Under the pieces are notes generated by a model. That model saw only the letters and a list, made by a program, of their open reading frames with translations. It ran no database searches and was not told the origin of the DNA. A stretch of 64,000 nt of DNA. Origin: Squalus acanthias. Its lineage: Eukaryota. A program made the position numbers and the translations under genes. Of this stretch, positions 1-64,000 are shown piece by piece. Position 1 is the first letter of the stretch; the number at the start of each line of letters is the position of its first letter. The DNA is taken from the NCBI GenBank assembly GCA_030390025.1, contig CM059432.1:73348001-73412000 (forward strand), given 5' to 3'.

Positions 1-463
1 GCTGTTTTTCTGGAAGGCAGTGCAATTACCAACCTCTCCAAACAGCGACCAGCTGAACAGGAGTAAAGAGGTCGATGGTGAGGATTGCGAGCACTACTTA
101 AAGCCATGCTCAGCTTTCACTGTTCGCTTGCTGATTGAGATCGACTGACTGTACGGTGTTTGAAGAGGACTTTTGATACACATCGGAAGACTTTCTGGGA
201 CATTTTGTCAAGACTTCACCAACACTGTATCAACATCTGTTCTGGAAATTATCTGAGGACTTCACCTGAAGAGAGTGAGTGCTGTACTATTGTAACTAAT
301 TGGAGACCTTATAGGAGTCACCAGGAGAAAGGAAGTGGTTGGTCATGGGGATCATGCTAGGGGTTGTAGGGGGTGGTGGTTTGTGTCAGCTTCACCTCTG
401 ACTTCTGAGCGGTTCGAATCGCTCCCACTCCCTTGGTTCTCGACCTTGGACTTATTTGGGGGT

Positions 464-1875
464 TGTGATAAAAGGTGCAGCAGACAACTGAGTTTGGTGA
501 AAAGAACTTCAATCTTTATTAAAAGGTAAAACACAAATAATAACACTCTTAATACTCCAAAGGTGGGGAACACTTTGTTACAAGTGAGGGAAATGACAGT
601 AGAACAATACTTCACCCCTCCCAACCCCACTTTACTAGCTAAGTTAGGCTTTGAAGGATCAGGGATAATGCTCACCAATCCTTTGACAGTTGGGCTAAAT
701 CGCGGTTTTGGGGTTCACTCTATATGTCGGTTGGTGTCTGCCATACCCCATACGCGGTAGAGGACTTCAACTGCGTATCTGGTCAGTCTTCGCGAGTCCG
801 CTGATGCGGTAGGATGTCGTTTTGGATTTATCTGGTGAGTACCCAATTTCTTTGGTTTAGCAGTAGGGTTTAGAGTCTTTGGGAAAATCTTACCCAGGGG
901 TAAGTCAGGAGTAGATTGTAGAGTGGAAACTTTGCGGTTCTTCGGGGTTTTCTTCCCTTGAGTTGGTCTTTGTTGGTCGCGGTGGCCTGCTATTACCCGG
1001 TCAGTTGGGGGTAATATGCGGTTGTTGGTTTCTTGAGGTCTTTGGTTTCCGCGATGGTTTTAGGCCTTGTCTAGTGTGTTGGTTGACCTCGTGGAGCTGT
1101 CGGTGACTTGTTGCTGCTTGTTGCTCCGGGTGACTGTGTTGGGACTGTTGTTGGAGGTCCGTCGAGGTGGTATCTTCACGAGCTGGACTCAGGTGTGTCT
1201 GAGTGGTGAGCGATGCCGACTCGCTTCCAGCTCGGCTTGTCTTCTTCCTTGTTTCTTCTTCTTCTGATGACCACCCTGAACTGCTTAACGGGCCTTCAAT
1301 TATACTGAATTGAAGTGGCCTTATCTACCCGCCAAATCTGCTCAGTTCATTGTCTGATTTTGGCAGGCCTGTTACCAGTAACTGCTCTGTAAGTGTCAAA
1401 TGGCTTTTGGGATGGCTTGCATCCTGTCGATCTCCTTGGTTGATCACTGGTTATTGATTTCGTGTTTGGTTTTCTAGGCTGGACTCGGTCTTTCTATAGA
1501 ATGGGGTCTGAGTGGGTTTTATTATGCATGTTTCTGATGGGTCCTGTGATCAGTTTTGATGGGGCCTGTATTTTGGGTGGGACTGTCTTCTCCCAGGGTC
1601 TATTGTTCAAATGTTAATGTCTGCTGGGGCTTGAGTGGGGTCATCCTGGTTCCCCAGGCAGTGTAATTAACTGCAATAGCCAAACTGCTTTTACAGAGGT
1701 CGAGCCCACCTCCTTGTCCCTTTACAGGCCCAGACATGTTTTTAAAATGCCAAAACTTGGTTTTTGGTCTTAAATTCCTTATGTTAGGCCCAAATGCATT
1801 TTTATCACTCTGAGGTAGTTCCAAAGTCCTTTTTCCTTAGGTTTTTGGGGATCTGCAAATTTTGGAAACCTTACA
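464..1875 (-). mobile_element. Solo LTR (Gypsy/ERV type), 1412 bp
   Basis: TGTGA...TTACA termini. Exact 4-bp TSD GGGT at 460-463 and 1876-1879. AATAAA on the minus strand at 515-520, ~50 bp from the end. No coding capacity. Confidence 0.75.
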
Positions 1876-1879
1876 GGGT

Positions 1880-2176
1880 TCCCCTTGGTCAGGAGGAGGA
1901 GATGAGGCCAGGCAGGGCAACACCAGCTGCTGGAGGAGAGAGGGAGAGGTGGGCAATGAGGGCTCCAGATACATGGTGACTTGCTGCATGCACCACAATC
2001 TGGCAATCATGAGAGACCAGCCGTTACCAACAGCCATTGTGCTAGAGGGTCAAGCTCAGGAGCACAAGAAGAGGAGGAGGTTGTGGAGGAGGAGGAAGCT
2101 GATGGGGACCAGGGGGAGCACTAGAGAGTTCCAGGTAGATGGCCCGCACCTGGGAGGGACGCTCACCTCCATCTAA
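1880..2176 (+). pseudogene. Internally deleted Harbinger transposase remnant (copy A)
   Basis: An N-terminal fragment is joined directly to the C-terminal motif YMVTCCMHHNLAIMRDQPLP, homologous to FVVVCCMLHNMAILRTQPMP of the intact transposase at 53824-54984. Confidence 0.75.
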
Positions 2177-4483
2177 TTGAAGACCGCTTTTGAGAGGCAT
2201 CCTCACCATCAGACTTCGAAGCACTGTTGCCACATGTCTTACCTTCCATGACTGAGGATCCATCAAGAAGTCCACCATCTGCACTCAATCCTTTCAACCC
2301 CTTCCACCTGAAGAACTCAACAAAAAAGACCACCAATTCCACCACTACCCAATTACCATAATCACTTTTTATCTAGAGCAAAAACAATGAAAACATGACA
2401 CAACCAACAGCACTTACAAATATAAAACTATTCACCCTGGTGCTTACCCTTAGTGGCTATCCTATAAGTGCTCTTGTCTACTCTGATGCTTCTGTGAAGT
2501 GCTACCTGAATGGCAGCAGTACGTGAGGTGGATGGCTGCTGAGAATCTGAACAGGGAAGTTTAGATGTCCTCGAGAGGCTGTGGGCAGTGATGGCCCGGC
2601 CTCAGACTGCACCATCTCAACATGGGCTTGAGCAGTCTGGGCCACCTGGCTGACAGACAACTGCAAGGGCAATGGTGGAGTGGAGGGGGAGGGAGCAGGA
2701 ATGCTGCCATCCAGAGAGAGGCCAGTAGGTTCCTGCTCCATGATTCCCATGCCACTACCTCGGCGCGTCTGTTCCATCAGCCCACTGATCTGCTGGAGGA
2801 CAGATCTCTGTATGCTGAGACACTCTACAAGCCCCTTTTAACTGAGGAGCTCAGTGCCACCATGGCAGCTGCTTGAGCTTCCATTGCAGCACTTTGCCGT
2901 TCCATGGAAGCTGTTTGGCATTCCATAGAAGCTGCTATGACTGCAGTGGAAGCTGCAACTTCAGTCATCAGACGCTGCATGACGTTGGCCTCCATAGGTC
3001 GCTGGGTGGAATTGCCCAGCCTCTCCTCGCTGGAAAGGATGGGTTCCAGGCTCAGTGTCAAAACACGGGTCAAGCTGGAGGCGGACTTCTCCATCCTCTT
3101 AGCCACAACCCGTAAGCTTTTAGGCGGGCTGTCCTTTGCACCAAGCATTTGCTTTGTCAAACCCATAAGCCTTCCTCTGAAGCTCGGCCCTGCGAGGTCC
3201 TCATCTGACTCCTCTACAGCAGAAATATTATGCGACGGAAAGGTGGCACCTGTGGTGTCCCTATCAACCGGCGTGGCTGCTGCCCACTAATGCCCGGTGC
3301 ATGCCACTGTGAGGATCCTTGCTCAATCCTTGCCTCTAAGTTACATGGGGTGCCAGTCTCTGAGCTGGTGCCTGCGACAGTGGTAGCGATTGATGTAGTG
3401 TTTTCTTCCTCGCTTTCCTCCTCCTCCTCTTCCTCCTGGGGGGCGAGTTGGCTCTTTCTCCTCTTCCAGTTCCTCCGGGGGATGAGGTGGATGTAAGGAA
3501 GCTGGAGTGGCCACCAATGTTCCCTCTAATTTTTATTTGTACTGCGTGGACGGCAGACTCCTCTGAGCACAACTTTTTAGTCCATGGGCAAATTCTACAA
3601 CAACGACAGCTTTCATTCACCTGAGCCAAATGAAATGATTTTGCACGATGACTTCTATTGTTAAGTGTTTAGTAATCGGAATAGTCTTCTCTTAAAGATT
3701 GGTTTTATTACACACATAATGCGTCTCCCTCATTAAAAACCAGTTGATTCTAACTTGCTAAAGTCAAAATTGACACAGATCTCGTACACCTTTAGCCACA
3801 CGTATGCCTTCCTTGCTCTTATCTGCATGAACAGAAAGAAGATAGCAGAAACCCATTTTTCTGAACAAGCAAGGTCGCTGCAAAGCGATCGGCAGCTCTA
3901 CTTGACAAGAATGGACGGCGGGAGTAGAATACCACACCGTTCTTCATGTCAGACTCAAGTCTAGTAACAACTTTTGAGATTTAGGAGAAACGTTGCCTCT
4001 TGGTTTCAGGGTCAGTTTAGGATGCATTCTGTGCAATAGGGACCTGCAAATCAATTTTAGTATTTAAAAAATGTGTTTCCCCAAGAAGATTTGGCAAACA
4101 CTCAGTTTTTAAATGTACAATGTCGTTTCATTTACCGTGTTTGGATTTTTTCAACTCCCCCACTTTTTTTGTGGCCAAAAAAGGAACTAGATTGAAAGGG
4201 GTGAAGCGTTTGCAGAAAGCTGCTAAGTGCAGGTTGGGGAGGGTTGAAGTTGTCTGCCTCTTCGCACGCGCTTTAACCGGAGCAGGACAGCCGAGGAATC
4301 GAGTCTGGGATTGTTTAAACAGTGTCCTAGCAACCATGCACACCCTGAGCAAGCTCGTGACTGCTAGGGAAGGATTCAAAGACATTCACAGACATTGCTG
4401 CATGCTGCCGCTCTGCCTTGATGCAACTGCCACTTGAGTCTCTGGCTCAATCCTCTCTGAACTGCACCACAAAGCAACGTATT

Positions 4484-5627
4484 GAATCATAGAATCATAG
4501 ACTAGTATAGCACTGAAGGAGGACATTCGGCCCATCGAGTCTGCACCGGCTCTTTTGAAGAGCAATCCAGTTAGTTCCACTCCCCTGCTCTTTCCCCATA
4601 TCCCTGCAATTTATTCTCCTTCAAATATTTATCCAATTTCCTTTTGAAGGCTACGATTGAATCTGTATCCACCACCCTATCAGGCAGTGCATTCAAATCC
4701 TAACCACTTGTTGCATAAAAAAGTTGTTCCTCATGTCGCCTCTGGTTCTTTTGCCAACCACCTTAAATCTGTGCCCTCTCATTATCAACTCTTCATCCAT
4801 TGGTAACAGTGGGGGCAAAATTCGGTTGCTTTGCACTTATTAGGGCGCAAAGCAACTAATGCCCGGGTGCGGCGCCGCGAAATTCAGCAGGAGGTTAGCG
4901 GTGGCGGTAGCGCCCCGTGGCGCTGCACCTCCGGCGATGATGTCATTGCCGTGCGCAGCGCCCCGGCCGCAAACTTCGGTTGCGCACCCTAACTTACCGC
5001 CGGATGCTATGTCCGACAGGGTCAAGGGGGTGTACATGCAGCCGGGGGGGGGGGGCAATATTTAAAAGGGAGGTGACGGGTGGCCATTTTATTTGCTGGC
5101 CACCTGCCAGCACCTGCCCCCTCTGCCATCCACCCGCGGGGTGCCGGCTGCGATTGGGCAGCCCGGCATTCCTCTTGAGTGCCGGGCTCTTTTGCCGGCA
5201 CCCCGATCCCTGGTGGTCCAGGTGGGCCTCGGGTCGCTCTGCGCAAGGCCCCTCCCCTTTAATCAGGGAAGGAAGGCCTGTAGTAACGCGATGCGACGTG
5301 CCGGCATGCATGGCACTGTGGCACGTAGTGCCGTGATATTCCCAGGGAGCGCTCCAAGAGGGAGGGGGAGCGCTTCCAGTAGCGCCCTGCCTCCTTCTTG
5401 GGGCACTACAATTGAATTTTGGGCGCGGGGGCGTTAACTTTTTTGGGGCGCTAAAAGTAGCGCCCCGGCGAAGTTAGTGCCCCAAAGGGGACGCAACCAA
5501 ATTTTTGTCCCAGTTTCTCTTTATTTACTTTGTCTAAATCCTTCATGATTTTAAGCACCTCTATCATATCTCCTCTTAGCCTTCTCAGCTCCAAGGAGAA
5601 CAACCCCAGCTTCTCCAGTCTATCCAC
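4484..5627 (-). mobile_element. CR1-clade LINE 3' fragment, split by a MITE
   Basis: Starts with (ATAGAATC)-type tail repeats and the CR1 3' hairpin region. The RT C-terminal sequence continues seamlessly across the 4811-5511 insertion. Confidence 0.8.
4811..5511. mobile_element. Harbinger-type MITE, 701 bp
   Basis: Imperfect TIRs GGGGGCAAAATTCGGTTGC / GCAACCAAATTTTTGTCCC. 3-bp TSD AGT (4808-4810, 5512-5514). GC-rich with repeated TAGCGCC motifs. Confidence 0.85.
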
Positions 5628-8600
5628 TTGTTATTCTGCATGCAACTTAAATATAATATTTGTGATATACTTGTCAATTCCCTGTTAATTTTTCTCCTTT
5701 AATATGTAATATTCAATCACTCTTTTTAGTTTTGTTGAGCAGAAAAGACCCTTTCAGTCCAGTTGGCCAGCCCTGAAGTTAAAAAAATACAATTAATCTA
5801 TTAAGTCCTGCTGTTTCAAGCCTCAGGATTTCTAACAGACGATTTTTGGTCGGGGTTGGGAGGAAGGAGAAGGCTGCATTGCTGAAATGTGAGGACATTA
5901 TATGAATGTCTAATATATCTGAAACAGGTCACTTGCTGAATTTCACGAGTTTGGAAAATTATTATCATCCACAGTATTAGCCTTGTCCAATAAAACTGGG
6001 GATATAAGTGTTGGGCAAGCGTGTCTGCTTACTTCTGCTTTTTAAAATAGATTGTTGCTGTTGTTTTGACTGCATCTCAAAGTTACATTTTTTCACAGCT
6101 GAGCCGGGCCCCTCTGCCCGCTGCCCGCCGCCCACCGCCTCCCACACAGCAAGCAACAACTCGTTTCTTCAACGGCCCTGTTTTTGTCTGGCTCCTGTTT
6201 AGATGCCTTTTTTTAAAATGAGGATCTGGTGATGAGTGCGGACCAACCTGTAGGAATTTAATCAAAAGCCAGTGGTCATAACAGAAACATTTTAAACAAA
6301 CTATTTATATAAATAAATGCGAATAAAATTCACAATTGTGGTTCTGTCGGGTAAACAACTTTCGGAAGTGGGACAAGTGCAGAATATAATCAGCCAAGCA
6401 TTTTAAGGTCATGTTATATCATATCTCTTTAAATTTTGTGTTGCGATGTGCGTGTTGTTGTGACTGCTGCCCTGTTTTTACTCTGATTCTTGCCGTGCAC
6501 ATTCAGCTTTGTAAACTGTTGGAGCTACTGGTCTCGTTTCAATTTCAACAGAAGCCTCTTAATGAACCCCAGCGTGCCGAACTGGATGCCCCCTTTATCC
6601 AGTCGTTTTCATACTAAGGGTACATGGCAGGACCAATGAGGCATTAATTGAAGCTTGAGAAAGTGCTCCCTTTAAGCAGGCACTCCTGTAGTCGGGCACA
6701 TGCTGCACTGTCTTGTCAGAAGGCAACTGATGCTTACATGTCCTCTCAGGCAGGCAGAGAAGAAACATTTCAAAGGTAGAGAAGCGTTTATAGCGGGAAT
6801 ACAATTTTTGGGGTGAAGCAAGTCTGGGTCGCCTGTTCTGACGGCCAGCCGTGTTAGTGGACTGGGTTTGTTGAGTGGCGGTGGCGTTGGAATGCTGTGC
6901 ACCTTATAAGGGCATGGCGAGTGAAGGGATGTCAGCATTGGTGCGGCAGGCTGCCTAGGGACAAGAAGGAGAGTGTGGCGGATCGCCACCTAAACGGGCA
7001 TTATCCACTTTTCCGTCCGTGGACAAAATATTGGGCACCTTGCCTTTAAGGCAGGAGAAAAGGAGTGGGCGGGGCCTCAGGGTTTTTCCAGAGAATTCTG
7101 GGAGCAGTTGGTGTCAGCCATTTTGGACCATGCAGTTGCATTAAAAAGCCTTTGTTTTCCACACATGGATTCAGTCTTAATTCGTGTTTCGCGGCAGCCT
7201 CAACAAGAGCACCGTTGGTCGATGTCAGTGGGTGCTGGGACAAAATGGTGAAGTCAAGCCATTGCAGAAATGTACTTAATGGATTTGATCTTGCGGCTGA
7301 AATGTCCCAGCACAGCTATTATAGAAAACTGCAACAAAAAAAATTACCCTTGGCAGGAGCAGCCCGAGACTTACATTGGCATTGTTTGCCGAAGCGGCTG
7401 CTCTCTGGGCAACCGTGTTCTCACTGGCAGGTCTCAGTAAAAACATCTGACTTTTCCCTCACTTCCTTCCGTCTGCATTTTATACATTTGCACAAAGCGC
7501 CATTTGCACTGAACCCGCGCTTATAGAGCACAACATTTCTAGCTGGCCATGACCGAGAGCGTGTTCATCACCTCCAATCCAGAGACACTGACTACGCTAC
7601 GCAAGAGCTGTAAGCCAATCAAATGAAATTCTCCCCCCAGCCCCCCACCTCCAGCTCGCTGCTCCTCCGTTCACAGGTTCAGCTGCACTGTATCCCGCGC
7701 TCTCTGCAGCCACTCTCACTTTGGCTGCTGGGTATTGGCCCCTCCCCCGCTCCAGCTCACTGTTGTGCGCAGCATGTGAATTTCAGTGCGCGGGACCTTA
7801 CAGATCGCTGCGTGGCCACGCACCTGCGTACCTTAGAGGGAACATTGGTAGCCACATACCTCTAGGCAATAGGTCCCCTGCTCTGCCTATGGCCATGGCG
7901 TATGCCACTCCCCTCCCGATTACCGCCAGCACTGCCTCCTCAAGTGGAGTGATCTCATGAAGTCGTGCTTCCCCTCCCCCGGTCAGGTCCTGCTGGCACC
8001 TGTTATGTGCTACTTTGTCCTGGAAGAGAAAGAGTGGTGATTGTGAATGAGTGTATCGGCAGGTGTTTGTGTGTGTGTGATGCCTCACATGGTTGAAGAG
8101 CTGTGAGATGTGTCTGAGGTGTGAGTAGTGCCTGTGAAGGATGAAATAGTGTGGGGTGTGTGAATGCCAGTATATAGTTAGATGGTATGATGAGCTTGTG
8201 ATGCTGGTGGTGGTGCAATTATTCAGAAGTGTGTTTGTGAGATGGGATCTTATCTTGACCACTCGTGGCAAATCATTCATTTTTTGCGGCACTGGAGCCA
8301 TGTCCTTTGGACAGTGCTCCTGCCTGTGACATCCTCATCGATCTCCTCCCACATCCACTGTGTTAGTTGCCTCTGTTGCCTCCTTCCCCCCTGTGGGTAC
8401 TGGACATCCCTCTTCTGCTGTACCTCCACCACCAGGACCTCCAGTGCCGCCTCTGAGAACCTGTGAGCCCTCTTCCTCGGTCCCTGAGCCATCCTAATAC
8501 GTGCCATTGTCTGTCAGCCAGTGCATTCCACACCTTCAGTGGAAGTGCATGCGTGGAGGTGTTAAATACTGCTCCAGGAAAATTGCTCCTAATCAGCACT

Positions 8601-8826
8601 TGAGTGCTATACATGCAGGTCTCCGTTTTAGCACCTTCAGGCATGTTGAAATCATAGTCACCAGCGATTAGCCCCAAAATGCGGGCTAAAACCAGACTTT
8701 TCAACAGGCGCATCTTATTAGGACAGCACCCAGTTAGCACCTGATTTCACCCATTCCCCAAAATAACGCCCATAGAGATTAAAATGAAACAGAAAATGGA
8801 GGCTTATGACAAATGTAAGGTTAATA

Positions 8827-9125
8827 ATACAACAACAACTTGTATTTATATAGCACCTTTAACATAGTAAAACATCCCAAGGCGCTGCACAGGAGTATTA
8901 TAAGACAAAAATTTTGACACCGAGCCACATAAGGAGAAAAAGCTTGGTCAAAGAGGTAGGTTTTAAGGAGCGTCTTAAAGGAGGAAAGAGAGGTAGCGAG
9001 GCGGAGAGGTTTAGGCAGGGAATTCCAGAGCTTAGGGCCTAGGCAACAGAAGGCACGGCCACCAATGGTTGAGCGATTATAATCAGGGATGCTCAAGAGG
9101 GCAGAATTAGAGGAGAGCGGATATC
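8827..9125 (-). mobile_element. L2-clade LINE 3' end
   Basis: Minus-strand ORF GGRAFCCLGPKLWNSLP...FKTLLKTYLF (L2 ORF2 C-terminus) and a (TTG)n tail. Near-identical to 18008-18595. Confidence 0.85.
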
Positions 9126-9379
9126 ACTTTCAAAGCAGGCTGTTCTTGCTGCAATGATGCTACGGCTACGGTACATAGGGGCCTCCTGCCGAGACGAATG
9201 CCACCAGGACGGCAATGCACAGTCAGTTTAGTGCCGGGCTAATGTTAATTAGTCCACAGTGCCAATTTTTCGGTCCTGCCAGTGCCATCATTTTCGGCGG
9301 CCGTTAACACCGGCCCGCAGTTGCACCGGCAGGATTTTACCGCTATCGGATTTTTGGCCCTGTGAAATTTGCTGCTTTA

Positions 9380-9903
9380 TCTCCTTCCCACTATTTGGTG
9401 GCCTATACTATATACCCAGTAGCATAATAGCTCCTCTATAATTCTTTAATTCTAATCAAATAGATTCTGTCTTTAACCCTTCAATTACATCATCCCTTTC
9501 CAGTGCTATAATAGTTTCTTTGATCAATACTGCCATCCCACTCTGGTTTTCCTTCCCTAGCTTTTCTGAATACCTTGGAGCCAGGAATAGTAAGTTCACA
9601 ATCTTCCCTTCTTTGAGCCAGGTCTCTGTTATTGCCACTATAGCATAGATCCATGTGGCGACTTGTGCCTGCAGCTCACCAACCTTATTTACCACGCTAT
9701 GTGCATTTACACACTTGCACTCCAAACCCATCTTAGACGGCCTCGTATTTGCCCCTGTCTGATCCCTCCTTTCTGAACTATTCTTTACTCTAGTGCTATT
9801 TGTCTCGCCCAGACCTCTGTGCACCTTGTTTCTCCTCTCTAATGTTTCATCCTGGTGCCCATCCCCCAGCCAAATTAGTTTAAACCCTCCCCCACAGCAC
9901 TAG
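9380..9903 (-). mobile_element. CR1 fragment (ORF1/ORF2 junction, APE endonuclease N-terminus)
   Basis: Minus-strand ORF CVNAHSVVNKVGELQAQ...AITETWLKEG, homologous to 14625-15110. Confidence 0.8.
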
Positions 9904-10025
9904 TTTTTCATGAGGGAGAAAGGAATAGAAGGATATGGTGAGATGAAGTAAGGTGGGAGGAGGCTCGTGTGGAGCATAAACTCTGGCATAGACCAGCTTC
10001 TGTGATGTAAATTCCATGTAATTCT
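9904..10025 (+). mobile_element. CR1 3' tail fragment
   Basis: AAAGGAATAGAAGGATATGG...GAGGCTCGTGTGGAGCATAAAC. A reverse-oriented relative lies at ~10430-10540. Confidence 0.55.
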
Positions 10026-10029
10026 CTGT

Positions 10030-10420
10030 AACTTGCAGACTCTGAGGTCAGTCTCCGAGGATGTGCAGCAACTGACAGGTGTGACTCTTGATTCTACAGC
10101 TCTCATTTACGGCAACATCGGAGATGCTTTTTCTTAGTTATCGGCACCAGTGGGCCACGTGGCAGCTTCACTGGAATCTGCAGCAGGCTCCCACCAATGA
10201 AGTGCTCAGGGACCAGTTGGTTCCTTCACCACCATGGAAGCCCAGACTGCAGTTCAGGTGGCAGTAGGGGAATAGGCAGCACCCTGCATCCAGACCATGG
10301 AGGCTGCAGTGCTTGCTATTGTCTCTCAGGACTTTCAGCATCTGATAGCTACCATTAGATCAGCCAGCCTGCTGATTAGATCTAGCACCCAGTGGAACAG
10401 CGATGGCTGGAGTCAACCTC
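10030..10420 (+). mobile_element. Highly decayed Harbinger Myb-partner exon-3 fragment
   Basis: Local similarity (GTGGCAGCTTC, CAGACTGC, CCCAGTGG) to exon 3 of the copies at 28960-29450 and 52900-53250. Confidence 0.35.
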
Positions 10421-11754
10421 CCTGATTATATAGAATTATCTAGAATTTTTCAGCACAGGAACAAGCCATTCAACCCAACAGGTTTATGCTCCACACGAGT
10501 CTCTTCCCACCTTACATCATCTCACCCTATCAACATAGCATAATACTGCCATCTCTCAGGACAGAAGCAAATGCTGGGGTGCGGTGTGAAAACCTGGTGG
10601 TCTCACCCTGTCAGAAGTAGTCACAAACAAATCCAGGTCTGTGTAGGCAAAATGCTGAAAGAAAACTGCTGCAAAAAAGTGCATCAGAAATCGCTATTGA
10701 AACTCTCCACACTCTTCAGGCTTATAAACTCCTCACTTTCACCTGTCTCAGCTGATCCCAGAAACAGCTGCACCTTATAAACCTCATTCTGACTTATCCC
10801 CAGTGCATTGCGAGTGTAAAAACAGGAAACTCAGAGCCACTCTGTAGGTGGACCGCGGAAAGGGCCAAAAAGTGCACGGAAATTTGGAGGGATCGATTTG
10901 GGGGCAAGAAACCGGTGTAAATGGCTGCTGCCCAATTTTGTTGCCAAAAGAAATTAATTACCCCGATTATATGCTGAAATTATGCCAGAAATAGCATGGT
11001 CTAACTGTGTTCAAAAAATCAATTTTAACTGCAAAAAAATTGGTATACTCTCCAAGTAATAATTTTAAACAAAAATAATCTCTGTAATAGTTTAAAATCG
11101 TGCAGACAGGAATGTAGGCAAACTCATTAAATGATGTTCCAAAAGCAGCACACAGGAAATTAAACTCACTGGCTGTTGTTTGATTACAGACAAAGAGGGT
11201 AGTTTTGATTTGATTTGATAAAATAACAAAAGGAATTAAGAAGGTGAGTCTGAGTCACATGATAATGCAGAGCTATGATCCAGGTACCCAGATGGTGGAT
11301 GAGATCACTGATCAGGTGCCACAGCCACAATTTAGTAAACAACCACAAGTGGCTTTACAGAGATGCTGACTCACATTTGAAAAGGTTGAAAGAGGTTTTT
11401 GCTGTGTGGGCAGAGTTCAGCTGAACTCAGTGGAAGGGTTTCCAGTAAAACACTCTAAACGTAAGGCTTAAGTTTTTGCTGTAAGGCTACTTCAGTTAGC
11501 TGTCATGCACTATTAAAGAACCGGGCTGTGTCGCTAGGATTTGTATAAACAAAATGTTAAAAAATTAAGCTTGTATGACTGTGCAGCTGTTACAAGTTAT
11601 TCTGACTGGATCAGAACAAGGCTTAATGCTAGAAACCGTAGCTAAATGTCACGTGTATTGACAAATAAAGTAGCCTCAATAAATGCTTCCCTTAGCATAA
11701 CAAGTATTAAATATTCAAGAACTGACTCCAAACTCTGTACAAATTCTCTTTTTG

Positions 11755-12330
11755 GCTTGGTAGGTAGGTGCACCACATGGTGTGGCACTGAGCTAAATGG
11801 ATCAGGTTCAATCCTTGGTCTGTGCTGAGTTAACTGATCTCACAGCAATGGTGGCACTACAATTGATCTCAATATCCCCATGCTAAGGAATAGAAGGGTG
11901 GTAGAAGTTTGGAACTCTCTTCTGCAAATGGCAATTGATGCTAGATCAATTGTTAATTTTAAATCTGAGATTGATAGATTTTTGTTAACCAAAGGTATTA
12001 AGGGATATGGGCCAAAGGCGGGTATATGGAGTTAGGTCACAGATCAGCCATGATCTCATTAAATTGTGGAACAGGCTCGAGGGGCTGAATGGCCGACTCC
12101 TGTTCCTGTGTTCCTAGAAAACTCCAGCCAGTGAACCCACTACTGAGTGCTATCCAGTGTCTCTTTCTGAAAAGTACGGGCAGTGGGTGAAGCCATTCTC
12201 TGGCCCCCCTCTCTACTCTGTCAAATAATCTGCTGACACATGTGAAAAACAGCTACTTGGCAAGATGCTGCTAGGTTGTAAGCACTCATGGAACTGTGCC
12301 CTAGCTTTCTACGGAAGAGGAGAGAAAAAG
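11755..12330 (+). mobile_element. tRNA-derived SINE-like element interrupted by a CR1 3' end
   Basis: B-box-like GGTTCAATCC at ~11806 followed by a GC-richer body that resumes after 12117. Boundaries approximate. Confidence 0.45.
11893..12117 (+). mobile_element. CR1 LINE 3' end (5'-truncated)
   Basis: Encodes RVVEVWNSL...FKSEIDRFL, followed by the 3' UTR GGGCTGAATGGCC...CCTGTTCCT. Reverse-complement match to 45624-45845. Confidence 0.85.
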
Positions 12331-12401
12331 GGGCAAAAATTAAGGATAATACTTTTATTAAACTGACATCACTATGTTAGCATGACAGAAAAAAAAGCAG
12401 T

Positions 12402-12810
12402 ACTTGTATTTATATAGCGTCTTTAACAACCTCAGGATGTCCCAAATTACTTTACAGCCAATTAAGTACTTGTTGAAGTGTAGTCACTGTTGTAATGTAG
12501 GAAACGCAGCAGCCAATATTGCGCACAGCAAGCTCCCACAAACAGCAATGTGATAATGGCCAGATCATCTGTTGGTTGAGGGATAAATATTAGTCAGGAT
12601 ACCAGGGAGAACTCCCCTGCTTTTCTTCAAAATAGTGCCCTGGGATATTTTATGTCCACCTAAGAGGGCAGATGGGGCCTCGGTTTAATGTCACCCGTAA
12701 GATGGCACCTCTGACAGTGCAGCACTCCCTCAGCACTGCACTGGAGTGGGACTTGAACCTGCAGCCATCTGACTCAGAGGTAGGAGTGCTACCACAGAGC
12801 CACGGTTGAT
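12402..12810 (-). mobile_element. Deu-domain SINE (SacSINE1/AmnSINE1-like) with tRNA-derived head and L2-like tail
   Basis: The minus strand has a tRNA-like head (GGTTCAAGTCCC B box), the Deu core (GAGGTGCCATCTT...AAACCGAGGCCCC...GAAGAAAAGCAGGGGAGTTCTCC...TTTATCCCTCAACC) and a tail ending GCTATATAAATACAAG, shared with the L2 tails here. Confidence 0.8.
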
Positions 12811-13659
12811 GAGTGAAAATAACTCATTATAGAACTAGAGGTAACTGTATGTTTCAGAATTTATAGTCATTTACAGAGGTTAAGGATTCATAAACCCTAC
12901 AGAACTCTTTTCTCATATACGCAAACCTAGGAGACCTATGCATGAAATCAAAATTTCAAGCAGTAGTATTCTTTCATCATACTCCAGGAAAATATGAGCC
13001 CCGATTTTAACTCGGGGTGGGAATCAGGGGTCGAAGTGGGTAGCAATCCACCCAGCTCCCCGGAGTGTGAAGCCGGAGATTTGAACTCCTGGTCTTCAGC
13101 AGCATGCCCCACATGTGAAAACAAACCACTTGACTGACTCCCACCCGAAGTCGGCGGGAATGACTTCACTACAGGTGGGCGAGAGTCGAAATTTGTGGGG
13201 GTCAGGCTGCCGCTGGGGACTTATGGAAATGGTCCTCAGCAAGGTAAGCCAGGAATGGGGGTGGGGGGAATCAAGAAAGTCTGCAATTGTGGGGGGAGGG
13301 GGGAACTTGGGGCAAGGTAGGCTGCCTGGTTCACAAGGAATCTTGGCAGATTTGAGACTGTGTTGGCTTAGTCAGTGGGATTAACGCAGTTAAAATGGGG
13401 TGCATGTCCCAGTTAAAGCATCATCATAGATATTGCAGTTGCTTTATGCAAATGCATGTTGTAGCACGTTAGCAAGCTTGTTAGCGTGAGGATGAAAATC
13501 TGTGATAAATATATGAGACAATGAGGAAATACAAATATGAAGAAGATTTGTAAAGTTGGGTCTTTTTTCATTACAACAACGCAGAGTATGGGCCGATGTA
13601 AGAGAAGTGTTTAAAATTATGAAAGGATGGGACAGGACAACAAAAGCAACAACTGCAAA

Positions 13660-15432
13660 TCAGTGACATCACAACCAGGGAAGGAGCTGATTGGTAAGTG
13701 TTTCTAGTTTTTTTTTAAAGTTTTAAGTTTATTCCTGCTAAGTTAGTTAATAGTCTGTTAAATAGAGGCATTACCGGGCAGCTTAGTCCCGCGGAATGCA
13801 CATCTTGTGCCATTTGGGAAATCCAGGACTCTTCCCGTGTCCTGGACAACCACGTGTGCAGGAAGTGTCATCAGCTGGAGGAGCTCGAGCTGCAGGTTTC
13901 GGAGCTTGAGCGGCAGTCTGCGGCACCACGGGTGGCTCAGCTGTACAGGGGGAGAGGAAGAAGAGTGGGAAAGCACTAGTAGTAGGGGATTCGATAGTTA
14001 GGGGAGCAGACAGGTGTTTCTGCGGCCGCAGACGTGACTCCAGGATGGTATGTTGCCTCCCTGGTGCCAGGGTCAAGGATGTCACTCAGCGGCTGCAGGA
14101 CACTCTGATGGGGGAGGGTGAACAGCCAGAGGTCGTGGTCCATATCGGTACCAACAACATAGGCAGAAAGAGGGATGAGGTCCTGCAGGTAGATTTTAGG
14201 GAGCTAGGAGAGAGATTAAAAAGCAGGACCTCAAAGGTAGTAATCTCCGGATTACTCCCAGTACCACGCGCTAGTGAGTACAGAAATAGGAGGATAGAGC
14301 AGATGAATGCGTGGCTGGAGAGATGGTGCAGGAGGGAGGGCTTTTGATTCCTGGGGCATTGGGACCGATTTTGGGGGAGGTGGGACCTGTACAGGCCGGA
14401 CAGGTTGCACCTCAACAGGGCCGGAACCAATATCCTCGCAGGGAGGTTTGTTAGTGCTGTTGGGGAGGGTTTAAACTAATTTGGCAGGGGGATGGGCACC
14501 AGGATGTAACATTAGAAAGGGGAAATAAAGTGCTCAAAGGATTGGGAGAGGCAGAGAGCACTAAAGTAAGAAATAGTAAGGTATTAGCGGGGTCAAAATA
14601 AGAGAGAATTCAGGATGGTCTAAGATGGGTTTACAGTGTATGTATGTGAACGCACAAAGCGTAGTAAACAAGGTAAGTGAGCTGCAGGCACAAATAGCCA
14701 CATGGGAATATGATGTTGTGGTAATAACTGAGACCTGGCTCAAAAAAGAGCAGGATTGGGTTTTAAATATTCCTGGTTATAAAGTGTTCAGGAAAGATAG
14801 GGAAGGAAGGATAGGAGGTGGTGTGGCAGTATTGGTCAAGGAGAATGTTACAGTGCTGGAGAGGGAGGCTGTCCTGAAGGGGTCAAGGACAGAATCTATA
14901 TGGCTAGAGTTAAGAAATAATAGAGGTGCCATTACACTACTAGGTGTATTCTATAGGCCACCAAACAGTGGGAAAGATATGGAGGAGCAAATTTGCAGAG
15001 AAATTACAGAGAGGTGCAAGAACTATAGAGTAGTGATGATGGGGGACTTCAACTATCCTAATATAGACTGGGATAGTAATAGTGTTAAGGGCAGAGAAGG
15101 GGAAGAATTTTGCAGATGACACAAAACTTGGAAGTATAGTGAACAGTGAGGAGGAGTGTGATAGACTTCAGGAAGACATAGACAGGCTGGTGAAATGGGC
15201 GGACACATGGCAGATTAAATTTAACGCAGAAAAGTGTGCAGTGATACATTTTGGTAGAAAGAATGAGGAGAGGACATATAAACTAAATGGTACAATCCTA
15301 AAGGGGGTGCATGAACAGAGAGATCTGGGGGTATGTGTGCACAAATCGTTGAAGGTGGCAGGGCAGATTGAGAAAGCAGTTAAAAAAGCTTACGGGATCC
15401 TGGGCATCATAAATAGAGGAATAGAGTACATA
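13660..15432 (+). mobile_element. CR1 LINE with ORF1 (zinc finger/coiled coil + SGNH esterase) and internally deleted ORF2
   Basis: ORF1 motifs CTSC...CRKC, GDS and VHIGTNN. APE domain at 14625-15107 (NAQS, ETW, YRPP, GDFN) is fused directly to RT FADDTKL at ~15108. Confidence 0.88.
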
Positions 15433-15795
15433 AGAACATAAGAAATAGGAGCAGGAGTAGGCCATTCCTACATTACAACAGTGACTACACTTCAAAAGTA
15501 CTTCATTGGCTGTAAAGCGCTTTGGCAAGTCCTGAGGTTGTGAAAGGCACTATATAAATGCAAGTCTTTCTTTCTTGGAATTCGCTTCAAGGGTTAGTAG
15601 TTGAGGCAGAAACTATATCAACATTCTAGGTTAGATTGGATAGATAGATGAAGTTAAAGGGGTTGAAGGGATATGGGAACAGGACGGGTAAATGTGATTA
15701 GAACTATTTGCTCACATGGAGGGTAAACGCAAATACGGATTGGTTGGGCCGAATGGCCTGTTTCCGTGTTGTAACTTCTATGTATTTCTATGTAT
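15429..15795. mobile_element. Mosaic of retroposon tails: CR1 tail (-, 15429-15466), Deu-SINE tail (+, 15467-15575), CR1 3' end (+, 15576-15795)
   Basis: The segments match, respectively, the tail at 48284, the reverse complement of 12402-12500, and the CR1 3' UTR GGGCCGAATGGCCTG...TTCTATG. Confidence 0.7.
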
Positions 15796-17027
15796 TAACT
15801 TTAGATTTACCTGGTTAGTTTAGCTATGTGGAATTGGCAAAGGCCGTTTTATTTTCATTTACTGTCATTACAGCTATACATAAGAGATTGTATTACCCTA
15901 AAGGTTAAAGTTTAATCATCTTGTCTACAGTAATATGTTGACACAATTTGCTCTCAGTGCAAATACTTTTTCAGCATTAAATATACATAGCATGTTATTA
16001 GTATTAATTAGATGGTGTTTTGTGAATTAAGCATAAGCATTAAGCTTTTCCACCCTAATAGTAAATCAATTAAACAAATAATTATGGAGCAAAGCAGATT
16101 AATTAAGTCCAGTACTGATTTTGTATCATTTTTAAGCACTAAACATATACAATTAGTGCACATTTAACCCATGTTTAATACTTGATTTCAATAAAACCTT
16201 CCCGTTGTATTTTTGTTAAGGCATTTTGGCGCCTGCAGGCATGTGAGCTTTTGAATAAGAACTGCCTTTATTCTGTTAATAAATTCATAAATTGAAATAT
16301 GGAGCTCATATTTACCAGAGCATTGCTCACACCTTGGCGGGATTTTGAATGCCACTTTGCAAACAGAAATAACGTCTGACTCATCACCAAAGGTCAGATT
16401 GCTCATTTCCTGTAGTTAAGTGGTTTAATTTACATGATTACATCTAATGTTCCACTGGATCGAACCACCAGTCATAAATAAGATGGGGAACAAATCAATA
16501 AATTGTGTGGTAGAATTTGGGCAGCAACTGAGATCATTTGTATTTACCATTGAAATACCCTGAACGGCTGTATAAAGGACAAGCCCCAGTGCCTGAAAAT
16601 TACTGAGTGATGTTATCTAACGAACATATGACGCATCACATTCATCTCTGTGTTGTTTTAATGTCGGCCCTAACCTATACAAAATAAACAGGTTAACTCC
16701 TCCCTTAAAATAGCAGGGTGAGGAATTTGATACAGTGGCCCTGAAAATCTGCAATTGGATGCATCCCAGCGTAAATGCTGAGATGCGCTAAGCTAGGAAT
16801 TTTTGCTGGGAACTTCCTGGGGTCAGGGGAGCTTCCCTCATTTTTCTGCTAATGGTGGGCATCCACATACTAGGGGCACAATTGGGGCACCGTCTGGCCA
16901 GCGTGGGAGAAAGGGCATGCATACAGGGCTCCCCCCATCACTCAGTAAACAAGTTATAGGTGCCCACTTAATAACACATATTTTTGGCTTTCTGGGGTTT
17001 TGTCATATCTTTAGGAGTCCAAACCAC

Positions 17028-17370
17028 AATCAAGGCCTACACACCCAGATACTCTCTCACACAGACTCTTGTCCTAGACACCACCCCCCCCCCCCGCCCC
17101 ACCCCCACCCAATCATGGCCTGGACCCCCAGGTACTCTCTCACACAGACTCTTGTCCTAGACACCACCCCCCCCGCCCCCCAATCATGGCCTGGACCCCT
17201 AGGTACTCTCTCACACAGATTCTTGGCCTAGACCACCACCCCCTCCGCCCCGCCCCCCCGCCCCAATCATGGCCTAGACCCTCAGGTACTCTCTCACACA
17301 GATTCTTGGCCTAGACCACCACCCCCTCCCCCCTCCTCCCCAATCATGGCCTGGACCCCCAGGTACTCTT
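17028..17370. repeat. Tandem repeat, ~71-83-bp unit, ~4.4 copies, with a variable poly-C tract
   Basis: AATCATGGCCTGGACCCCCAGGTACTCTCTCACACAGA(C/T)TCTTG.. units start at ~17028, 17111, 17182, 17265 and 17342. Confidence 0.9.
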
Positions 17371-18007
17371 TGCTTCACCAGGTGTACCTCTGCCAACCAT
17401 ATGCCAGGTTCTAGTGAAGGCCTGGGGCATGAGAACTCCAAAGTAGGGTATCCCCTCCTTCCGACCCGACCCCCTTTTGATGATGATCATGTTTGATGTG
17501 GTAGCTTCACCCCAGCAGACCAAAGAGGAAATTTCAGAATGCCAGGACCCAGTGCAACTGGGTCCTGGCCTAGTTTCTATCTGTTCCAGTAAACTCTCAC
17601 TGAAGTACCCCAGAGCAATATTCTAGGCCAAGCACTTTATGTGTTCTTAAAATAACATCTCAGACTGTGATTTCCAGGCTTATATATTTAATTGAAGCTT
17701 GTTGGGACATTTTTCTTTGTGCAGCATTTTATTATTGTTGCAGTTATTTCGGATTTGTGTTTGCAGTTATTATTTAATGAAAAACACTGAGGGGAATTTT
17801 GATATTGACAGATACTTTAGATAACATGAATTGTTCCAGATTACACCAAACTGACAACACCTATTTTTGGCTTTCTGAGGTTTTGTCATGTTGTTGATTG
17901 AAATTTAAACCATCTAATCAAAAATTGTAAGCATTATTTGCACTTCATGTATTTATACCTGCAAATGAGTCATTTGATCTATATAACTAACATAACTTAT
18001 TTAATTA

Positions 18008-18595
18008 ACAACAACAACTTGTATTTATATAGCACCTTTAACATAGTAAATGTCCCAAGGCGCTTCACAGGAGTATTATAAGACAAAAAATTTGACACCA
18101 AGCCATATAAGGAGAAATTAGGTCAGATGACCAAAAGCTTGGTCAAAGAGGTAGGTTTTAAGGAGCATATTAAAGGAGGAAAGAGAGGTAGAGAGGCGGA
18201 GAGGTTGAGGCAGGGAATTCCAGAGCTTAGGGCCTAGGCAACAGAAGGCACGGCCACCAATGTTTGAGCGATTATAATCAGGGATGCTCAAGAGGGCAGA
18301 ATTGGAGGAGCGCAGATATCTCGGGGAGTTGTGGGGCTGAAGGAGATTACAGAGATAGGATGGGGCGAGGCCATGGAGGGATTTGAAAACAAGTATGAGA
18401 ATTTTGAAATCGAGGCGTTGCTTAACCGGGAGCCAATGGAGGTCAGCGAGCACAGGGGTGATGGGTGAACGGGAGTTGGTGCAAGTTAGGACACGGGCAG
18501 CCGAGTTTTGGATGACCTCAAGTTTACGCAGGGTAAAACGCGGGAGGCCAGCCAGGAGTGCGTTGGAATAGTCAAGTCTAGAGCTAACAAAGGCG
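18008..18595 (-). mobile_element. L2-clade LINE 3' end
   Basis: Minus-strand ORF LADLHWLPVKQRLDFKILILVFKSLHGLAPSYL...LWNSLP...KTYLF, a (TTG)n tail, and TTAATTAA on both flanks (possible TSD). Confidence 0.9.
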
Positions 18596-19070
18596 ATTAA
18601 TTAATTAATGGCGATAAATGTGAAAATGGCATCTGGAAAACGGCTTAAGGAGGGTGAAAATCAACTTTTTTACTGTAGTGATACTGAAAATGGAATGGAT
18701 AATTATTTGGAATATAAACAAATTTTGGAAATCACTGTAATGAACTCAAACCAATTTTCAAAAAGTATTCAAAAATACATTAAAAATCTATTAGATTGTT
18801 GAAAATACATTTAGAACTTCAAATAGTCAGAAAAATACACATTAAAACATAATAGAAACAAAATAATAGTACCTCAGTAATACCGTTATTTTAACAGTAG
18901 TTTTTATGTCTGCAAGTATACGAACAAAATTTGACAATGATACAAGTGAGAACACATGCTGTTGCTGTGTGTGAAAGACACTTATTGTATTAATTAATAT
19001 ATAGCAGAAGTAAACATTTTTATACATTTCTGTGTCCAGGATCTTGTTTTTCCTCCTGCAGTTCTACACT

Positions 19071-19238
19071 CCAGTGTCATCTACAACTTCTGCAAGATGG
19101 CTGTTCTCTGTTTCAGATCAAAGCAGAATTTCTGGGAGATTCACCCATGCCCAGTGCCATCTACAACTTCTGCAAGATGGCTGTTCTCTGTTTCAGATCA
19201 AAGCAGAATTTCTGGGAGATTCACCCATGCCCAGTGCC
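19071..19238. repeat. 80-bp tandem duplication (2.1 copies)
   Basis: 19071-19150 and 19151-19230 are identical except for one base. Confidence 0.95.
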
Positions 19239-22200
19239 CTTCTATCTGGGGGGAATCTGTTTCCTGTCCTTGTGAATATGCTCAAACAGTAGATGCCTAG
19301 CATTGTGCTCTAGCAAATTTTCATAATTGAGATGCTACAAATGTTAAATGTTCCTTAATGTACATTATGCCCATTATAGATATGAATTCATCTAAATGGT
19401 TCATTGGACTTACTGTAAAAAAACTGTGATGCATTTGAAACACCATAATATATCTGAAAAATGATAAAGGGGAATGCTTTGAAAATTTCAAGAAATTAAC
19501 ATTATACAAATTCACTAATACTGTTATTAAATCTAATCCCAATGGACTGTTTGCACCGGTTATTTGCTTTTGCAACATCAGAAACTGGTGCTACACTTCA
19601 GTAGATAGGATCTGGTTCCTAATAATTAGGCCAGTTGTGCTTGTCTACTCATAAAAAACATCTAATTCTGTTATAAACCCATATCAGAAAATGAAAACAG
19701 GCATTAACAATGTATAGACAACTAATATGTAAAAGCTACAGCTACTCTTCTGAAATGTTAACACAACTGGGCAGCAAACATTCAGATGACAGTGTAATAT
19801 CAGGAACCAACAGCTTGTCATACTAGGTGTGTTGCTAACCTTTCCCCATGACACTTCTATCCTATGTCTCCACAATTGAAGTATCTCCTCTCCATCTGGT
19901 ATCATTCCACCATTCTAAGTTTACCCAACAATTATGGAAAGACATACGCTACTCTTTCACATCCTTTGTGGGGTGCGGGGTGGGTGGGGGGGGGGGTGTG
20001 TGTGGGGGGCGCAGGGTGGGGTGGCTGTTAGCGGTATCATCTATATATTAACTCTGAGATTTCTTCCACCCTCCCTTAGCTTAGCCTTGGGGAGTGGAGG
20101 CACTGTTTCAAGTTCTGGAGAAAGTCTATCAAAAAAGCCTTTCACAGCTTAATGGCGAGGGAGCCATCAAATCTTTCTAAACTCTCCAAACCAAACACCA
20201 ACTCAGACAGGGTGATGCCTTTTTTTTATAAAAGCACTTTCAATCCAACCGCTTAACTGGGTTAGCGTCACTTAGCAACTCACAACACTAGAGACCTCTC
20301 CTCCCTCCCTATAAGACAAAACCAAACGACTTCCATGTGCTCAGAAAACACAAATGCAGCATAAAGTGTACCTGGCAGAGATCTGGATCAAACGGAAGGG
20401 CTGATTCCACGGTTTTGTGCATTGGCAGAGCAGGTTACCAACTGGCACAGTGGAAGTGCTGAACTGGAAGAGCAGGCCCTGTGCCAATTTCTTTCCGGCC
20501 TGCAATTTGCCACTCTTCTATTTTTAGTGAGCTGAAGTGCTTTCACCCATTTCCTGTGTAAGCCTCATTAAGGCCCCAGATTTAATGCAAAATTATTTAA
20601 ATGAACCTAGCATAACTCTCTGGTATTTGTGGCAGCTTTCCTCTTTTTTCTTTGTGTGCCCATTTAGAATGGTAGCAAGGGAAGCCCTATGGGCACAGGA
20701 GCTTTGGAAGAGATTTTTGTAATGGTTACAGTAGCTTTATAGTGCAGTGTTTCTTGTTGGACATTTTGTTCATCATTCTGAAATGATTACTAACATTTAT
20801 TTTTTGCAAAATAGAATTGGTGGCCATATTTTTACTCCTTCAATAAGTTTGCTTTTCAAACACCTCAAATAGAACATTTCATGGTTGAGGTGGTAGAAAA
20901 TCAGGAGTTGGCACATCCACCTGCCAGTGACCCAAAACAACTGCTTCAGCTTGCTACAGGTCAGCAGGCCAGAGCTTCGTCGACTGCAGCAAGAACACCG
21001 TCAGCATCCATGCAACTTAGGGATGACGCTGGCTGTATTTGGTAAGATCACTATGTCCTCAACTGTACTGCCTATGGCCCATTCTTGATAAGCACTGCAA
21101 TATCAGATACTGTATGAATCAAAAAGGAGATTGCAGCATTTGTCTACATGGTAGACTTTTATCTTTTTTTCTCAATGAACACTATGAAATGCATGCCCAA
21201 TGTACTACATTGATACATTTCCCAAAGTGCAGGGAGTCACTGATCGTTGTCACGTATTTAGCTGAAGAATTTGGGATATGTGAATATGGCAAGGCTTTGA
21301 ATTCTACTTTGCATCTTCTCCGTGCATCCTGTTGAGGTATGGGTATACATGAGGTGCAATGAAAGAGCTGTAAGGTTGTGAAGGCTTGGCATGGGTAAGC
21401 AATAATCTTGGGACAGGTTGACAGGCTACATTTTGTGACATATGCCATCGACGTGGTATATGATAGGGCTTATCTTGCCAGATTCCTTCAAGTGTGCTGT
21501 CTTCTCCTGCAGTTACCAGACATGCATTTAGTCTGTCCACTGTCTCCTGCCAGGTATGGCGGACTGTCATCTTCTGGGAAGGGTGCCAAACAGACAAGCC
21601 TCCTAGCACCCATGTTATGCAACAATGTCCACTTCACTTCATCAAGTAGGAAATAGTGGAGAGCCACTCTGCCATATGCCCAGACTGTATTCCACGCTTC
21701 CACATTGCATTGTCTATCCTATCAACCTTGCCTATTAGTTCTCCCCCCAATACAGGCTGAAAACTATTGTGACAAATTGTGAGACATGAAAAAGCCTCCA
21801 ACATTTTTATCCCCTATATTTGGCAACTTACCTTTAAGTGGCCTCACTCCTTTCATTTTCAGCAGCAGCTCTTTAAAGAGTGTATAGATTCAATTCGCCT
21901 CCCTTCATTGTGCTTTCTGTACAAGCTCAAACTGTGAAGGGAGCGTGTGTAAATTGTTAAAATTAGCTGGCATTGCCAAAGCTAGTGAAATCATCTTCTC
22001 ACTCCAGTGGCAGGTGTGCTAACCTGTACTGTGCTCCCTGGGTAATTTTTCCGAACATCATGGAATCAGTCATTTAATCTCCAGATAAATGGAAATCCAT
22101 TTGTGAAGCAGTACATAATGTCTCATCTTGCAAAAAACTAAAGGGTAAATTAAGATTAAAGTTTGGACATACCCCTCCCCCTCTCCTCCCTTCTGCATAA

Positions 22201-25200
22201 ACCCAGTTACAGCAGAATGCTGGACAGGCTATGACAAGGGAGACACAATCCTATACATTTTCTGGGCACGTCCAAAAAAGCAGTAAAATGTGCTGCATGA
22301 AATGAAAAAGATTACACAATCCACAAGGACTTACTGCCTCTTGAGCCTCTCCGTAGTAATCCCTCCAGACATAAGTCCAAGCAAGCTACTGGGCATCGTC
22401 CTAACTAAAATCTGGCAATGCATCACATTGCAAAGGTTTCGGTTAGACGTCCCCTCTATAGTCACTGCAGATGGGTGGTTCTATCTTAAACCTTTTCAAT
22501 GGGATGCAATGCTAGAATCATTGTGGAAAATAGACCATTGTGGAAAAAAAACATGCACTGAGGTTAAACCAAGAAAAATCTCTAAAACTGGTTGCCATTT
22601 CTAGTTTACTGCCAACAAGCTGGCACTTCAAGAGCACCTGCTGCATTGCACAGGCACTCGCTGGAAGAATGCATATTAAGCCACCTGACTGAAGAAGTTC
22701 ATAGAGTAGTAATAGTTAGTCCAAGACAGCACCAACCATTGATACCATAGTCACCAGCAGCAGCACATCCAGTTGCAACTATCAACTACAGCTATTTGCC
22801 AGGTTTGTTCACAAGCCACTCTTAAATGTGGGTTACCTGTCACACTGTATCATGCATGTTTGTATGCCATGGGAACAATGCAGGATAAAATACTTTAACT
22901 GCAAGACATTTGTACATAAAAGAACAGCAATCAGGCTGAATTTCCTCTGAGTTTCTCCCTCTCTGCGGTCATAACTTGGGCGGAAATGCAACGCAACCCC
23001 GTTTAAGCATGTGAACTGGATTTCTGCCGCATTTCCATTTATGCTATTTTCCATGTGGCACTGATTAGCATTGAAACACCATTAATTCCATTCAGTTATT
23101 ATTAGGTACAGAATGATTAAAATCTGAAATATTTTGATGAATTTTTGTGCCTGTATGGGTGAGGCTGCCAGGTTATTATGGTTGGATCATGGCATATTGA
23201 AACAAATATTTATCACAATGCTTCAAAATGAAACCATTGGTATGTTATAAATCATTTTTGCTGACACTGTACTTAAACTTATGTTCAATATAAACAGCCT
23301 AGATCATATAAATGCGTGGGTTGCATCAGCTCAGAATTAACTTTGCCACTGTAGCCATGATATACTGTATAATAATTAAGACCTTTTTTGCTAAAACGCG
23401 CAAGGTTATATTTGAGGTATTTGAGGTGATGGTGTGCATTACTTACAGATAATGTATATCTTTCATTCATTATTGCTTAGGGAAAAGAAGTCATAGGCAA
23501 GAACTGGCTGCATAGAAAGCTACCCCAGGCCAAAAGAATTCTGTTAAGTGAGATTCATTTTATCACTTCTGAAGCAACAAAGTCCCCTTAAAATGTTCTA
23601 GTATTCATAGTCACCAAGGTTAATTAATGTTTCAAAACTATGAGATTACATTTTTAAAATCTGAAAATGAAGGAGGCTATACCTTCGTTATAGAACGTGT
23701 TTAAGTATTATTAAGCATAGATTTATAAGGTTCACATGTGACTGACATATTTGAAATTGTAGTGGAAAAATATGCAAATCAGAGGCTAGCAACAATTCAT
23801 CATCATGGTAAAGAATCTGACACCGCCTGTCATGAGGGAAGTTAATGCAGACAGGTACTTTCCATTGCCTTCCAATAAAAGGACAAGAATTAATTTGCAT
23901 ACATCTATCAAGCAAATGATATTAAGCTAAATCAAAACTACTATTATTTTGAGCTATGTGAGGCAAAATGCCTTTCAGTTACATTGAACTTGCACCAAAT
24001 AAAATATATTTTCCACACAAAAGACATATATCCCTGGCTTGTAACTAGTGTTTTGCATATGTAACATCTAACATAGTTTGAATTGTTGAATATATTTATA
24101 TCCACTTGAGAGCAAGATTTCCCCTAAGATTCTATCTTCTGTTACTTGGTGTGTTGGCAAATGGTACACTTCTTATAATCACAGATTTAATTTGATTTGA
24201 TTTAAAATTCAATTTCATTTCTACCAGTCTAATAGTCTATTAGATTTTATAAAATAATAAAATGACAAAATATTTGATACTGGAATTGAAACTTTTTGTG
24301 TAATACCTTATGTATTACTGATATATTCTAGAAATCAAGTTAAGCTGCATATCCATTATTTTGTGATATATCTATGGAGGAAAGGTTTTACACCTTTTTG
24401 TGAATTTAACTAGCGCTATGCCTGTGTATGGACCCTCAGCATTGAATAATGATATAATATACTATAGTCCTTCCACAGTATGAAGATTCTTCATTTCAAT
24501 CACTTCAGCTTTTAAAGCAGCAACAATGGGCTGGGGTAGGAGCAGCGATGGGACTCAGGTAGAGGACTGGGCAGTACTCAGGTAGGATCCATGGCAGGAC
24601 TTGGGTAGAGGTTTGGGTGGGACTCAAAAAGGAGCTGTGGCAGGGAAGAGGCTGGTTGACAAATAGATGCGGCCATTTCCAGTTAAGCAGTTACCTTGAA
24701 AATTTTAGTTTAATATTAGTGGTAGGTTAAATGCCAATCTGTGACACTGTACAATTCAGATTCTGTCGACTACATATTAGTTACTTTTATTGTGACCATT
24801 GATACTGAATCTTATAATGGTGAGAATTGTAGTTAAATGAAGTATTTGTTCATTGTACATTGAGTTTTGTGTAATGTCTTTGGGTTCTTCCAAGTGTGGT
24901 CAGGGATAAAAGTAAATATTTGCAGTAATGCATTCAATTCACACTAACCATTGGCTGTGAGAGTTTCTTTAGGTGAGTTGCTTATGTAGGATGACTCCCT
25001 GGCCAAACAGTAACACATATACCTTAGACATTGATGGTAAATTCTAATCCAGTTCCTCCTATAGTCATAATGTGCAGCATACTGTATGCTAATGAAATTC
25101 TATCACAGCAAGTGACAGAAGTACTGCAGAAATCATCCATTACTTTTATTTACAGATGTATAAATATTTACAATTGCAACTTTCATACTTGACTTTCAGA

Positions 25201-27627
25201 CACATAGGCAGAAATTTTTTCACTAACTGTACTAAAGATATAAAGGTTTAATTAATGTGACTTTTGAATAACAGCTAGTGTAGTCAGAGAAAAAGCACAT
25301 TTTTTAATTGTTCTTACACTGTTAGGATCTATAATTCTTGGAGAAATTATTAACATTCAAGGATAGATTCGTGTAATGAGTTTTCACACAATAATACACT
25401 GAACATGCTCATTCTTAGAGGCAGTCAGTGAGGAATGTTTGTAATGCACAAATTATACAGTTAAACTATGAGATATGAGTGAAAAAAGGTTTTATTTCAG
25501 ATAGTGTAACAATTAATGGATAGCAGCAATGCTGGAAGACTTAATGAGATACATGTAGAATTATAGATGGTTAGAAGCTGCAATTTGGGAAAGATACACA
25601 TGACACAATAAACCATGAGGAAGAAGCTCAGGAGGTTCGTTGAAGGCAGATAAATCTTAAGATTAAACTGCAGCCTGTTGCCCACTCTCTGCCATCTATT
25701 TTTATAATATAGTGCCGTGTCAATAAAATGAAAACAATGCTAATGATTACAGCTAAAAGTAGAGCTAAAATTATATTGAATGAAAAGTGTGAGAGGCTAT
25801 TATGGTGACATCACTGAGCTGTCACATGCTTCACACTAAGGTATGATAAGTGAAACAACAAGGAGATTAAAATTGTAGTTTAGATTACATAACAATATTG
25901 TAATAATATAAATCTGCAAAATAACTATATTTGCCTAATATGATTCATGTTATCTGGTATAATGCAGCTCATGTTTCCAAAATATGTAAAGGTCAGTACT
26001 CTTTTTACTTACATCATCTGCCTTTTCTTGAAAACTTGCTTCAACTATTGTTCAAAAATGAATGCATTTCCAGGTTAGTTAACTATTATGTGTCCTATTT
26101 GAATAATAATGGTGATCGAAACAATGATACTGTGCCACTTTCTTCAACAGTGCATCAAACTAAAACAGCGTTCAGCGGGATAGAAATTGTGATGCATCTC
26201 GCACATTTTTGGGACTCAAAAAAGGCATCACAAAGTCGAATTCAAGAGCGCGACGTTATGCGCCGGAAAAGCAGTGGAAGTGCATCAGACGCCAGCAGTC
26301 ATCTGCAACAAACGTAGGCATCATTTAAATATTATAATTAGGGTCCAGCGCCTGAATCAGGACCCTTTTCTGGAATTGGAACGTCCTGCCGCCTGGTGGA
26401 TAGAAGATGCCCCTCCTCCTGCCGACCTCCTCCACTAAAACTTCCAAAGCAGTGTACGAAAACTGGGGGGTCCTTGCAACTTCTCCTGCACCTGCTGTTG
26501 TCCTCGGATAGTTGGCTGCAGCCTTTAAGAGGTGCAGGCTGCCTTTAACGACTGAAACTTCATGTCCTTATCCCAGCACGCCATGCAGAAATAGTAGAGG
26601 AGCAGCTCTCAGAAGCGGTATTTAAAGAGATCCTCACCTCTATTAAGATAAGTCTCTGGTTAGTGATTTTGGGTCAAATTTTTTTCTGCTTTGGCTACTG
26701 TTTGGCTGTTAAATAGTTTTGCAGGGTCTATTTGTGGAGGGCTACCACTGTTTCTCTGAACTTTCTTGTTCAGAATTGCTGAATATGGGAATGCTGCTGG
26801 GCTTATTATTGATGCTCCCAAATGACAAGGAGGAGCAGCAGCAAGGAAAGCAGCAAAGACCTGCATAGGCTGCAAGAAGAGGGCGCAGGAGACCATACAG
26901 CATGCGGGTTATCAGGAGCAGACAGCTGCATTTCACCAGGGAGACAGTTACTTACCTGTGCCACCTGTTGTAGCGAGAATTGGAGCCCAACACCAGGACC
27001 TGCATTGTACTGCCTGTGCCAGTGAAGGTCATCGTGGCTCTAAACCTTTATGGCTCTGGCTCCTTCCAAACTGCTTCTGGGGGCATCAGCAACATCAACC
27101 AGTTTGCTGTGCACTTGGCACCCAGCAGGTCACTGATAGAGTAATGATAGATATGAGTTGGGAAGCTTACCTTAACTATTCTCATGAGGTCATTGAACTT
27201 CCTGTATTGCAGCTATGTCCTGGGGACGATACATCTTGCATATCTGCCCATTGGTGCCTGGAAATCGTCCTGCCACCTGGTGGTTAGAAGATGCAGCGGG
27301 TGAAATTGGGTATCGCCCCGTTTGGGGTGCTAACTTTTGAAATTTTGAAAATTTAGCGCCAGGCGCTAAGGATTCTGAACTTTTACTAAATTGGGTGTTC
27401 GTGCCCCAGGAAGGATGTGGGGCGCTAAATCAAGTGCTAATAACCTCAGTGGGGCACTACAGTGGCGCTACCTGCAGAGTGCTAATGAATTTCAGGTGCA
27501 GTGCATTCAGCAATGATCCTTCACACTGGTTCCTTCCAGCTCTTAAAGGGGAGATTGCATCATTTTGCAGATGCTCATTTCCAGCATTGCTGGCTTTGAG
27601 GCGACCTGCGAGCAAGTGAATCCCCTG

Positions 27628-29640
27628 ATGGCTACGGCTGTTCTCACTCCCAGGGAGAGAGCTCGTCGGTTCACAGATGTGGCATTGGAGGCATTGGTGG
27701 CTGGAGTGGAGCGAAAGAGGGGAGTGCTGTTCCCGGCCACTGGAAGGAGGCCATCGCCTCAGGTGTTCAGGGCAATGTGGAGGAAAATGGCCCAGGAGGT
27801 CTCAGCCAGTAGTGTGGTGGAACGCAGCCAGACACAGTGCCGCAAGAAATTCAACGACCTCAGTCGGGTGGTCAAGGTGAGTACATGCTTCAGCAGCTCC
27901 TACATACCAGCATCTGAACCTCAGTCTGTACACACTGCGCAAAGAACCACACCGCCACCACTCACCCACCAAACATCTTCACCTACTCAAAACTCACATC
28001 CACATCTCACGCCTTGCCTACAATCTCAGCTATTCAACGACAGCAGGCATATCTCCCAAACATATAGCTGGACTCTGACTCACACACATTCGTTTCTCCT
28101 GCTCCCCTGCACTCACCTTAACGCGAGTGTTGTGCCTTTATGCTTTCAGATATTCAGCAACCAGATGACCAGCCTATCCCTGAGCCTCCCACTGAGACTG
28201 AGGAAGGAGAAGAGGAGGAAGAGGAGCAAAGCACCGCGTCACTGCATCTCTCACCCACAGGCACCACCTCAGATACTGGCACTACGCGATCTTTAGAGGC
28301 AAGTTTAGTAGAGGGGTCTGCACTGGGTGATGCACCGGGGACAAGTGGGCTGCAGCAAGGCCAGGGGGAGAGGGTAGTTTGGGAGGCAGCTCCCCGGAGG
28401 GCAAGTTCTGCTGCACAGGACTCAGATGAGAACCTCGATGGGGAGACGTTCACAAGAAGGGTGATGGCCATGCACACCGAGATGATAGGTGCAATGACAT
28501 ATGAAGAGAGATTGGGTCAATTGGGCTTATACTCGCTGGAGTTTAGAAGAATGAGAGGGGATCTCATTGAAACTTATAAAATTCTGACAGGACAGGACAA
28601 ACTAGATGCAGGAAGGATGTTCCCGATGGTGGGGGAGTCAGAACCAGGGGTCACAGTCTAAGGATAAGGGGTAAGCCATTTAGGACAGAAATGAGGAGGA
28701 ATTTCTTCACCCAGAGAGTGGTGAACCTGTGGAATTCTCTACCACAGAAGGCAGTTGAGGCCAATTCATTAAATAGATTCAAGAAGGAGTTAGATATATT
28801 TCTTAAGGCTAAAGGGATCAAGGGATATGGGGAGAAAGCAGGGACAGGGTACTGAATTTGGATGATCAGCCATGATCGCATTGAATGGCGGAGCAGGCTA
28901 GAGGGGCCGAATGGCCTACTCCTGCTCCTATCTTCTATGATTCTATGATTCTATGTCGAGGGTGCCCGAGAGCCTCTCGGCAATGGTAAGCAGCGTGGAG
29001 GAATCTGCCTCCAAGATTGCACAGAGCTCTGCGCACACCATGGAGCCCATCATTTCCACTGTGCAGAGGATAGTGGTCTCCCAGAGAGATTGTGCGGATC
29101 CAGACCTGATGCCGCGTGTCATGGGCGATGTGGCAGCTTCCATTGCAGCACAGGCCGAAGTGACACAATGTCATAGTGCTGTAATGCAGTCAATGGTTGC
29201 TGCCATCGAGTCTCAGACTGCTCTCATGCAGTCTCAGCTTGATGCCACGAAAGCACTGACTGCTGCCATCGTCGCTGGGTCCACCACAGTCCACCGGTAA
29301 TTTCACGGTGTCGCAGCAGGCCAGCAATCTGTGCTCCAGCAGTTTGATAGGGATGCTGAGGTGCTGCCCCAGGGGAGTGGGAGTGGGTCAGTGGAGCAGG
29401 AACCTGCTGTCCTCTCTCAGGATGACAACATTCCTGATCCCACGACTGCCATTGCACTTGTCGCTGCCTGTCATCCAGCCAGCCCAGACTGCTGCCACCC
29501 AAAGCTGGTCGAGGGCGTCCTGCAAGGCTATCTGTAGTCTCTGGCACCGACACTCAGCAGTCTTCCACCAGCCCTGCCGCAGCCACTGGGGAGACACTAC
29601 GTAGGAGCACTAGATTAGGAAAGGGGACTGTAAAGAGAGG
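27628..29640 (+). pseudogene. Myb/SANT-like Harbinger accessory gene (copy C), missing exon 2 and interrupted by CR1
   Basis: Exon 1 at 27628-27876 (RARRFTDVALEALV...W...QCRKKFNDLSRVVK|GTGAGT). Exon 3 starts at 28150. CR1 insertion at 28494-28955. Confidence 0.85.
28494..28955 (+). mobile_element. CR1 LINE 3' end (5'-truncated)
   Basis: MTYEERLGQLGLYSLEFRRMRGDLIETYK, ending in (TTCTATGA)n. Very similar to 60330-60790. Confidence 0.92.
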
Positions 29641-29833
29641 AGGCAAAGGTTTGCTCGAGGGTGATTAGTCACTATTGCTGTTGTATATATGTGGTTAATG
29701 GTTTTTGATAAATTTATGACTGGAATGTTGCAGATTTGATGCTGTGTCTCATTTCAGTTTTGGGGTGTGGTTTGGAATCACAAAGTGATGGAATGATGGC
29801 GACGTGCTCAGCAACCGGAACGAGGACTCGAAG

Positions 29834-31020
29834 TCACTGGAAACGAAGTCTGATGAGGCGGTCACGGACCGACCTTGCAGAATGCCGATTAAATGGCTGC
29901 CTCCTCCGTCGCTGCTGTTCATCCTCCTGTTCCTCCTGCTCGTCTTCTTCCTCCTCCTCCTGCTCCTCCTGAGGTGGTGCGGCTATGCCTGGTGACAATG
30001 GCTGCGCCCTCATAATGGCCAAGTTGTGCAGCATGCAGCAGACGATGACGAAAAGTGACACCCGCTCAGCCAAGTACTGGAGGGCTCCTCCCGAGTGGTC
30101 AAGGCAGCGGAACTGTTGCTTGAGCACTCCGATGGTCTGCTCAATGATGTTCCTGGTGGCAGCATTGCTCTCATTATATGAGTGCTGGGCACGAGTGTTG
30201 AGGTTGCGGCGGGGAGTCATGAGCCAGGTGGAGAGCCATGATCCAGGTGGAGAGTGGATAGCCCTTGTCTCCCAGCAGCTAGCCGCAAGCTTCATGTGGT
30301 GGCTGGAACAGGTCTGGCACACTGGTCTGGCGCAGGATGAAGGCATCATGGTGCTGCCAGGATAGCGGGCATTGACGGTCAGGATTCGTCGTGTGTGGTC
30401 GCACACCAACTGCACATTAAGTGAGTGGTAGCCTTCGCAGTTATGGAAAATCTCAGGATTGTTATGAGCTGCCCGCAAAGCGACGTGGGTGCAGTCAATG
30501 GCGCCCTGCACCATGGGGAAGCCCGATATCCTGGCAAAGCCACATGCTGCTCGTGCTGCTTCTCTCTGGTCATGGGGAAGGAAATGTAATCTCTTCTCCT
30601 TCTGTACAGAGCATCTGTGACCTGGCGGATGGACCAATGGACGGCAAACTGGGAGATGTTGGAGATGTCGCCTGTCGCACACTGGAATGATCCGCTGGCA
30701 TAGAAATTAAGGGTGACGGTGACCTTGACTGCCACTGAGAGAGCCCTGGTGGTCCTGATCTCAGGCTCGAGGTCTGGCTGCAGGAGGTGGTAGAGCTCTG
30801 TGACTACGTCCTCGCTGAAGCGGTGCCTTCTAATACACTGGTCCTCAGTGGAATTCATGTAGGAGAACTGCTGCCGGAATACCCTGGGTGGGTAAGGCCT
30901 CCTGTTGAGAGCCCTGTTGACCCTCCTACCTCTGGCCACATTTTGCACTCTTTCTCTGTGCCTCAGTTGCCTCCGACGTTGATGCTGGAGGGCGAGGTCC
31001 AGTGCCAGTACAGCCCCCAT
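29834..31020 (-). pseudogene. Harbinger DDE transposase (copy C), frameshifted
   Basis: MGAVLALD...AVKVTVTLNFYASGSFQ; GAIDCTH; IIEQTIGVLKQQFRCLD; VCCMLHNLAI. Spread over several frames. Confidence 0.92.
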
Positions 31021-32324
31021 GGAAGGATACAAATATTGCACTTTCAAATTTCGCCTCAATGAAACTCAATAATCTTTATGTGCCAGAACACTCGCTAAAT
31101 GCAAAACGTGCAAATCGTTCAAAGGCCTCTTTGCCAATGTGAAATTAACAACGCAGCATTGTTGGCCGACAAAAACGACACCGGAAGTGGACACCTTTAA
31201 ATAGCGCTCCTCTAAGGGACACCCGACTGAAAGCCGCCTCCTCTACCTCTCGTTGTTCATCCGGGGCGCTGCGCACGGCAATGACGTCACGATCTCTGGG
31301 CGCAACGTCTTACCGCCGCCGGAGGCACTAAGGGGAGGTGCAAAGGAGCCCAATTTTTAGCCCGCCATGTCCGAAAACCAGGAAGTCCTTGCAGCTTCTC
31401 CTGTGCCTGCCGTTGTCCACGGATAGTTGGCTACAGCCAAAGTGCATCTCTCTTTTAAGAGGTGGAGGGTGCCTTTAAATCGCATCAGGAACATGAGGAA
31501 TTGACGCCCCCCCCCATCTGGTGAGCTGCCAATCAACAGCACAAGTAACGTTAGCAGTCCACCTATATTATTTTAATTTACGAGTTGCTTGAATTTGGGG
31601 TCTTCTTTTGGGCCATGTGATCAGGCGCAGCTCCGAGCGCGAGGTCCATTGTGAGCACGAAAATGCACTCAACGCAATTTCTACCCCATCATGTACTACT
31701 GCACATACAGACGTGAATACCAGCTCTACTCAAAAAAACAACTAAATTCTGTTTTCTGTATATTATATAAAACAAGTGCAGATATCACAAGCAGTAATTT
31801 CTAGCCTCGTGACATTTATTTTTGTTTAATTGGAGAAGGCCACTGGTGACATTTATACTTTTTTGGAATCACATGATCAGCATATGTAGTTGATTGGAGA
31901 ACAGTTTATTTAATATTTCCTGACAACAAAGGCCAATATGAAAGAAAGGTTAAACTTTGGAGAAAATGAAACACAGGACATTTGCTTCTGTAAGAAATGC
32001 TAAGGTATCAAGGCAATAATAAATCAAACTTTCATCAGTATCATGACTCCTAACTTTTTGTCAACAACAAAAATAACATTTCTTTAAAATGTTTAAAAAA
32101 CGACTTTAATTTTTTCATGGTATAAATTATTGCAATTTTTTTGTGGAGCTTATTGAATGTATTCATGTTTGTCTGTGCTGTAATACATAATGAGTGCTGT
32201 ATTTTGATGGAATATTGGAGAAAAGCATTTTCCAATACTGGAGTATCTGATAACTGGAGAGGATATCTATTATCTGTAAATATCCTGAAGACAGCATTAT
32301 TATCACTTTTTATTATTTGTTCAC

Positions 32325-32840
32325 TGGATTGGGCATTATTGCAAGGAGGCATTTATTGCCCATTCCTAGTTAACTTGGGAAGGTGGTGGTTGGCCTTCTC
32401 CATGACTTCTGCAGTCCTTGTCGTGATGGTACCCCCACAATGGTGTTTACTAGGGAATTCTAGGATTTTGACCTAGCAATGATGAAGGATGGCAATACAT
32501 GGCCAAGTCAGGATGGTGTGTGACTTGGAGGGAAACTTGCAGATGATGATATTTCCATGATATTGTTGCTGCTGTCCTATATGGTAGAGTTCACAGGCTG
32601 GGAGGTGCTGTCAAAGTAGCTTGGTGAGTTGCTGCAGTGTACGTTGTACATACTATAGTCATAAGAATATAGGAACAGGAGGAGGCCATCAGCCCCTTGA
32701 GCCGGTTCTGCAATTCAATTAGATCATGGCTGGCCTGTATCTTAACTCCAATTACCCTCCTTGGTTCCATAACCCTTAATACCCTTCACCAATCAAGCAG
32801 ACTGCTATGTCTTGCATGATGCTGAGATTCATGGGTATTG
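32325..32840 (-). mobile_element. Non-LTR retrotransposon 3' end, with a CR1 tail inserted at ~32660-32790
   Basis: The minus strand encodes a degraded RT C-terminal region (..FPSKSHTILTW..). The inner part matches the CR1 tail at 45624-45750. Confidence 0.55.
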
Positions 32841-33832
32841 TGCCTCCACCTGGTCCGAGGCAATATGGCGTTAGACGTATTTCAGGCATCCTTTTGCAGG
32901 ACATAGCTCTTGAAAACTGATCATTTTCTACCTTGTTTTATGCCTGAAAAATGGCTGAAACAAGGTCCAATTTTCACCCCCCCCCCCTCCCAATTAACTT
33001 CATTATGGCATTTTACAAAATGTATCTATATCAGTGCAGGGCTTAATAATGGCTTCCAATTACAACATTTGCAAGACCTTAAGATATCAGATTGAAAATT
33101 GTGCATGCAATCTAAAGTAAAGGTTGTGGCATTTGCAAATCTATTTCCATATTACCTTTGTGGCTATCCTTTCAAGTCATGTTACTTCTTCCTCACATCC
33201 ATTCATGCTCAATAATTCACTCTAGGAAGCCTGGATCCAAAATTGCTTAATAGGACACCCTCTTGTCCTGGAAAGGTTACCTTGTTTCTCAAGCATATCT
33301 TCAAGAATGATTGTGAGATTTTGGTCAGAAAACTGAGGCCTAGAAATTCAATGGTTTAGCGCTGGCCGTTAATGCCCATTTTGTAGAAAAAAATGGTGGC
33401 CGCCTCACTTCTGCCACTTTTGGCAGGTCCTGCGGCGGCGGCCATTTTGGGCAGGTCGGCAGCATTGCCAATGCCTGCACTCGCTGTAGATATTAGATTA
33501 GGCAGATTGTGACGTCAGTGAGTGTGCAATACTCACTTGACGCTCGATCTGCCATTTTCGCCGTCGTCGCTCCACTTACTGGTCTTTGTTAATCACGACC
33601 AGCTGACCAAGTGTTCAGTAGCAGGAAGAAGCCTCCAGCAGTGCTATTTAAAGGGATCATCATCAACAACTTGCAGCTGACATGGTTTTTGACTGGCTCT
33701 GTGTAACTTTCTGCAACTCTTGCAGCTTTCTAAACGTTTTTCAATTCGTAAGGTGACAAGGAGTGTTGGTGCAAGTGAAGAACACCTTAATTCTTATTTA
33801 AAGGCTTCTGCTCACAACACTTGCTCACAGTT

Positions 33833-34988
33833 ATGGGGGCTCTGCTGGCAGACCCCTCGCACTCGAGTATCTTCAGGAGAGGGAGTGGAGGCAGCGAAGA
33901 AGAGAAGATACGCGCAGAGGGAGGAGGAGGAAGGCCAGAAGGGCTCTCAACAGGATTCCTTGCCCACCTAGGGTCTTCCAAGAGCACTTTTCTTACCTCC
34001 ACTTAAGCGACGAGTAGTGTATTAGGAGGCTCTGCTTCACCAAGGAGGTGGTTACAGAACTGTCACCTCCTGCAACCAGACCTGCAACCTGAGAGCAGGG
34101 CGCCCATGGCTCTCCCAGTAGCCCTCAAGGTCACCGTGGCCCTCAATTTCTTCGCCAGCGGATCCTTTCAGTCTGCAACAGGAAACATAGCTAACCTCTC
34201 CCAGTTCACCGTCCATCACTGCATCTGGGAGGTCACACAGGCTCTCTACACTAGTAGAAGGGATTACGTTGTCTTCTCTCTGAACAGAGAGAAGCAGGAC
34301 CAGTGTGCATGTGGTTTTGCCAGGATAGTGCGCTTCCCCATGGTGCAGGGTGCCATCGACTGCACCCATGTGGCTTTGCGGGCGCCGCATACCAATCCTG
34401 AGATGTTCCGTAACCACAAAGGCTACCACTTACTTAATGTGCAGTTGGCGTGCGACCACGTGCAGTGCATCATGATGGTCAATGCCTGCTATCCTGGCAG
34501 CAGTCATGATGCCTTCATCCTGCATCAGTCCAGTCACCAGCCTTCTGTAGCTTCCAGCCACCATGTCAAACCCAAGGGTGGCTGATCGGAGACAAGGGCT
34601 ATCTGCTCTACACATGGCTGGCTCCCCTCCGCAACCCCACCCCTCGTACCCAGCACTCATATAATGATAGCCATGCTGCCACCAGGAACGTCAGCGAGCA
34701 CATCATCAGGCTGCTGAAGCAATGGTTCCGCTCCCTTGACCGCTCAGGAGGAGCCCTACAGTACTTGCACTTTGTGGTGTTCTGCTACATGCTTCACAAC
34801 TTGGCCATCCTGAGGGCACAGACTTTGCCACCAGGGATTGCGGGACTACCTCAGGAGGAGGAGGAGGGAGAGGAGGAGGAGAAGGAAGAGGAAGAGGACA
34901 AGGACAAGGAGGAAGGAGGAGGCAGGCAGCAGATCCCCGTTCCAGATAGGCTGTCCGTGAACGCCTCAACAGACTCCGATTCCAGTGA
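33833..34988 (+). pseudogene. Harbinger DDE transposase (copy D), with stops and frameshifts
   Basis: ALKVTVALNFFASGSFQ, GAIDCTH, YPGSSHDAFIL, GDKGY region, FCYMLHNLAIL. Confidence 0.9.
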
Positions 34989-35159
34989 ATGAAACCCCAG
35001 ATCCCTGCTGCTCACCACACCCCTATTATACCAACCCTCTGTCACGGAACATCACAGCGTTCTCCTGGGCAAAAAGCTGAAATGAGAGCCACCACAAAAC
35101 AAACATTCAAATAAAATTAATGAATTTATCACAATCCAATCAACATTACAATATGTACT

Positions 35160-36550
35160 AATCACCCTTGTGCATTCCCTTAGTGCCTGTTGTTCATGTG
35201 CCTTTTCCAACTCTATTGTTCCTATGCAGTGCTCCCCCAGTAGCTGCAGCACGGCTGGTGGAAGGCTGCTGACTTTCCGTGGAGGAGACTACAGATGGCC
35301 TTGCAGGATGACCTCAACTATCTGTGAACCTAGAAGGCCCGCTGTAGACTGCACCATCACCACATGGGCGGCAGCAGTCTGGGCTGGCTGACTGACAGGC
35401 AGCAGCAAGGGCAATGGCGGAGTGGCAGTGGTGGGAACAGGAATGTTGTCATCCTGAGAGAGGACAGCAGGTTCTTGTTCCACAGACCCACTGTCACTCC
35501 ACTGGGGCGGTGCCTCAGCATTCCTAGCAATCTGTTGGAGGACAGTTTGCTGGACAGCTGTAACATCCTGCAAGCCCCTTTCGACACTTGTAAACCCAGC
35601 GACGATGGCAGAAGTCTGAGTTTGCGTGGCAGCAAGCTGAGCCTGCAGGAGAGCAGTCTGCGCTTCCACTGTAGCACTGAGACATTGGGTCGCTCCTGCC
35701 TGTGCTGCAATGGAAGCCGCGACATCGCTCATCACACGCAGCATCATGGCTGGGTCGACAAGGTCTCTCATGGAGTTGTCCATCATTTCCAGCCTGGAAA
35801 TCATGGGCTCCAAGCTCTGCGCAAAGCCCCATCCAATGTTGGAGCCGTACTCCTCCATGCTCCTTGACATTGACAAGAGGCTCTCTGGCAGGCTTGCCAT
35901 TGCACCTAACATTTTAGTGTGCATGCTCATCACACTTCTTCTGAAGGCTGCCCCATCGATGTCATCATCTGAGTCATGTGCAGCAGAATGCGTGCGCGAA
36001 CTCGCCCTCAGTGGAGCGCCCCCGCCCCGAGTACCCTTTCCCCTGTCCTTGCTGCAGCCCACTCATGCCCAATGCCTCACCATGTGCAGATCCCGCCTTT
36101 ATACTACCCTCTACATTCTGCGCAGTGCCAGTTTCTGAGCTGGTGTCTGCGTGTGTCAGATGCAGTGATGGTGTGTCTTCTTCTTCTTCTCCTTCACCCT
36201 CCTCCACAGCATGAGGGATAGGCTGACCTGCTGGCAGTTCTTGGGTATCTGAAAGCAGAAAGACACAAGGGTCAGGTTGTGGTGAGGGGAGGGGGGGAAA
36301 AGCAAGATATCCATGCATACACCATCAGCAACTTGTAATTGACCTGCCATGTGAGATCATTAAACTTCTTTCGGCATTGGATCCATGTCCTTGGAACCAC
36401 ACTGGTGGCCGTGTCAGAGGTTGCTATCTCCTGCCAGAGCCTTCTACTAGTAGCCTTGGATGGTTTCCTGCCACCCTGTGGGAACAGTACAGCCCACCTT
36501 CTTTGAACTGCCACGACCAAGGTCTTGAGTGCAGCATCCGAGAACCTTCA

Positions 36551-36592
<42 letters not shown>

Positions 36593-36639
36593 CACTCGCT
36601 CTCTCTCTCTCTCTCTCTCTCTCTAGGTTGCTGAGCCAT
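35160..36639 (-). pseudogene. Myb/SANT-like Harbinger accessory gene (copy D), degraded
   Basis: MAQQPRERE..., LFPQGGRK...W...RTWIQCRKKFNDLT, and exon-3 ORF 35289-36062. Exon 2 absent. 3' boundary approximate. Confidence 0.85.
36550..36623. repeat. Compound microsatellite (TGCTCG)n-(CT)n
   Basis: About 7 hexamer units followed by ~13 CT units, inside Myb exon 1 of copy D. Confidence 0.9.
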
Positions 36640-37385
36640 GTCTTCAGCCTGACTGACAATGATGTGCTGCTGCAACAAAGCACCTCCCCTTTAAGTAGTG
36701 CAGAGAGCCGAGGCCAACCATTGCTGGCCATTAGACTGCACCTGACATTGGCCAACCTGCTGAGCGCTAAGTCAATCAGCAGCGTGTTTAGTGCTGAGAT
36801 CAGCACTCCAATCATTATAATGAGCAGGCAGCACGAATTTTGCGTGCTGCCTGGACCACTTTCAACGAGCGCAGGCAAATAGTGCTGGCCATTGACACCA
36901 CCCGTTTTCAGGCCTAATCCAATTTTTAGGCCTGAGTCTTTCAAATGGTGCTTAGCAGCCAATGCCTGTGCATTCCAATTTACTTACTGCACAGATCTGT
37001 TTGGAAGAAATGGTGATTAAGCAGCTCATTAACTGCCCAAGAAGTGTGAAACTCAGCATAAACTCAGTAGAAGTATGCACTGACTGGTTGTTTTCTATTG
37101 GGTGAGATTATCACATTTGTGGGGCATGAATCTGACCAGAGGAACCTCAGAGACACCTGCCAGTTTGATGGACAAGTGATACTCACACACAGAAATAGTT
37201 GAACTTTCATGATTATTTCTGGAGGATGAAAATATAACGTTAAGTATTTCAATTAAAATGTATCCTCGTCTGGGTCAATATTTTCCAGATTCAGGACTAA
37301 ATTTGAACTGAAACGGAAATGCTCATTTCGAAAAATTATTGTATTTTGTATGCGAGACCTTCAGAACACTTGTACAATTTACAAT

Positions 37386-38117
37386 GGGCTGTAATCTGCG
37401 GCCCCTATGGGTGCGTACGAGGTGCGCACGCGCTCGTTGGGGCAGCGCAAGTTCCGGGTTTAGGCATGCGCTGCACATGCGCTAAAACCCAGAACTTGCG
37501 ATGTCAAGAATTTTCTTGACAGATCATCCGCATCCCCGGGGAAAGGGCATCCGTGGGCGGAGAGTTGCGCTATTTGCCCAACTTCTGCCCAGCGAATGCC
37601 CATGAAATTCTTACGCCTGGCAGGCGCAAGGCCTGCTTTTACCAGCGTAAGAGTTTTAAAAAACAGAAAAATAAAATTTTTTCAATAATTTATACATTTA
37701 AAAACCTGTGAAATAAGGTAAGTTTATTTTTAGCCCCTTTAAAACATGTGAATTTATTTTCCAAAAAATTAAATTTTCATTTGAAATATTGAATGCCATT
37801 TTAATTAATTTTAAATATGTGATTTTTTATTTTATTTATTTGAAGGGTCGAGGTATTTTTTTGGGTATTCCCATTCATGCTTATGGGGTTTCCGTACATA
37901 CGGAATCCCCATAAGTATGAATGGGGATTCCCTTCTGTCATTGGTTGGGCCAGCCCACATGATCCCAGGGGCACTTGCAAACCACGTGGGCCTCTGCCCG
38001 CGGGTACCCGGAGAGGCCCAGGACCGCGAATCTCCCGGACCATCAGGTAGGCTCGGGTTTTATTTGCGGATCGGAGGCATTTCCCCGCGGGAAGCCACTG
38101 ACCGCAAATTGAGAACC
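37386..38117. mobile_element. Harbinger-type MITE, 732 bp, with an AT-rich core
   Basis: Imperfect TIRs GGGCTGTAATCTGCGG / CCGCAAATTGAGAACC. Exact TSD AAT (37383-37385, 38118-38120). Confidence 0.75.
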
Positions 38118-38897
38118 AATATTTCAAGGGGCAGTGTGTAACTCCAAGCACAGAATACTTAAAGAAAAGATGCTCATGTCAAAAAAAAATTCCCCTCACA
38201 TTATGTGAACCATTTTCTTTGGGAAAATTGTGTATCCCATGTTGCTTCACAGCAATAAGTAAATAAACCATTGAAAAAAAACAGGTATTGTTGCTTGGGT
38301 TTCAGGTAAAACATAAGCCAGTTGAATAGAATAATCAGAGTTGAAACAAATATGTAAAAAGAACTGATATGTGGAAGAAGTGAAGCGGGTCAATTTTAAA
38401 TCTCCGACAGGTGCAAACGAGGCAGTAAGGGTGTTAAAATGGCAGTGCAGTATTTACTGCCTTGTTTACACATGAGCAGTGTCTGCTGCCATTTTGCTTC
38501 CAGTTTGGACCCGGGCGGTCTAGGCTCCTGCCTGTATCTGGTGGCAACAATATTTAAATAAGGATTCTATCATGCAGATAGGAACCCCACTGTGATTTTA
38601 ACAGGAAGTAGCGGAAAAGCCATTGAGTGCAAGAAGCAGACAGCCCATTTGGAGTGATATTTAAAGGGACACTCACATGATTTTTTTTGAATCACTGGAT
38701 CTAGCCAGAAGCAAGCTTAGTTTATTTTGCAATGCTGTACTTTGCATGAGACAAGTTTTGTTGGCTTTTCTTTGAAACATTTTCAGCCTTCTGCAACCTG
38801 AGTCCACCTGAAAATGGGAGCAGTTCTTGTAACACCTACCTGGGTAGTGGAGGAAAAAGAACAGTAGCAGCAGCAGGAACAACAGTAAAGAGACCAA

Positions 38898-39611
38898 GGG
38901 GGAGAAATTCATTATAGCCTCGTTTGGGCGCTAACTTTTAAAAGTTTAGAAAATTAGCGCCAGGCGCTAATGTTTCTAAACTTTAAAAAAATTAAGTTTT
39001 GCTAAAAGCGCTCACTTCCTTCCTGGAGCGCAATCGTCAGCAGGCGGGGCGGAGACTTCAGCAGCGTTGCACACTGGGCCGTGCAGCGCTGCTGCGTTCA
39101 AAGGCTCCTTCCCTCCCTTAAAGGGAAGGGCCATCGCTGCAGGCTCTGCAATAGAAAAAGTACCTACCTGGACCACCAGTCACGATCCCATGCGATCAGC
39201 CCAGCACTCAAGCAGAGTGGAGGGCTGATTGATCGCTGGCAGGAACCCGCGAAAAAAACTGGAACAAGAAAGGTAAGTTTTTTTTTACTTACCTCGGCCA
39301 CCTCGCCTTTAATCATCGCCCCCGAAGCAGCCGGCTGCCCAATGCATGCCTCCTGCAGCTGTCGGTGTTTTCGACCGGTGCTGCTGCAGGGGGCGGAAGT
39401 CAATTTCGGGTTTGGGCGCTACCGGGGCGATGCGCACGGTGATGACATCATGATCTCCGGGCGAAGGAGATCGGGGTGCAACGCCGTAGCGCCACCGGAA
39501 AACTCCCACCGAATATTGTGGGAGTCGATGTCAGTGCCGCGCCCGATCGCAAAGCTACTTGTGCCCCATTAGCGCCGGGCGCGAGGCACAAATGCACCCA
39601 ATTTTACCCCC
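38898..39611. mobile_element. Harbinger-type MITE, 714 bp
   Basis: TIRs GGGGGAGAAATT / AATTTTACCCCC. Exact TSD CAA (38895-38897, 39612-39614). Carries TTAGCGCCAGGCGCTAA. Confidence 0.9.
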
Positions 39612-40973
39612 CAAGATGCTGCATGGGAGGCTGCAGGGAGACTGCCAAGGACGGACTGGGGGAGGGTGGGGGAGAGGGGGGTCAGTGAAGGTGTGGGTAT
39701 CCTCCAAGCAGGGTCGACAGAAACTGGGTCACTTACCTGAATTTCACCAAGGGGACAATTTTTTACGAGTCTCCAGTTCCACTGCTGTCCTGTGTCACCT
39801 GCTGCAGTCGGACCTGGAGCCTATACATGCTTTGCCTGTGGCCATCGAAGTTACGACTGAATTTTTTCACCTCTGGGTCACCCCAGGCTGCAGTGGGTGA
39901 CATGGGTCGCATCAGTCAGTCAGCCGTCTTTCCTCTATTGAGCAGGTAACAGAAGCCATCTTCTGATGGGTGAGTACATACATCAAGTTCCTCATGAGCT
40001 AGCGATGTTCATGGATAGGAAGGGGTTTCATTCTCTGAATGTCCAGGATGTTGCAGATCATGTCACGGGAATAATGCAGGTATGTGTACGCTTTCTGTTA
40101 ATGTTCCATGATGAACGCCATACTGCAGCAGAGTATAGTGCCTCCACTTTTCCAACAGGACCAGTCATGACAAAGGCTACACTTTGACTACCTGGCTGAT
40201 GACGCCAATGCACTCTCCCACTAAACTTCGATATAACAGCAGCCATTGAGCAGGTCATTGGGATTCTGAAGTTGCGCTTCAGATCCTTGAGCTGGTCAGG
40301 GGAGCCAATACAGCCCACATAACAGACACACTGCCTTCCTTAGAGAAAGCAACATGTGCAGCTCCAATTGCACCAGTTCCACTCCAAAGAGACTGCGCAT
40401 CTGCTCTCCCAATGATTAGCATGACAGCAGACGGCAGGAAGTCTGCGACCCAATCAAAGCCCCTCTCCATTCAATCCCCCATTATGTCCACACTGCTGGA
40501 CAGCCTTTCAGGTTGGAAAAGAGAGTGGAGGCCAGAACCCCAGTGGCAGCAGTTTGACCTTTGATCAAAGTTGCCCTTGGTGGTGACAAGGACTTTTGCA
40601 TTATAGGCCTCGCTGCAGCTTCCATAGAGGACTTTATGCACTTCATGGTAGACTTCAAAGAAGTCGTGCCTTGCACCAGAACGCGGCAAGTGCAAGAGGT
40701 GGACTCCTCTATACTCTCAGCCGAGACATGGCAGCTCCTCGGCAGAATGTCCAATGCAATACTAATGGCTGGTGCACATCCAAGTTCCTTGTTTTGAAGG
40801 CTGGGGCATGGAGGTCTTCACCTCTGCGCTCTTCAACAGTGCTTGGACCCAACTGGCCTGGACCCAACTGGCCCTTCGACAAGCTGCGTCCTCTGCTGTC
40901 CTTTCTACCACTGCCATCTGCTGCTCACTTGTGATGTAAACTTCAGTCTGTGCAGACCCCTCTAACTCAGACT

Positions 40974-41302
40974 GGGAGCAGCAGCGGGAGCGGACCGACC
41001 TGTGAGGGAGCAGGCGAAGGAGGAGCGAGGAAATAAAGCCCGAGGCTCGAGGCCCAGACCGAGCTATTGGGAGCAGCAGCGGGAGCGGACCGACCTGTGA
41101 GGGAGCAGGCGAAGGAGGAGCGAGGAAATAAAGCCCAAGGCTCGAGGCCCAGACCGAGCTATTGGGAGCAGCAGCGGGAGCGGACCGACCTGTGAGGGAG
41201 CAGGCGAAGGAGGAGCGAGGAAATAAAGCCCAAGGCTCGAGGCCCAGACCGAGCTATTGGGAGCAGCAGCGGGAGCGGACCGACCTGTGAGGGAACAGGC
41301 GA
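40974..41302 (+). repeat. 95-bp tandem monomers (3.4 copies) at the LINE 5' end
   Basis: Units start at 40974, 41069, 41164 and 41259 and are near-identical. Confidence 0.95.
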
Positions 41303-41469
41303 TTTAAAGAACAACAAAAAAAAAACAAGGAGTGACGTCACAGGAAAGCAGGGAAGTGATTGGTTGGTCAGTATTTTTCTGTTTTCTTGGGCATTGGTTT
41401 AAATTAAGCGCCGGGATTAAAAACTAAATGTTCAAAACTTAAACACTTAATTAATTAAATACATTAGAG

Positions 41470-42424
41470 ATGGCAGGGCAGGCGATGTGTTACTGCTGCA
41501 ACATGTGGGAGCTGGTGGACACCATTGAGGTTCATGGCAACCACATTTGCAGTAAGTATTGGTTGCTTGAGGAATTCGGCTCCGTGTTGATGACTTGGAG
41601 TCCGAGCTTCAAACACTGTAACACATCAGGGAGGGGGAAAGTTACCTGGACGCTGTGTTCCAGGAGGCAGTCACACCCCTTAGATTCATTAATTGAAATT
41701 TGGTCCGTGGTCAGGGACAGGTGGGTGTGACTAGAAGCGAGGCAGGTATGGAGAACCAGGAGGTAGTGGTGGAGGAGCCTCAGCCCTTGCTCTTGTCCAA
41801 CAGTTACGAGGTTCTTGCTCTCTGTGTCGACGAGAGCAGGGACTGCAGTGAGGATGAGCAAACTGACCACAGCACCATGGTACAGGGAGCCATTCAAGAG
41901 GGGGGAGCAAAAAGAAATGTGATAGTGGTAGGGGACAGCATAGTTAGGGGGAAAGACACTGTTCTCTGCAGCCAAGAGCGTGAGTCCCGAAGGCTTTGTT
42001 GCCTGCCCAGTGCCAGGGTAAAGGACATCTCCTCTGGGCTGGAGAGGAACTTGGAGTGGGAGCGGGAGGATCCAGTTGTCGTGGTCCATGTAGGTGCCAA
42101 CGACATAGGTAGGACAAAGAAAGAGGTTCTGCTGAGAGTGTTTGAGCAGCTAGGGACTAAATTAAAAAGCAGAACCACAAAGGTCATAATCTCTGGATTA
42201 TTACATGAGCCACGAGCAAATTGGCATAGGGTCAATAGGATCAAGGTGATGAATGCATGGCTCAAAGATTGGTGTGGGAGAAGTGGGTTTCGATTCGTGG
42301 GCACTGGCAGCAGTACTGGGGAAAGAGAGAGCTGTTCCATTGGGATGGACTACACCTGAACCATGCTGGGACCAGAGTTCTAGCGAATTGAATAACTAGG
42401 GAGGTAGATAGGGCTTTAAACTAA
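41470..42424 (+). pseudogene. CR1 ORF1 (CxxC zinc finger, coiled coil, SGNH/GDSL esterase), frameshifted
   Basis: MAGQAMCYCCNMWE...; VIVVGDSIVRG; VVHVGANDIG; ISGLL. Confidence 0.88.
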
Positions 42425-42464
42425 ATAGGGGGGGGGGGAGGGTCCCGGTGGAGAGAAATTTAGA

Positions 42465-45429
42465 ATGCTAAAGAGAAAAGACAAGGAAGCATTGCAGGAA
42501 AGTGATTGGAGTAAGGATAACCAGATTGTATCAGGAAGGGACAGAGTGTACAAACAAAAGAGTGCACTAACAAATAGGGTCCGGGTAAGAAAAAATGGTA
42601 ATAAGACAAATAGGGCCATATTACCAAAAAATGTTAAGATGTCTAAAAATGCTAAGAAGACAAATCTAAAGGCACTGTATCTGAATGCACGAAGCATTCG
42701 TAATAAGGTAGACGAATTAACAACGCAAATAGATATAAACGGATACGATATAATTGCAATTACGGAGACATGGCTGCAGGGTGACCAAGGCTGGGAGCTG
42801 AATATCCAAGGATATTCGATATTTAGGAAGGACAGGAAAAAAGGAAAAGGAGGTGGGGTGGCGTTGTTAGTAAAAGATGAAATCAGAGCAATAGTGAGAA
42901 AGGATATTGGCTCAGAAAATCAAGATGTAGAATCAGTGTGGGTGGAGCTAAGAAGCACCATGGGGCAGAAAACATTGGTGGGAGTTGTCTATAGGCCTCC
43001 AAACAGTAGTGGTAATGTAGGGGATGGCATCAAACAGGAAATTAGAGATGTATGTAACAAGGGTACTACAGTAATCATGGGAGACTTTAATCTACATATA
43101 GACTGGCCAAACCAAATTAGCAATAATACTGTGGAGGATGAATTCCTGGAGTGGGTACAAGATGGTTTTTTAGACCAGTATGTTGAGGAGCCAACAAGGG
43201 AACAGGCTATCCTAGATTGGGTATTGTGCAATGAGAAGGCGTTAATTAATAATCTTGTTGTGCGGGGTCCTTTAGGGAAGAGTGACCATAACATGATAGA
43301 ATGCTTCATTAAGATGGAAAGTGAAGAAGTCCAATCCGAAACTAGGGTCCTAAATCTAAACAAAGGAAACTACGATGATATGAGGAGTGAGTTGGCTATG
43401 ATAGATTGGGGAGCTTCATTAAAAGGCATGACGGTGGATAGGCAATGGCTAACATTTAAGGAATGAATGCATGAATTGCAACAGTTATACATTCCTTTCT
43501 GGCGCAAAAACACAAAAGGAAAAGCGGGCCAACCATGGCTAACAAAAGAAATTAAGGATAGTATTAGATCCAAAGAGGAGTCATATAAAGTTGCCAGAAA
43601 AAGTAGCAAGCCTAAGGATTGGGAGCAGTTTAGAGTTCAGCAAAAAAGGACCAAGAGATTGAGTAAGAGAGGAAAAATAGAGTATGAGAGTAAACTTGCA
43701 AGGAACATAAAAGTGGACTGCAAAAGCTTCTACAAGTATGTAAAAAGAAAAAGATTAGTGAAGACAAATGTAGGTCCCTTACAGTCAGAAACGCGAGAAT
43801 TTATAATGGGGAATAAGGAAATGGCAGAGCAATTAAACAAATACTTTGGTTCTGTCTTCACGGAAGAGGACACAAATAACTTCACAGAAATGCAAGGGAA
43901 CCAAGGGTCTAGTGAGAAGGAGGAATTAAAGGAAATTAGTATTAGTAAAAAAATAGTGGTGGAGAAATTAATGGAAGTGAAAGCTGATAAATACCCAGGG
44001 CCTGATAATCTGCATCCCAGAGTACTAATAGAGGTAGCCATGGAAATAGTGGATGCATTGGTTGTCATCTTCCAAAATTCAATAGATTATGGAACAGTTT
44101 CGGCAGATTGGAGGGTGGCAAATGTAACCCCACTATTTAGAAAAGGAGGGAGAGAGAAAACAGGGAACTACAGACCGGTTAGCCTAACATCAGTAGTAGG
44201 GAAAATGCTAGAGTCTATTATAAAGGGTGTGATAACAGGACACTTAGAAAATATCAACGGGATTAGACAAAGTCAACATGGATTTATGAAAGGGAAATCG
44301 TGTTTGACAAACCTACTGGAGTTTTTTGAGGATGTAACTGATGGAATAGATAAAGGAGAACCAGTGGATGTGGTGTATTTGGATTTTCAGAAGGCCTTTG
44401 ATAAAGTCCCACATAAGAGGTTAGTGTGCAAAATTAAAGCACATGGATTGGGGGTAATATACTGGCATGGATTGAAAATTGGTTAACAGACAGGAAACAG
44501 AGAGTAGGAATAAATGGGTCTTTTTTGGGGTGGCAGGCGGTGACTAGTGGGGTACCGCAGGGATCAGTGCTTAGGCCCCAGCTATTCACAATATATATCA
44601 ATGATTTGGATGAGGGAACCAAATGTAATATTTCCAAGTTTGCTGACGACACAAAACTAAGTGGGATTGTGAGTTGTGAGGAGGATGCAAAGAGGCTTCA
44701 AGGTGATTTAGACAAGTTGAGTGAATGGGTAAATACATGGCAGATGCAGTATAACGTGGATAAATGTGAAGTTATCCACTTCGGTAGGAAAAACTAGAAA
44801 GGTAGAGTATTATTTAAATGTTGATAGATTGGGAAATACTGATGTACAAAGGGACCTGGGTGTCCTTGTACACCAGTCACTGAAAGCAAACATGCAAGTG
44901 CAGCAAGCAGTTAGGAAGGCAAATGGTATGTTGGCCTTCATTGCAAGAGGATTTGAGTACAGGAGCAAGGATGTCTTACTACAGTTGTTCAGGGCCTTGG
45001 TGAGACCACACCTGGAGTACTGTGTGCAGTTTTGGTCTCCTTACCTAAGAAAGGATATACTTGTCATAGAGGGAGTGCAGCGAAGGTTCACCAGACTGAT
45101 TCCTGCGATGGCAGGACTGTCGTATGAGAGGGGATCTCATTGAAAGGTATAAAATTCTGACAGGGCTAGACAGACTGGATGCAGGGAGGATGTTTCCCGT
45201 GGCTGGGGGGTCTAGAACGAGGGGTCACAGTCTCCGGATACGGGGTAGGACATTTAGGACTGAGATGAGGAGAAATTTCTTCACTCAGAGGGTGGTAAAC
45301 CTGTGGAATTCTCTACCACAGAAGGCTGTGGAGGCCAAGTCACTGAATATATGTAAGAAGGAGATAGATAGATTTCTAGACACAAAAGGCATCAAGGGGT
45401 ATGGGGAGAGAGCGGGAATATGGTATTAA
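42465..45429 (+). pseudogene. CR1 ORF2 (APE endonuclease + reverse transcriptase), with a few stops and frameshifts
   Basis: [51 protein letters not shown]. Stop at 43464, frameshifts near 44450 and 44795, short deletion near 45130. Confidence 0.93.
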
Positions 45430-46323
45430 GATAGAGGATCAGCCATGATCATATTGAATGGCGGAGCAGGCTCGAAGGGCCAAATGGCCTACTCCTGCTC
45501 CTATTTTTCTATGTTTCACTATCTATCCCACCTGGGTGCTGATTTCTGAGCTGGTGCTTTTTAAAGATGGAGTGGGTAGTGAGGCTGTCTTGGCTCGCTA
45601 TATTCTTCAGGAGGTGATGATTCTAGGAACATAGGAACAGGAGTAGGCCATTCAGCCCCTCGAGCCTGTTCCGCCATTCAATGAGATCATGGCTGATCTG
45701 TGACCTAACTCACATACCCGCCTTTGGCTTATATCCCTTAATACCTTTGGTTAACAAAAAGCTATCAATCTCAGATTTAAAATTAACAATTGATCTAGCA
45801 TCAATTGACGTTTGTGGAAGAGAGTTCCAAACTCCTACCACCCTTTGTGTGTAGAAGTGTTTCCTAATTTCACTCCTGAAAGGTCTGGCTCTAATTTTTA
45901 GACTATGCCTCCTAGTCCTAGACTCCCCAACCAGCAGAAATAGTTTCTCTCTATCTACCCTACCTGTCCCCCATAATATCTTGAAAACTTCGATCAAATC
46001 ACCCCTTAAACTTCTAAATTCTTGGAAATACAACCCTAATTTGTGTAATCTCGCCTCATGATTTAACCCTTGAAGTCCGGGTATCATTCTGGTAAACCTA
46101 CGCTGCACTCCCTCCAAGGCCAATATATCCTTCCTATGGTGGTGCCCAGAACTGCTCACAGTACTCCAGGTGTGGTCTAACCAGGGTTTTGTATAGCTGC
46201 AGCATAACTTCGACCCCCTTGTATTCTTGTCCTCTAGATATAAAGGTCAGCATCCATTAGCCTTTTTGTTTATTTTCTGTACCTGTTCATGACATTTTAA
46301 TGATCGATGTACCTGGACCCCTA

Positions 46324-47080
46324 GGGCGGAATCTTACCTTCCAGGCCGAATTTGAGGCGGGACTGCTGGTTTTTGGGTTCCAGTCCCGCCTGCAGCGACG
46401 TCTGACGAACAGACGCTATTTTCCCCCGATTGGCCTTGACACTTCATCTGCCGGTTTTCTTAAAGGCATATGCACCACACTGAGGTGCTGTCAAACACTG
46501 ACAATCACTGTCCAAAGGTGAGCCCTTGCACGCAGGCTCTCAAATTACTCTCTCCTTAGGATAAAACAGATGGCAGCTGCAGCTGAGATTGCAGAATCCA
46601 TCTGTCACTTCTCCCGATGAGATGAGGCTACACAAACACTTCACAGCTTGTCACCTGCAGAAATATCTGACCACATTAAAAATTACTTTCACAACATTTC
46701 ATTACCTCTTATACTAACCAGTGTCCAATTGCATCCTTCACACCACTTCTGCAGCTGTCATCCAAACACCAACATAACAACAGACCCACAGCACGCCTCA
46801 CTTACCCTGGCGGGGTTCCCTGACGTCAGGAAGCCCGCAGCAGCAGTCGAAAAATTGGAAAAAGCCTCTTAACTGCCTGTTAACTACCTGTTAACAGACA
46901 GTTAAGTGACTATAATCCTCTTCCCGCCGCTAGGAGTCGGGTCCCTGTGCAAATCGGGGACCCGACTCCCGGGAAAATTGGTTGAAGGCGGGTTGGGAGC
47001 GGGTTCGGGACCTGCTCCCATTCTTTTTGACTTTCCCAGTAGTCCTGCCTCCAAACCCGTCTCCTTAGGGCTGGTAAAAT
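46324..47080. mobile_element. Harbinger-like MITE inserted in CR1, right TIR truncated
   Basis: Left end GGGCGGAATCTTACC and right end GGTAAAAT (inverted match to ATCTTACC). The LINE sequence is contiguous on both sides. Confidence 0.55.
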
Positions 47081-48283
47081 CTCTTTGGACCTCCACTGTT
47101 TTTAGCTTTTCACCATTGAGAAAGTACCCTGTTCTATCTTTTTTAGGTCCAAAGTGGATGACCTCACATTTTCTTACATTGAAATCCATTTGCCACAGTT
47201 TTGCCCATTCACTTAATCTATCAATATCCCTTTGTAATTTTATGCTTTTATCTACACTGCCTACAATGCTGCCTATCTTTGTGTCATCCGCAAATTTCGA
47301 TAAATGGCTTTCTATCCCATCATCTAAGTCATTAATAAATACTGTGAATAGTTGAGGCCCCAACCCACCACTAGTCACATCCTACCAATTTGAATACCTA
47401 TCCATTATTTCTACTGCCTGTCTCCTGCCGCACAGCCAATTTCCTAAACAGGTCAATAATTTGCCCTCAATTCAGTGGGCATCTACCTTAGTTAACAGTC
47501 TCTTATGTTTAACTTTATCAAATGCCTTCTGGAAGTCCATATAAATAACATCCATCGACAATTCCCTGTCCACTACTTTAGTCATCTCTTCAAAAAATTC
47601 AATCAGGCTTGTCAGGCATGACCTACCTTTCACAAATCCACGCTGGCTCTCTCTGATCAGCTGAAAATTTTCGAAGTGTTCAGTCATCCTATCCTTAATT
47701 ATAGACTCTAGCAATTTCCCGACAACAGATGTTAGGCTAACTGGTCTATAATTGCCTGGTTTCCCTCTCTCGCCTTTTTTAAATAGCGGAGTGACATACG
47801 CAATATTCCAATCTAAAGGAACGGTTCCTGAATCGAGAGAACTTTGGAAGATTATAGTTGGGGCATCTGCAATGTGCTCACCTACTTCCTTTAAAACCCT
47901 GGGATGGAAATCATCTGGTCCTGGGGATTTGTCACTCTTTAGTGCCATTATTTTCTTCATTAATGTTATTTTACTTACGTTCATTTTATTGAGTCCCTGT
48001 CCCTGATTCAATATTAGTTTCCTTGGGATTTCCAGCATGCTATCCTCTTCCTCTACTGTAAATACTGACGCAAAGTAATTATTCAACATGTCTGCCATTT
48101 CCTTATTATCATTGACAGTATCACAGCTTTCAGTTTTCAAGGGGCCAACATTGCTCCTAACTACCCTCTTTTTCCTAATATAATTGTAAAAATTCTTTGT
48201 ATTGATTTTGATATCCCTTGCAAGTTTCTTTTCATACTCCCTTTTTGAAGTTCTTACTATCTGTTTTGTGACCCTTTGCTGTT

Positions 48284-48663
48284 AGAACATAAGAACATAA
48301 TAAATATGAGCAGGAGTAGGCCTTCGAGCCTGCTCCGCCATTCAATAAGATCATGGCTGATCTTCTACCTCATCTCCACTTTCCTGCACTATCCCCATAT
48401 TCCTTGATTCCCTTAATATTCAAAAATCTATCGATCTCTGTCTTGAATATACTCAACGACTGAGCCTCCACAGCCCTCTGGGGTAGAGAATTCCAAAGAT
48501 TCACCACCCTGAGTGAAGAAATTTCTCCTCATCTCAGTCCTAAATGGCTGACCCCTTATTCTGAGACTGTGACCCCTGGTTCTAGACTCCCCAGCCAGGG
48601 GAAACATCCTCCCTGCATCTACCCTGTCAAGCCCTGTAAGAATTTTGTATGTTTCAATGAGAT
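48284..48663 (-). mobile_element. CR1 3' end inserted into another CR1
   Basis: (AGAACATA)n tail and LIETYKILTGLDRVDAGRMFP on the minus strand. Confidence 0.88.
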
Positions 48664-51619
48664 GTTGTTTGTATCTTTCCCATCTGCCAGGATCTGTGCT
48701 ATTTTTTGCATTTTTGTATGCTTTTTCTTTTAGTTTTATGCTGTCCCTTACCTCTTTAGTTGTCCACGGCTTTTTTTTTTGGCAAGTAGAGCTCTTGCCC
48801 CTCAGGGCTATAAACTGGTTCTGTATCACCTTAAATTCTTTTTTGAACATCTCCCACTGATCTTCTGTCATTTTACCCATTAACAGATTTACCCAGTTTA
48901 CTGTGGGCAGTCTCTGCCTCATTCTGCAGATTCTGCAGAAGGACCTGCCAATAGAAGAAAGGAACAACAATTATTGAATACTGGGCAGGTTAGGGAGGCT
49001 TAGACATGTGGAGTGGTGAGGCATCTTAAGTTTGGCCAGCTCCCTGAAAGAGCTGCACATCGAGGACAGATAAAAGAAAAGGGACAAAGGCAGAGACCTC
49101 CATCTCTGACACTCTGAGGGAAGCCTGTGCTCACAATCTCCAGGGCTTCCTGCTCCATGGAACTGAGGGCTTGAATGGAAGCTGTCCCTCGTTCTGTTTG
49201 CATCTGCTCCTGGGTATGATGTGCCAACTTGTCCTGCAGAAAGGAGGTGTGGTTCCATCAAAGGATTGGGAATTTGTGATAGGCCTGCTGATGTGTGCAT
49301 GATGAGTGTGACATGCAGCAAGCAGTGTGCAGGATGGGGAGGTGTCACGGAGCAGGAAAGTGACAGGAAGGTGAGATTTGCTGTCCAATACAAGTAGACT
49401 GCATAGATTTCCCTGTGCAACCAGGAGACAGTAATATGCTGCATGTGCTTGCTGTGAGGGCAACAGGAACTGCTCACGGGGAGCGATCTTCTGGTGTGTA
49501 CTACCAGCAGGTGCGCACATTTGGAAAATTGGCCTTTGTTGGGGAAGCTGTACATTGTACAAGATGAGATAATGAAGACAAAAGTGCATAAGATTTTAAT
49601 CTAAAATTTTATCTGGAAAAGGGTGTGAAAAGGTTCCCCAAGTGCAATAGTTAGTTGAAAATGCATTACTTCACTGTGTCTACTGATACTTATAAATGGT
49701 GCATTGCAATATTTAATAAGAACTGCAGCAAAAGAAGGTTAACAATATACCATTTTCCAACACTACAATTTGTTTCTCAAATAGGCTGGAATTCAACTAC
49801 TTGAGAAAATCGGCATTATTATCACTAATATGCCCTCTTAGTCTGTAATGGTTTCAGGAAGCTGCACCACAGGATCTCATTACTCTATGCCAAAGTGCTT
49901 TTAATTAACACTGGAGCTCATTTTAGATATAAATTAACTTCTGGTTAAGAAAAAATTACAATTAAAATACTTCCTTTAACCTATATTTTTCTGGCTGTTC
50001 TTCAGCATATCAACTGATGGATTAGAAACTGGTCTATGTAAAGGATCATGTTTAAAAGCTTGCACCTTTGCCATCTAACAATCCTTTTAAGTTTAAAAGA
50101 GAAAAATAATACACCAGTGGAGCATAGATCTGACTCTGAGATCACTTGATTATGTTTTATAATGGCTGATTTATAAAATTTGAATTTTAGCAGTAGATCA
50201 GTACTATAGAGAGTGTGGCCTCAATTTTCACGGGGTGGGGGGTGGGGGAGGGGGAGTGGTGGCAGGAAGGTTCCAGGGAGCCCGGTAGTAATTTGCATAG
50301 TAAAGCAGCCTATTTCAGGTGGACAGCTGACTCGCCCATTTAGAGGCCCACCTGAATGTGCCATGAATATGATGTTAATGGGCCGGCTAAAGTGCCCCCC
50401 GATTTCTAACTCCTGGTCACCCGTTTGTTATGGACAGCCGTGATTTAACTTTTTCTCCCAACATCTTTACAGCGTAAAAACTGTATAGTGGATGGTGAGC
50501 TATGCATCTGTATAGGATAGTAGGAGGGTTAGCAATGCATCTGTACAGGGTGGCAGATTATAGTAGAAGGTTAGCAGTGTCTGTACAAGAAAGTGTTGGT
50601 GCTGTAAATGATTAGTTGTGTGTCTGTGTAAGGCCTTTTACTAATCTTCTTACCTCTCTGGAGTCATATTAATGCACTAAAATATTGTCACAATCAATCG
50701 GAACAATGGTGCAATGAGAATTATCAGTCATAATCCCTCAAACCAGTTTCGTGGGTATCCCTTAACACTGGGACTACTTCCCAGATCCTAGTGCCAACAC
50801 TGACCTTCTACCATCCTTGTGGCATTCACCCACTGACTCATGGAAATGAGATGGAACAACAGCCAACAAGCCTGTTGCCATCAGGTGCTCCAGGGCACTT
50901 GAGCCAGGTTGGCAATTGTGTGTCACACATACTGACCAAAAGCAGGTTCAGAAGTTTCCTACAATCCAAAAGGAGGCAACAAGTGATATGTCAATCTCAA
51001 GATCATTCATTTTCATTCACAGCAATGTACAAAAAATCTAAAAATACTTTACAAAGGAAAAAAATTACCACAATTACATTGAACAAAGACATACAGATCT
51101 CAGAAGCACTCAGGGGAAACTTTATAAACCCTTGATTTAAAAGTAATGGTGGGGTTTGCCCACGATTGGTGGCATTCATTCACAGGCATGCAAAAAAAAT
51201 TATGTTCTTCAAAAATAGATTGAGCCAGGATAAATGTATAGGGATTTTCTGCATTAAAGTTGGGGTAGAAATTAGGTCGCGCCCCATTTGGGGCGCAAAT
51301 ATCGTCCGCGCGCAAATATTAGCGCCTGGCGCTAATTATCGGCACTGACAGGAAACTTCACTTTTACCGCCCCGGGAGGTGAGTGGAGCGCTAAATTAGG
51401 CGCTGCACACCTCTCTTAAGGCGCAAAGGCCTAGGAGTGAGGCGCTACCTCAGCGCACGAGCGCAGCGCAGCTGCTGCCAGTTAGCGAGGGAACACAGAC
51501 ACACTGGCGCCGGACACTTCTTAAAGCGGGGGGGGGCCACTTGCTCCCCAGCCACACCCTGCTCATTGCAGCCTTCAATCTCAGCCTGGAGAGACCTGTA
51601 ATCCATTTTGCTGCCAAGC

Positions 51620-53529
51620 ATGGAGAGGGTGAGAGAACGCGCTCATCGCTTCACCGAGCGGGCCTTGGATGCTCTGGTTGGCGCAGTGGAGCGCAGACGA
51701 TGCATGCTGTTCCCGGAGAGTGGCAGGAGGCCTTTGCCATGCGAGTTCAGAAGAGTGTGGAGGGAGGTGGCTCAGAGCGTCTCCTCCAGGAGCATGGTGC
51801 CCAGGACCCATGTTCAGTGCCGCAAAAAATTCAACGACCTCACTCGGGTCGTCAGGGTGAGTGGCTTTTTCTCAATACCTCTCCATCCCTCCATCTCAAC
51901 CTCACTATATGGCCAGAGGGTCTTAAAACCCCAATGCACAACACTCATGCAACACCTATGGCCCTTTCATCAAACACACACACACATTCCACACTTTGCA
52001 TACAGTAAGGGCTATTCACCTATGGGAGGCACATCAGGCAAGACCATGGCTGCATATTGTAAGGGCTATTCACCTATGGGAGGCACATCAGGCAAGACCA
52101 TGGCTGTATATTGACTCAGATGCTGTCCTTTTTCTTGCAGGCTAAGCTGGCTCATAATCGGAGACAGCAGCAACGGACGGGTGGAGGGCGGCTTCAGCTG
52201 CAACCCCTCAGCGATCTGGAGGAGCGCGTCCACAGGATTGTGGCAAGCCGGGTGATCGGTCCCGTCGCCACTGGGGACGCCGACCCCGTTGTGGACAGCA
52301 ATGGTAAGGTCATCACCTTTTTGTCCTCTGTCCTTCCACTTGTCCCTCACAATACCAGCCTTTGACACTTTCAATCCAACTTGCTAACTCGCTGCACTTA
52401 TTCCTCCCTTACTGCCACCCTGTCCTCACGCTAAAGCCACTCTTGTACCTCCCTGCTTTCAGATGGTGATTCACCAGCTGAGGAGATGGTCCCTGAAGCT
52501 GCCACTGGGAGTGATGCTGCAGCTGAGGAGGAAGAGGAAGCCGGAGCATCAGTGCCACCCTCTCCCGAGGAAGCCCATGGCCACACTGGGAACACGCCTT
52601 CCCCGGAGGGGAGCAGGGGGGAAGGGGCTGATGATGGTGAAGCTCCAGGACCCAGCGGGCTGCAGCAACGCCATTGGGGGGGGAGGGAAGAACGGGGGAG
52701 CAGGGGGGAAGGGGCTGATGATGGTGAAGCTCCAGGACCCAGCGGGCTGCAGCAACGCCATGGGGGGGGTAGGGAAGAACGGGGGCCTTCTCCCCAGAGG
52801 GAGAGTATGCCAGACACTCCTACTGCAATGGACGCAGAGGAGGAGCGGTTCATTGCAGAAATGAACACCCAGGCGGTGGGCATGCACACTGAGCTCATGG
52901 GTGCAGTGGGAAGGGTGCCCGAATGCATTGAGGCACTGGCAAGGAGTGTGGAGCACTTCGCTGTAGCACAGGCGGATGCCACACTAAAGCTTAGTGCTGC
53001 AATTCAGTCACTGGCTGCCAGGAACCCATCTGAGACTGCTCTCATGCAGACTCAGATTGAGGCCACGCGAGCACTGACTGCTGCCATCCTCGATGGTTCG
53101 TGCACATGTCCCCGGGGCTGTCACCGCGCCGCAGCAGGCCAGCAATCTGTTCTCCGGCAAATTGCTCCGGATGCTGAAGTGCTGCCCCGTGGGAGTGCCA
53201 GTGTGTCGGGCGAGCAGGGAGTTGCTGTCCTCTCTCACGATGACAGCATTCCTGCTGCCAACACTGTCACTTCTCCACTGCACTTGCCACCGCCTGTAGG
53301 ACAGACTGCTGCCGCCCATGCAGAGTTGGTGCAGTCTGCAGCCGGGCCCTCCAGGCCCAGAAGTGGTCGAGGCCGTCCTTCAGGGGCATCTGCAGTGTCA
53401 GGGTCTGACAAGCAGCAGCCTTCCACCAGCCTTGCTGCAGCCACTGAGGTCCCATTACGGAGGAGCAGTAGGGTTAGAAGGGGGGAAGTGCGCAAGGGAA
53501 GGAGATCACCCTCGAAGGGCAAAAAGTAG
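51620..53529 (+). CDS. Harbinger Myb/SANT-like (trihelix) DNA-binding accessory protein, 488 aa; exons 51620-51856, 52141-52303, 52463-53529
   Basis: ATG at 51620. Intron 1 GTGAGT...TTGCAG (phase 0), intron 2 GTAAGG...TTTCAG (phase 1). Spliced length 237+163+1067=1467 nt with no internal stop. N-terminal RAHRFTERALDALV...W.EVA...QCRKKFNDL; basic C-terminus RRSSRVRRG. Confidence 0.88.
52005..52113. repeat. 54-bp tandem duplication in Myb intron 1
   Basis: GTAAGGGCTATTCACCTATGGGAGGCACATCAGGCAAGACCATGGCTG.. at 52005 and 52059. Confidence 0.92.
52608..52785. repeat. 87-bp in-frame tandem duplication in Myb exon 3
   Basis: GSRGEGADDGEAPGPSGLQQRH(W/G)GGREER occurs twice (29 aa). Confidence 0.92.
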
Positions 53530-53823
53530 GAGGTGTGCCAAAATGCTGGTCATTTTTTTATTAAAGGCCGAGGTTCATGGCCCAACTTTTGTTTAGTGTT
53601 TTGGACATTATCTCCAGGTTGTGAGAACCAGTTATGTTATTGACTGTTTTTTTGTGTTTATTTCTATGAGTTTGTCATGAGGAATTGACACACACAGAGT
53701 TTGTACAATAAATAAGTTTCTGTATTCAAAATATACATGGCTGGTGGTTGGAATTATTGGTGCCTTGGCCGGCTTAGGGGTTGCGTGCTGGGTTGATTCG
53801 TGTTTGTAGCAATGGCAGGGGCC

Positions 53824-54984
53824 CTAGAAGCGGCTTGCTATTAGTCGTTGACGGACGGCCCTTGCAGTTTGACCATTGTGGGCCGCCCTCCTGCCTTGGT
53901 GCTGCTGCTGATCATCGTCCTCGGCCTGTTCCTCCTCTTCCTCCTCCTCCTCTTGTGGTGCTGCAAGGCCTGGTGGCATTGGCTGCGTCCTGAGGATTGC
54001 CATGTTGTGCAACATGCAGCACACCACTACGAATTTGGAAACTTGCTCAGGCGAGTACTGCAGGGCTCCTCCGGAATGGTCCAGACAGCGGAATCGTTGT
54101 TTGAGCACGCCGATTGTGCGCTCAATAATGTTCCTGGTTGCTTGTTGGCTTTCCTGGTACCGCAGCTCAGCAGGGGTGTTTGGCGCACGGAGCGGTGTCA
54201 TCAGCCAGGTGCTCAATGCGTACCCCTTGTCCCCCAGAAGCCAACCAACTGGCTGATGCGGTGCCTCGAAAATTTCTGCCACAGTACTCTGGCGCAGGAT
54301 GAAAGCATCGTGGCAGCTGCCCGGATAGTGGGCATTGACAGCGAGAATCACCTGTCTGTGGTCACAGACCAACTGCACATTCAAGGAATGGAACCCCTTT
54401 CTGTTCCGGAACTCCTCTGCATTCTCTCGCGGAGCACGCAAAGCCACATGCGTGCAGTCAATGGCGCCCTGCACCATGGGGAAGCCCGCTACCCTCGCAA
54501 AGCCCATAGCACGGTCATGCTGCTTGTCTGGGGTCATAGGGAAGGAGATGAAGTCTCGTCTCCTTGTGAAGAGGGCATTGGTGACCTGCCGGATGCAGCG
54601 ATGCACCGCAAACTGGGAGATATTGGCGAGGTCCCCAACAGCAGCTTGGAATGAGCCAGTGGCGTAGAAGTTCAAAGCCACTGTGACCTTCACTGCCACC
54701 GACAGAGACGTCCTGGACCTCAGCTGAGGCTGCAGATCTGGCTGCAGCAGGTGGCAGAGCTCAGTGACCACCTCCTTGCTGAATCGCAGCCTTCGCAAAC
54801 ACAGCTCCTCGGACATGTGGATGTAGGAGAGCTGTTCACGATATACCCTGGGAGGGTAAGCTCTCCTGTACATGCGCCTGATGGCCCTCCTCCGTCTGGC
54901 CATCATTGCCACTCTCTGTCTGCGTCTCACTATCCTCCGATTGAGCTGGAGCAGGACGACGCCCCCAATCATTGCAGCCCCCAT
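53824..54984 (-). CDS. Harbinger (HARBI1-like, DDE_Tnp_4) transposase, 386 aa, intact
   Basis: Single uninterrupted ORF. HTH region (LRFSKEVVTELC...VALNFYATGSFQ), catalytic motifs GAIDCTH, LLGDKGY and IIERTIGVLKQRFRCL, plus YPGSCHDAFIL and VCCMLHN. Confidence 0.95.
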   Translation of the reverse strand: MGAAMIGGVVLLQLNRRIVRRRQRVAMMARRRRAIRRMYRRAYPPRVYREQLSYIHMSEELCLRRLRFSKEVVTELCHLLQPDLQPQLRSRTSLSVAVKVTVALNFYATGSFQAAVGDLANISQFAVHRCIRQVTNALFTRRRDFISFPMTPDKQHDRAMGFARVAGFPMVQGAIDCTHVALRAPRENAEEFRNRKGFHSLNVQLVCDHRQVILAVNAHYPGSCHDAFILRQSTVAEIFEAPHQPVGWLLGDKGYALSTWLMTPLRAPNTPAELRYQESQQATRNIIERTIGVLKQRFRCLDHSGGALQYSPEQVSKFVVVCCMLHNMAILRTQPMPPGLAAPQEEEEEEEEQAEDDDQQQHQGRRAAHNGQTARAVRQRLIASRF

Positions 54985-55179
54985 ATTCTCTTTGCCAGAA
55001 AAGTAATGAGGTACAGCAACGAAAGTAGCAGCAAAGTTAGGATGAACTAGGCAAAACTACCTCACAAAGCGTTGAGTCACTGTAGAAGTCTCTCTCTCTC
55101 TCTCTCCGAATCTCTCTCTCTCTCTCAGAACGAGTGGTGCATAAATGTCGACCACAGAAAAAGACAGGAAGAGGCCCCC

Positions 55180-55324
55180 TTTAAATAGCGCCCCCCCCAG
55201 CCCCACACCGATTGATAACGTTCCAGTCTTCCGGTCGTTGGAAGAGCCAGGCGGTAAGGCAGGGGGCGCCACTCAATTTCCGCTCCGGGGCGCCCCAAGG
55301 GCGTTGCACCACGGAATGACGTCA
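55180..55324 (-). promoter_or_regulatory. Putative transposase promoter: CRE (TGACGTCA) + TATA-like GCGCTATTTAAA
   Basis: TGACGTCA at 55317-55324 and TTTAAATAGCGC at 55180-55191. The same pair lies upstream of the transposase in copies C and D. Confidence 0.5.
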
Positions 55325-55916
55325 CAATCTGCGCGCGCAGGTGGTCGCAGCGGTAAGTTTTAGCGCCGCCGCACAATCTCAAGTTAAGTTCTCGAGCGGC
55401 GCAAACAGCGCTGCGCCCGGGCGTTAGCGCCTTAACGCCCCATTAGCGCCCTCTTAAGGCGCTAACGGGAGGCGCAACCAACTGAATTTTTACCCCAAAG
55501 AATTGGGATTTGCATTTTCTGCTTAAATGGATTATATGCACATTTTGCATCTGGGTGAAAGCTTTCTCTGGTGCCATTGAAGAAATTAAGTATTGCATAT
55601 TATAAACTCCTTAAAATATACAGTTTGAAATTGTTGTTTTGGAACTTCTTACCACAATTGGTATCCAATCACTTACCCCAATCTAATATTGTACTTTACC
55701 CTTCGATGCACCTGCATGCATACATGTGCTGTATAATTGGTCCTTCATGCTTATTCTATGTGAAAATATATGTTTTGCTGAGTGAGATGTAAATGTAAAA
55801 TTAAATGGGTGTGGCAGAATTTCCCAGCCAGTAGTGTGGAGTTCTAGAGTCAGGCAACTCCAACCTGATTCTCAGGCAAGTACTGTAACTTCATATAACT
55901 GTTAGGGGGAAAAGCG

Positions 55917-57050
55917 GCAGTGAGGAGGGGCAGTGAAGCTCGGGAGAAGAGGCAGTGAGGAGGGGCAGTGAGGAGGGGGAGTGAGGGGAGGCCGTGAAGT
56001 GTGGGAGAAGAGCAGTGAGGGGAGGCAGTGAGGGGAGGCAGTGAGGAGGGGCAGTGAGGAGGGGGAGTGAAGGGAGGCCGTGCAGTGAGGAGAGGCAGTG
56101 AGGAAAGGCAGTGAGGAGGGGCAGTGAGGAGGGGCAGTGAGGGGAGGCAGTGAGGGGAGGCAGTGAGGAGGGGCAGTGAGGAGGGGCAGTGAGGAGGGGG
56201 AGTGAGGGGAGGCCGTGAAGTGTGGGAGAAGAGCAGTGAGGGGAGGCAGTGAGGAGGGGCAGTGAGGAGGGGGAGTGAGGGGAGGCCGTGCAGTGAGGAG
56301 AGGCAGTGAGGAAAGGCAGTGAGGAGGGGCAGTGAGGAGGGGCAGTGAGGGGAGGCAGTGAGGGGAGGCAGTGAGGAGGGGCAGTGAGGAGGGGCAGTGA
56401 GGAGGGGCAGTGAGGGGAGGCAGTGAGGAGGGGCAATGAGGTGAGGCAGTGAGGAGGGGCAGTGAGGTGAGGCAGTGAGGAGGGGCAGTGAGGAGGGGCA
56501 GTGAGGAGGGGCAGTGAGGGGAGGCAGTGAGGAGAGGCAGTGAGGAGGGGCAGTGAGGGGAGGCAGTGAGGAGAGGCAGTGAGGAGAGGCAGTGAGGAGA
56601 GGCAGTGAGGAGAGGCAGTGAGGGGAGGCAGTGAGGAGGGGCAGTGAGGGGAGGCAGTGAGTGGAGGCAGTGAGTGGAGGCAGTGAGGAGGGGCCGTGAG
56701 GAGGGGCCGTGAGGAGGGGCAGTGAGGGGGGGCAGTGAGGGGGGGCAGTGAGGAGGGGCAGTGAGTGGAGGCAGTGAGGAGGGGCAGTGAGGAGGGGCAG
56801 TGAGGGGAGGCAGTGAGGAGGGGTAGTGAGGAGGGGCAGTGAGGGGAGGCAGTGAGGAGGGGCAGTGAGGGGAGGCAGTGAGGGGAGGCAGTGAGGAGGG
56901 GCAGTGAGAGGGGGCAGTGAGGGGGGGCAGTGAGGGGGGCAGTGAGGGGAGGCAGTGAGGAGGGGCAGTGAGGGGAGGCAGTGAGGAGGGGCAGTGAGGA
57001 GGGGCAGTGAGGAGGGGCAGTGAGTGGAGGCAGTGAGGGGAGGCAGTGAG
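55917..57050. repeat. 13-bp G-rich minisatellite (GGCAGTGAGGAGG)n, left part
   Basis: Tandem units with variants (GGGGA, GAGA, GAAA, GCCG). Confidence 0.97.
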
Positions 57051-60000
57051 TGCAGGGGTCCCCTGTGGCCATACCCCTCTCAAACAGATATTCCACTTTG
57101 GATATTGTTGAGGGGGATGGCTTATTGGGGAAAGGCAGCAGCGATCAACTTCCTGGCACCCTGGGTGGTTCTGCTGCACAGGAGGGGATAGAAGAGTGGG
57201 AGAGATATAGTGATAGGGGATTCTATTGTAAGGGGCATAGATAGGCGTTTCAGCGGCTGCAAACGAGACTCCAGGATGGTGTGTTGCCTCCCTGGTGCAA
57301 GGGTCAAGGATGTCTCGGAGCGGCTGCAGGGCATTCTGGAGGGGAAGGGTGAACAGCCAGTTGTTGTGGTGCATATAGGTACCAACGATATAGGTAAAAA
57401 ACAGAATGAGGTCCTAAAAGCTGAATATAGGGAGTTAGGAGGTAAATTTAAAAATAGGACCTCAAAGGTAGTAATCTCAGGATTGCTACCAGTGCCACGT
57501 ACTAGTCAGAGTAGAAATAGGAGGATATTTTAGATGAATACGTGGCTAGAAGAATGGTGCAAGGGGGAGGGATTCAAATTCCTGGGACATTGGAACCGGT
57601 TCTGGGGGAGGTGGGACCAGTCCAAACTGGACGGTTTGCACCTGGGCAGGACTGGGACCGATGTCCCAGGGGGAGTGTTTGCTAGTGCTGTTGGGGAGGG
57701 TTTAAACTAAAATGGCAGGGGGTTGGAAACCTGTGCAGGGAGACAGAGGAAGGGGAAGCAAGGATAGAAACACAAGACAGGAAGGAGAAAAGCAAAAGTG
57801 GAAGGCAGAGAAATCTAGGTTGTAAATCAAACATGGCCACAGTAAACAATAATTCTAAATGGTCTAAGAATGTTCAAAAAACAAGCCTGAAGGCTCTGTG
57901 TCTTAATGCGAGGAGCATTCGTAATAAGGTGGATGAATTAGCTGTGCAAATAGATGTAAACGGATATGATATCAAAGGGATTATGGAGACATGGCTCCAG
58001 GGTGACCAAGGCTGGGAATTCAACATCATGGGGTATTCAATATTCAGGAAGGACAGGCAAAAAGGAAAAGGAGGTGGGGTAGCATTGCTGGTTAAAGAGG
58101 CGATTAACACAATAGTAAGGAAGGATATTAGCTCTGATGATGTGGAATCTGTATGGGTAGAGCTGAGAAATACCAAGGACAGAAAACGTTAGTGGGAGTT
58201 GTATACAGACCCCCAAACAGTAATGCTGATGTTGGGGATGGCATTAAATGGGAAATTAGAGACACGTGCAATAAGGGCACAGCAGTTATCATGGGTGACT
58301 TTAATCTACATATAGATTGGGCTAACCAAATTAGTAACAATACCATGGAGGAGGAATTCCTAGAGTGTATACAGGATGGTTTCCTGGACCAATATGTCAA
58401 GGAACCAACTAGAGATCAGGCCATCTTAGACTGGGTATTATGTAATGAGAAAGGATTAATTCGCAATCTTGTTGTGCGAAGCCCCTTGGGGAGGAGCGAT
58501 CATAATATGATAGAATTCTTCATTAAGATGGAGAGTGAAGTAGTTGACTCAGAGACTAGGGTCCTGAATTTAAATAAAGGAAACTACGATAGTATGAGGC
58601 GCGAGTTGGCTAGGATGGATTGGGGAATGTTACTTAAAGGGTTGATGGTGGATAGGCAATGGCAAACATTTAAGGATCGCATGGATGAACTACAGAATTT
58701 GTTCATCCCTGTTTGGCATAAAAATAAAACAAAAAAGGTGACTCAACCGTGGCTAACAAGGGAAATTAGGGATAGCATAAGATCCAAGGAGAGGACATAT
58801 AAATGGGCCAGAAAAAGCAGCAAACCTGAGGATTGGGAGCATTTTAGGATCCAGCAAAGGAGGACAAAGGGATTAATTAAGAGGGGGAAAATAGAGTATG
58901 AGAGTAAGCTTTCAGGGAACATAAAAACTGACTGTAAAAGCTTCTATAGATATGTGAAGAGAAAAAGATTGGTGAAGTCAAGCGTAGGTCCCTTGCAGTC
59001 AGAATCAGGGGAATTTATAATGGGGAACAAAGAAATGGCAGACCAATTAAATACATACTTTGGTTCTGTCTTCACAAAGGAGGACACAAATAACCTCCCA
59101 GAGATGTCGGGGAACATAGGGTCTAATGAGAGGGAGGAACTGAATGAAATCAGTATTTGTAGGGAGATGGTGTAAGGGAAATTGACGGGATTGAAGGCCG
59201 ATAAATCCCCACGGCCTGATAATCTACATCCTAGGGTACTTAAGGAAGTGGCCCTAGAAATAATAGATGCATTGCTGGTCATCTTCCAAAATTCTATAGA
59301 CTCTGAAACAGTTCCCATGGATTGGAGGGTAGCTAATGTAACTGCACTAGTTAAAAAAGGTGGTAGAGAGAAAATGAGGAATTATAGACCGGTAAGCCTG
59401 ACATCGGTAGTGGGGAAAATGCTAGAGTCCATTATAAAAGATGTAATAGCAGAGCACTTGGAAAACAGTGACAGGATCGGACAAAGTCAACATGGATTTA
59501 CAAAAGGTAAATCATGCTTGACTAATCTACTGGAATTTTTTGAGGATGTAACTGATAGAATAGATAAGGGAGAACCAGTGGATGTGGTGTATTTGGACTT
59601 TCAGAAGGCTTTCGATAAGGTCCCGCATAAGAGATTAGCGTACAAAGTTAAAGCACACGGGATTGGGGGTAAGGTACTGTCTTGGATAGAAAACTGGTTG
59701 GCAGACAGGAAGCAAAGAGTTGGAATAAACGGGTCTTTTTCCGAGTGGCAGGCAGTGACTAGTGGGGTACCGCAGGGATCGGTGCTAGGACCCCAGTTAT
59801 TCACAATATATATAAATGATCTAGACGAGGGAACTAGATGTAATATCTCCAAGTTTGCAGATGACACAAAGCTGGGTGGGCGTGTGTGCTGTGAGGAGGA
59901 TGCAGAGAAACTCCAGTACGATTTGGACAGGTTGGGTGATTGGGCAGATGCATGGCAGATGTAGTATAATGTGGATTAATGCGAGGTTATCCACTTTGGT

Positions 60001-60790
60001 GGCAAAAACAGGAAGGCAGATTATTATCTGAACGGCAATAGATTGGGAAAAGAGGAAGTGCAATGAGACCTGGGTGTCCTTGTGCACCAGTCGCTGAAGT
60101 TAAGCATGCAGGTGCAGCAGGCGGTTAAGAAGGCAACTGGTATGTTGGCCTTCATAGCGAGAGGATTCAAGTACAGGAGCAAGGATGTCTTGCTGCAGTT
60201 GTACAGGGCCTTGGTGAGACCACACCTTGAGTATTGTGTGCAGTTTTGGTCACCTTATCTGAGGAAGGATGTTCTTGCCATGGAGAGAGTGCAGCGAAGA
60301 TTCACCAGACTGATACCTGGGATGGTAGGAATGACGTATGAAGAGAGATTGGGTCAATTGGGCTAGTATTCGCTAGAGTTTAGAAGAATGAGAGGGGATC
60401 TCATTGAAACTTATAAAATTCTAACAGGACTAGACAGACTAGATGCAGGAAGGCTGTTCCCGATGGTGGGGGAGTCCAGAACCAGGGGTCACAGTCTAAG
60501 GATAAGGGGTAAGCCATTTATGACTGAGATGAGGAGGAATTTCTTCACCCAGAGAGTGGTGAACCTGTGGAATTCTCTACCACAGAAGACAGTTGAGTCC
60601 AATTCATTAAATATATTCAAGAAGGAGTTAGATATATTTCTTAAGGCTAACGGGATCAAGGGATATAGGGAGAAAGCAGGGACGGTACTGAATTTGGATG
60701 ATCCGCCATGGTGGGATTGAATGGCGGAGCAGTCTCGAGCGGCCGAATGGCCTATTCCTGCTCCTATCTTCTATGGTTCTATGTTTCTAT
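57043..60790 (+). mobile_element. CR1 LINE, truncated within ORF1 and inserted into the minisatellite
   Basis: ORF1 esterase (IGDSIVRG, VHIGTND), ORF2 APE + RT (FADD) with several stops, and a tail ending TTCTATGTTTCTAT. Confidence 0.93.
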
Positions 60791-61690
60791 GTGAGGAGGG
60801 GCAGTGAGGAGAGGCAGTGAGTGGAGGCAGTGAGTGGAGGCAGTGAGGAGGGGCAGTGAGGAGGGGCAGTGAGGAGGGGCAGTGAGGAAAGGCAGTGAGG
60901 AGGGACAGTGCGGAGAGGCAGTGAGGAGGGGCAGTGAGGAGAGGCAGTGAGGAGGGGCAGTGAGGAGGGGCAGTGAGGAGGGGCAGTGCGGAGAGGCAGT
61001 GAGGAATGGCAGTGAGGGGAGGCAGTGAGGAGGGGCAGTGAGGAAAGGCAGTGAGGAGGGGCCGTGAGGAGGGGCCGTGAGGAGGGGCCGTGAGGAGAGG
61101 CCGTGAGGAGGGGCAGTGAGGAGAGGCAGTGAGGAGAGGCAGTGAGGAGGGGCAGTGAGGAGGGGAGGTAGTGAGGAGAGGCAGTGAGGGGAGGCAGTGA
61201 GGGGAGGCAGTGAGGAGGGGCAGTGAGGGGAGGCAGTGAGGAGAGGCAGTGAGGAGGGGCAGTGAGGGAAGGCAGTGAGGGGAGGCAGTGAGGAGGGGCA
61301 GTGAGGAGAGGCAGTGAGGAATGGCAGTGAGGGGAGGCAGTGAGGAGGGGCAGTGAGGCGGGGCCGTGAGGAGGGGCCGTGAGGAGGGGCAGTGAGGAGG
61401 GGCAGTGAGGAGGGGCAGTGAGGAGGGGGAGTGAGGAGGGGCAGTGAGGAGAGGCAGTGAGGAGGGGCAGTGAGGGGAGGCAGTGAGGGGAGGCAGTGAG
61501 GAGGGGCCGTGAGGAGGGGCAGTGAGGAGGGGCAGTGAGGAGGGGCAGTGAGGGGAGGCAGTGAGGAGGGGCAGTGAGGGGAGGCAGTGAGGGGAGGCAG
61601 TGAGGGGTGGCAGTGAGGAGGGGCAGTGAGGAGGGGCAGTGAGGGAAGGCAGTGAGTGGAGGCAGTGAGGGAAGGCAGTGAGGGGAGGCC
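60791..61690. repeat. 13-bp G-rich minisatellite (GGCAGTGAGGAGG)n, right part
   Basis: Same unit and orientation as 55917-57050; it resumes immediately after the LINE tail. Confidence 0.97.
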
Positions 61691-64000
61691 ACTCTGTGAT
61701 GCAACGAAGAATCTGAAAAAAAATCTATTGCTGAAAAGTGATGTGAGAGGAGTGGTGGAGCCTGAGCAACTACTGCCAAGTGATTAATTTATTCTATAAC
61801 TCAGTAAAGTGTATAATTTATTATATAATTAAGTTTAGTGTTTTATTAATTAATTAAATGTGGGGGGATAAAATTAAAATTAACTAAATAGAGGATAATA
61901 AATTTAAAGGGATCTGAATTTAAAAAAGGAGCCCCTAATTTTAATTTAATTTTAATTAAATCATTAAATAAATAAAACAGGGTGCAGGTGGTGTGCCTCA
62001 ACTGCAGCATGTGGTCGTTTGTGGTGAGCATCGCGATCCCGGATGACCTCATCTGCAGTAAATGTCTGCAACTCGAGGAACCTCAGCTCAGAGTTGTTAG
62101 GCTGGAGTCTGAGGTTGAGACATTGCGGGGCATCAGGGAGAGGGAGAGTTACCTGGACACTTTGATCCAGGAGGCAGTCACACCCTTTAGATTAGGTAGT
62201 GGTACAGGTTTGGCTAATGGTCAGGGACAGGAGGGTGTGACTGCAACTCAGGCAGGTAAGGGGACCCCAGGTGGAGCAGCCTCAGCCTTTGCCCTTGTCC
62301 AACAGGTACGAGGTTCTTGCTGCTTGTTTCTGGAAAAGTGATGTCAGAGGAGTGGTGGAGCCCGAGCAACTACTGCCAAGTGATTAATTTATTTTATAAC
62401 TAAGTAAAGTGTATAATTTATTATATAATTAAGTTTAGTGTTTTATTAATGCGATGTCAGTGGAGTGGTGGAGCCCAAGGGCAATGTCTGCATGGTAGAT
62501 GAGCAAATAGACTACAGCACCGTGGTACAGGAGGCCATTCAAGTTGAGGGGGTGAAAAGGAATGTTGTAGTGGTCGGGGACAGTATAGTCAAGGGAATAG
62601 ATACTATTCTCTACAGCCGCGAGCGGGAGTTCCAAAAGTTGTGTTGCCTGCCCTGCTCTCCTCGCGGCTGGAGAAGAACTTGGAGTGGGAGGGAGATGAT
62701 CCAGTTTTTGTGGTCCTCGTAGGAACCAATGACATAGGTAGAACTAGGAATGAGGTTCTGCTGAGGGAGTTTGAGGAGCTAGTGTCAAAATTAATACGCA
62801 GAACCTCACAGGTAATAATCTCTGGAATGTTACCTGAGCCACACGCAAATTGGCATAGGGACAAAAGGAGAAAAATTCGGTTGGTTAGTGCCTCCCGTTA
62901 GCACCTCTGGTGCCGCTCGTGAAATTGACCAGATGTTTTGCAGTGGCGCTAAACACTACCAGCTCAATCTCCTGCGCCCGGAGATCATGACATCAGTTGA
63001 GTGTGCAATGCCCCGGTAGTGCCCCGGACCGGATATTGAGATGCGCCCCCTGCCTTAGCACCTGCTAGTAGGAACGACAGGTAGAGGGGAATGTTTTCAA
63101 GTCAGGAAGGGGCTGGGGGAGCGCTATTTAAAGGCGGACGCTTCCTGCCTTTACTTGTTGGCAAAATTTTTGGTACACACAGGTTGAGAGGGAGAGAGAC
63201 GTCTGGAGAGATTTAACGCTGTCCTAAGGAGTTTTGGCTCTTAGCATTGAGGTTCCTAAGCGCCGAGCTCTCTCCCTGGGCCTATCCATTAGTGCTTCCA
63301 ACACAATTGCTTTAGAGGTCTCTCCAGGCCGAGATTCAAGGCTGCAGGTAGCAGGGTGTGGCTGGCCAGCAAGATGGCCCCTCCCCTTTAAGAACTGGAC
63401 AGTGCCAGTCTGTCTGGCTTCCATGGTAACTGACGTCGCCTGAGCTTCGGTAGCATTCTGAGGTAGCGCCTCGCTCCTTGACGTTTGCGCCTTAAGAGAG
63501 GGGTGTAGCGCCTGATTTACCGCTCAAATCACCTCCAGGGGCGATAGAGGCGAATTTTGCAGTTGGAGGCGATAATTAGCACCGGGCGCTAAACTTTGTG
63601 CCTGGCCGATATTAGAGCCCCAAAATGGGTGATACCCAATTTTTCCCCCAAACAAATTAGAAGGTTAAATGCATGGCTAAAAGAGTGGAGTGGGAGGCAG
63701 GGGTTTCGATTCATGGGGCATTGACACCAGTACTGGGAAAAGAGGGAGCTGTTCTGTTGAGTCAGGCTCCACTTAAACCTGGCTGGGACCAGTGTCCTGG
63801 CAAATCAAATAACAAAGGCGGTAGATAAAGCTGTAAACTAAGGAAGGGGTGTGGGAGGATTCAGGAAAGGTTAAATTCAAAAGCAGTAAGAGAAATGTCA
63901 AGGCTGTAGAGCAGAGTAAAGATTTGGGTAAAAATAAGCAGAGTTGGTCAGAAGGGACAGAGAGCATAACTCAGGTAATAGGGCATGAGACACTAAGGTG
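61691..64000 (+). mobile_element. 5' portion of a CR1 LINE (5' UTR + degraded ORF1), running off the window
   Basis: VCLNCSMW...CSKCLQLEE; VVVVGDSIVKG; LVGTNDIG. Homologous to ORF1 at 41470-42424. Confidence 0.85.
62866..63649. mobile_element. Harbinger deletion derivative (MITE), 784 bp, related to copies C/F
   Basis: TIRs AGGAGAAAAATT / AATTTTTCCCCC. Exact TSD AAA. The right end aligns (reverse) to 51262-51450. Retains the Myb start MDRPRERARR (-) and GCGCTATTTAAA. Confidence 0.9.

Follow-up and report, generated by a model that had tools for sequence, protein, structure and literature searches.

A complete two-gene PIF/Harbinger transposon in a shark genome and the ladder-like evolution of its family

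The zebrafish element Harbinger3_DR carries two genes, one for a DDE transposase, the other for a Myb-like protein, together with short TIRs, a 3-bp TSD and a non-autonomous partner (PMC3016246, PMC2836001, PMC9710019). Both proteins are needed for transposition, and the Myb-like protein binds subterminal motifs and the transposase (PMC9710019, PMC2836001). In the sea krait L. colubrina, 269 intact two-gene copies of Harbinger-Snek are described, with reads over both genes (PMC8437027). An intact, expressed vertebrate Harbinger, already known from sea krait, newt and coelacanth according to the published accounts, is therefore not new. Harbingers have been reported absent from the elephant shark, with other cartilaginous fish left open (PMC9179366), and the shark family described here fills the gap stated in that source. 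Within vertebrate genomes, DNA transposons are reported to evolve neutrally in the accounts available.

The shark element likewise has two genes, short TIRs, a 3-bp TSD and a non-autonomous partner. It lies in a window of 64 kb, the whole stretch of DNA that was analysed, which also holds older related families, and it is confirmed as a complete two-gene PIF/Harbinger transposon (51262..55496, plus strand; 4,235 bp; autonomous by gene content). The flanks are unlike in all the 30 top genomic copies, placing the boundaries exactly at 51262 and 55496. The 12-bp TIRs of the preliminary description are present at 51262..51273 on the plus strand (GGGGTAGAAATT) and at 55485..55496 on the minus strand (GGGGTAAAAATT, one mismatch compared with the left TIR), and are shorter than the 25-50 bp usual for Harbingers (PMC9179366). 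The abundance of CpGs described earlier holds as well: the observed/expected ratio is 0.56 in the element and 0.79 and 1.11 in the subterminal regions, vs. 0.22 and 0.37 in the flanks. The CpG-rich 5' subterminal region (51274..51619, plus strand), with repeated TTAGCGC/GCGCTAA motifs, likely contains Myb binding sites and the Myb promoter, and the CpG-rich 3' subterminal region (54985..55484, minus strand) likely combines the transposase promoter with Myb binding sites.

Comparisons of the copies showed a 3-bp TSD that is exact in 76 of 96 copies and has one mismatch in 11 more (chance match 7%), and that is present in 24 of the 30 top genomic copies. The target is an extended palindrome (8.6 bits over 115 sites, with A at -5 and T at +5 in 90%), a feature described at 15 bp for vertebrate Harbingers (PMC2836001). 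It reads ARASWC-WWW-GWSTYT here vs. AAACAC-CWG-GTCTTT as given for Harbinger3_DR, the central triplet being A/T-rich in the shark family. The window copy itself has no TSD, with GTT at the left and AAA at the right. This AAA (55497..55499, unstranded) is the sole remaining copy of the expected 3-bp TSD, the left one being missing. The site scores 6.4 bits, a good target at a level reached by 0.15% of window positions, only on that assumption. Both flanks are single-copy in the genome assembly (G000), in which no empty insertion site of the window copy was found, and the four contig runs compared gave no cover of the flanks.

The transposase gene (53824..54984, minus strand) is free of stops from 54984 to 53824 and encodes 386 aa with the three catalytic motifs GAIDCTH, GDKGY and IERTIG, in agreement with the preliminary description. 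The protein matches Pfam DDE_Tnp_4 (E 4.6e-38), retains the full DDE triad of D176, D252 and E288 in the alignment, and is identical to the majority of its subfamily. Its structure model is confident (pLDDT 83), with only weak fold matches (E > 0.001) to DDE transposases and integrases; the fold search gave no match at E <= 0.001 and the sequence search no solved relative. A single-sequence fold prediction, at pLDDT 38, was of no use. The gap between the two convergent genes (53530..53823, unstranded) carries poly(A) signals on the plus strand (53560, 53707) and the minus strand (53557, 53657).

Exon 1 of the Myb-like gene (51620..51856, plus strand, as are all parts of this gene) encodes the Myb/SANT domain and matches Pfam Myb_DNA-bind_5 (E 4.2e-8); a Pfam match of the gene to Myb_DNA-bind_4 adds to this. 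Exon 2 (52141..52303) is joined at GT-AG sites to exon 1 across the predicted intron 1 (51857..52140; 284 bp), in which a 54-bp tandem repeat varies between copies from 1 to 8 units, and to exon 3 (52463..53529) across intron 2 (52304..52462; 159 bp). Within exon 3 lie an 87-bp duplication that keeps the frame (52608-52785) and two G runs, which in other copies are hot spots of frameshifting. The joined exons encode a stop-free protein of 488 aa, as had been proposed, and the 52303/52463 junction of intron 2 is present in 5 of 7 contig runs; the proposed 51856/52141 junction of intron 1 occurs in none of the 7. Intron 1 is a prediction that rests on homology and selection, with a sawshark protein model aligning gapless across its junction. 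Intronless genomic copies were ruled out as the source of the intron 2 joint, either junction being found in 0 of 252 fetched loci. Transcription at the level of the family, with intron 2 spliced, is supported. A search with exon 1 for longer proteins gave one match among 146 candidates, and an Atlas search with the C-terminal part of the Myb-like protein gave only unnamed matches (<0.9).

The near-identical copies expected from the preliminary description are abundant. The genome contains ~6,400 long copies, ~2,000 with both genes open, and coding 30-mers have 6,445 and 5,914 exact matches. All 35 scored genomic matches are full length at 99%, with flanks unique to each, and 96 of 100 long copies retain both ends. 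Ten of these 100, with truncations or large indels, were counted as not intact and excluded from the tree. The window copy was left out of the ORF check, and 29 further copies, which share a +1 in a G run because the query carried it, were excluded from the intact counts. About a third of the natural copies are open in both frames, so that no reconstruction is needed, whereas Harbinger3_DR is a reconstructed element; the copies here are natural and known from sequence.

The two proteins belong to the same families as those of the domesticated genes HARBI1 and NAIF1. However, the element has TIRs, TSDs, thousands of copies and a full DDE triad, and a domesticated gene of this type is ruled out by the 30-mer matches, TIRs and TSDs. 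Membership in ISL2EU, defined by a YqaJ exonuclease second gene (PMC9179366), is ruled out by the Myb-like second gene. The best protein relatives, shark and ray models of 45-66% identity, support an elasmobranch host: the best 64 of 373 matches are all elasmobranch, none above 66%, and the first non-elasmobranch match is at 45%. The closest database entries are shark and ray models that RefSeq calls 'putative nuclease HARBI1', which suggests that some shark gene models of this name are transposon genes.

Trees were built from 90 of the ~6,400 copies, sampled by exact 30-mer match within a single contig (its first 57 Mb) and complemented by the window copy, using FastTree with changes placed by parsimony and the 87-bp and 54-bp repeat regions masked. 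In these trees the 90 copies make up a single ladder-like lineage. Between its root and the newest copy lie 59 internal nodes, every one carrying one or more changes, compared with a maximum depth of 20 in 5,000 random-branching trees. Tip length declines with rung (Spearman -0.81), and the slope of -0.064 +/- 0.006 corresponds to 345 trunk changes vs. ~22 tip changes, i.e., a trunk ~16 times faster. The N/S counts of the transposase are 78/78 on the trunk vs. 289/128 on the tips (P 2.5e-5), those of Myb exon 1 are 14/20 vs. 69/18 (P 1.4e-4) and those of exon 2 are 4/12 vs. 43/32 (P 0.027). Purifying selection leaves no signal in exon 3 (78/17 vs. 234/83, P 0.10). Stops number none on the trunk and 25 on the tips. 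The contrast sharpens (P 4e-8 and 9e-8) when the trunk is limited to the path and the tips to their private changes, and purifying selection on the trunk is also stronger when CpG changes are left out. CpG>TpG changes account for 7.6% of trunk changes vs. 29% of tip changes.

On balance, we slightly favour the reading that the family spread as one fast-changing lineage under selection, as only the newest unsilenced copies make both proteins and move. From known family biology, the Myb-like protein would bind the subterminal motifs and recruit the transposase, which would cut at the TIRs and insert, duplicating 3 bp, into a palindromic target of 15-19 bp. The selection on both genes appears consistent with a joint need for both proteins. 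Inserted copies, the tips, decay neutrally with many CpG changes, while the source line keeps its reading frames, depleted of amino-acid changes and CpG decay, at the ~16-fold pace of the trunk. Methylation would silence nearly all copies, and a fresh copy, for example one resynthesised in gap repair after excision, would be both protein source and open substrate. The protein quality of a copy would then be tied to its own spread, with repair errors added in each round. The reasoning that one copy is expressed at a time has likewise been put forward by Zhang et al. for LTR elements (PMC7070016). Against this reading, tightly clustered changes show no greater enrichment on the trunk than on the tips, and the RNA alleles fit the middle rungs of the family, not the subfamily of the window copy nor the newest rungs, although the organisms behind the RNA contigs may be other species than this genome's.

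The ladder and the selection could also be by-products of gene conversion among at least two subfamilies, sampling or tree-building in an ordinary Harbinger burst that is now extinct. Conversion between copies does happen, as in the MITE ends, in the mosaic copy L084 and in the window copy, where 52643-52868 is a block of old alleles; sampling was by exact 30-mers, and parsimony on a FastTree tree can misplace changes. However, the changes are nested, scattered and single-site, without blocks; middle rungs carry third alleles, and long tracts are absent. The left and right halves of the element yield the same ladder, with tip length tracking rung. The selection survives three ways of counting and the comparison of subfamily majorities (pN/pS 0.29), which makes such a burst quite improbable. 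Conversion from a diverged donor was rejected as the source of the trunk changes, excess clustering being confined to 3 bp.

Master-gene models yield ladders too, so that a host-maintained source locus, a part-domesticated master copy that keeps its genes functional and seeds copies, has to be weighed. Harbinger genes are described as often domesticated (PMC9710019), and several shark 'putative nuclease HARBI1' models are without the catalytic glutamate. A fixed host locus, however, is expected at or below the host clock rather than 16 times faster. The TIRs and subterminal regions keep changing on the trunk, and the window copy, set between ordinary single-copy flanks, decays as the tips do. 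We consider a locus of this kind very improbable.

The element also has the MITE family of its own that had been suggested, an 893-bp MITE in ~23,000 copies (23,320 exact matches of an inner 30-mer) with the same TIRs and TSDs (TSD exact in 41 of 55). From these shared features we infer that the autonomous element mobilises the MITE, and the MITE and the Myb-frameshifted copies show that the proteins act in trans too. In the MITE sample, 5 of 60 copies are partial, and four flank-sharing duplicates were dropped for the ladder analysis. The gene-less MITE is ladder-like as well (Spearman -0.81, 63 copies), indicating that the ladder arises inside this genome. Its own inner part also forms a ladder, with a trunk only ~3 times faster than the tips (slope -0.30); the per-jump error rate alone is thus not enough for the 16-fold figure. 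The ends of the MITE have been overwritten repeatedly, in blocks from the termini inward and then by single-site changes in the order of the autonomous lineage. The outer ~150 bp of the 5' and ~320 bp of the 3' subterminal regions are tracked in this way, and the inner 5' part remains MITE-specific. At the 5' end, 19 of the 20 sites changed in both lineages arrive at the same allele, and of the 65 MITE changes at the 3' end, 55 yield the young autonomous allele. Changes in the TIR bases follow one order in the MITE and the autonomous element alike. Latest-rung alleles are in no sampled MITE. With spread through the newest copies, the MITE lineage would survive by taking the current autonomous ends via conversion.

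The same replacement of the ends, the shared order of the TIR bases and the absence of the latest alleles from the sampled MITEs would follow from a lock-and-key drift, in which the proteins of each rung prefer their own-rung ends or partner, variants privatise the machinery, older copies and the MITE fall behind, and the MITE is selected to copy new ends. Per base, trunk changes are most numerous in the subterminal regions, although this excess is not specific, as tip changes are most numerous there too. A trunk excess of amino-acid changes at Myb aa 249-355 (52807..53127, plus strand; N/S 45/5 vs. 79/39 on the tips; P 0.002, scan permutation 5/300, for a region picked after the fact) makes this segment a candidate for positive selection. 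However, synonymous change is unusually low in exon 3, which may in part produce the excess, and purifying selection acts on the Myb DNA-binding domain itself (18/32). A wrong frame or overlapping ORF behind the exon 3 excess found no support, since four of the five other frames gain trunk stops and the in-register antisense frame, with none, has no better N/S. The ends could also be converted passively, by repair from whichever template is most open, and the drift alone gives no account of the missing CpG decay in the trunk coding parts. It may combine with a relay of newest copies; taken as the explanation it is a serious contender, if an unlikely one.

Speed, purifying selection and low CpG decay would be accounted for together by serial horizontal re-invasion, with the trunk evolving in a parasite, virus or prey of faster clock and low CpG methylation and repeatedly entering the shark germ line, the transfer filter acting as purifying selection. 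Horizontal transfer is described as imposing purifying selection (PMC7070016) and is reported for marine Harbingers (PMC8437027, PMC9179366), and runs under six organism codes contain 35-66% of the element's words. However, all 59 alleles taken for comparison already occur among this genome's copies, and the 59 rungs among 90 sampled copies would require dozens of separate entries. The best 64 of the 373 protein matches reveal no reservoir. The older related families in the window and the ladder-like inner part of the MITE likewise argue against re-invasion, which we judge improbable.

The window copy has 6-8 changes of its own and lies ~40 changes behind the newest rung, a lag that can mean millions of years given the slow clock of sharks (for another shark, 7e-10 per site per generation). 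At the newest rung, copies that lie on three contigs and differ in their flanks are separated by 0-1 substitutions over 3,911 sites, for which the slow clock allows up to ~5e5 generations. Owing to this slow host clock, the full series of intermediate rungs can still be read, often in intact copies. A wider proposal, which we hold only tentatively, is that of a DNA transposon with 'private' replication: inherited vertically in sharks, perhaps over tens of millions of years, it would have kept one master lineage under purifying selection at >10 times the host rate, would still be active, and would be in an end-recognition chase with a MITE that the newest rungs outran. If true, it would be a counter-example to neutral decay of DNA transposons and to their need for horizontal transfer, and the preserved rungs would allow old and new protein/end pairs to be compared. 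The persistence of a DNA transposon without horizontal transfer becomes a question testable with natural sequences, and the family, as a natural system of two proteins that prefers targets of 15-19 bp, is a tool candidate.

Harbinger-Snek resembles the shark family in its hundreds of intact copies and many short non-autonomous ones, and is described as possibly still moving (PMC8437027). That account describes one horizontal transfer, a sharp burst and many solo-ORF deletions, whereas here 96 of 100 copies keep both ends, the relatives are all elasmobranch and the ladder is long with trunk selection; the available text contains no test of selection (PMC8437027). The coelacanth Harbingers are described as high-copy and expressed in a slow-evolving or large genome, with recent or ongoing accumulation (PMC5381603, PMC5741667, PMC9179366), and those of Pleurodeles waltl as high-copy, expressed and formed in two bursts (PMC5741667). 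In the available parts of these accounts, no single-lineage or within-genome selection analysis was found; Smith et al. 2012 may contain related observations. Mammalian LINE-1 shares with the shark family a ladder tree, one proliferating lineage, within-genome purifying selection and a non-autonomous parasite (PMC6562965, PMC7070016). However, LINE-1 is a retrotransposon with ribosomal cis-preference, a route held closed to a DNA transposon (PMC6562965, PMC7070016). Judged from the sequences of the copies, the within-genome trunk pattern of the shark family is LINE-1-like and opposite to the signature reported for DNA transposons. What is new here would thus be the mode of evolution of the family, a single selected trunk.

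The element at 51262–55496 (4,235 bp) is real and intact, and it belongs to PIF/Harbinger by every feature tested. As the preliminary description had claimed, it carries two intact genes. The transposase frame on the minus strand (54984–53824) is stop-free over 386 amino acids, contains the three motifs named there and matches Pfam DDE_Tnp_4 at 4.6e-38. Its residues D176, D252 and E288 align with those of relatives, although the glutamate has been lost in several of them. It is absent from the shark and ray models P0004, P0005, P0009 and P0040, labelled 'putative nuclease HARBI1', which resemble additional Harbinger transposases that were domesticated or have decayed. The Myb-like gene on the plus strand gives 488 amino acids when joined across two GT-AG introns, and its exon 1 matches Pfam Myb_DNA-bind_5. 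The 12-bp TIRs, with one mismatch, and the abundant CpGs were likewise recovered: the CpG observed/expected ratio is 0.56 in the element and 0.79 and 1.11 in its subterminal regions vs. 0.22–0.37 in the flanks. The window copy has no TSD. Agreement of its site with the target matrix of the family (6.4 bits, within the best 0.15% of window positions) requires the assumption that a left AAA copy is missing. A 54-bp repeat in intron 1 (52005–52112) has 1 to 8 units among copies. An 87-bp repeat in exon 3 (52608–52785) was duplicated just before the family stage, or rung, of the window copy and has 2–3 units afterwards.

One of the two predicted junctions was found in the runs checked for splice joints. 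Intron 2 (52303/52463) is exactly removed, with GT..AG ends, in contigs of five of seven runs (X1, X2, X3, X4 and X7, two studies) and the joint is absent from X5 and X13; that these runs are RNA is a guess, and on its shorter side the joint spans 19–25 letters. Because no intronless copy occurs among 252 fetched loci, the joint most likely comes from spliced transcripts of family members. Intron 1 (51856/52141) was spliced in none of the seven runs, whose contigs read through it. It is a predicted intron, supported by the gapless alignment of the sawshark model P0006 over the junction (46% over 112 amino acids), a GT donor at the corresponding codon in an older Harbinger family of the window, the retention of all four splice sites in 85 of 89 copies, and purifying selection on exon 2 in the predicted frame. 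Since the listed run alleles (59 checked) match middle rungs and not the subfamily of the window copy, the runs speak for expression and splicing in the family rather than in this particular copy.

Close genomic copies number in the thousands. Exact matches in the 3.71-Gb genome number 6,445 for a 30-mer of the transposase, 5,914 for one in Myb exon 3, 8,592 for one at the 5' end and 23,320 for one inside an 893-bp gene-less MITE with TSDs, confirming that the element has its own MITE family; reversed control 30-mers had 0 matches. These counts correspond to about 0.7% and 0.6% of the genome. The best 64 of 373 transposase matches are shark and ray models called 'putative nuclease HARBI1', at no more than 66% identity, from which an elasmobranch host, probably a shark, is inferred. 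Both ends are present in 96 of the first 100 transposase matches on one contig (C1), and 76 of these 96 have an exact 3-bp TSD (chance 7%). Among 89 copies of normal length, the transposase is open in 59, the Myb gene with its splice sites in 49 and both in 31, which scales to about 2,000 copies (1,400–2,600) with both genes open. Slippage or assembly errors may underlie many of the Myb breaks, which fall within two G runs.

The family target is the palindrome T-W-A-R-A-S-W-C-[WWW]-G-W-S-T-Y-T-W-A (115 sites), which resembles AAACACCWGGTCTTT, the target given for Harbinger3_DR in PMC3016246. The same host-repeat position is occupied by copies from different rungs. Independent insertions recur at identical host-repeat positions (e.g., copies L007, L008, L068, L088 and L137/L141/L155), and (ACTCTATG)n-like tails are a recurrent target (13 of 115 sites). 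TSDs of copies L061–L160 have one mismatch in 11 of 96 cases, exceeding the expectation from the copies' own divergence, and may record error-prone filling at insertion. Two or more mismatches occur in 9 of 96, and the adjacent copies L083/L084, L086/L087 and L105/L106 on C1 have one flank in common and the other different; shared single flanks and mismatched TSDs are read as local duplications or rearrangements ending at element termini.

In all, at least six Harbinger remnants were counted in the 64 kb of the window. A copy of an older family at 27600–31000 has the same orientation and intron 1 donor position, about 72% DNA identity and a frameshifted transposase; a third copy at 33900–36600 is inverted, 68–72% identical and frameshifted. 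Decayed Myb-like or transposase fragments lie at 7879–8477, 26385–27239, 39763–40313 and 49126–49296. Long G-rich minisatellite arrays with a 13-bp period, adjoining LINE-like repeats, occupy 55866–57400 and 60800–62600.

The finding is the mode of evolution of the family. The tree of 90 copies (the window copy and 89 others, 0.4 to 8.9% divergent from it) is a ladder, in which a trunk gives rise to new copies and the inserted copies form the tips. The path to the newest copy has 59 internal nodes with at least one change each, compared with a maximum of 20 in 5,000 random trees. The two halves of the element yield an identical copy order, and the family changes are nested and scattered along the element. 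Earlier departure from the trunk goes with a longer private branch (Spearman −0.81), with a small gain of about 22 tip changes per 345 trunk changes (slope −0.064 ± 0.006, 81 copies). Thus, the trunk is ~16 times faster than the inserted copies, a conservative figure because unsampled branches lengthen the tips. CpG>TpG changes make up 7.6% of trunk vs. 29% of tip changes, and transversions are commoner on the trunk. Serial horizontal entry as the source of this ladder is improbable; it requires dozens of events, and no source is visible.

Comparisons of amino-acid and silent changes showed purifying selection on the trunk for the transposase (78/78 vs. 289/128 on the tips, P 2.5e-5), Myb exon 1 (14/20 vs. 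69/18, P 1.4e-4) and Myb exon 2 (4/12 vs. 43/32, P 0.027). Stop codons number 25 on the tips and 0 on the trunk. The signal persists without CpG changes, and also when the trunk is restricted to the path and the tips to their private changes; comparing old with young majorities gives a pN/pS of 0.29. Myb exon 3 as a whole has no purifying signal (78/17 vs. 234/83, P 0.10). Its amino acids 249–355 have an excess of amino-acid changes on the trunk (45/5 vs. 79/39, P 0.002; window-scan permutation 5/300), a post hoc result that partly reflects few silent changes there.

The point to explain is a tie between a copy's proteins and that copy's own spread. Gap repair is linked with errors and with loss of methylation. 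We give slightly better than an even chance to a cycle in which expression and mobility are together confined to fresh, unmethylated copies and every round involves error-prone gap repair. Such a cycle would account for the ladder, the selection, the low CpG decay and, partly, the trunk speed. Movement itself would be cut-and-paste by the Myb protein and the transposase, as known for PIF/Harbinger (PMC2836001 and PMC9710019).

In a consecutive sample, 55 of 60 MITEs are full length, 41 with an exact TSD. They build a separate ladder with a depth of up to 18%, and in their inner part the trunk is about 3 times faster than the tips. The outermost ~150 bp at the 5' end and ~320 bp at the 3' end were overwritten blockwise, from the termini inward, by the then-current autonomous rung alleles, and afterwards the ends track single autonomous changes in the same order. 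The same allele was reached at 19 of 20 5' sites changed in both lineages, and of 65 MITE changes at the 3' end, 55 lead to the young autonomous allele; the inner 5' part remains MITE-specific. The youngest sampled MITEs correspond to middle-young rungs, not to the rung of the window copy. Rung-specific end recognition best accounts for this pursuit; we regard it as a doubtful overall explanation, which may act alongside the cycle of fresh copies. A short non-autonomous element at 62871–63649 has TIRs of a related kind and what looks like a TTT duplication. It is closer to the oldest MITE rungs (76%) than to the youngest (69%) and is read as an older relative of these MITEs.

Across 3,911 sites the window copy carries 6–8 private changes. 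It contains a block of old alleles at 52643–52868, its transposase protein is unchanged, and the newest rung is about 40 changes ahead of it. That rung includes copies L154, L163 and L176 on three contigs, 0–1 substitutions apart and with different flanks. At the rate for another shark of 7e-10 per site per generation, which has a wide interval (PMC10587355), a pair without differences would be at most about 5e5 generations old (95% bound), and the window copy would be older than 1e6 generations unless its changes arose with insertion or assembly. By sequence, the family is thus very young. The proposal of a candidate active, recently mobile element is plausible; present activity of the family has about an even chance.

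That proposal is not new in kind. Published cases of intact, expressed Harbingers come from sea kraits (PMC8437027, 269 intact copies), newt (PMC5741667) and coelacanth (via PMC5381603); thus, an intact expressed vertebrate Harbinger is not a novelty. For the elephant shark, PMC9179366 reports no Harbinger and calls for other cartilaginous fish. No published shark Harbinger family, DNA-transposon ladder with trunk selection or MITE end tracking was found in a literature search without most subscription journals, Repbase and Dfam. Because this coverage is partial and other DNA transposons also have successive subfamilies, these absences are weak evidence. The ladder is given as a trait of LINE-1 (PMC6562965), and DNA transposons are described as evolving neutrally within vertebrate genomes, with no route to cis-preference (PMC7070016), a statement on which PMC13558583 builds.

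Follow-up and report, generated by a model that had tools for sequence, protein, structure and literature searches.

Arrays of an 8-bp word at the ends of a two-gene shark Harbinger family: candidate docking sites for its Myb-like partner protein

In a two-gene shark Harbinger transposon, element F, and in its relatives, the unit that recurs at the element ends is the 8-mer GGCGCTAA, the last base of which is A or C, and a 17-bp palindrome near one end consists of two back-to-back copies of it. These 8-mers are probably the docking sites of the Myb domain of the second, non-catalytic protein of the element, which would bring the transposase to the ends. In the mechanism that we propose, the 8-bp sites, arrayed at fixed distances from the 12-bp terminal repeat, would each be bound by the Myb/SANT (trihelix) partner through its exon-1 domain; several partner molecules would load on each end and recruit the DDE transposase, which would then cut at the terminal repeat. 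The palindrome would simply be the tightest inverted pair of the array on the Myb-gene side. Partner binding and transposase recruitment are modelled on zebrafish Harbinger3_DR, from which the mechanism is already known, while the reading of one domain per 8-mer, rather than of an obligate dimer site, is suggested by the variable spacing of the pairs. The motif sequence and its positional map are new as far as we searched.

Seven elements (A, B, C, E, M, F and G) were delimited in the window, the whole 64-kb stretch of DNA that was analysed, by a terminal-repeat (TIR) scan and a check of the flanking triplets (Table 1). All seven carry 12-bp TIRs, and 10 of the 14 ends start with GGG. The target duplication (TSD) is exact in four of the seven (A, E, M and G), retains two of three bases in B and C, and is absent in F. 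The end of F at 51262 is marked by the loose ends of 64 contigs, with a consensus agreement of 0.41. Across the seven flanks, a pyrimidine precedes the TSD in six and a purine follows it in five. The F/C family is very abundant and is spread over several shark-type genomes; at least half of the sampled words of F occur in 16 of 24 listed public runs, which bear seven coded organism labels. Patterns combining the element end with the palindrome had 0 loci in the metagenome, viral and prokaryote collections, and none of 595 pattern matches to the transposase in metagenomes was confirmed as a locus.

Table 1. Coordinates of the transposable elements in the window and of the genes and motif sites of element F.
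Feature	Position	Strand	Remarks
Element F, two-gene Harbinger transposon, 4235 bp	51262..55496		both frames open; flanking triplets GTT/AAA unmatched
12-bp TIR, Myb-side end of F	51262..51273	+	
Myb-side 8-mer array of F	51292..51448		at most one mismatch at offsets 31, 58, 67, 103, 126, 159, 180
Palindrome	51319..51335		head-to-head 8-mers 51319-51326 and 51328-51335, 1 bp between; offsets 58-74 of element F
Myb-like partner gene, 488 aa	51620..53529	+	exons 51620-51856, 52141-52303, 52463-53529
DDE transposase, 386 aa from first Met	53824..54984	-	PF13359 (DDE_Tnp_4), E 5.2e-38
Transposase-side 8-mer array of F	55250..55465		offsets 32, 47, 58, 66, 92, 130, 240 from that end
12-bp TIR, transposase-side end of F	55485..55496	-	11/12 match
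Element C, decayed two-gene relative	27296..31363		nested inside B; palindrome 27353-27369
Element B	26177-31687		contains C
Element E	33337-36932		TSD TGA
MITE M, 714 bp	38898..39611		TSD CAA; palindrome 38954-38970 within longer AT-rich inverted repeat
MITE G, 784 bp	62866..63649	-	internal-deletion relative of F; TSD AAA; variant palindrome 63576-63592
MITE A, 701 bp	4811..5511	-	TSD AGT; fifth member, overlooked by the sequence-only reading

The 488-aa partner that an earlier, sequence-only reading of this DNA had proposed is borne out: an open frame runs through three exons, the splice sites of which are predicted from GT/AG signals. Exon 1 encodes a Myb_DNA-bind_5 domain (PF13873, E 3.3e-08), for which a three-helix bundle is predicted with a mean pLDDT of 86.7. 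The top fold matches of this model are middling and tied: the TIP60-complex chain 9caf (Z 8.9, rmsd 2.5, 66 aligned) is in the first row, GT-1 (2jmw) has Z 7.9, rmsd 3.8 and 66 aligned residues, and Zeste on DNA (5cqq) has Z 8.3, rmsd 3.0 and 70 aligned residues. The first Foldseek row is Zeste, with a weak E of 0.26. Besides the analogy with Harbinger3_DR, the proposed DNA binding by the partner leans on this likeness to Zeste and GT-1. Sequence searches of solved structures returned no relative of the partner's Myb domain. The two-copy fold of exon-3 residues 130-225 scored 0.02, and among 146 candidates there was one match to a longer protein carrying the domain. Myb/SANT domains are described, in the available parts of PMC9921582, as reading 6-8 bases, and the 8-bp unit fits a reading by the partner domain. 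A search at 1e-30 gave 532 matches for the transposase, and the best relatives come from sharks and rays, annotated as 'putative nuclease HARBI1'; identity reaches 66% among the top matches of the best 120 of the 532.

A pattern search of the 64-kb window located exact matches of the palindrome, TTAGCGCCWGGCGCTAA, at 27353, 38954 and 51319, and a variant with two mismatches, TTAGCACCGGGCGCTAA, at 63576; these four matches compare with none in any of 100 shuffles. Measured from the element ends, which the TIR scan and the flanking triplets place at 51262 (F), 27296 (C), 38898 (MITE M) and 63649 (MITE G), the palindrome starts 57 bp in for F, C and G and 56 bp in for M. The sequence-only reading, which had placed it at these four positions, 56-57 bp from the ends, was thus right, and the half-sites that it had noted at the other end of F (55360, 55424, 55443 and 55458) are present there as exact copies. 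Its division of the palindrome into two 7-bp arms around a CWG centre, on the other hand, is misleading. The 'CWG' is incidental, as the C and G on either side of the central base are part of half-sites that are also found singly. An 8+1+8 parse fits instead, because the palindrome is the pair of sites at offsets 58 and 67, because pairs elsewhere are spaced differently, and because most sites are single or form direct repeats.

All 16 exact copies of GGCGCTAA are located within 260 bp of an end of element A, C, M, F or G; these ends add up to 2600 bp, and the other 61,400 bp hold none; with one mismatch allowed, 46 matches fall in the ends and 26 in the rest of the window. For TTAGCGCC, the window has 16 matches against 0.78 expected. 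When the ends were shuffled so as to preserve local composition, including CpG richness, the 8-mer count was reached by 0 of 1000 shuffles in C, M and F, by 1 of 1000 in G, and by 49 of 1000 in A, where the excess is weak; the 7-mer count was reached by none of the 1000 in any of the five elements. The top 8-mer count in the ends, 16, compares with at most 6 in 300 pooled shuffles.

The sites occur at both ends, in both orientations and at fixed offsets. On the Myb-gene side and the matching MITE ends they are found at 31, 48, 58, 67, 75, 103, 126, 138, 159 and 180, each of these recurring offsets being shared by between two and all five of the ends; those at 48, 75 and 138 are more degenerate in copy F. 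On the other side of the elements, sites recur at 20, 32-33, 47 and further in. Both ends of MITEs that carry no genes retain them. Within this array, the inverted pair on the Myb side is spaced by 1 bp, while at the opposite end the inverted pairs of this polarity have gaps of 7 bp in F, 6 bp in C and 8 bp in M.

The sequence-only reading had also taken the palindrome to be the cis recognition site of the partner. The motif does behave like such a site, being restricted to the ends, present at both of them, and kept in MITEs and in diverged subfamilies; what is not supported is the 17-bp palindrome as the recognition unit, since it is the 8-mer that recurs and the spacing of the pairs changes from 1 to 6-8 bp. 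MITE A is especially informative. It retains sites 31, 48, 58, 75, 103, 126 and 180 but not 67, so that at its minus-strand end (5511) the first half-site matches at 8 of 8 positions and the second at 1 of 8, with TIRs and TSD intact. This pattern speaks for the half-site and against the palindrome, and end A had not been used to define the half-site. One may still ask whether the complete palindrome is a single dyad site for a partner dimer, with a role distinct from that of the single 8-mers. The 1-bp-spaced pair does stand at the same offset in four of the five ends, although the flanks of the subfamilies are only 37-40% alike, and in run X1 the summed depth is greatest in the bin that holds it; yet the depth peak lies elsewhere in runs X6, X10 and X16, and an element such as A, the different spacings at the other end and the predominance of single sites all speak against a dyad, which we consider unlikely.

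Conservation of the sites was assessed in two ways. An alignment of five Myb-side ends only (F, C, M, G and A), all of them related, showed the half-site at 58-65 to be invariant in all five, with a pairwise identity of 80/80, compared with 65/80 at 31-38, 49/80 at 67-74, 78/190 at 39-57 and 122/260 at 75-100. A column permutation over these five ends gave P 0.0016 for the longest invariant run. Between subfamilies, 15-17 of the 17 palindrome bases match while the flanks fall to 37-40%: F and C agree at 16/17 in the palindrome and 25/63 in non-motif columns, and F and M at 16/17 and 23/62. In the second comparison, which covers sequence with a likeness to F of 80% or more, is depth-weighted and is biased to conserved words, public contigs of four runs (4038, 849, 30 and 32 contigs) aligned to 51202-51561 revealed 33 places variable at a level of at least 5%, with 0 of 17 in the palindrome and 11 of 40 in its flanks (one-sided Fisher p 0.013). 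When the comparison is widened to the 283 remaining places within the first 300 bp, of which 33 vary, the difference is not significant (p 0.13); offsets 1-37 are likewise free of variable places. The earlier claim that the palindrome is better conserved than its surroundings therefore stands for the immediate flanks, in the contigs as in the alignment, and does not reach significance for the terminal region as a whole. Seven variants fall inside the 11 marked sites of F, of which four change toward the motif (48, 81, 144 and 187), two away from it (38, and 49 at 68% in run X1), and one is neutral (106). Taken together, the contig comparison may be regarded as moderate-strength support for the sites.

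These positional and conservation results would fit any end-binding protein. The 8-mers could be read by the transposase or by a host factor, either E2F-like or a domesticated Myb/SANT protein, which would aid transposition or drive two divergent promoters located near the ends. The distance from the palindrome to the partner ATG downstream is 285 bp, and TTTAGCGC is one base away from the E2F consensus, TTTSSCGC. However, this consensus has two matches in the window, neither of them in an element end, so that the canonical E2F octamer is not what the ends carry, and the MITEs, which have no genes, retain the sites, which a promoter role would not need. PIF transposases are predicted to contain an HTH, but in the superfamily DNA binding has been shown solely for the Myb partner, as far as the available parts of PMC9710019 go. 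A reader other than the partner thus appears improbable.

It is also conceivable that the inverted pairs form hairpins or cruciforms, or are mere GC-rich sequence, rather than protein-read words. Folding of the first 100 bp exceeds that of shuffles in M (z -5.05), in A (z -3.40) and at the other end of F (z -3.54), another inverted pair (48/58) forms a stem in A, and GC content tracks mobility in mPing, according to the parts of PMC9921582 available. The folding excess is nevertheless missing in F, G and C (z -1.12, 0.04 and -1.11), a two-sided change was found in none of seven pairs across the five ends, a comparison with little power, and many sites are direct or single while the exact word is kept, which makes a structural role very unlikely. 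A functionless relic of a local duplication in the ancestor, shared by descent, is in our view highly improbable. The five elements are all related and few, and in the public contigs the terminal 37 bp vary as little, but the half-site remains at 8/8 where the flanks of the subfamilies have dropped to 37-40% identity, and the sites stand at both ends and in both orientations with unlike spacers. Finally, the idea that the palindrome imitates a target site centred on CWG, like that of Harbinger3_DR, and acts as a decoy or as a place of self-insertion deserves almost no credence: the central 15 bases match AAACACCWGGTCTTT at 8 of 15 positions, including CCWGG (counted by eye against the available part of PMC3016246), whereas a CWG TSD, or an insertion into such a palindrome, is seen in none of the seven delimited elements, the bases adjacent to the centre belong to the half-sites, and G has C/G at the centre.

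Returning to the 8-mers as candidate partner docking sites, the two remaining elements of the window are of interest with regard to specificity. The ends of B and E (1040 bp) contain no exact 8-mer and two one-mismatch sites. E has four AG(CG/TG/CA)CTA sites, a variant picked post hoc, and, as in C and G, there are sites at offsets 20 and 33; three YGAG(CG/TG/CA)C sites lie in the Myb-side end of B, a number reached in 4 of 1000 shuffles, and this variant, too, was picked post hoc. Both variants are leads only. The recognition helix of E is nearly identical to that of F, and yet its ends, like those of B, lack the exact 8-mer, indicating that helix and motif do not co-vary in a simple manner. 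A wider reading, distinctly doubtful at present, is that shark Harbinger partners keep a Zeste-like code with the core AGCG that is retuned in each family, as TTAGCGCC in the F/C family, the AG-variant in E and YGAGCGC in B (three sites), that the fixed offsets would form a phased scaffold for a two-protein transposition complex, and that the sites would make up a host-readable set. If this were true, an abundant family would have seeded sites genome-wide, and a domesticated Myb gene of the shark could use them as regulatory DNA of the host.

Zeste itself may resemble the partner in part. The Drosophila protein has a Myb/SANT-like domain and occupies the second VIA row for the model, and the atlas cluster 'Regulatory protein zeste family' scores 0.88; in contrast to the partner, it is a host regulator rather than a transposon protein, and the identity is 14-18%. 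Its site, YGAGYG in the available text of PMC10379775, is one base from the TTAGCG of the motif, which differs at position 2 and so does not match it. Enrichment of YGAGYG in the five elements of the family is not clear: 0, 0, 1, 4 and 3 sites were counted, and the best case corresponds to 29 of 1000 shuffles. Among vertebrates, the domesticated NAIF1, MSANTD1-4 and MYPOP share the origin and the domain class, but are fixed host genes (available parts of PMC9392472); SELEX motifs exist for MYPOP, MSANTD1 and MSANTD4, according to the accessible portion of PMC11601247. The shark motif bears on what such domesticated Myb/SANT genes once bound.

The F family is of the PHIS type, with a DDE transposase, a Myb/SANT second gene, TIRs and a 3-bp TSD. 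The classical PIF/Harbinger group is defined by a TWA target duplication in the part of PMC13668399 available, and none of the four exact TSDs here (AGT, TGA, CAA and AAA) is of this form. As described in the accessible parts of PMC4482050, the NuwaI group of animals has a CWG TSD, TIRs of 12-61 bp starting with GGG, two ORFs and a length of about 4.2-4.5 kb. The F family is similar in its 12-bp TIRs, its GGG at 10 of 14 ends, its two ORFs and the 4235 bp of F, and differs in the TSD, as CWG is found in 0 of the 4 exact TSDs on either strand. Those same parts of PMC4482050 describe no subterminal motif for NuwaI. The motif words are absent from the supplement files at hand, three of PMC4482050 (one in part) and one of PMC9179366, which possibly do not include the element sequences. 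A full-text search by topic, not by motif word, with Repbase/Dfam and subscription journals outside its scope, found no literature on subterminal motifs of shark Harbingers. A 2022 survey reported no Harbingers in the elephant shark and called for more species, in the part of PMC9179366 available, and the abundance of Harbingers in sharks is an addition to it.

Rice mPing, Ping and Pong are comparable in that an ORF1 Myb domain and a transposase mobilise MITEs (accessible parts of PMC9921582 and PMC2836001), and differ in their TTA/TAA TSD. No shared internal sequence promoting transposition was found for mPing and mPong, as far as the same portion of PMC9921582 goes, suggesting that motif arrays are not universal in the superfamily. 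The motif map of the shark family bears on which sites a minimal vector end needs.

The zebrafish elements Harbinger3_DR and Harbinger3N_DR, reportedly the work of Sinzelle et al. in 2008, offer a comparison at the level of the motif itself. The word GCGTACGC, which we take to be the motif bound by the Harbinger3_DR Myb protein, has no match in the 64-kb window. It is shared by the Harbinger3N_DR end probes L1, R1 and R2 and is self-palindromic (eight rows in the available part of the PMC5339849 supplement), whereas the F-family word is non-palindromic and gives palindromes only in pairs. The Myb protein of Harbinger3_DR recognises a subterminal motif of 9 bp and also takes the transposase to the nucleus (PMC9710019, PMC2836001 and PMC9392472, in the parts available), and sequence-specific end binding by a Harbinger partner is known so far from this one element, according to the accessible text of PMC9710019. 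As far as these portions of the sources go, Harbinger3_DR and the F family have in common a DDE transposase with a Myb-like partner, ends starting with GGG, a 3-bp TSD, and a short motif of 8-9 bp that recurs in the subterminal DNA of both ends; the TSD is CWG in Harbinger3_DR and variable in the elements here. A second, different motif with a positional map and an open partner gene offers a direct test of how partner specificity is set, and copy F, with both frames open, would allow such a test with a native vertebrate element instead of a reconstructed one.

The family of F, a two-gene Harbinger element with a DDE transposase and a Myb-like partner, is represented well beyond this window. 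In a single public sequencing run (X8), 64% of the words sampled from F (51200-55560) were present, in ~1 million letters of contigs, and half or more of them were found under seven organism labels in public runs, which together suggest that the family is very abundant and widely shared. Within 51454-51490, the contigs of all four aligned runs carry a different sequence, with loose ends and a dip in depth, and F therefore departs from the common family form at this position.

The triplets flanking F are unlike, GTT at 51259-51261 versus AAA at 55497-55499, despite matching TIRs and two open frames. Given this combination, F may have arisen by recombination between two copies or may have undergone a deletion in its flank. 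Exon 3 of its 488-aa partner gene contains an 87-bp tandem duplication (52608-52785; copies 98% identical over 91 bp), across which the reading frame is preserved.

The palindrome of M, a MITE, forms the middle of a more extensive AT-rich inverted repeat of ~22 pairs (38940-38985; z -5.05), a weaker trace of which is found in the two-gene element C. C itself is nested in the decayed Myb gene of B, an older Harbinger (26177-31687), whose Myb-side end has three YGAGCGC-type sites in place of the 8-base motif. Pieces of another decayed two-gene Harbinger, with the MITE A inside, lie within 1964-8770, and CpG-decayed motif copies lie upstream of its Myb gene at 8603, 8629 and 8735.

Coordinates of element E and of the decayed Harbinger around MITE A
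Feature	Position	Remarks
Decayed Harbinger, Myb part	8477-8280	
Decayed Harbinger, later exons	as far as 2434	
Decayed Harbinger, transposase fragment	1964-2062	
E	33337-36932	TIRs of perfect length, TSD TGA

Elsewhere, a 13-bp G/A-rich tandem array forms two blocks (55850-57450 and 60750-61800), between which sits a CR1/L2-type LINE fragment ~80% like that at 41900-45500.

The ends of E, also a Harbinger element, bear an AG-variant of the motif. E is inserted in the context AAAAC-TGA-GTCTT, and these flanks are close to those of the target of Harbinger3_DR, the zebrafish relative with a Myb-bound end motif.
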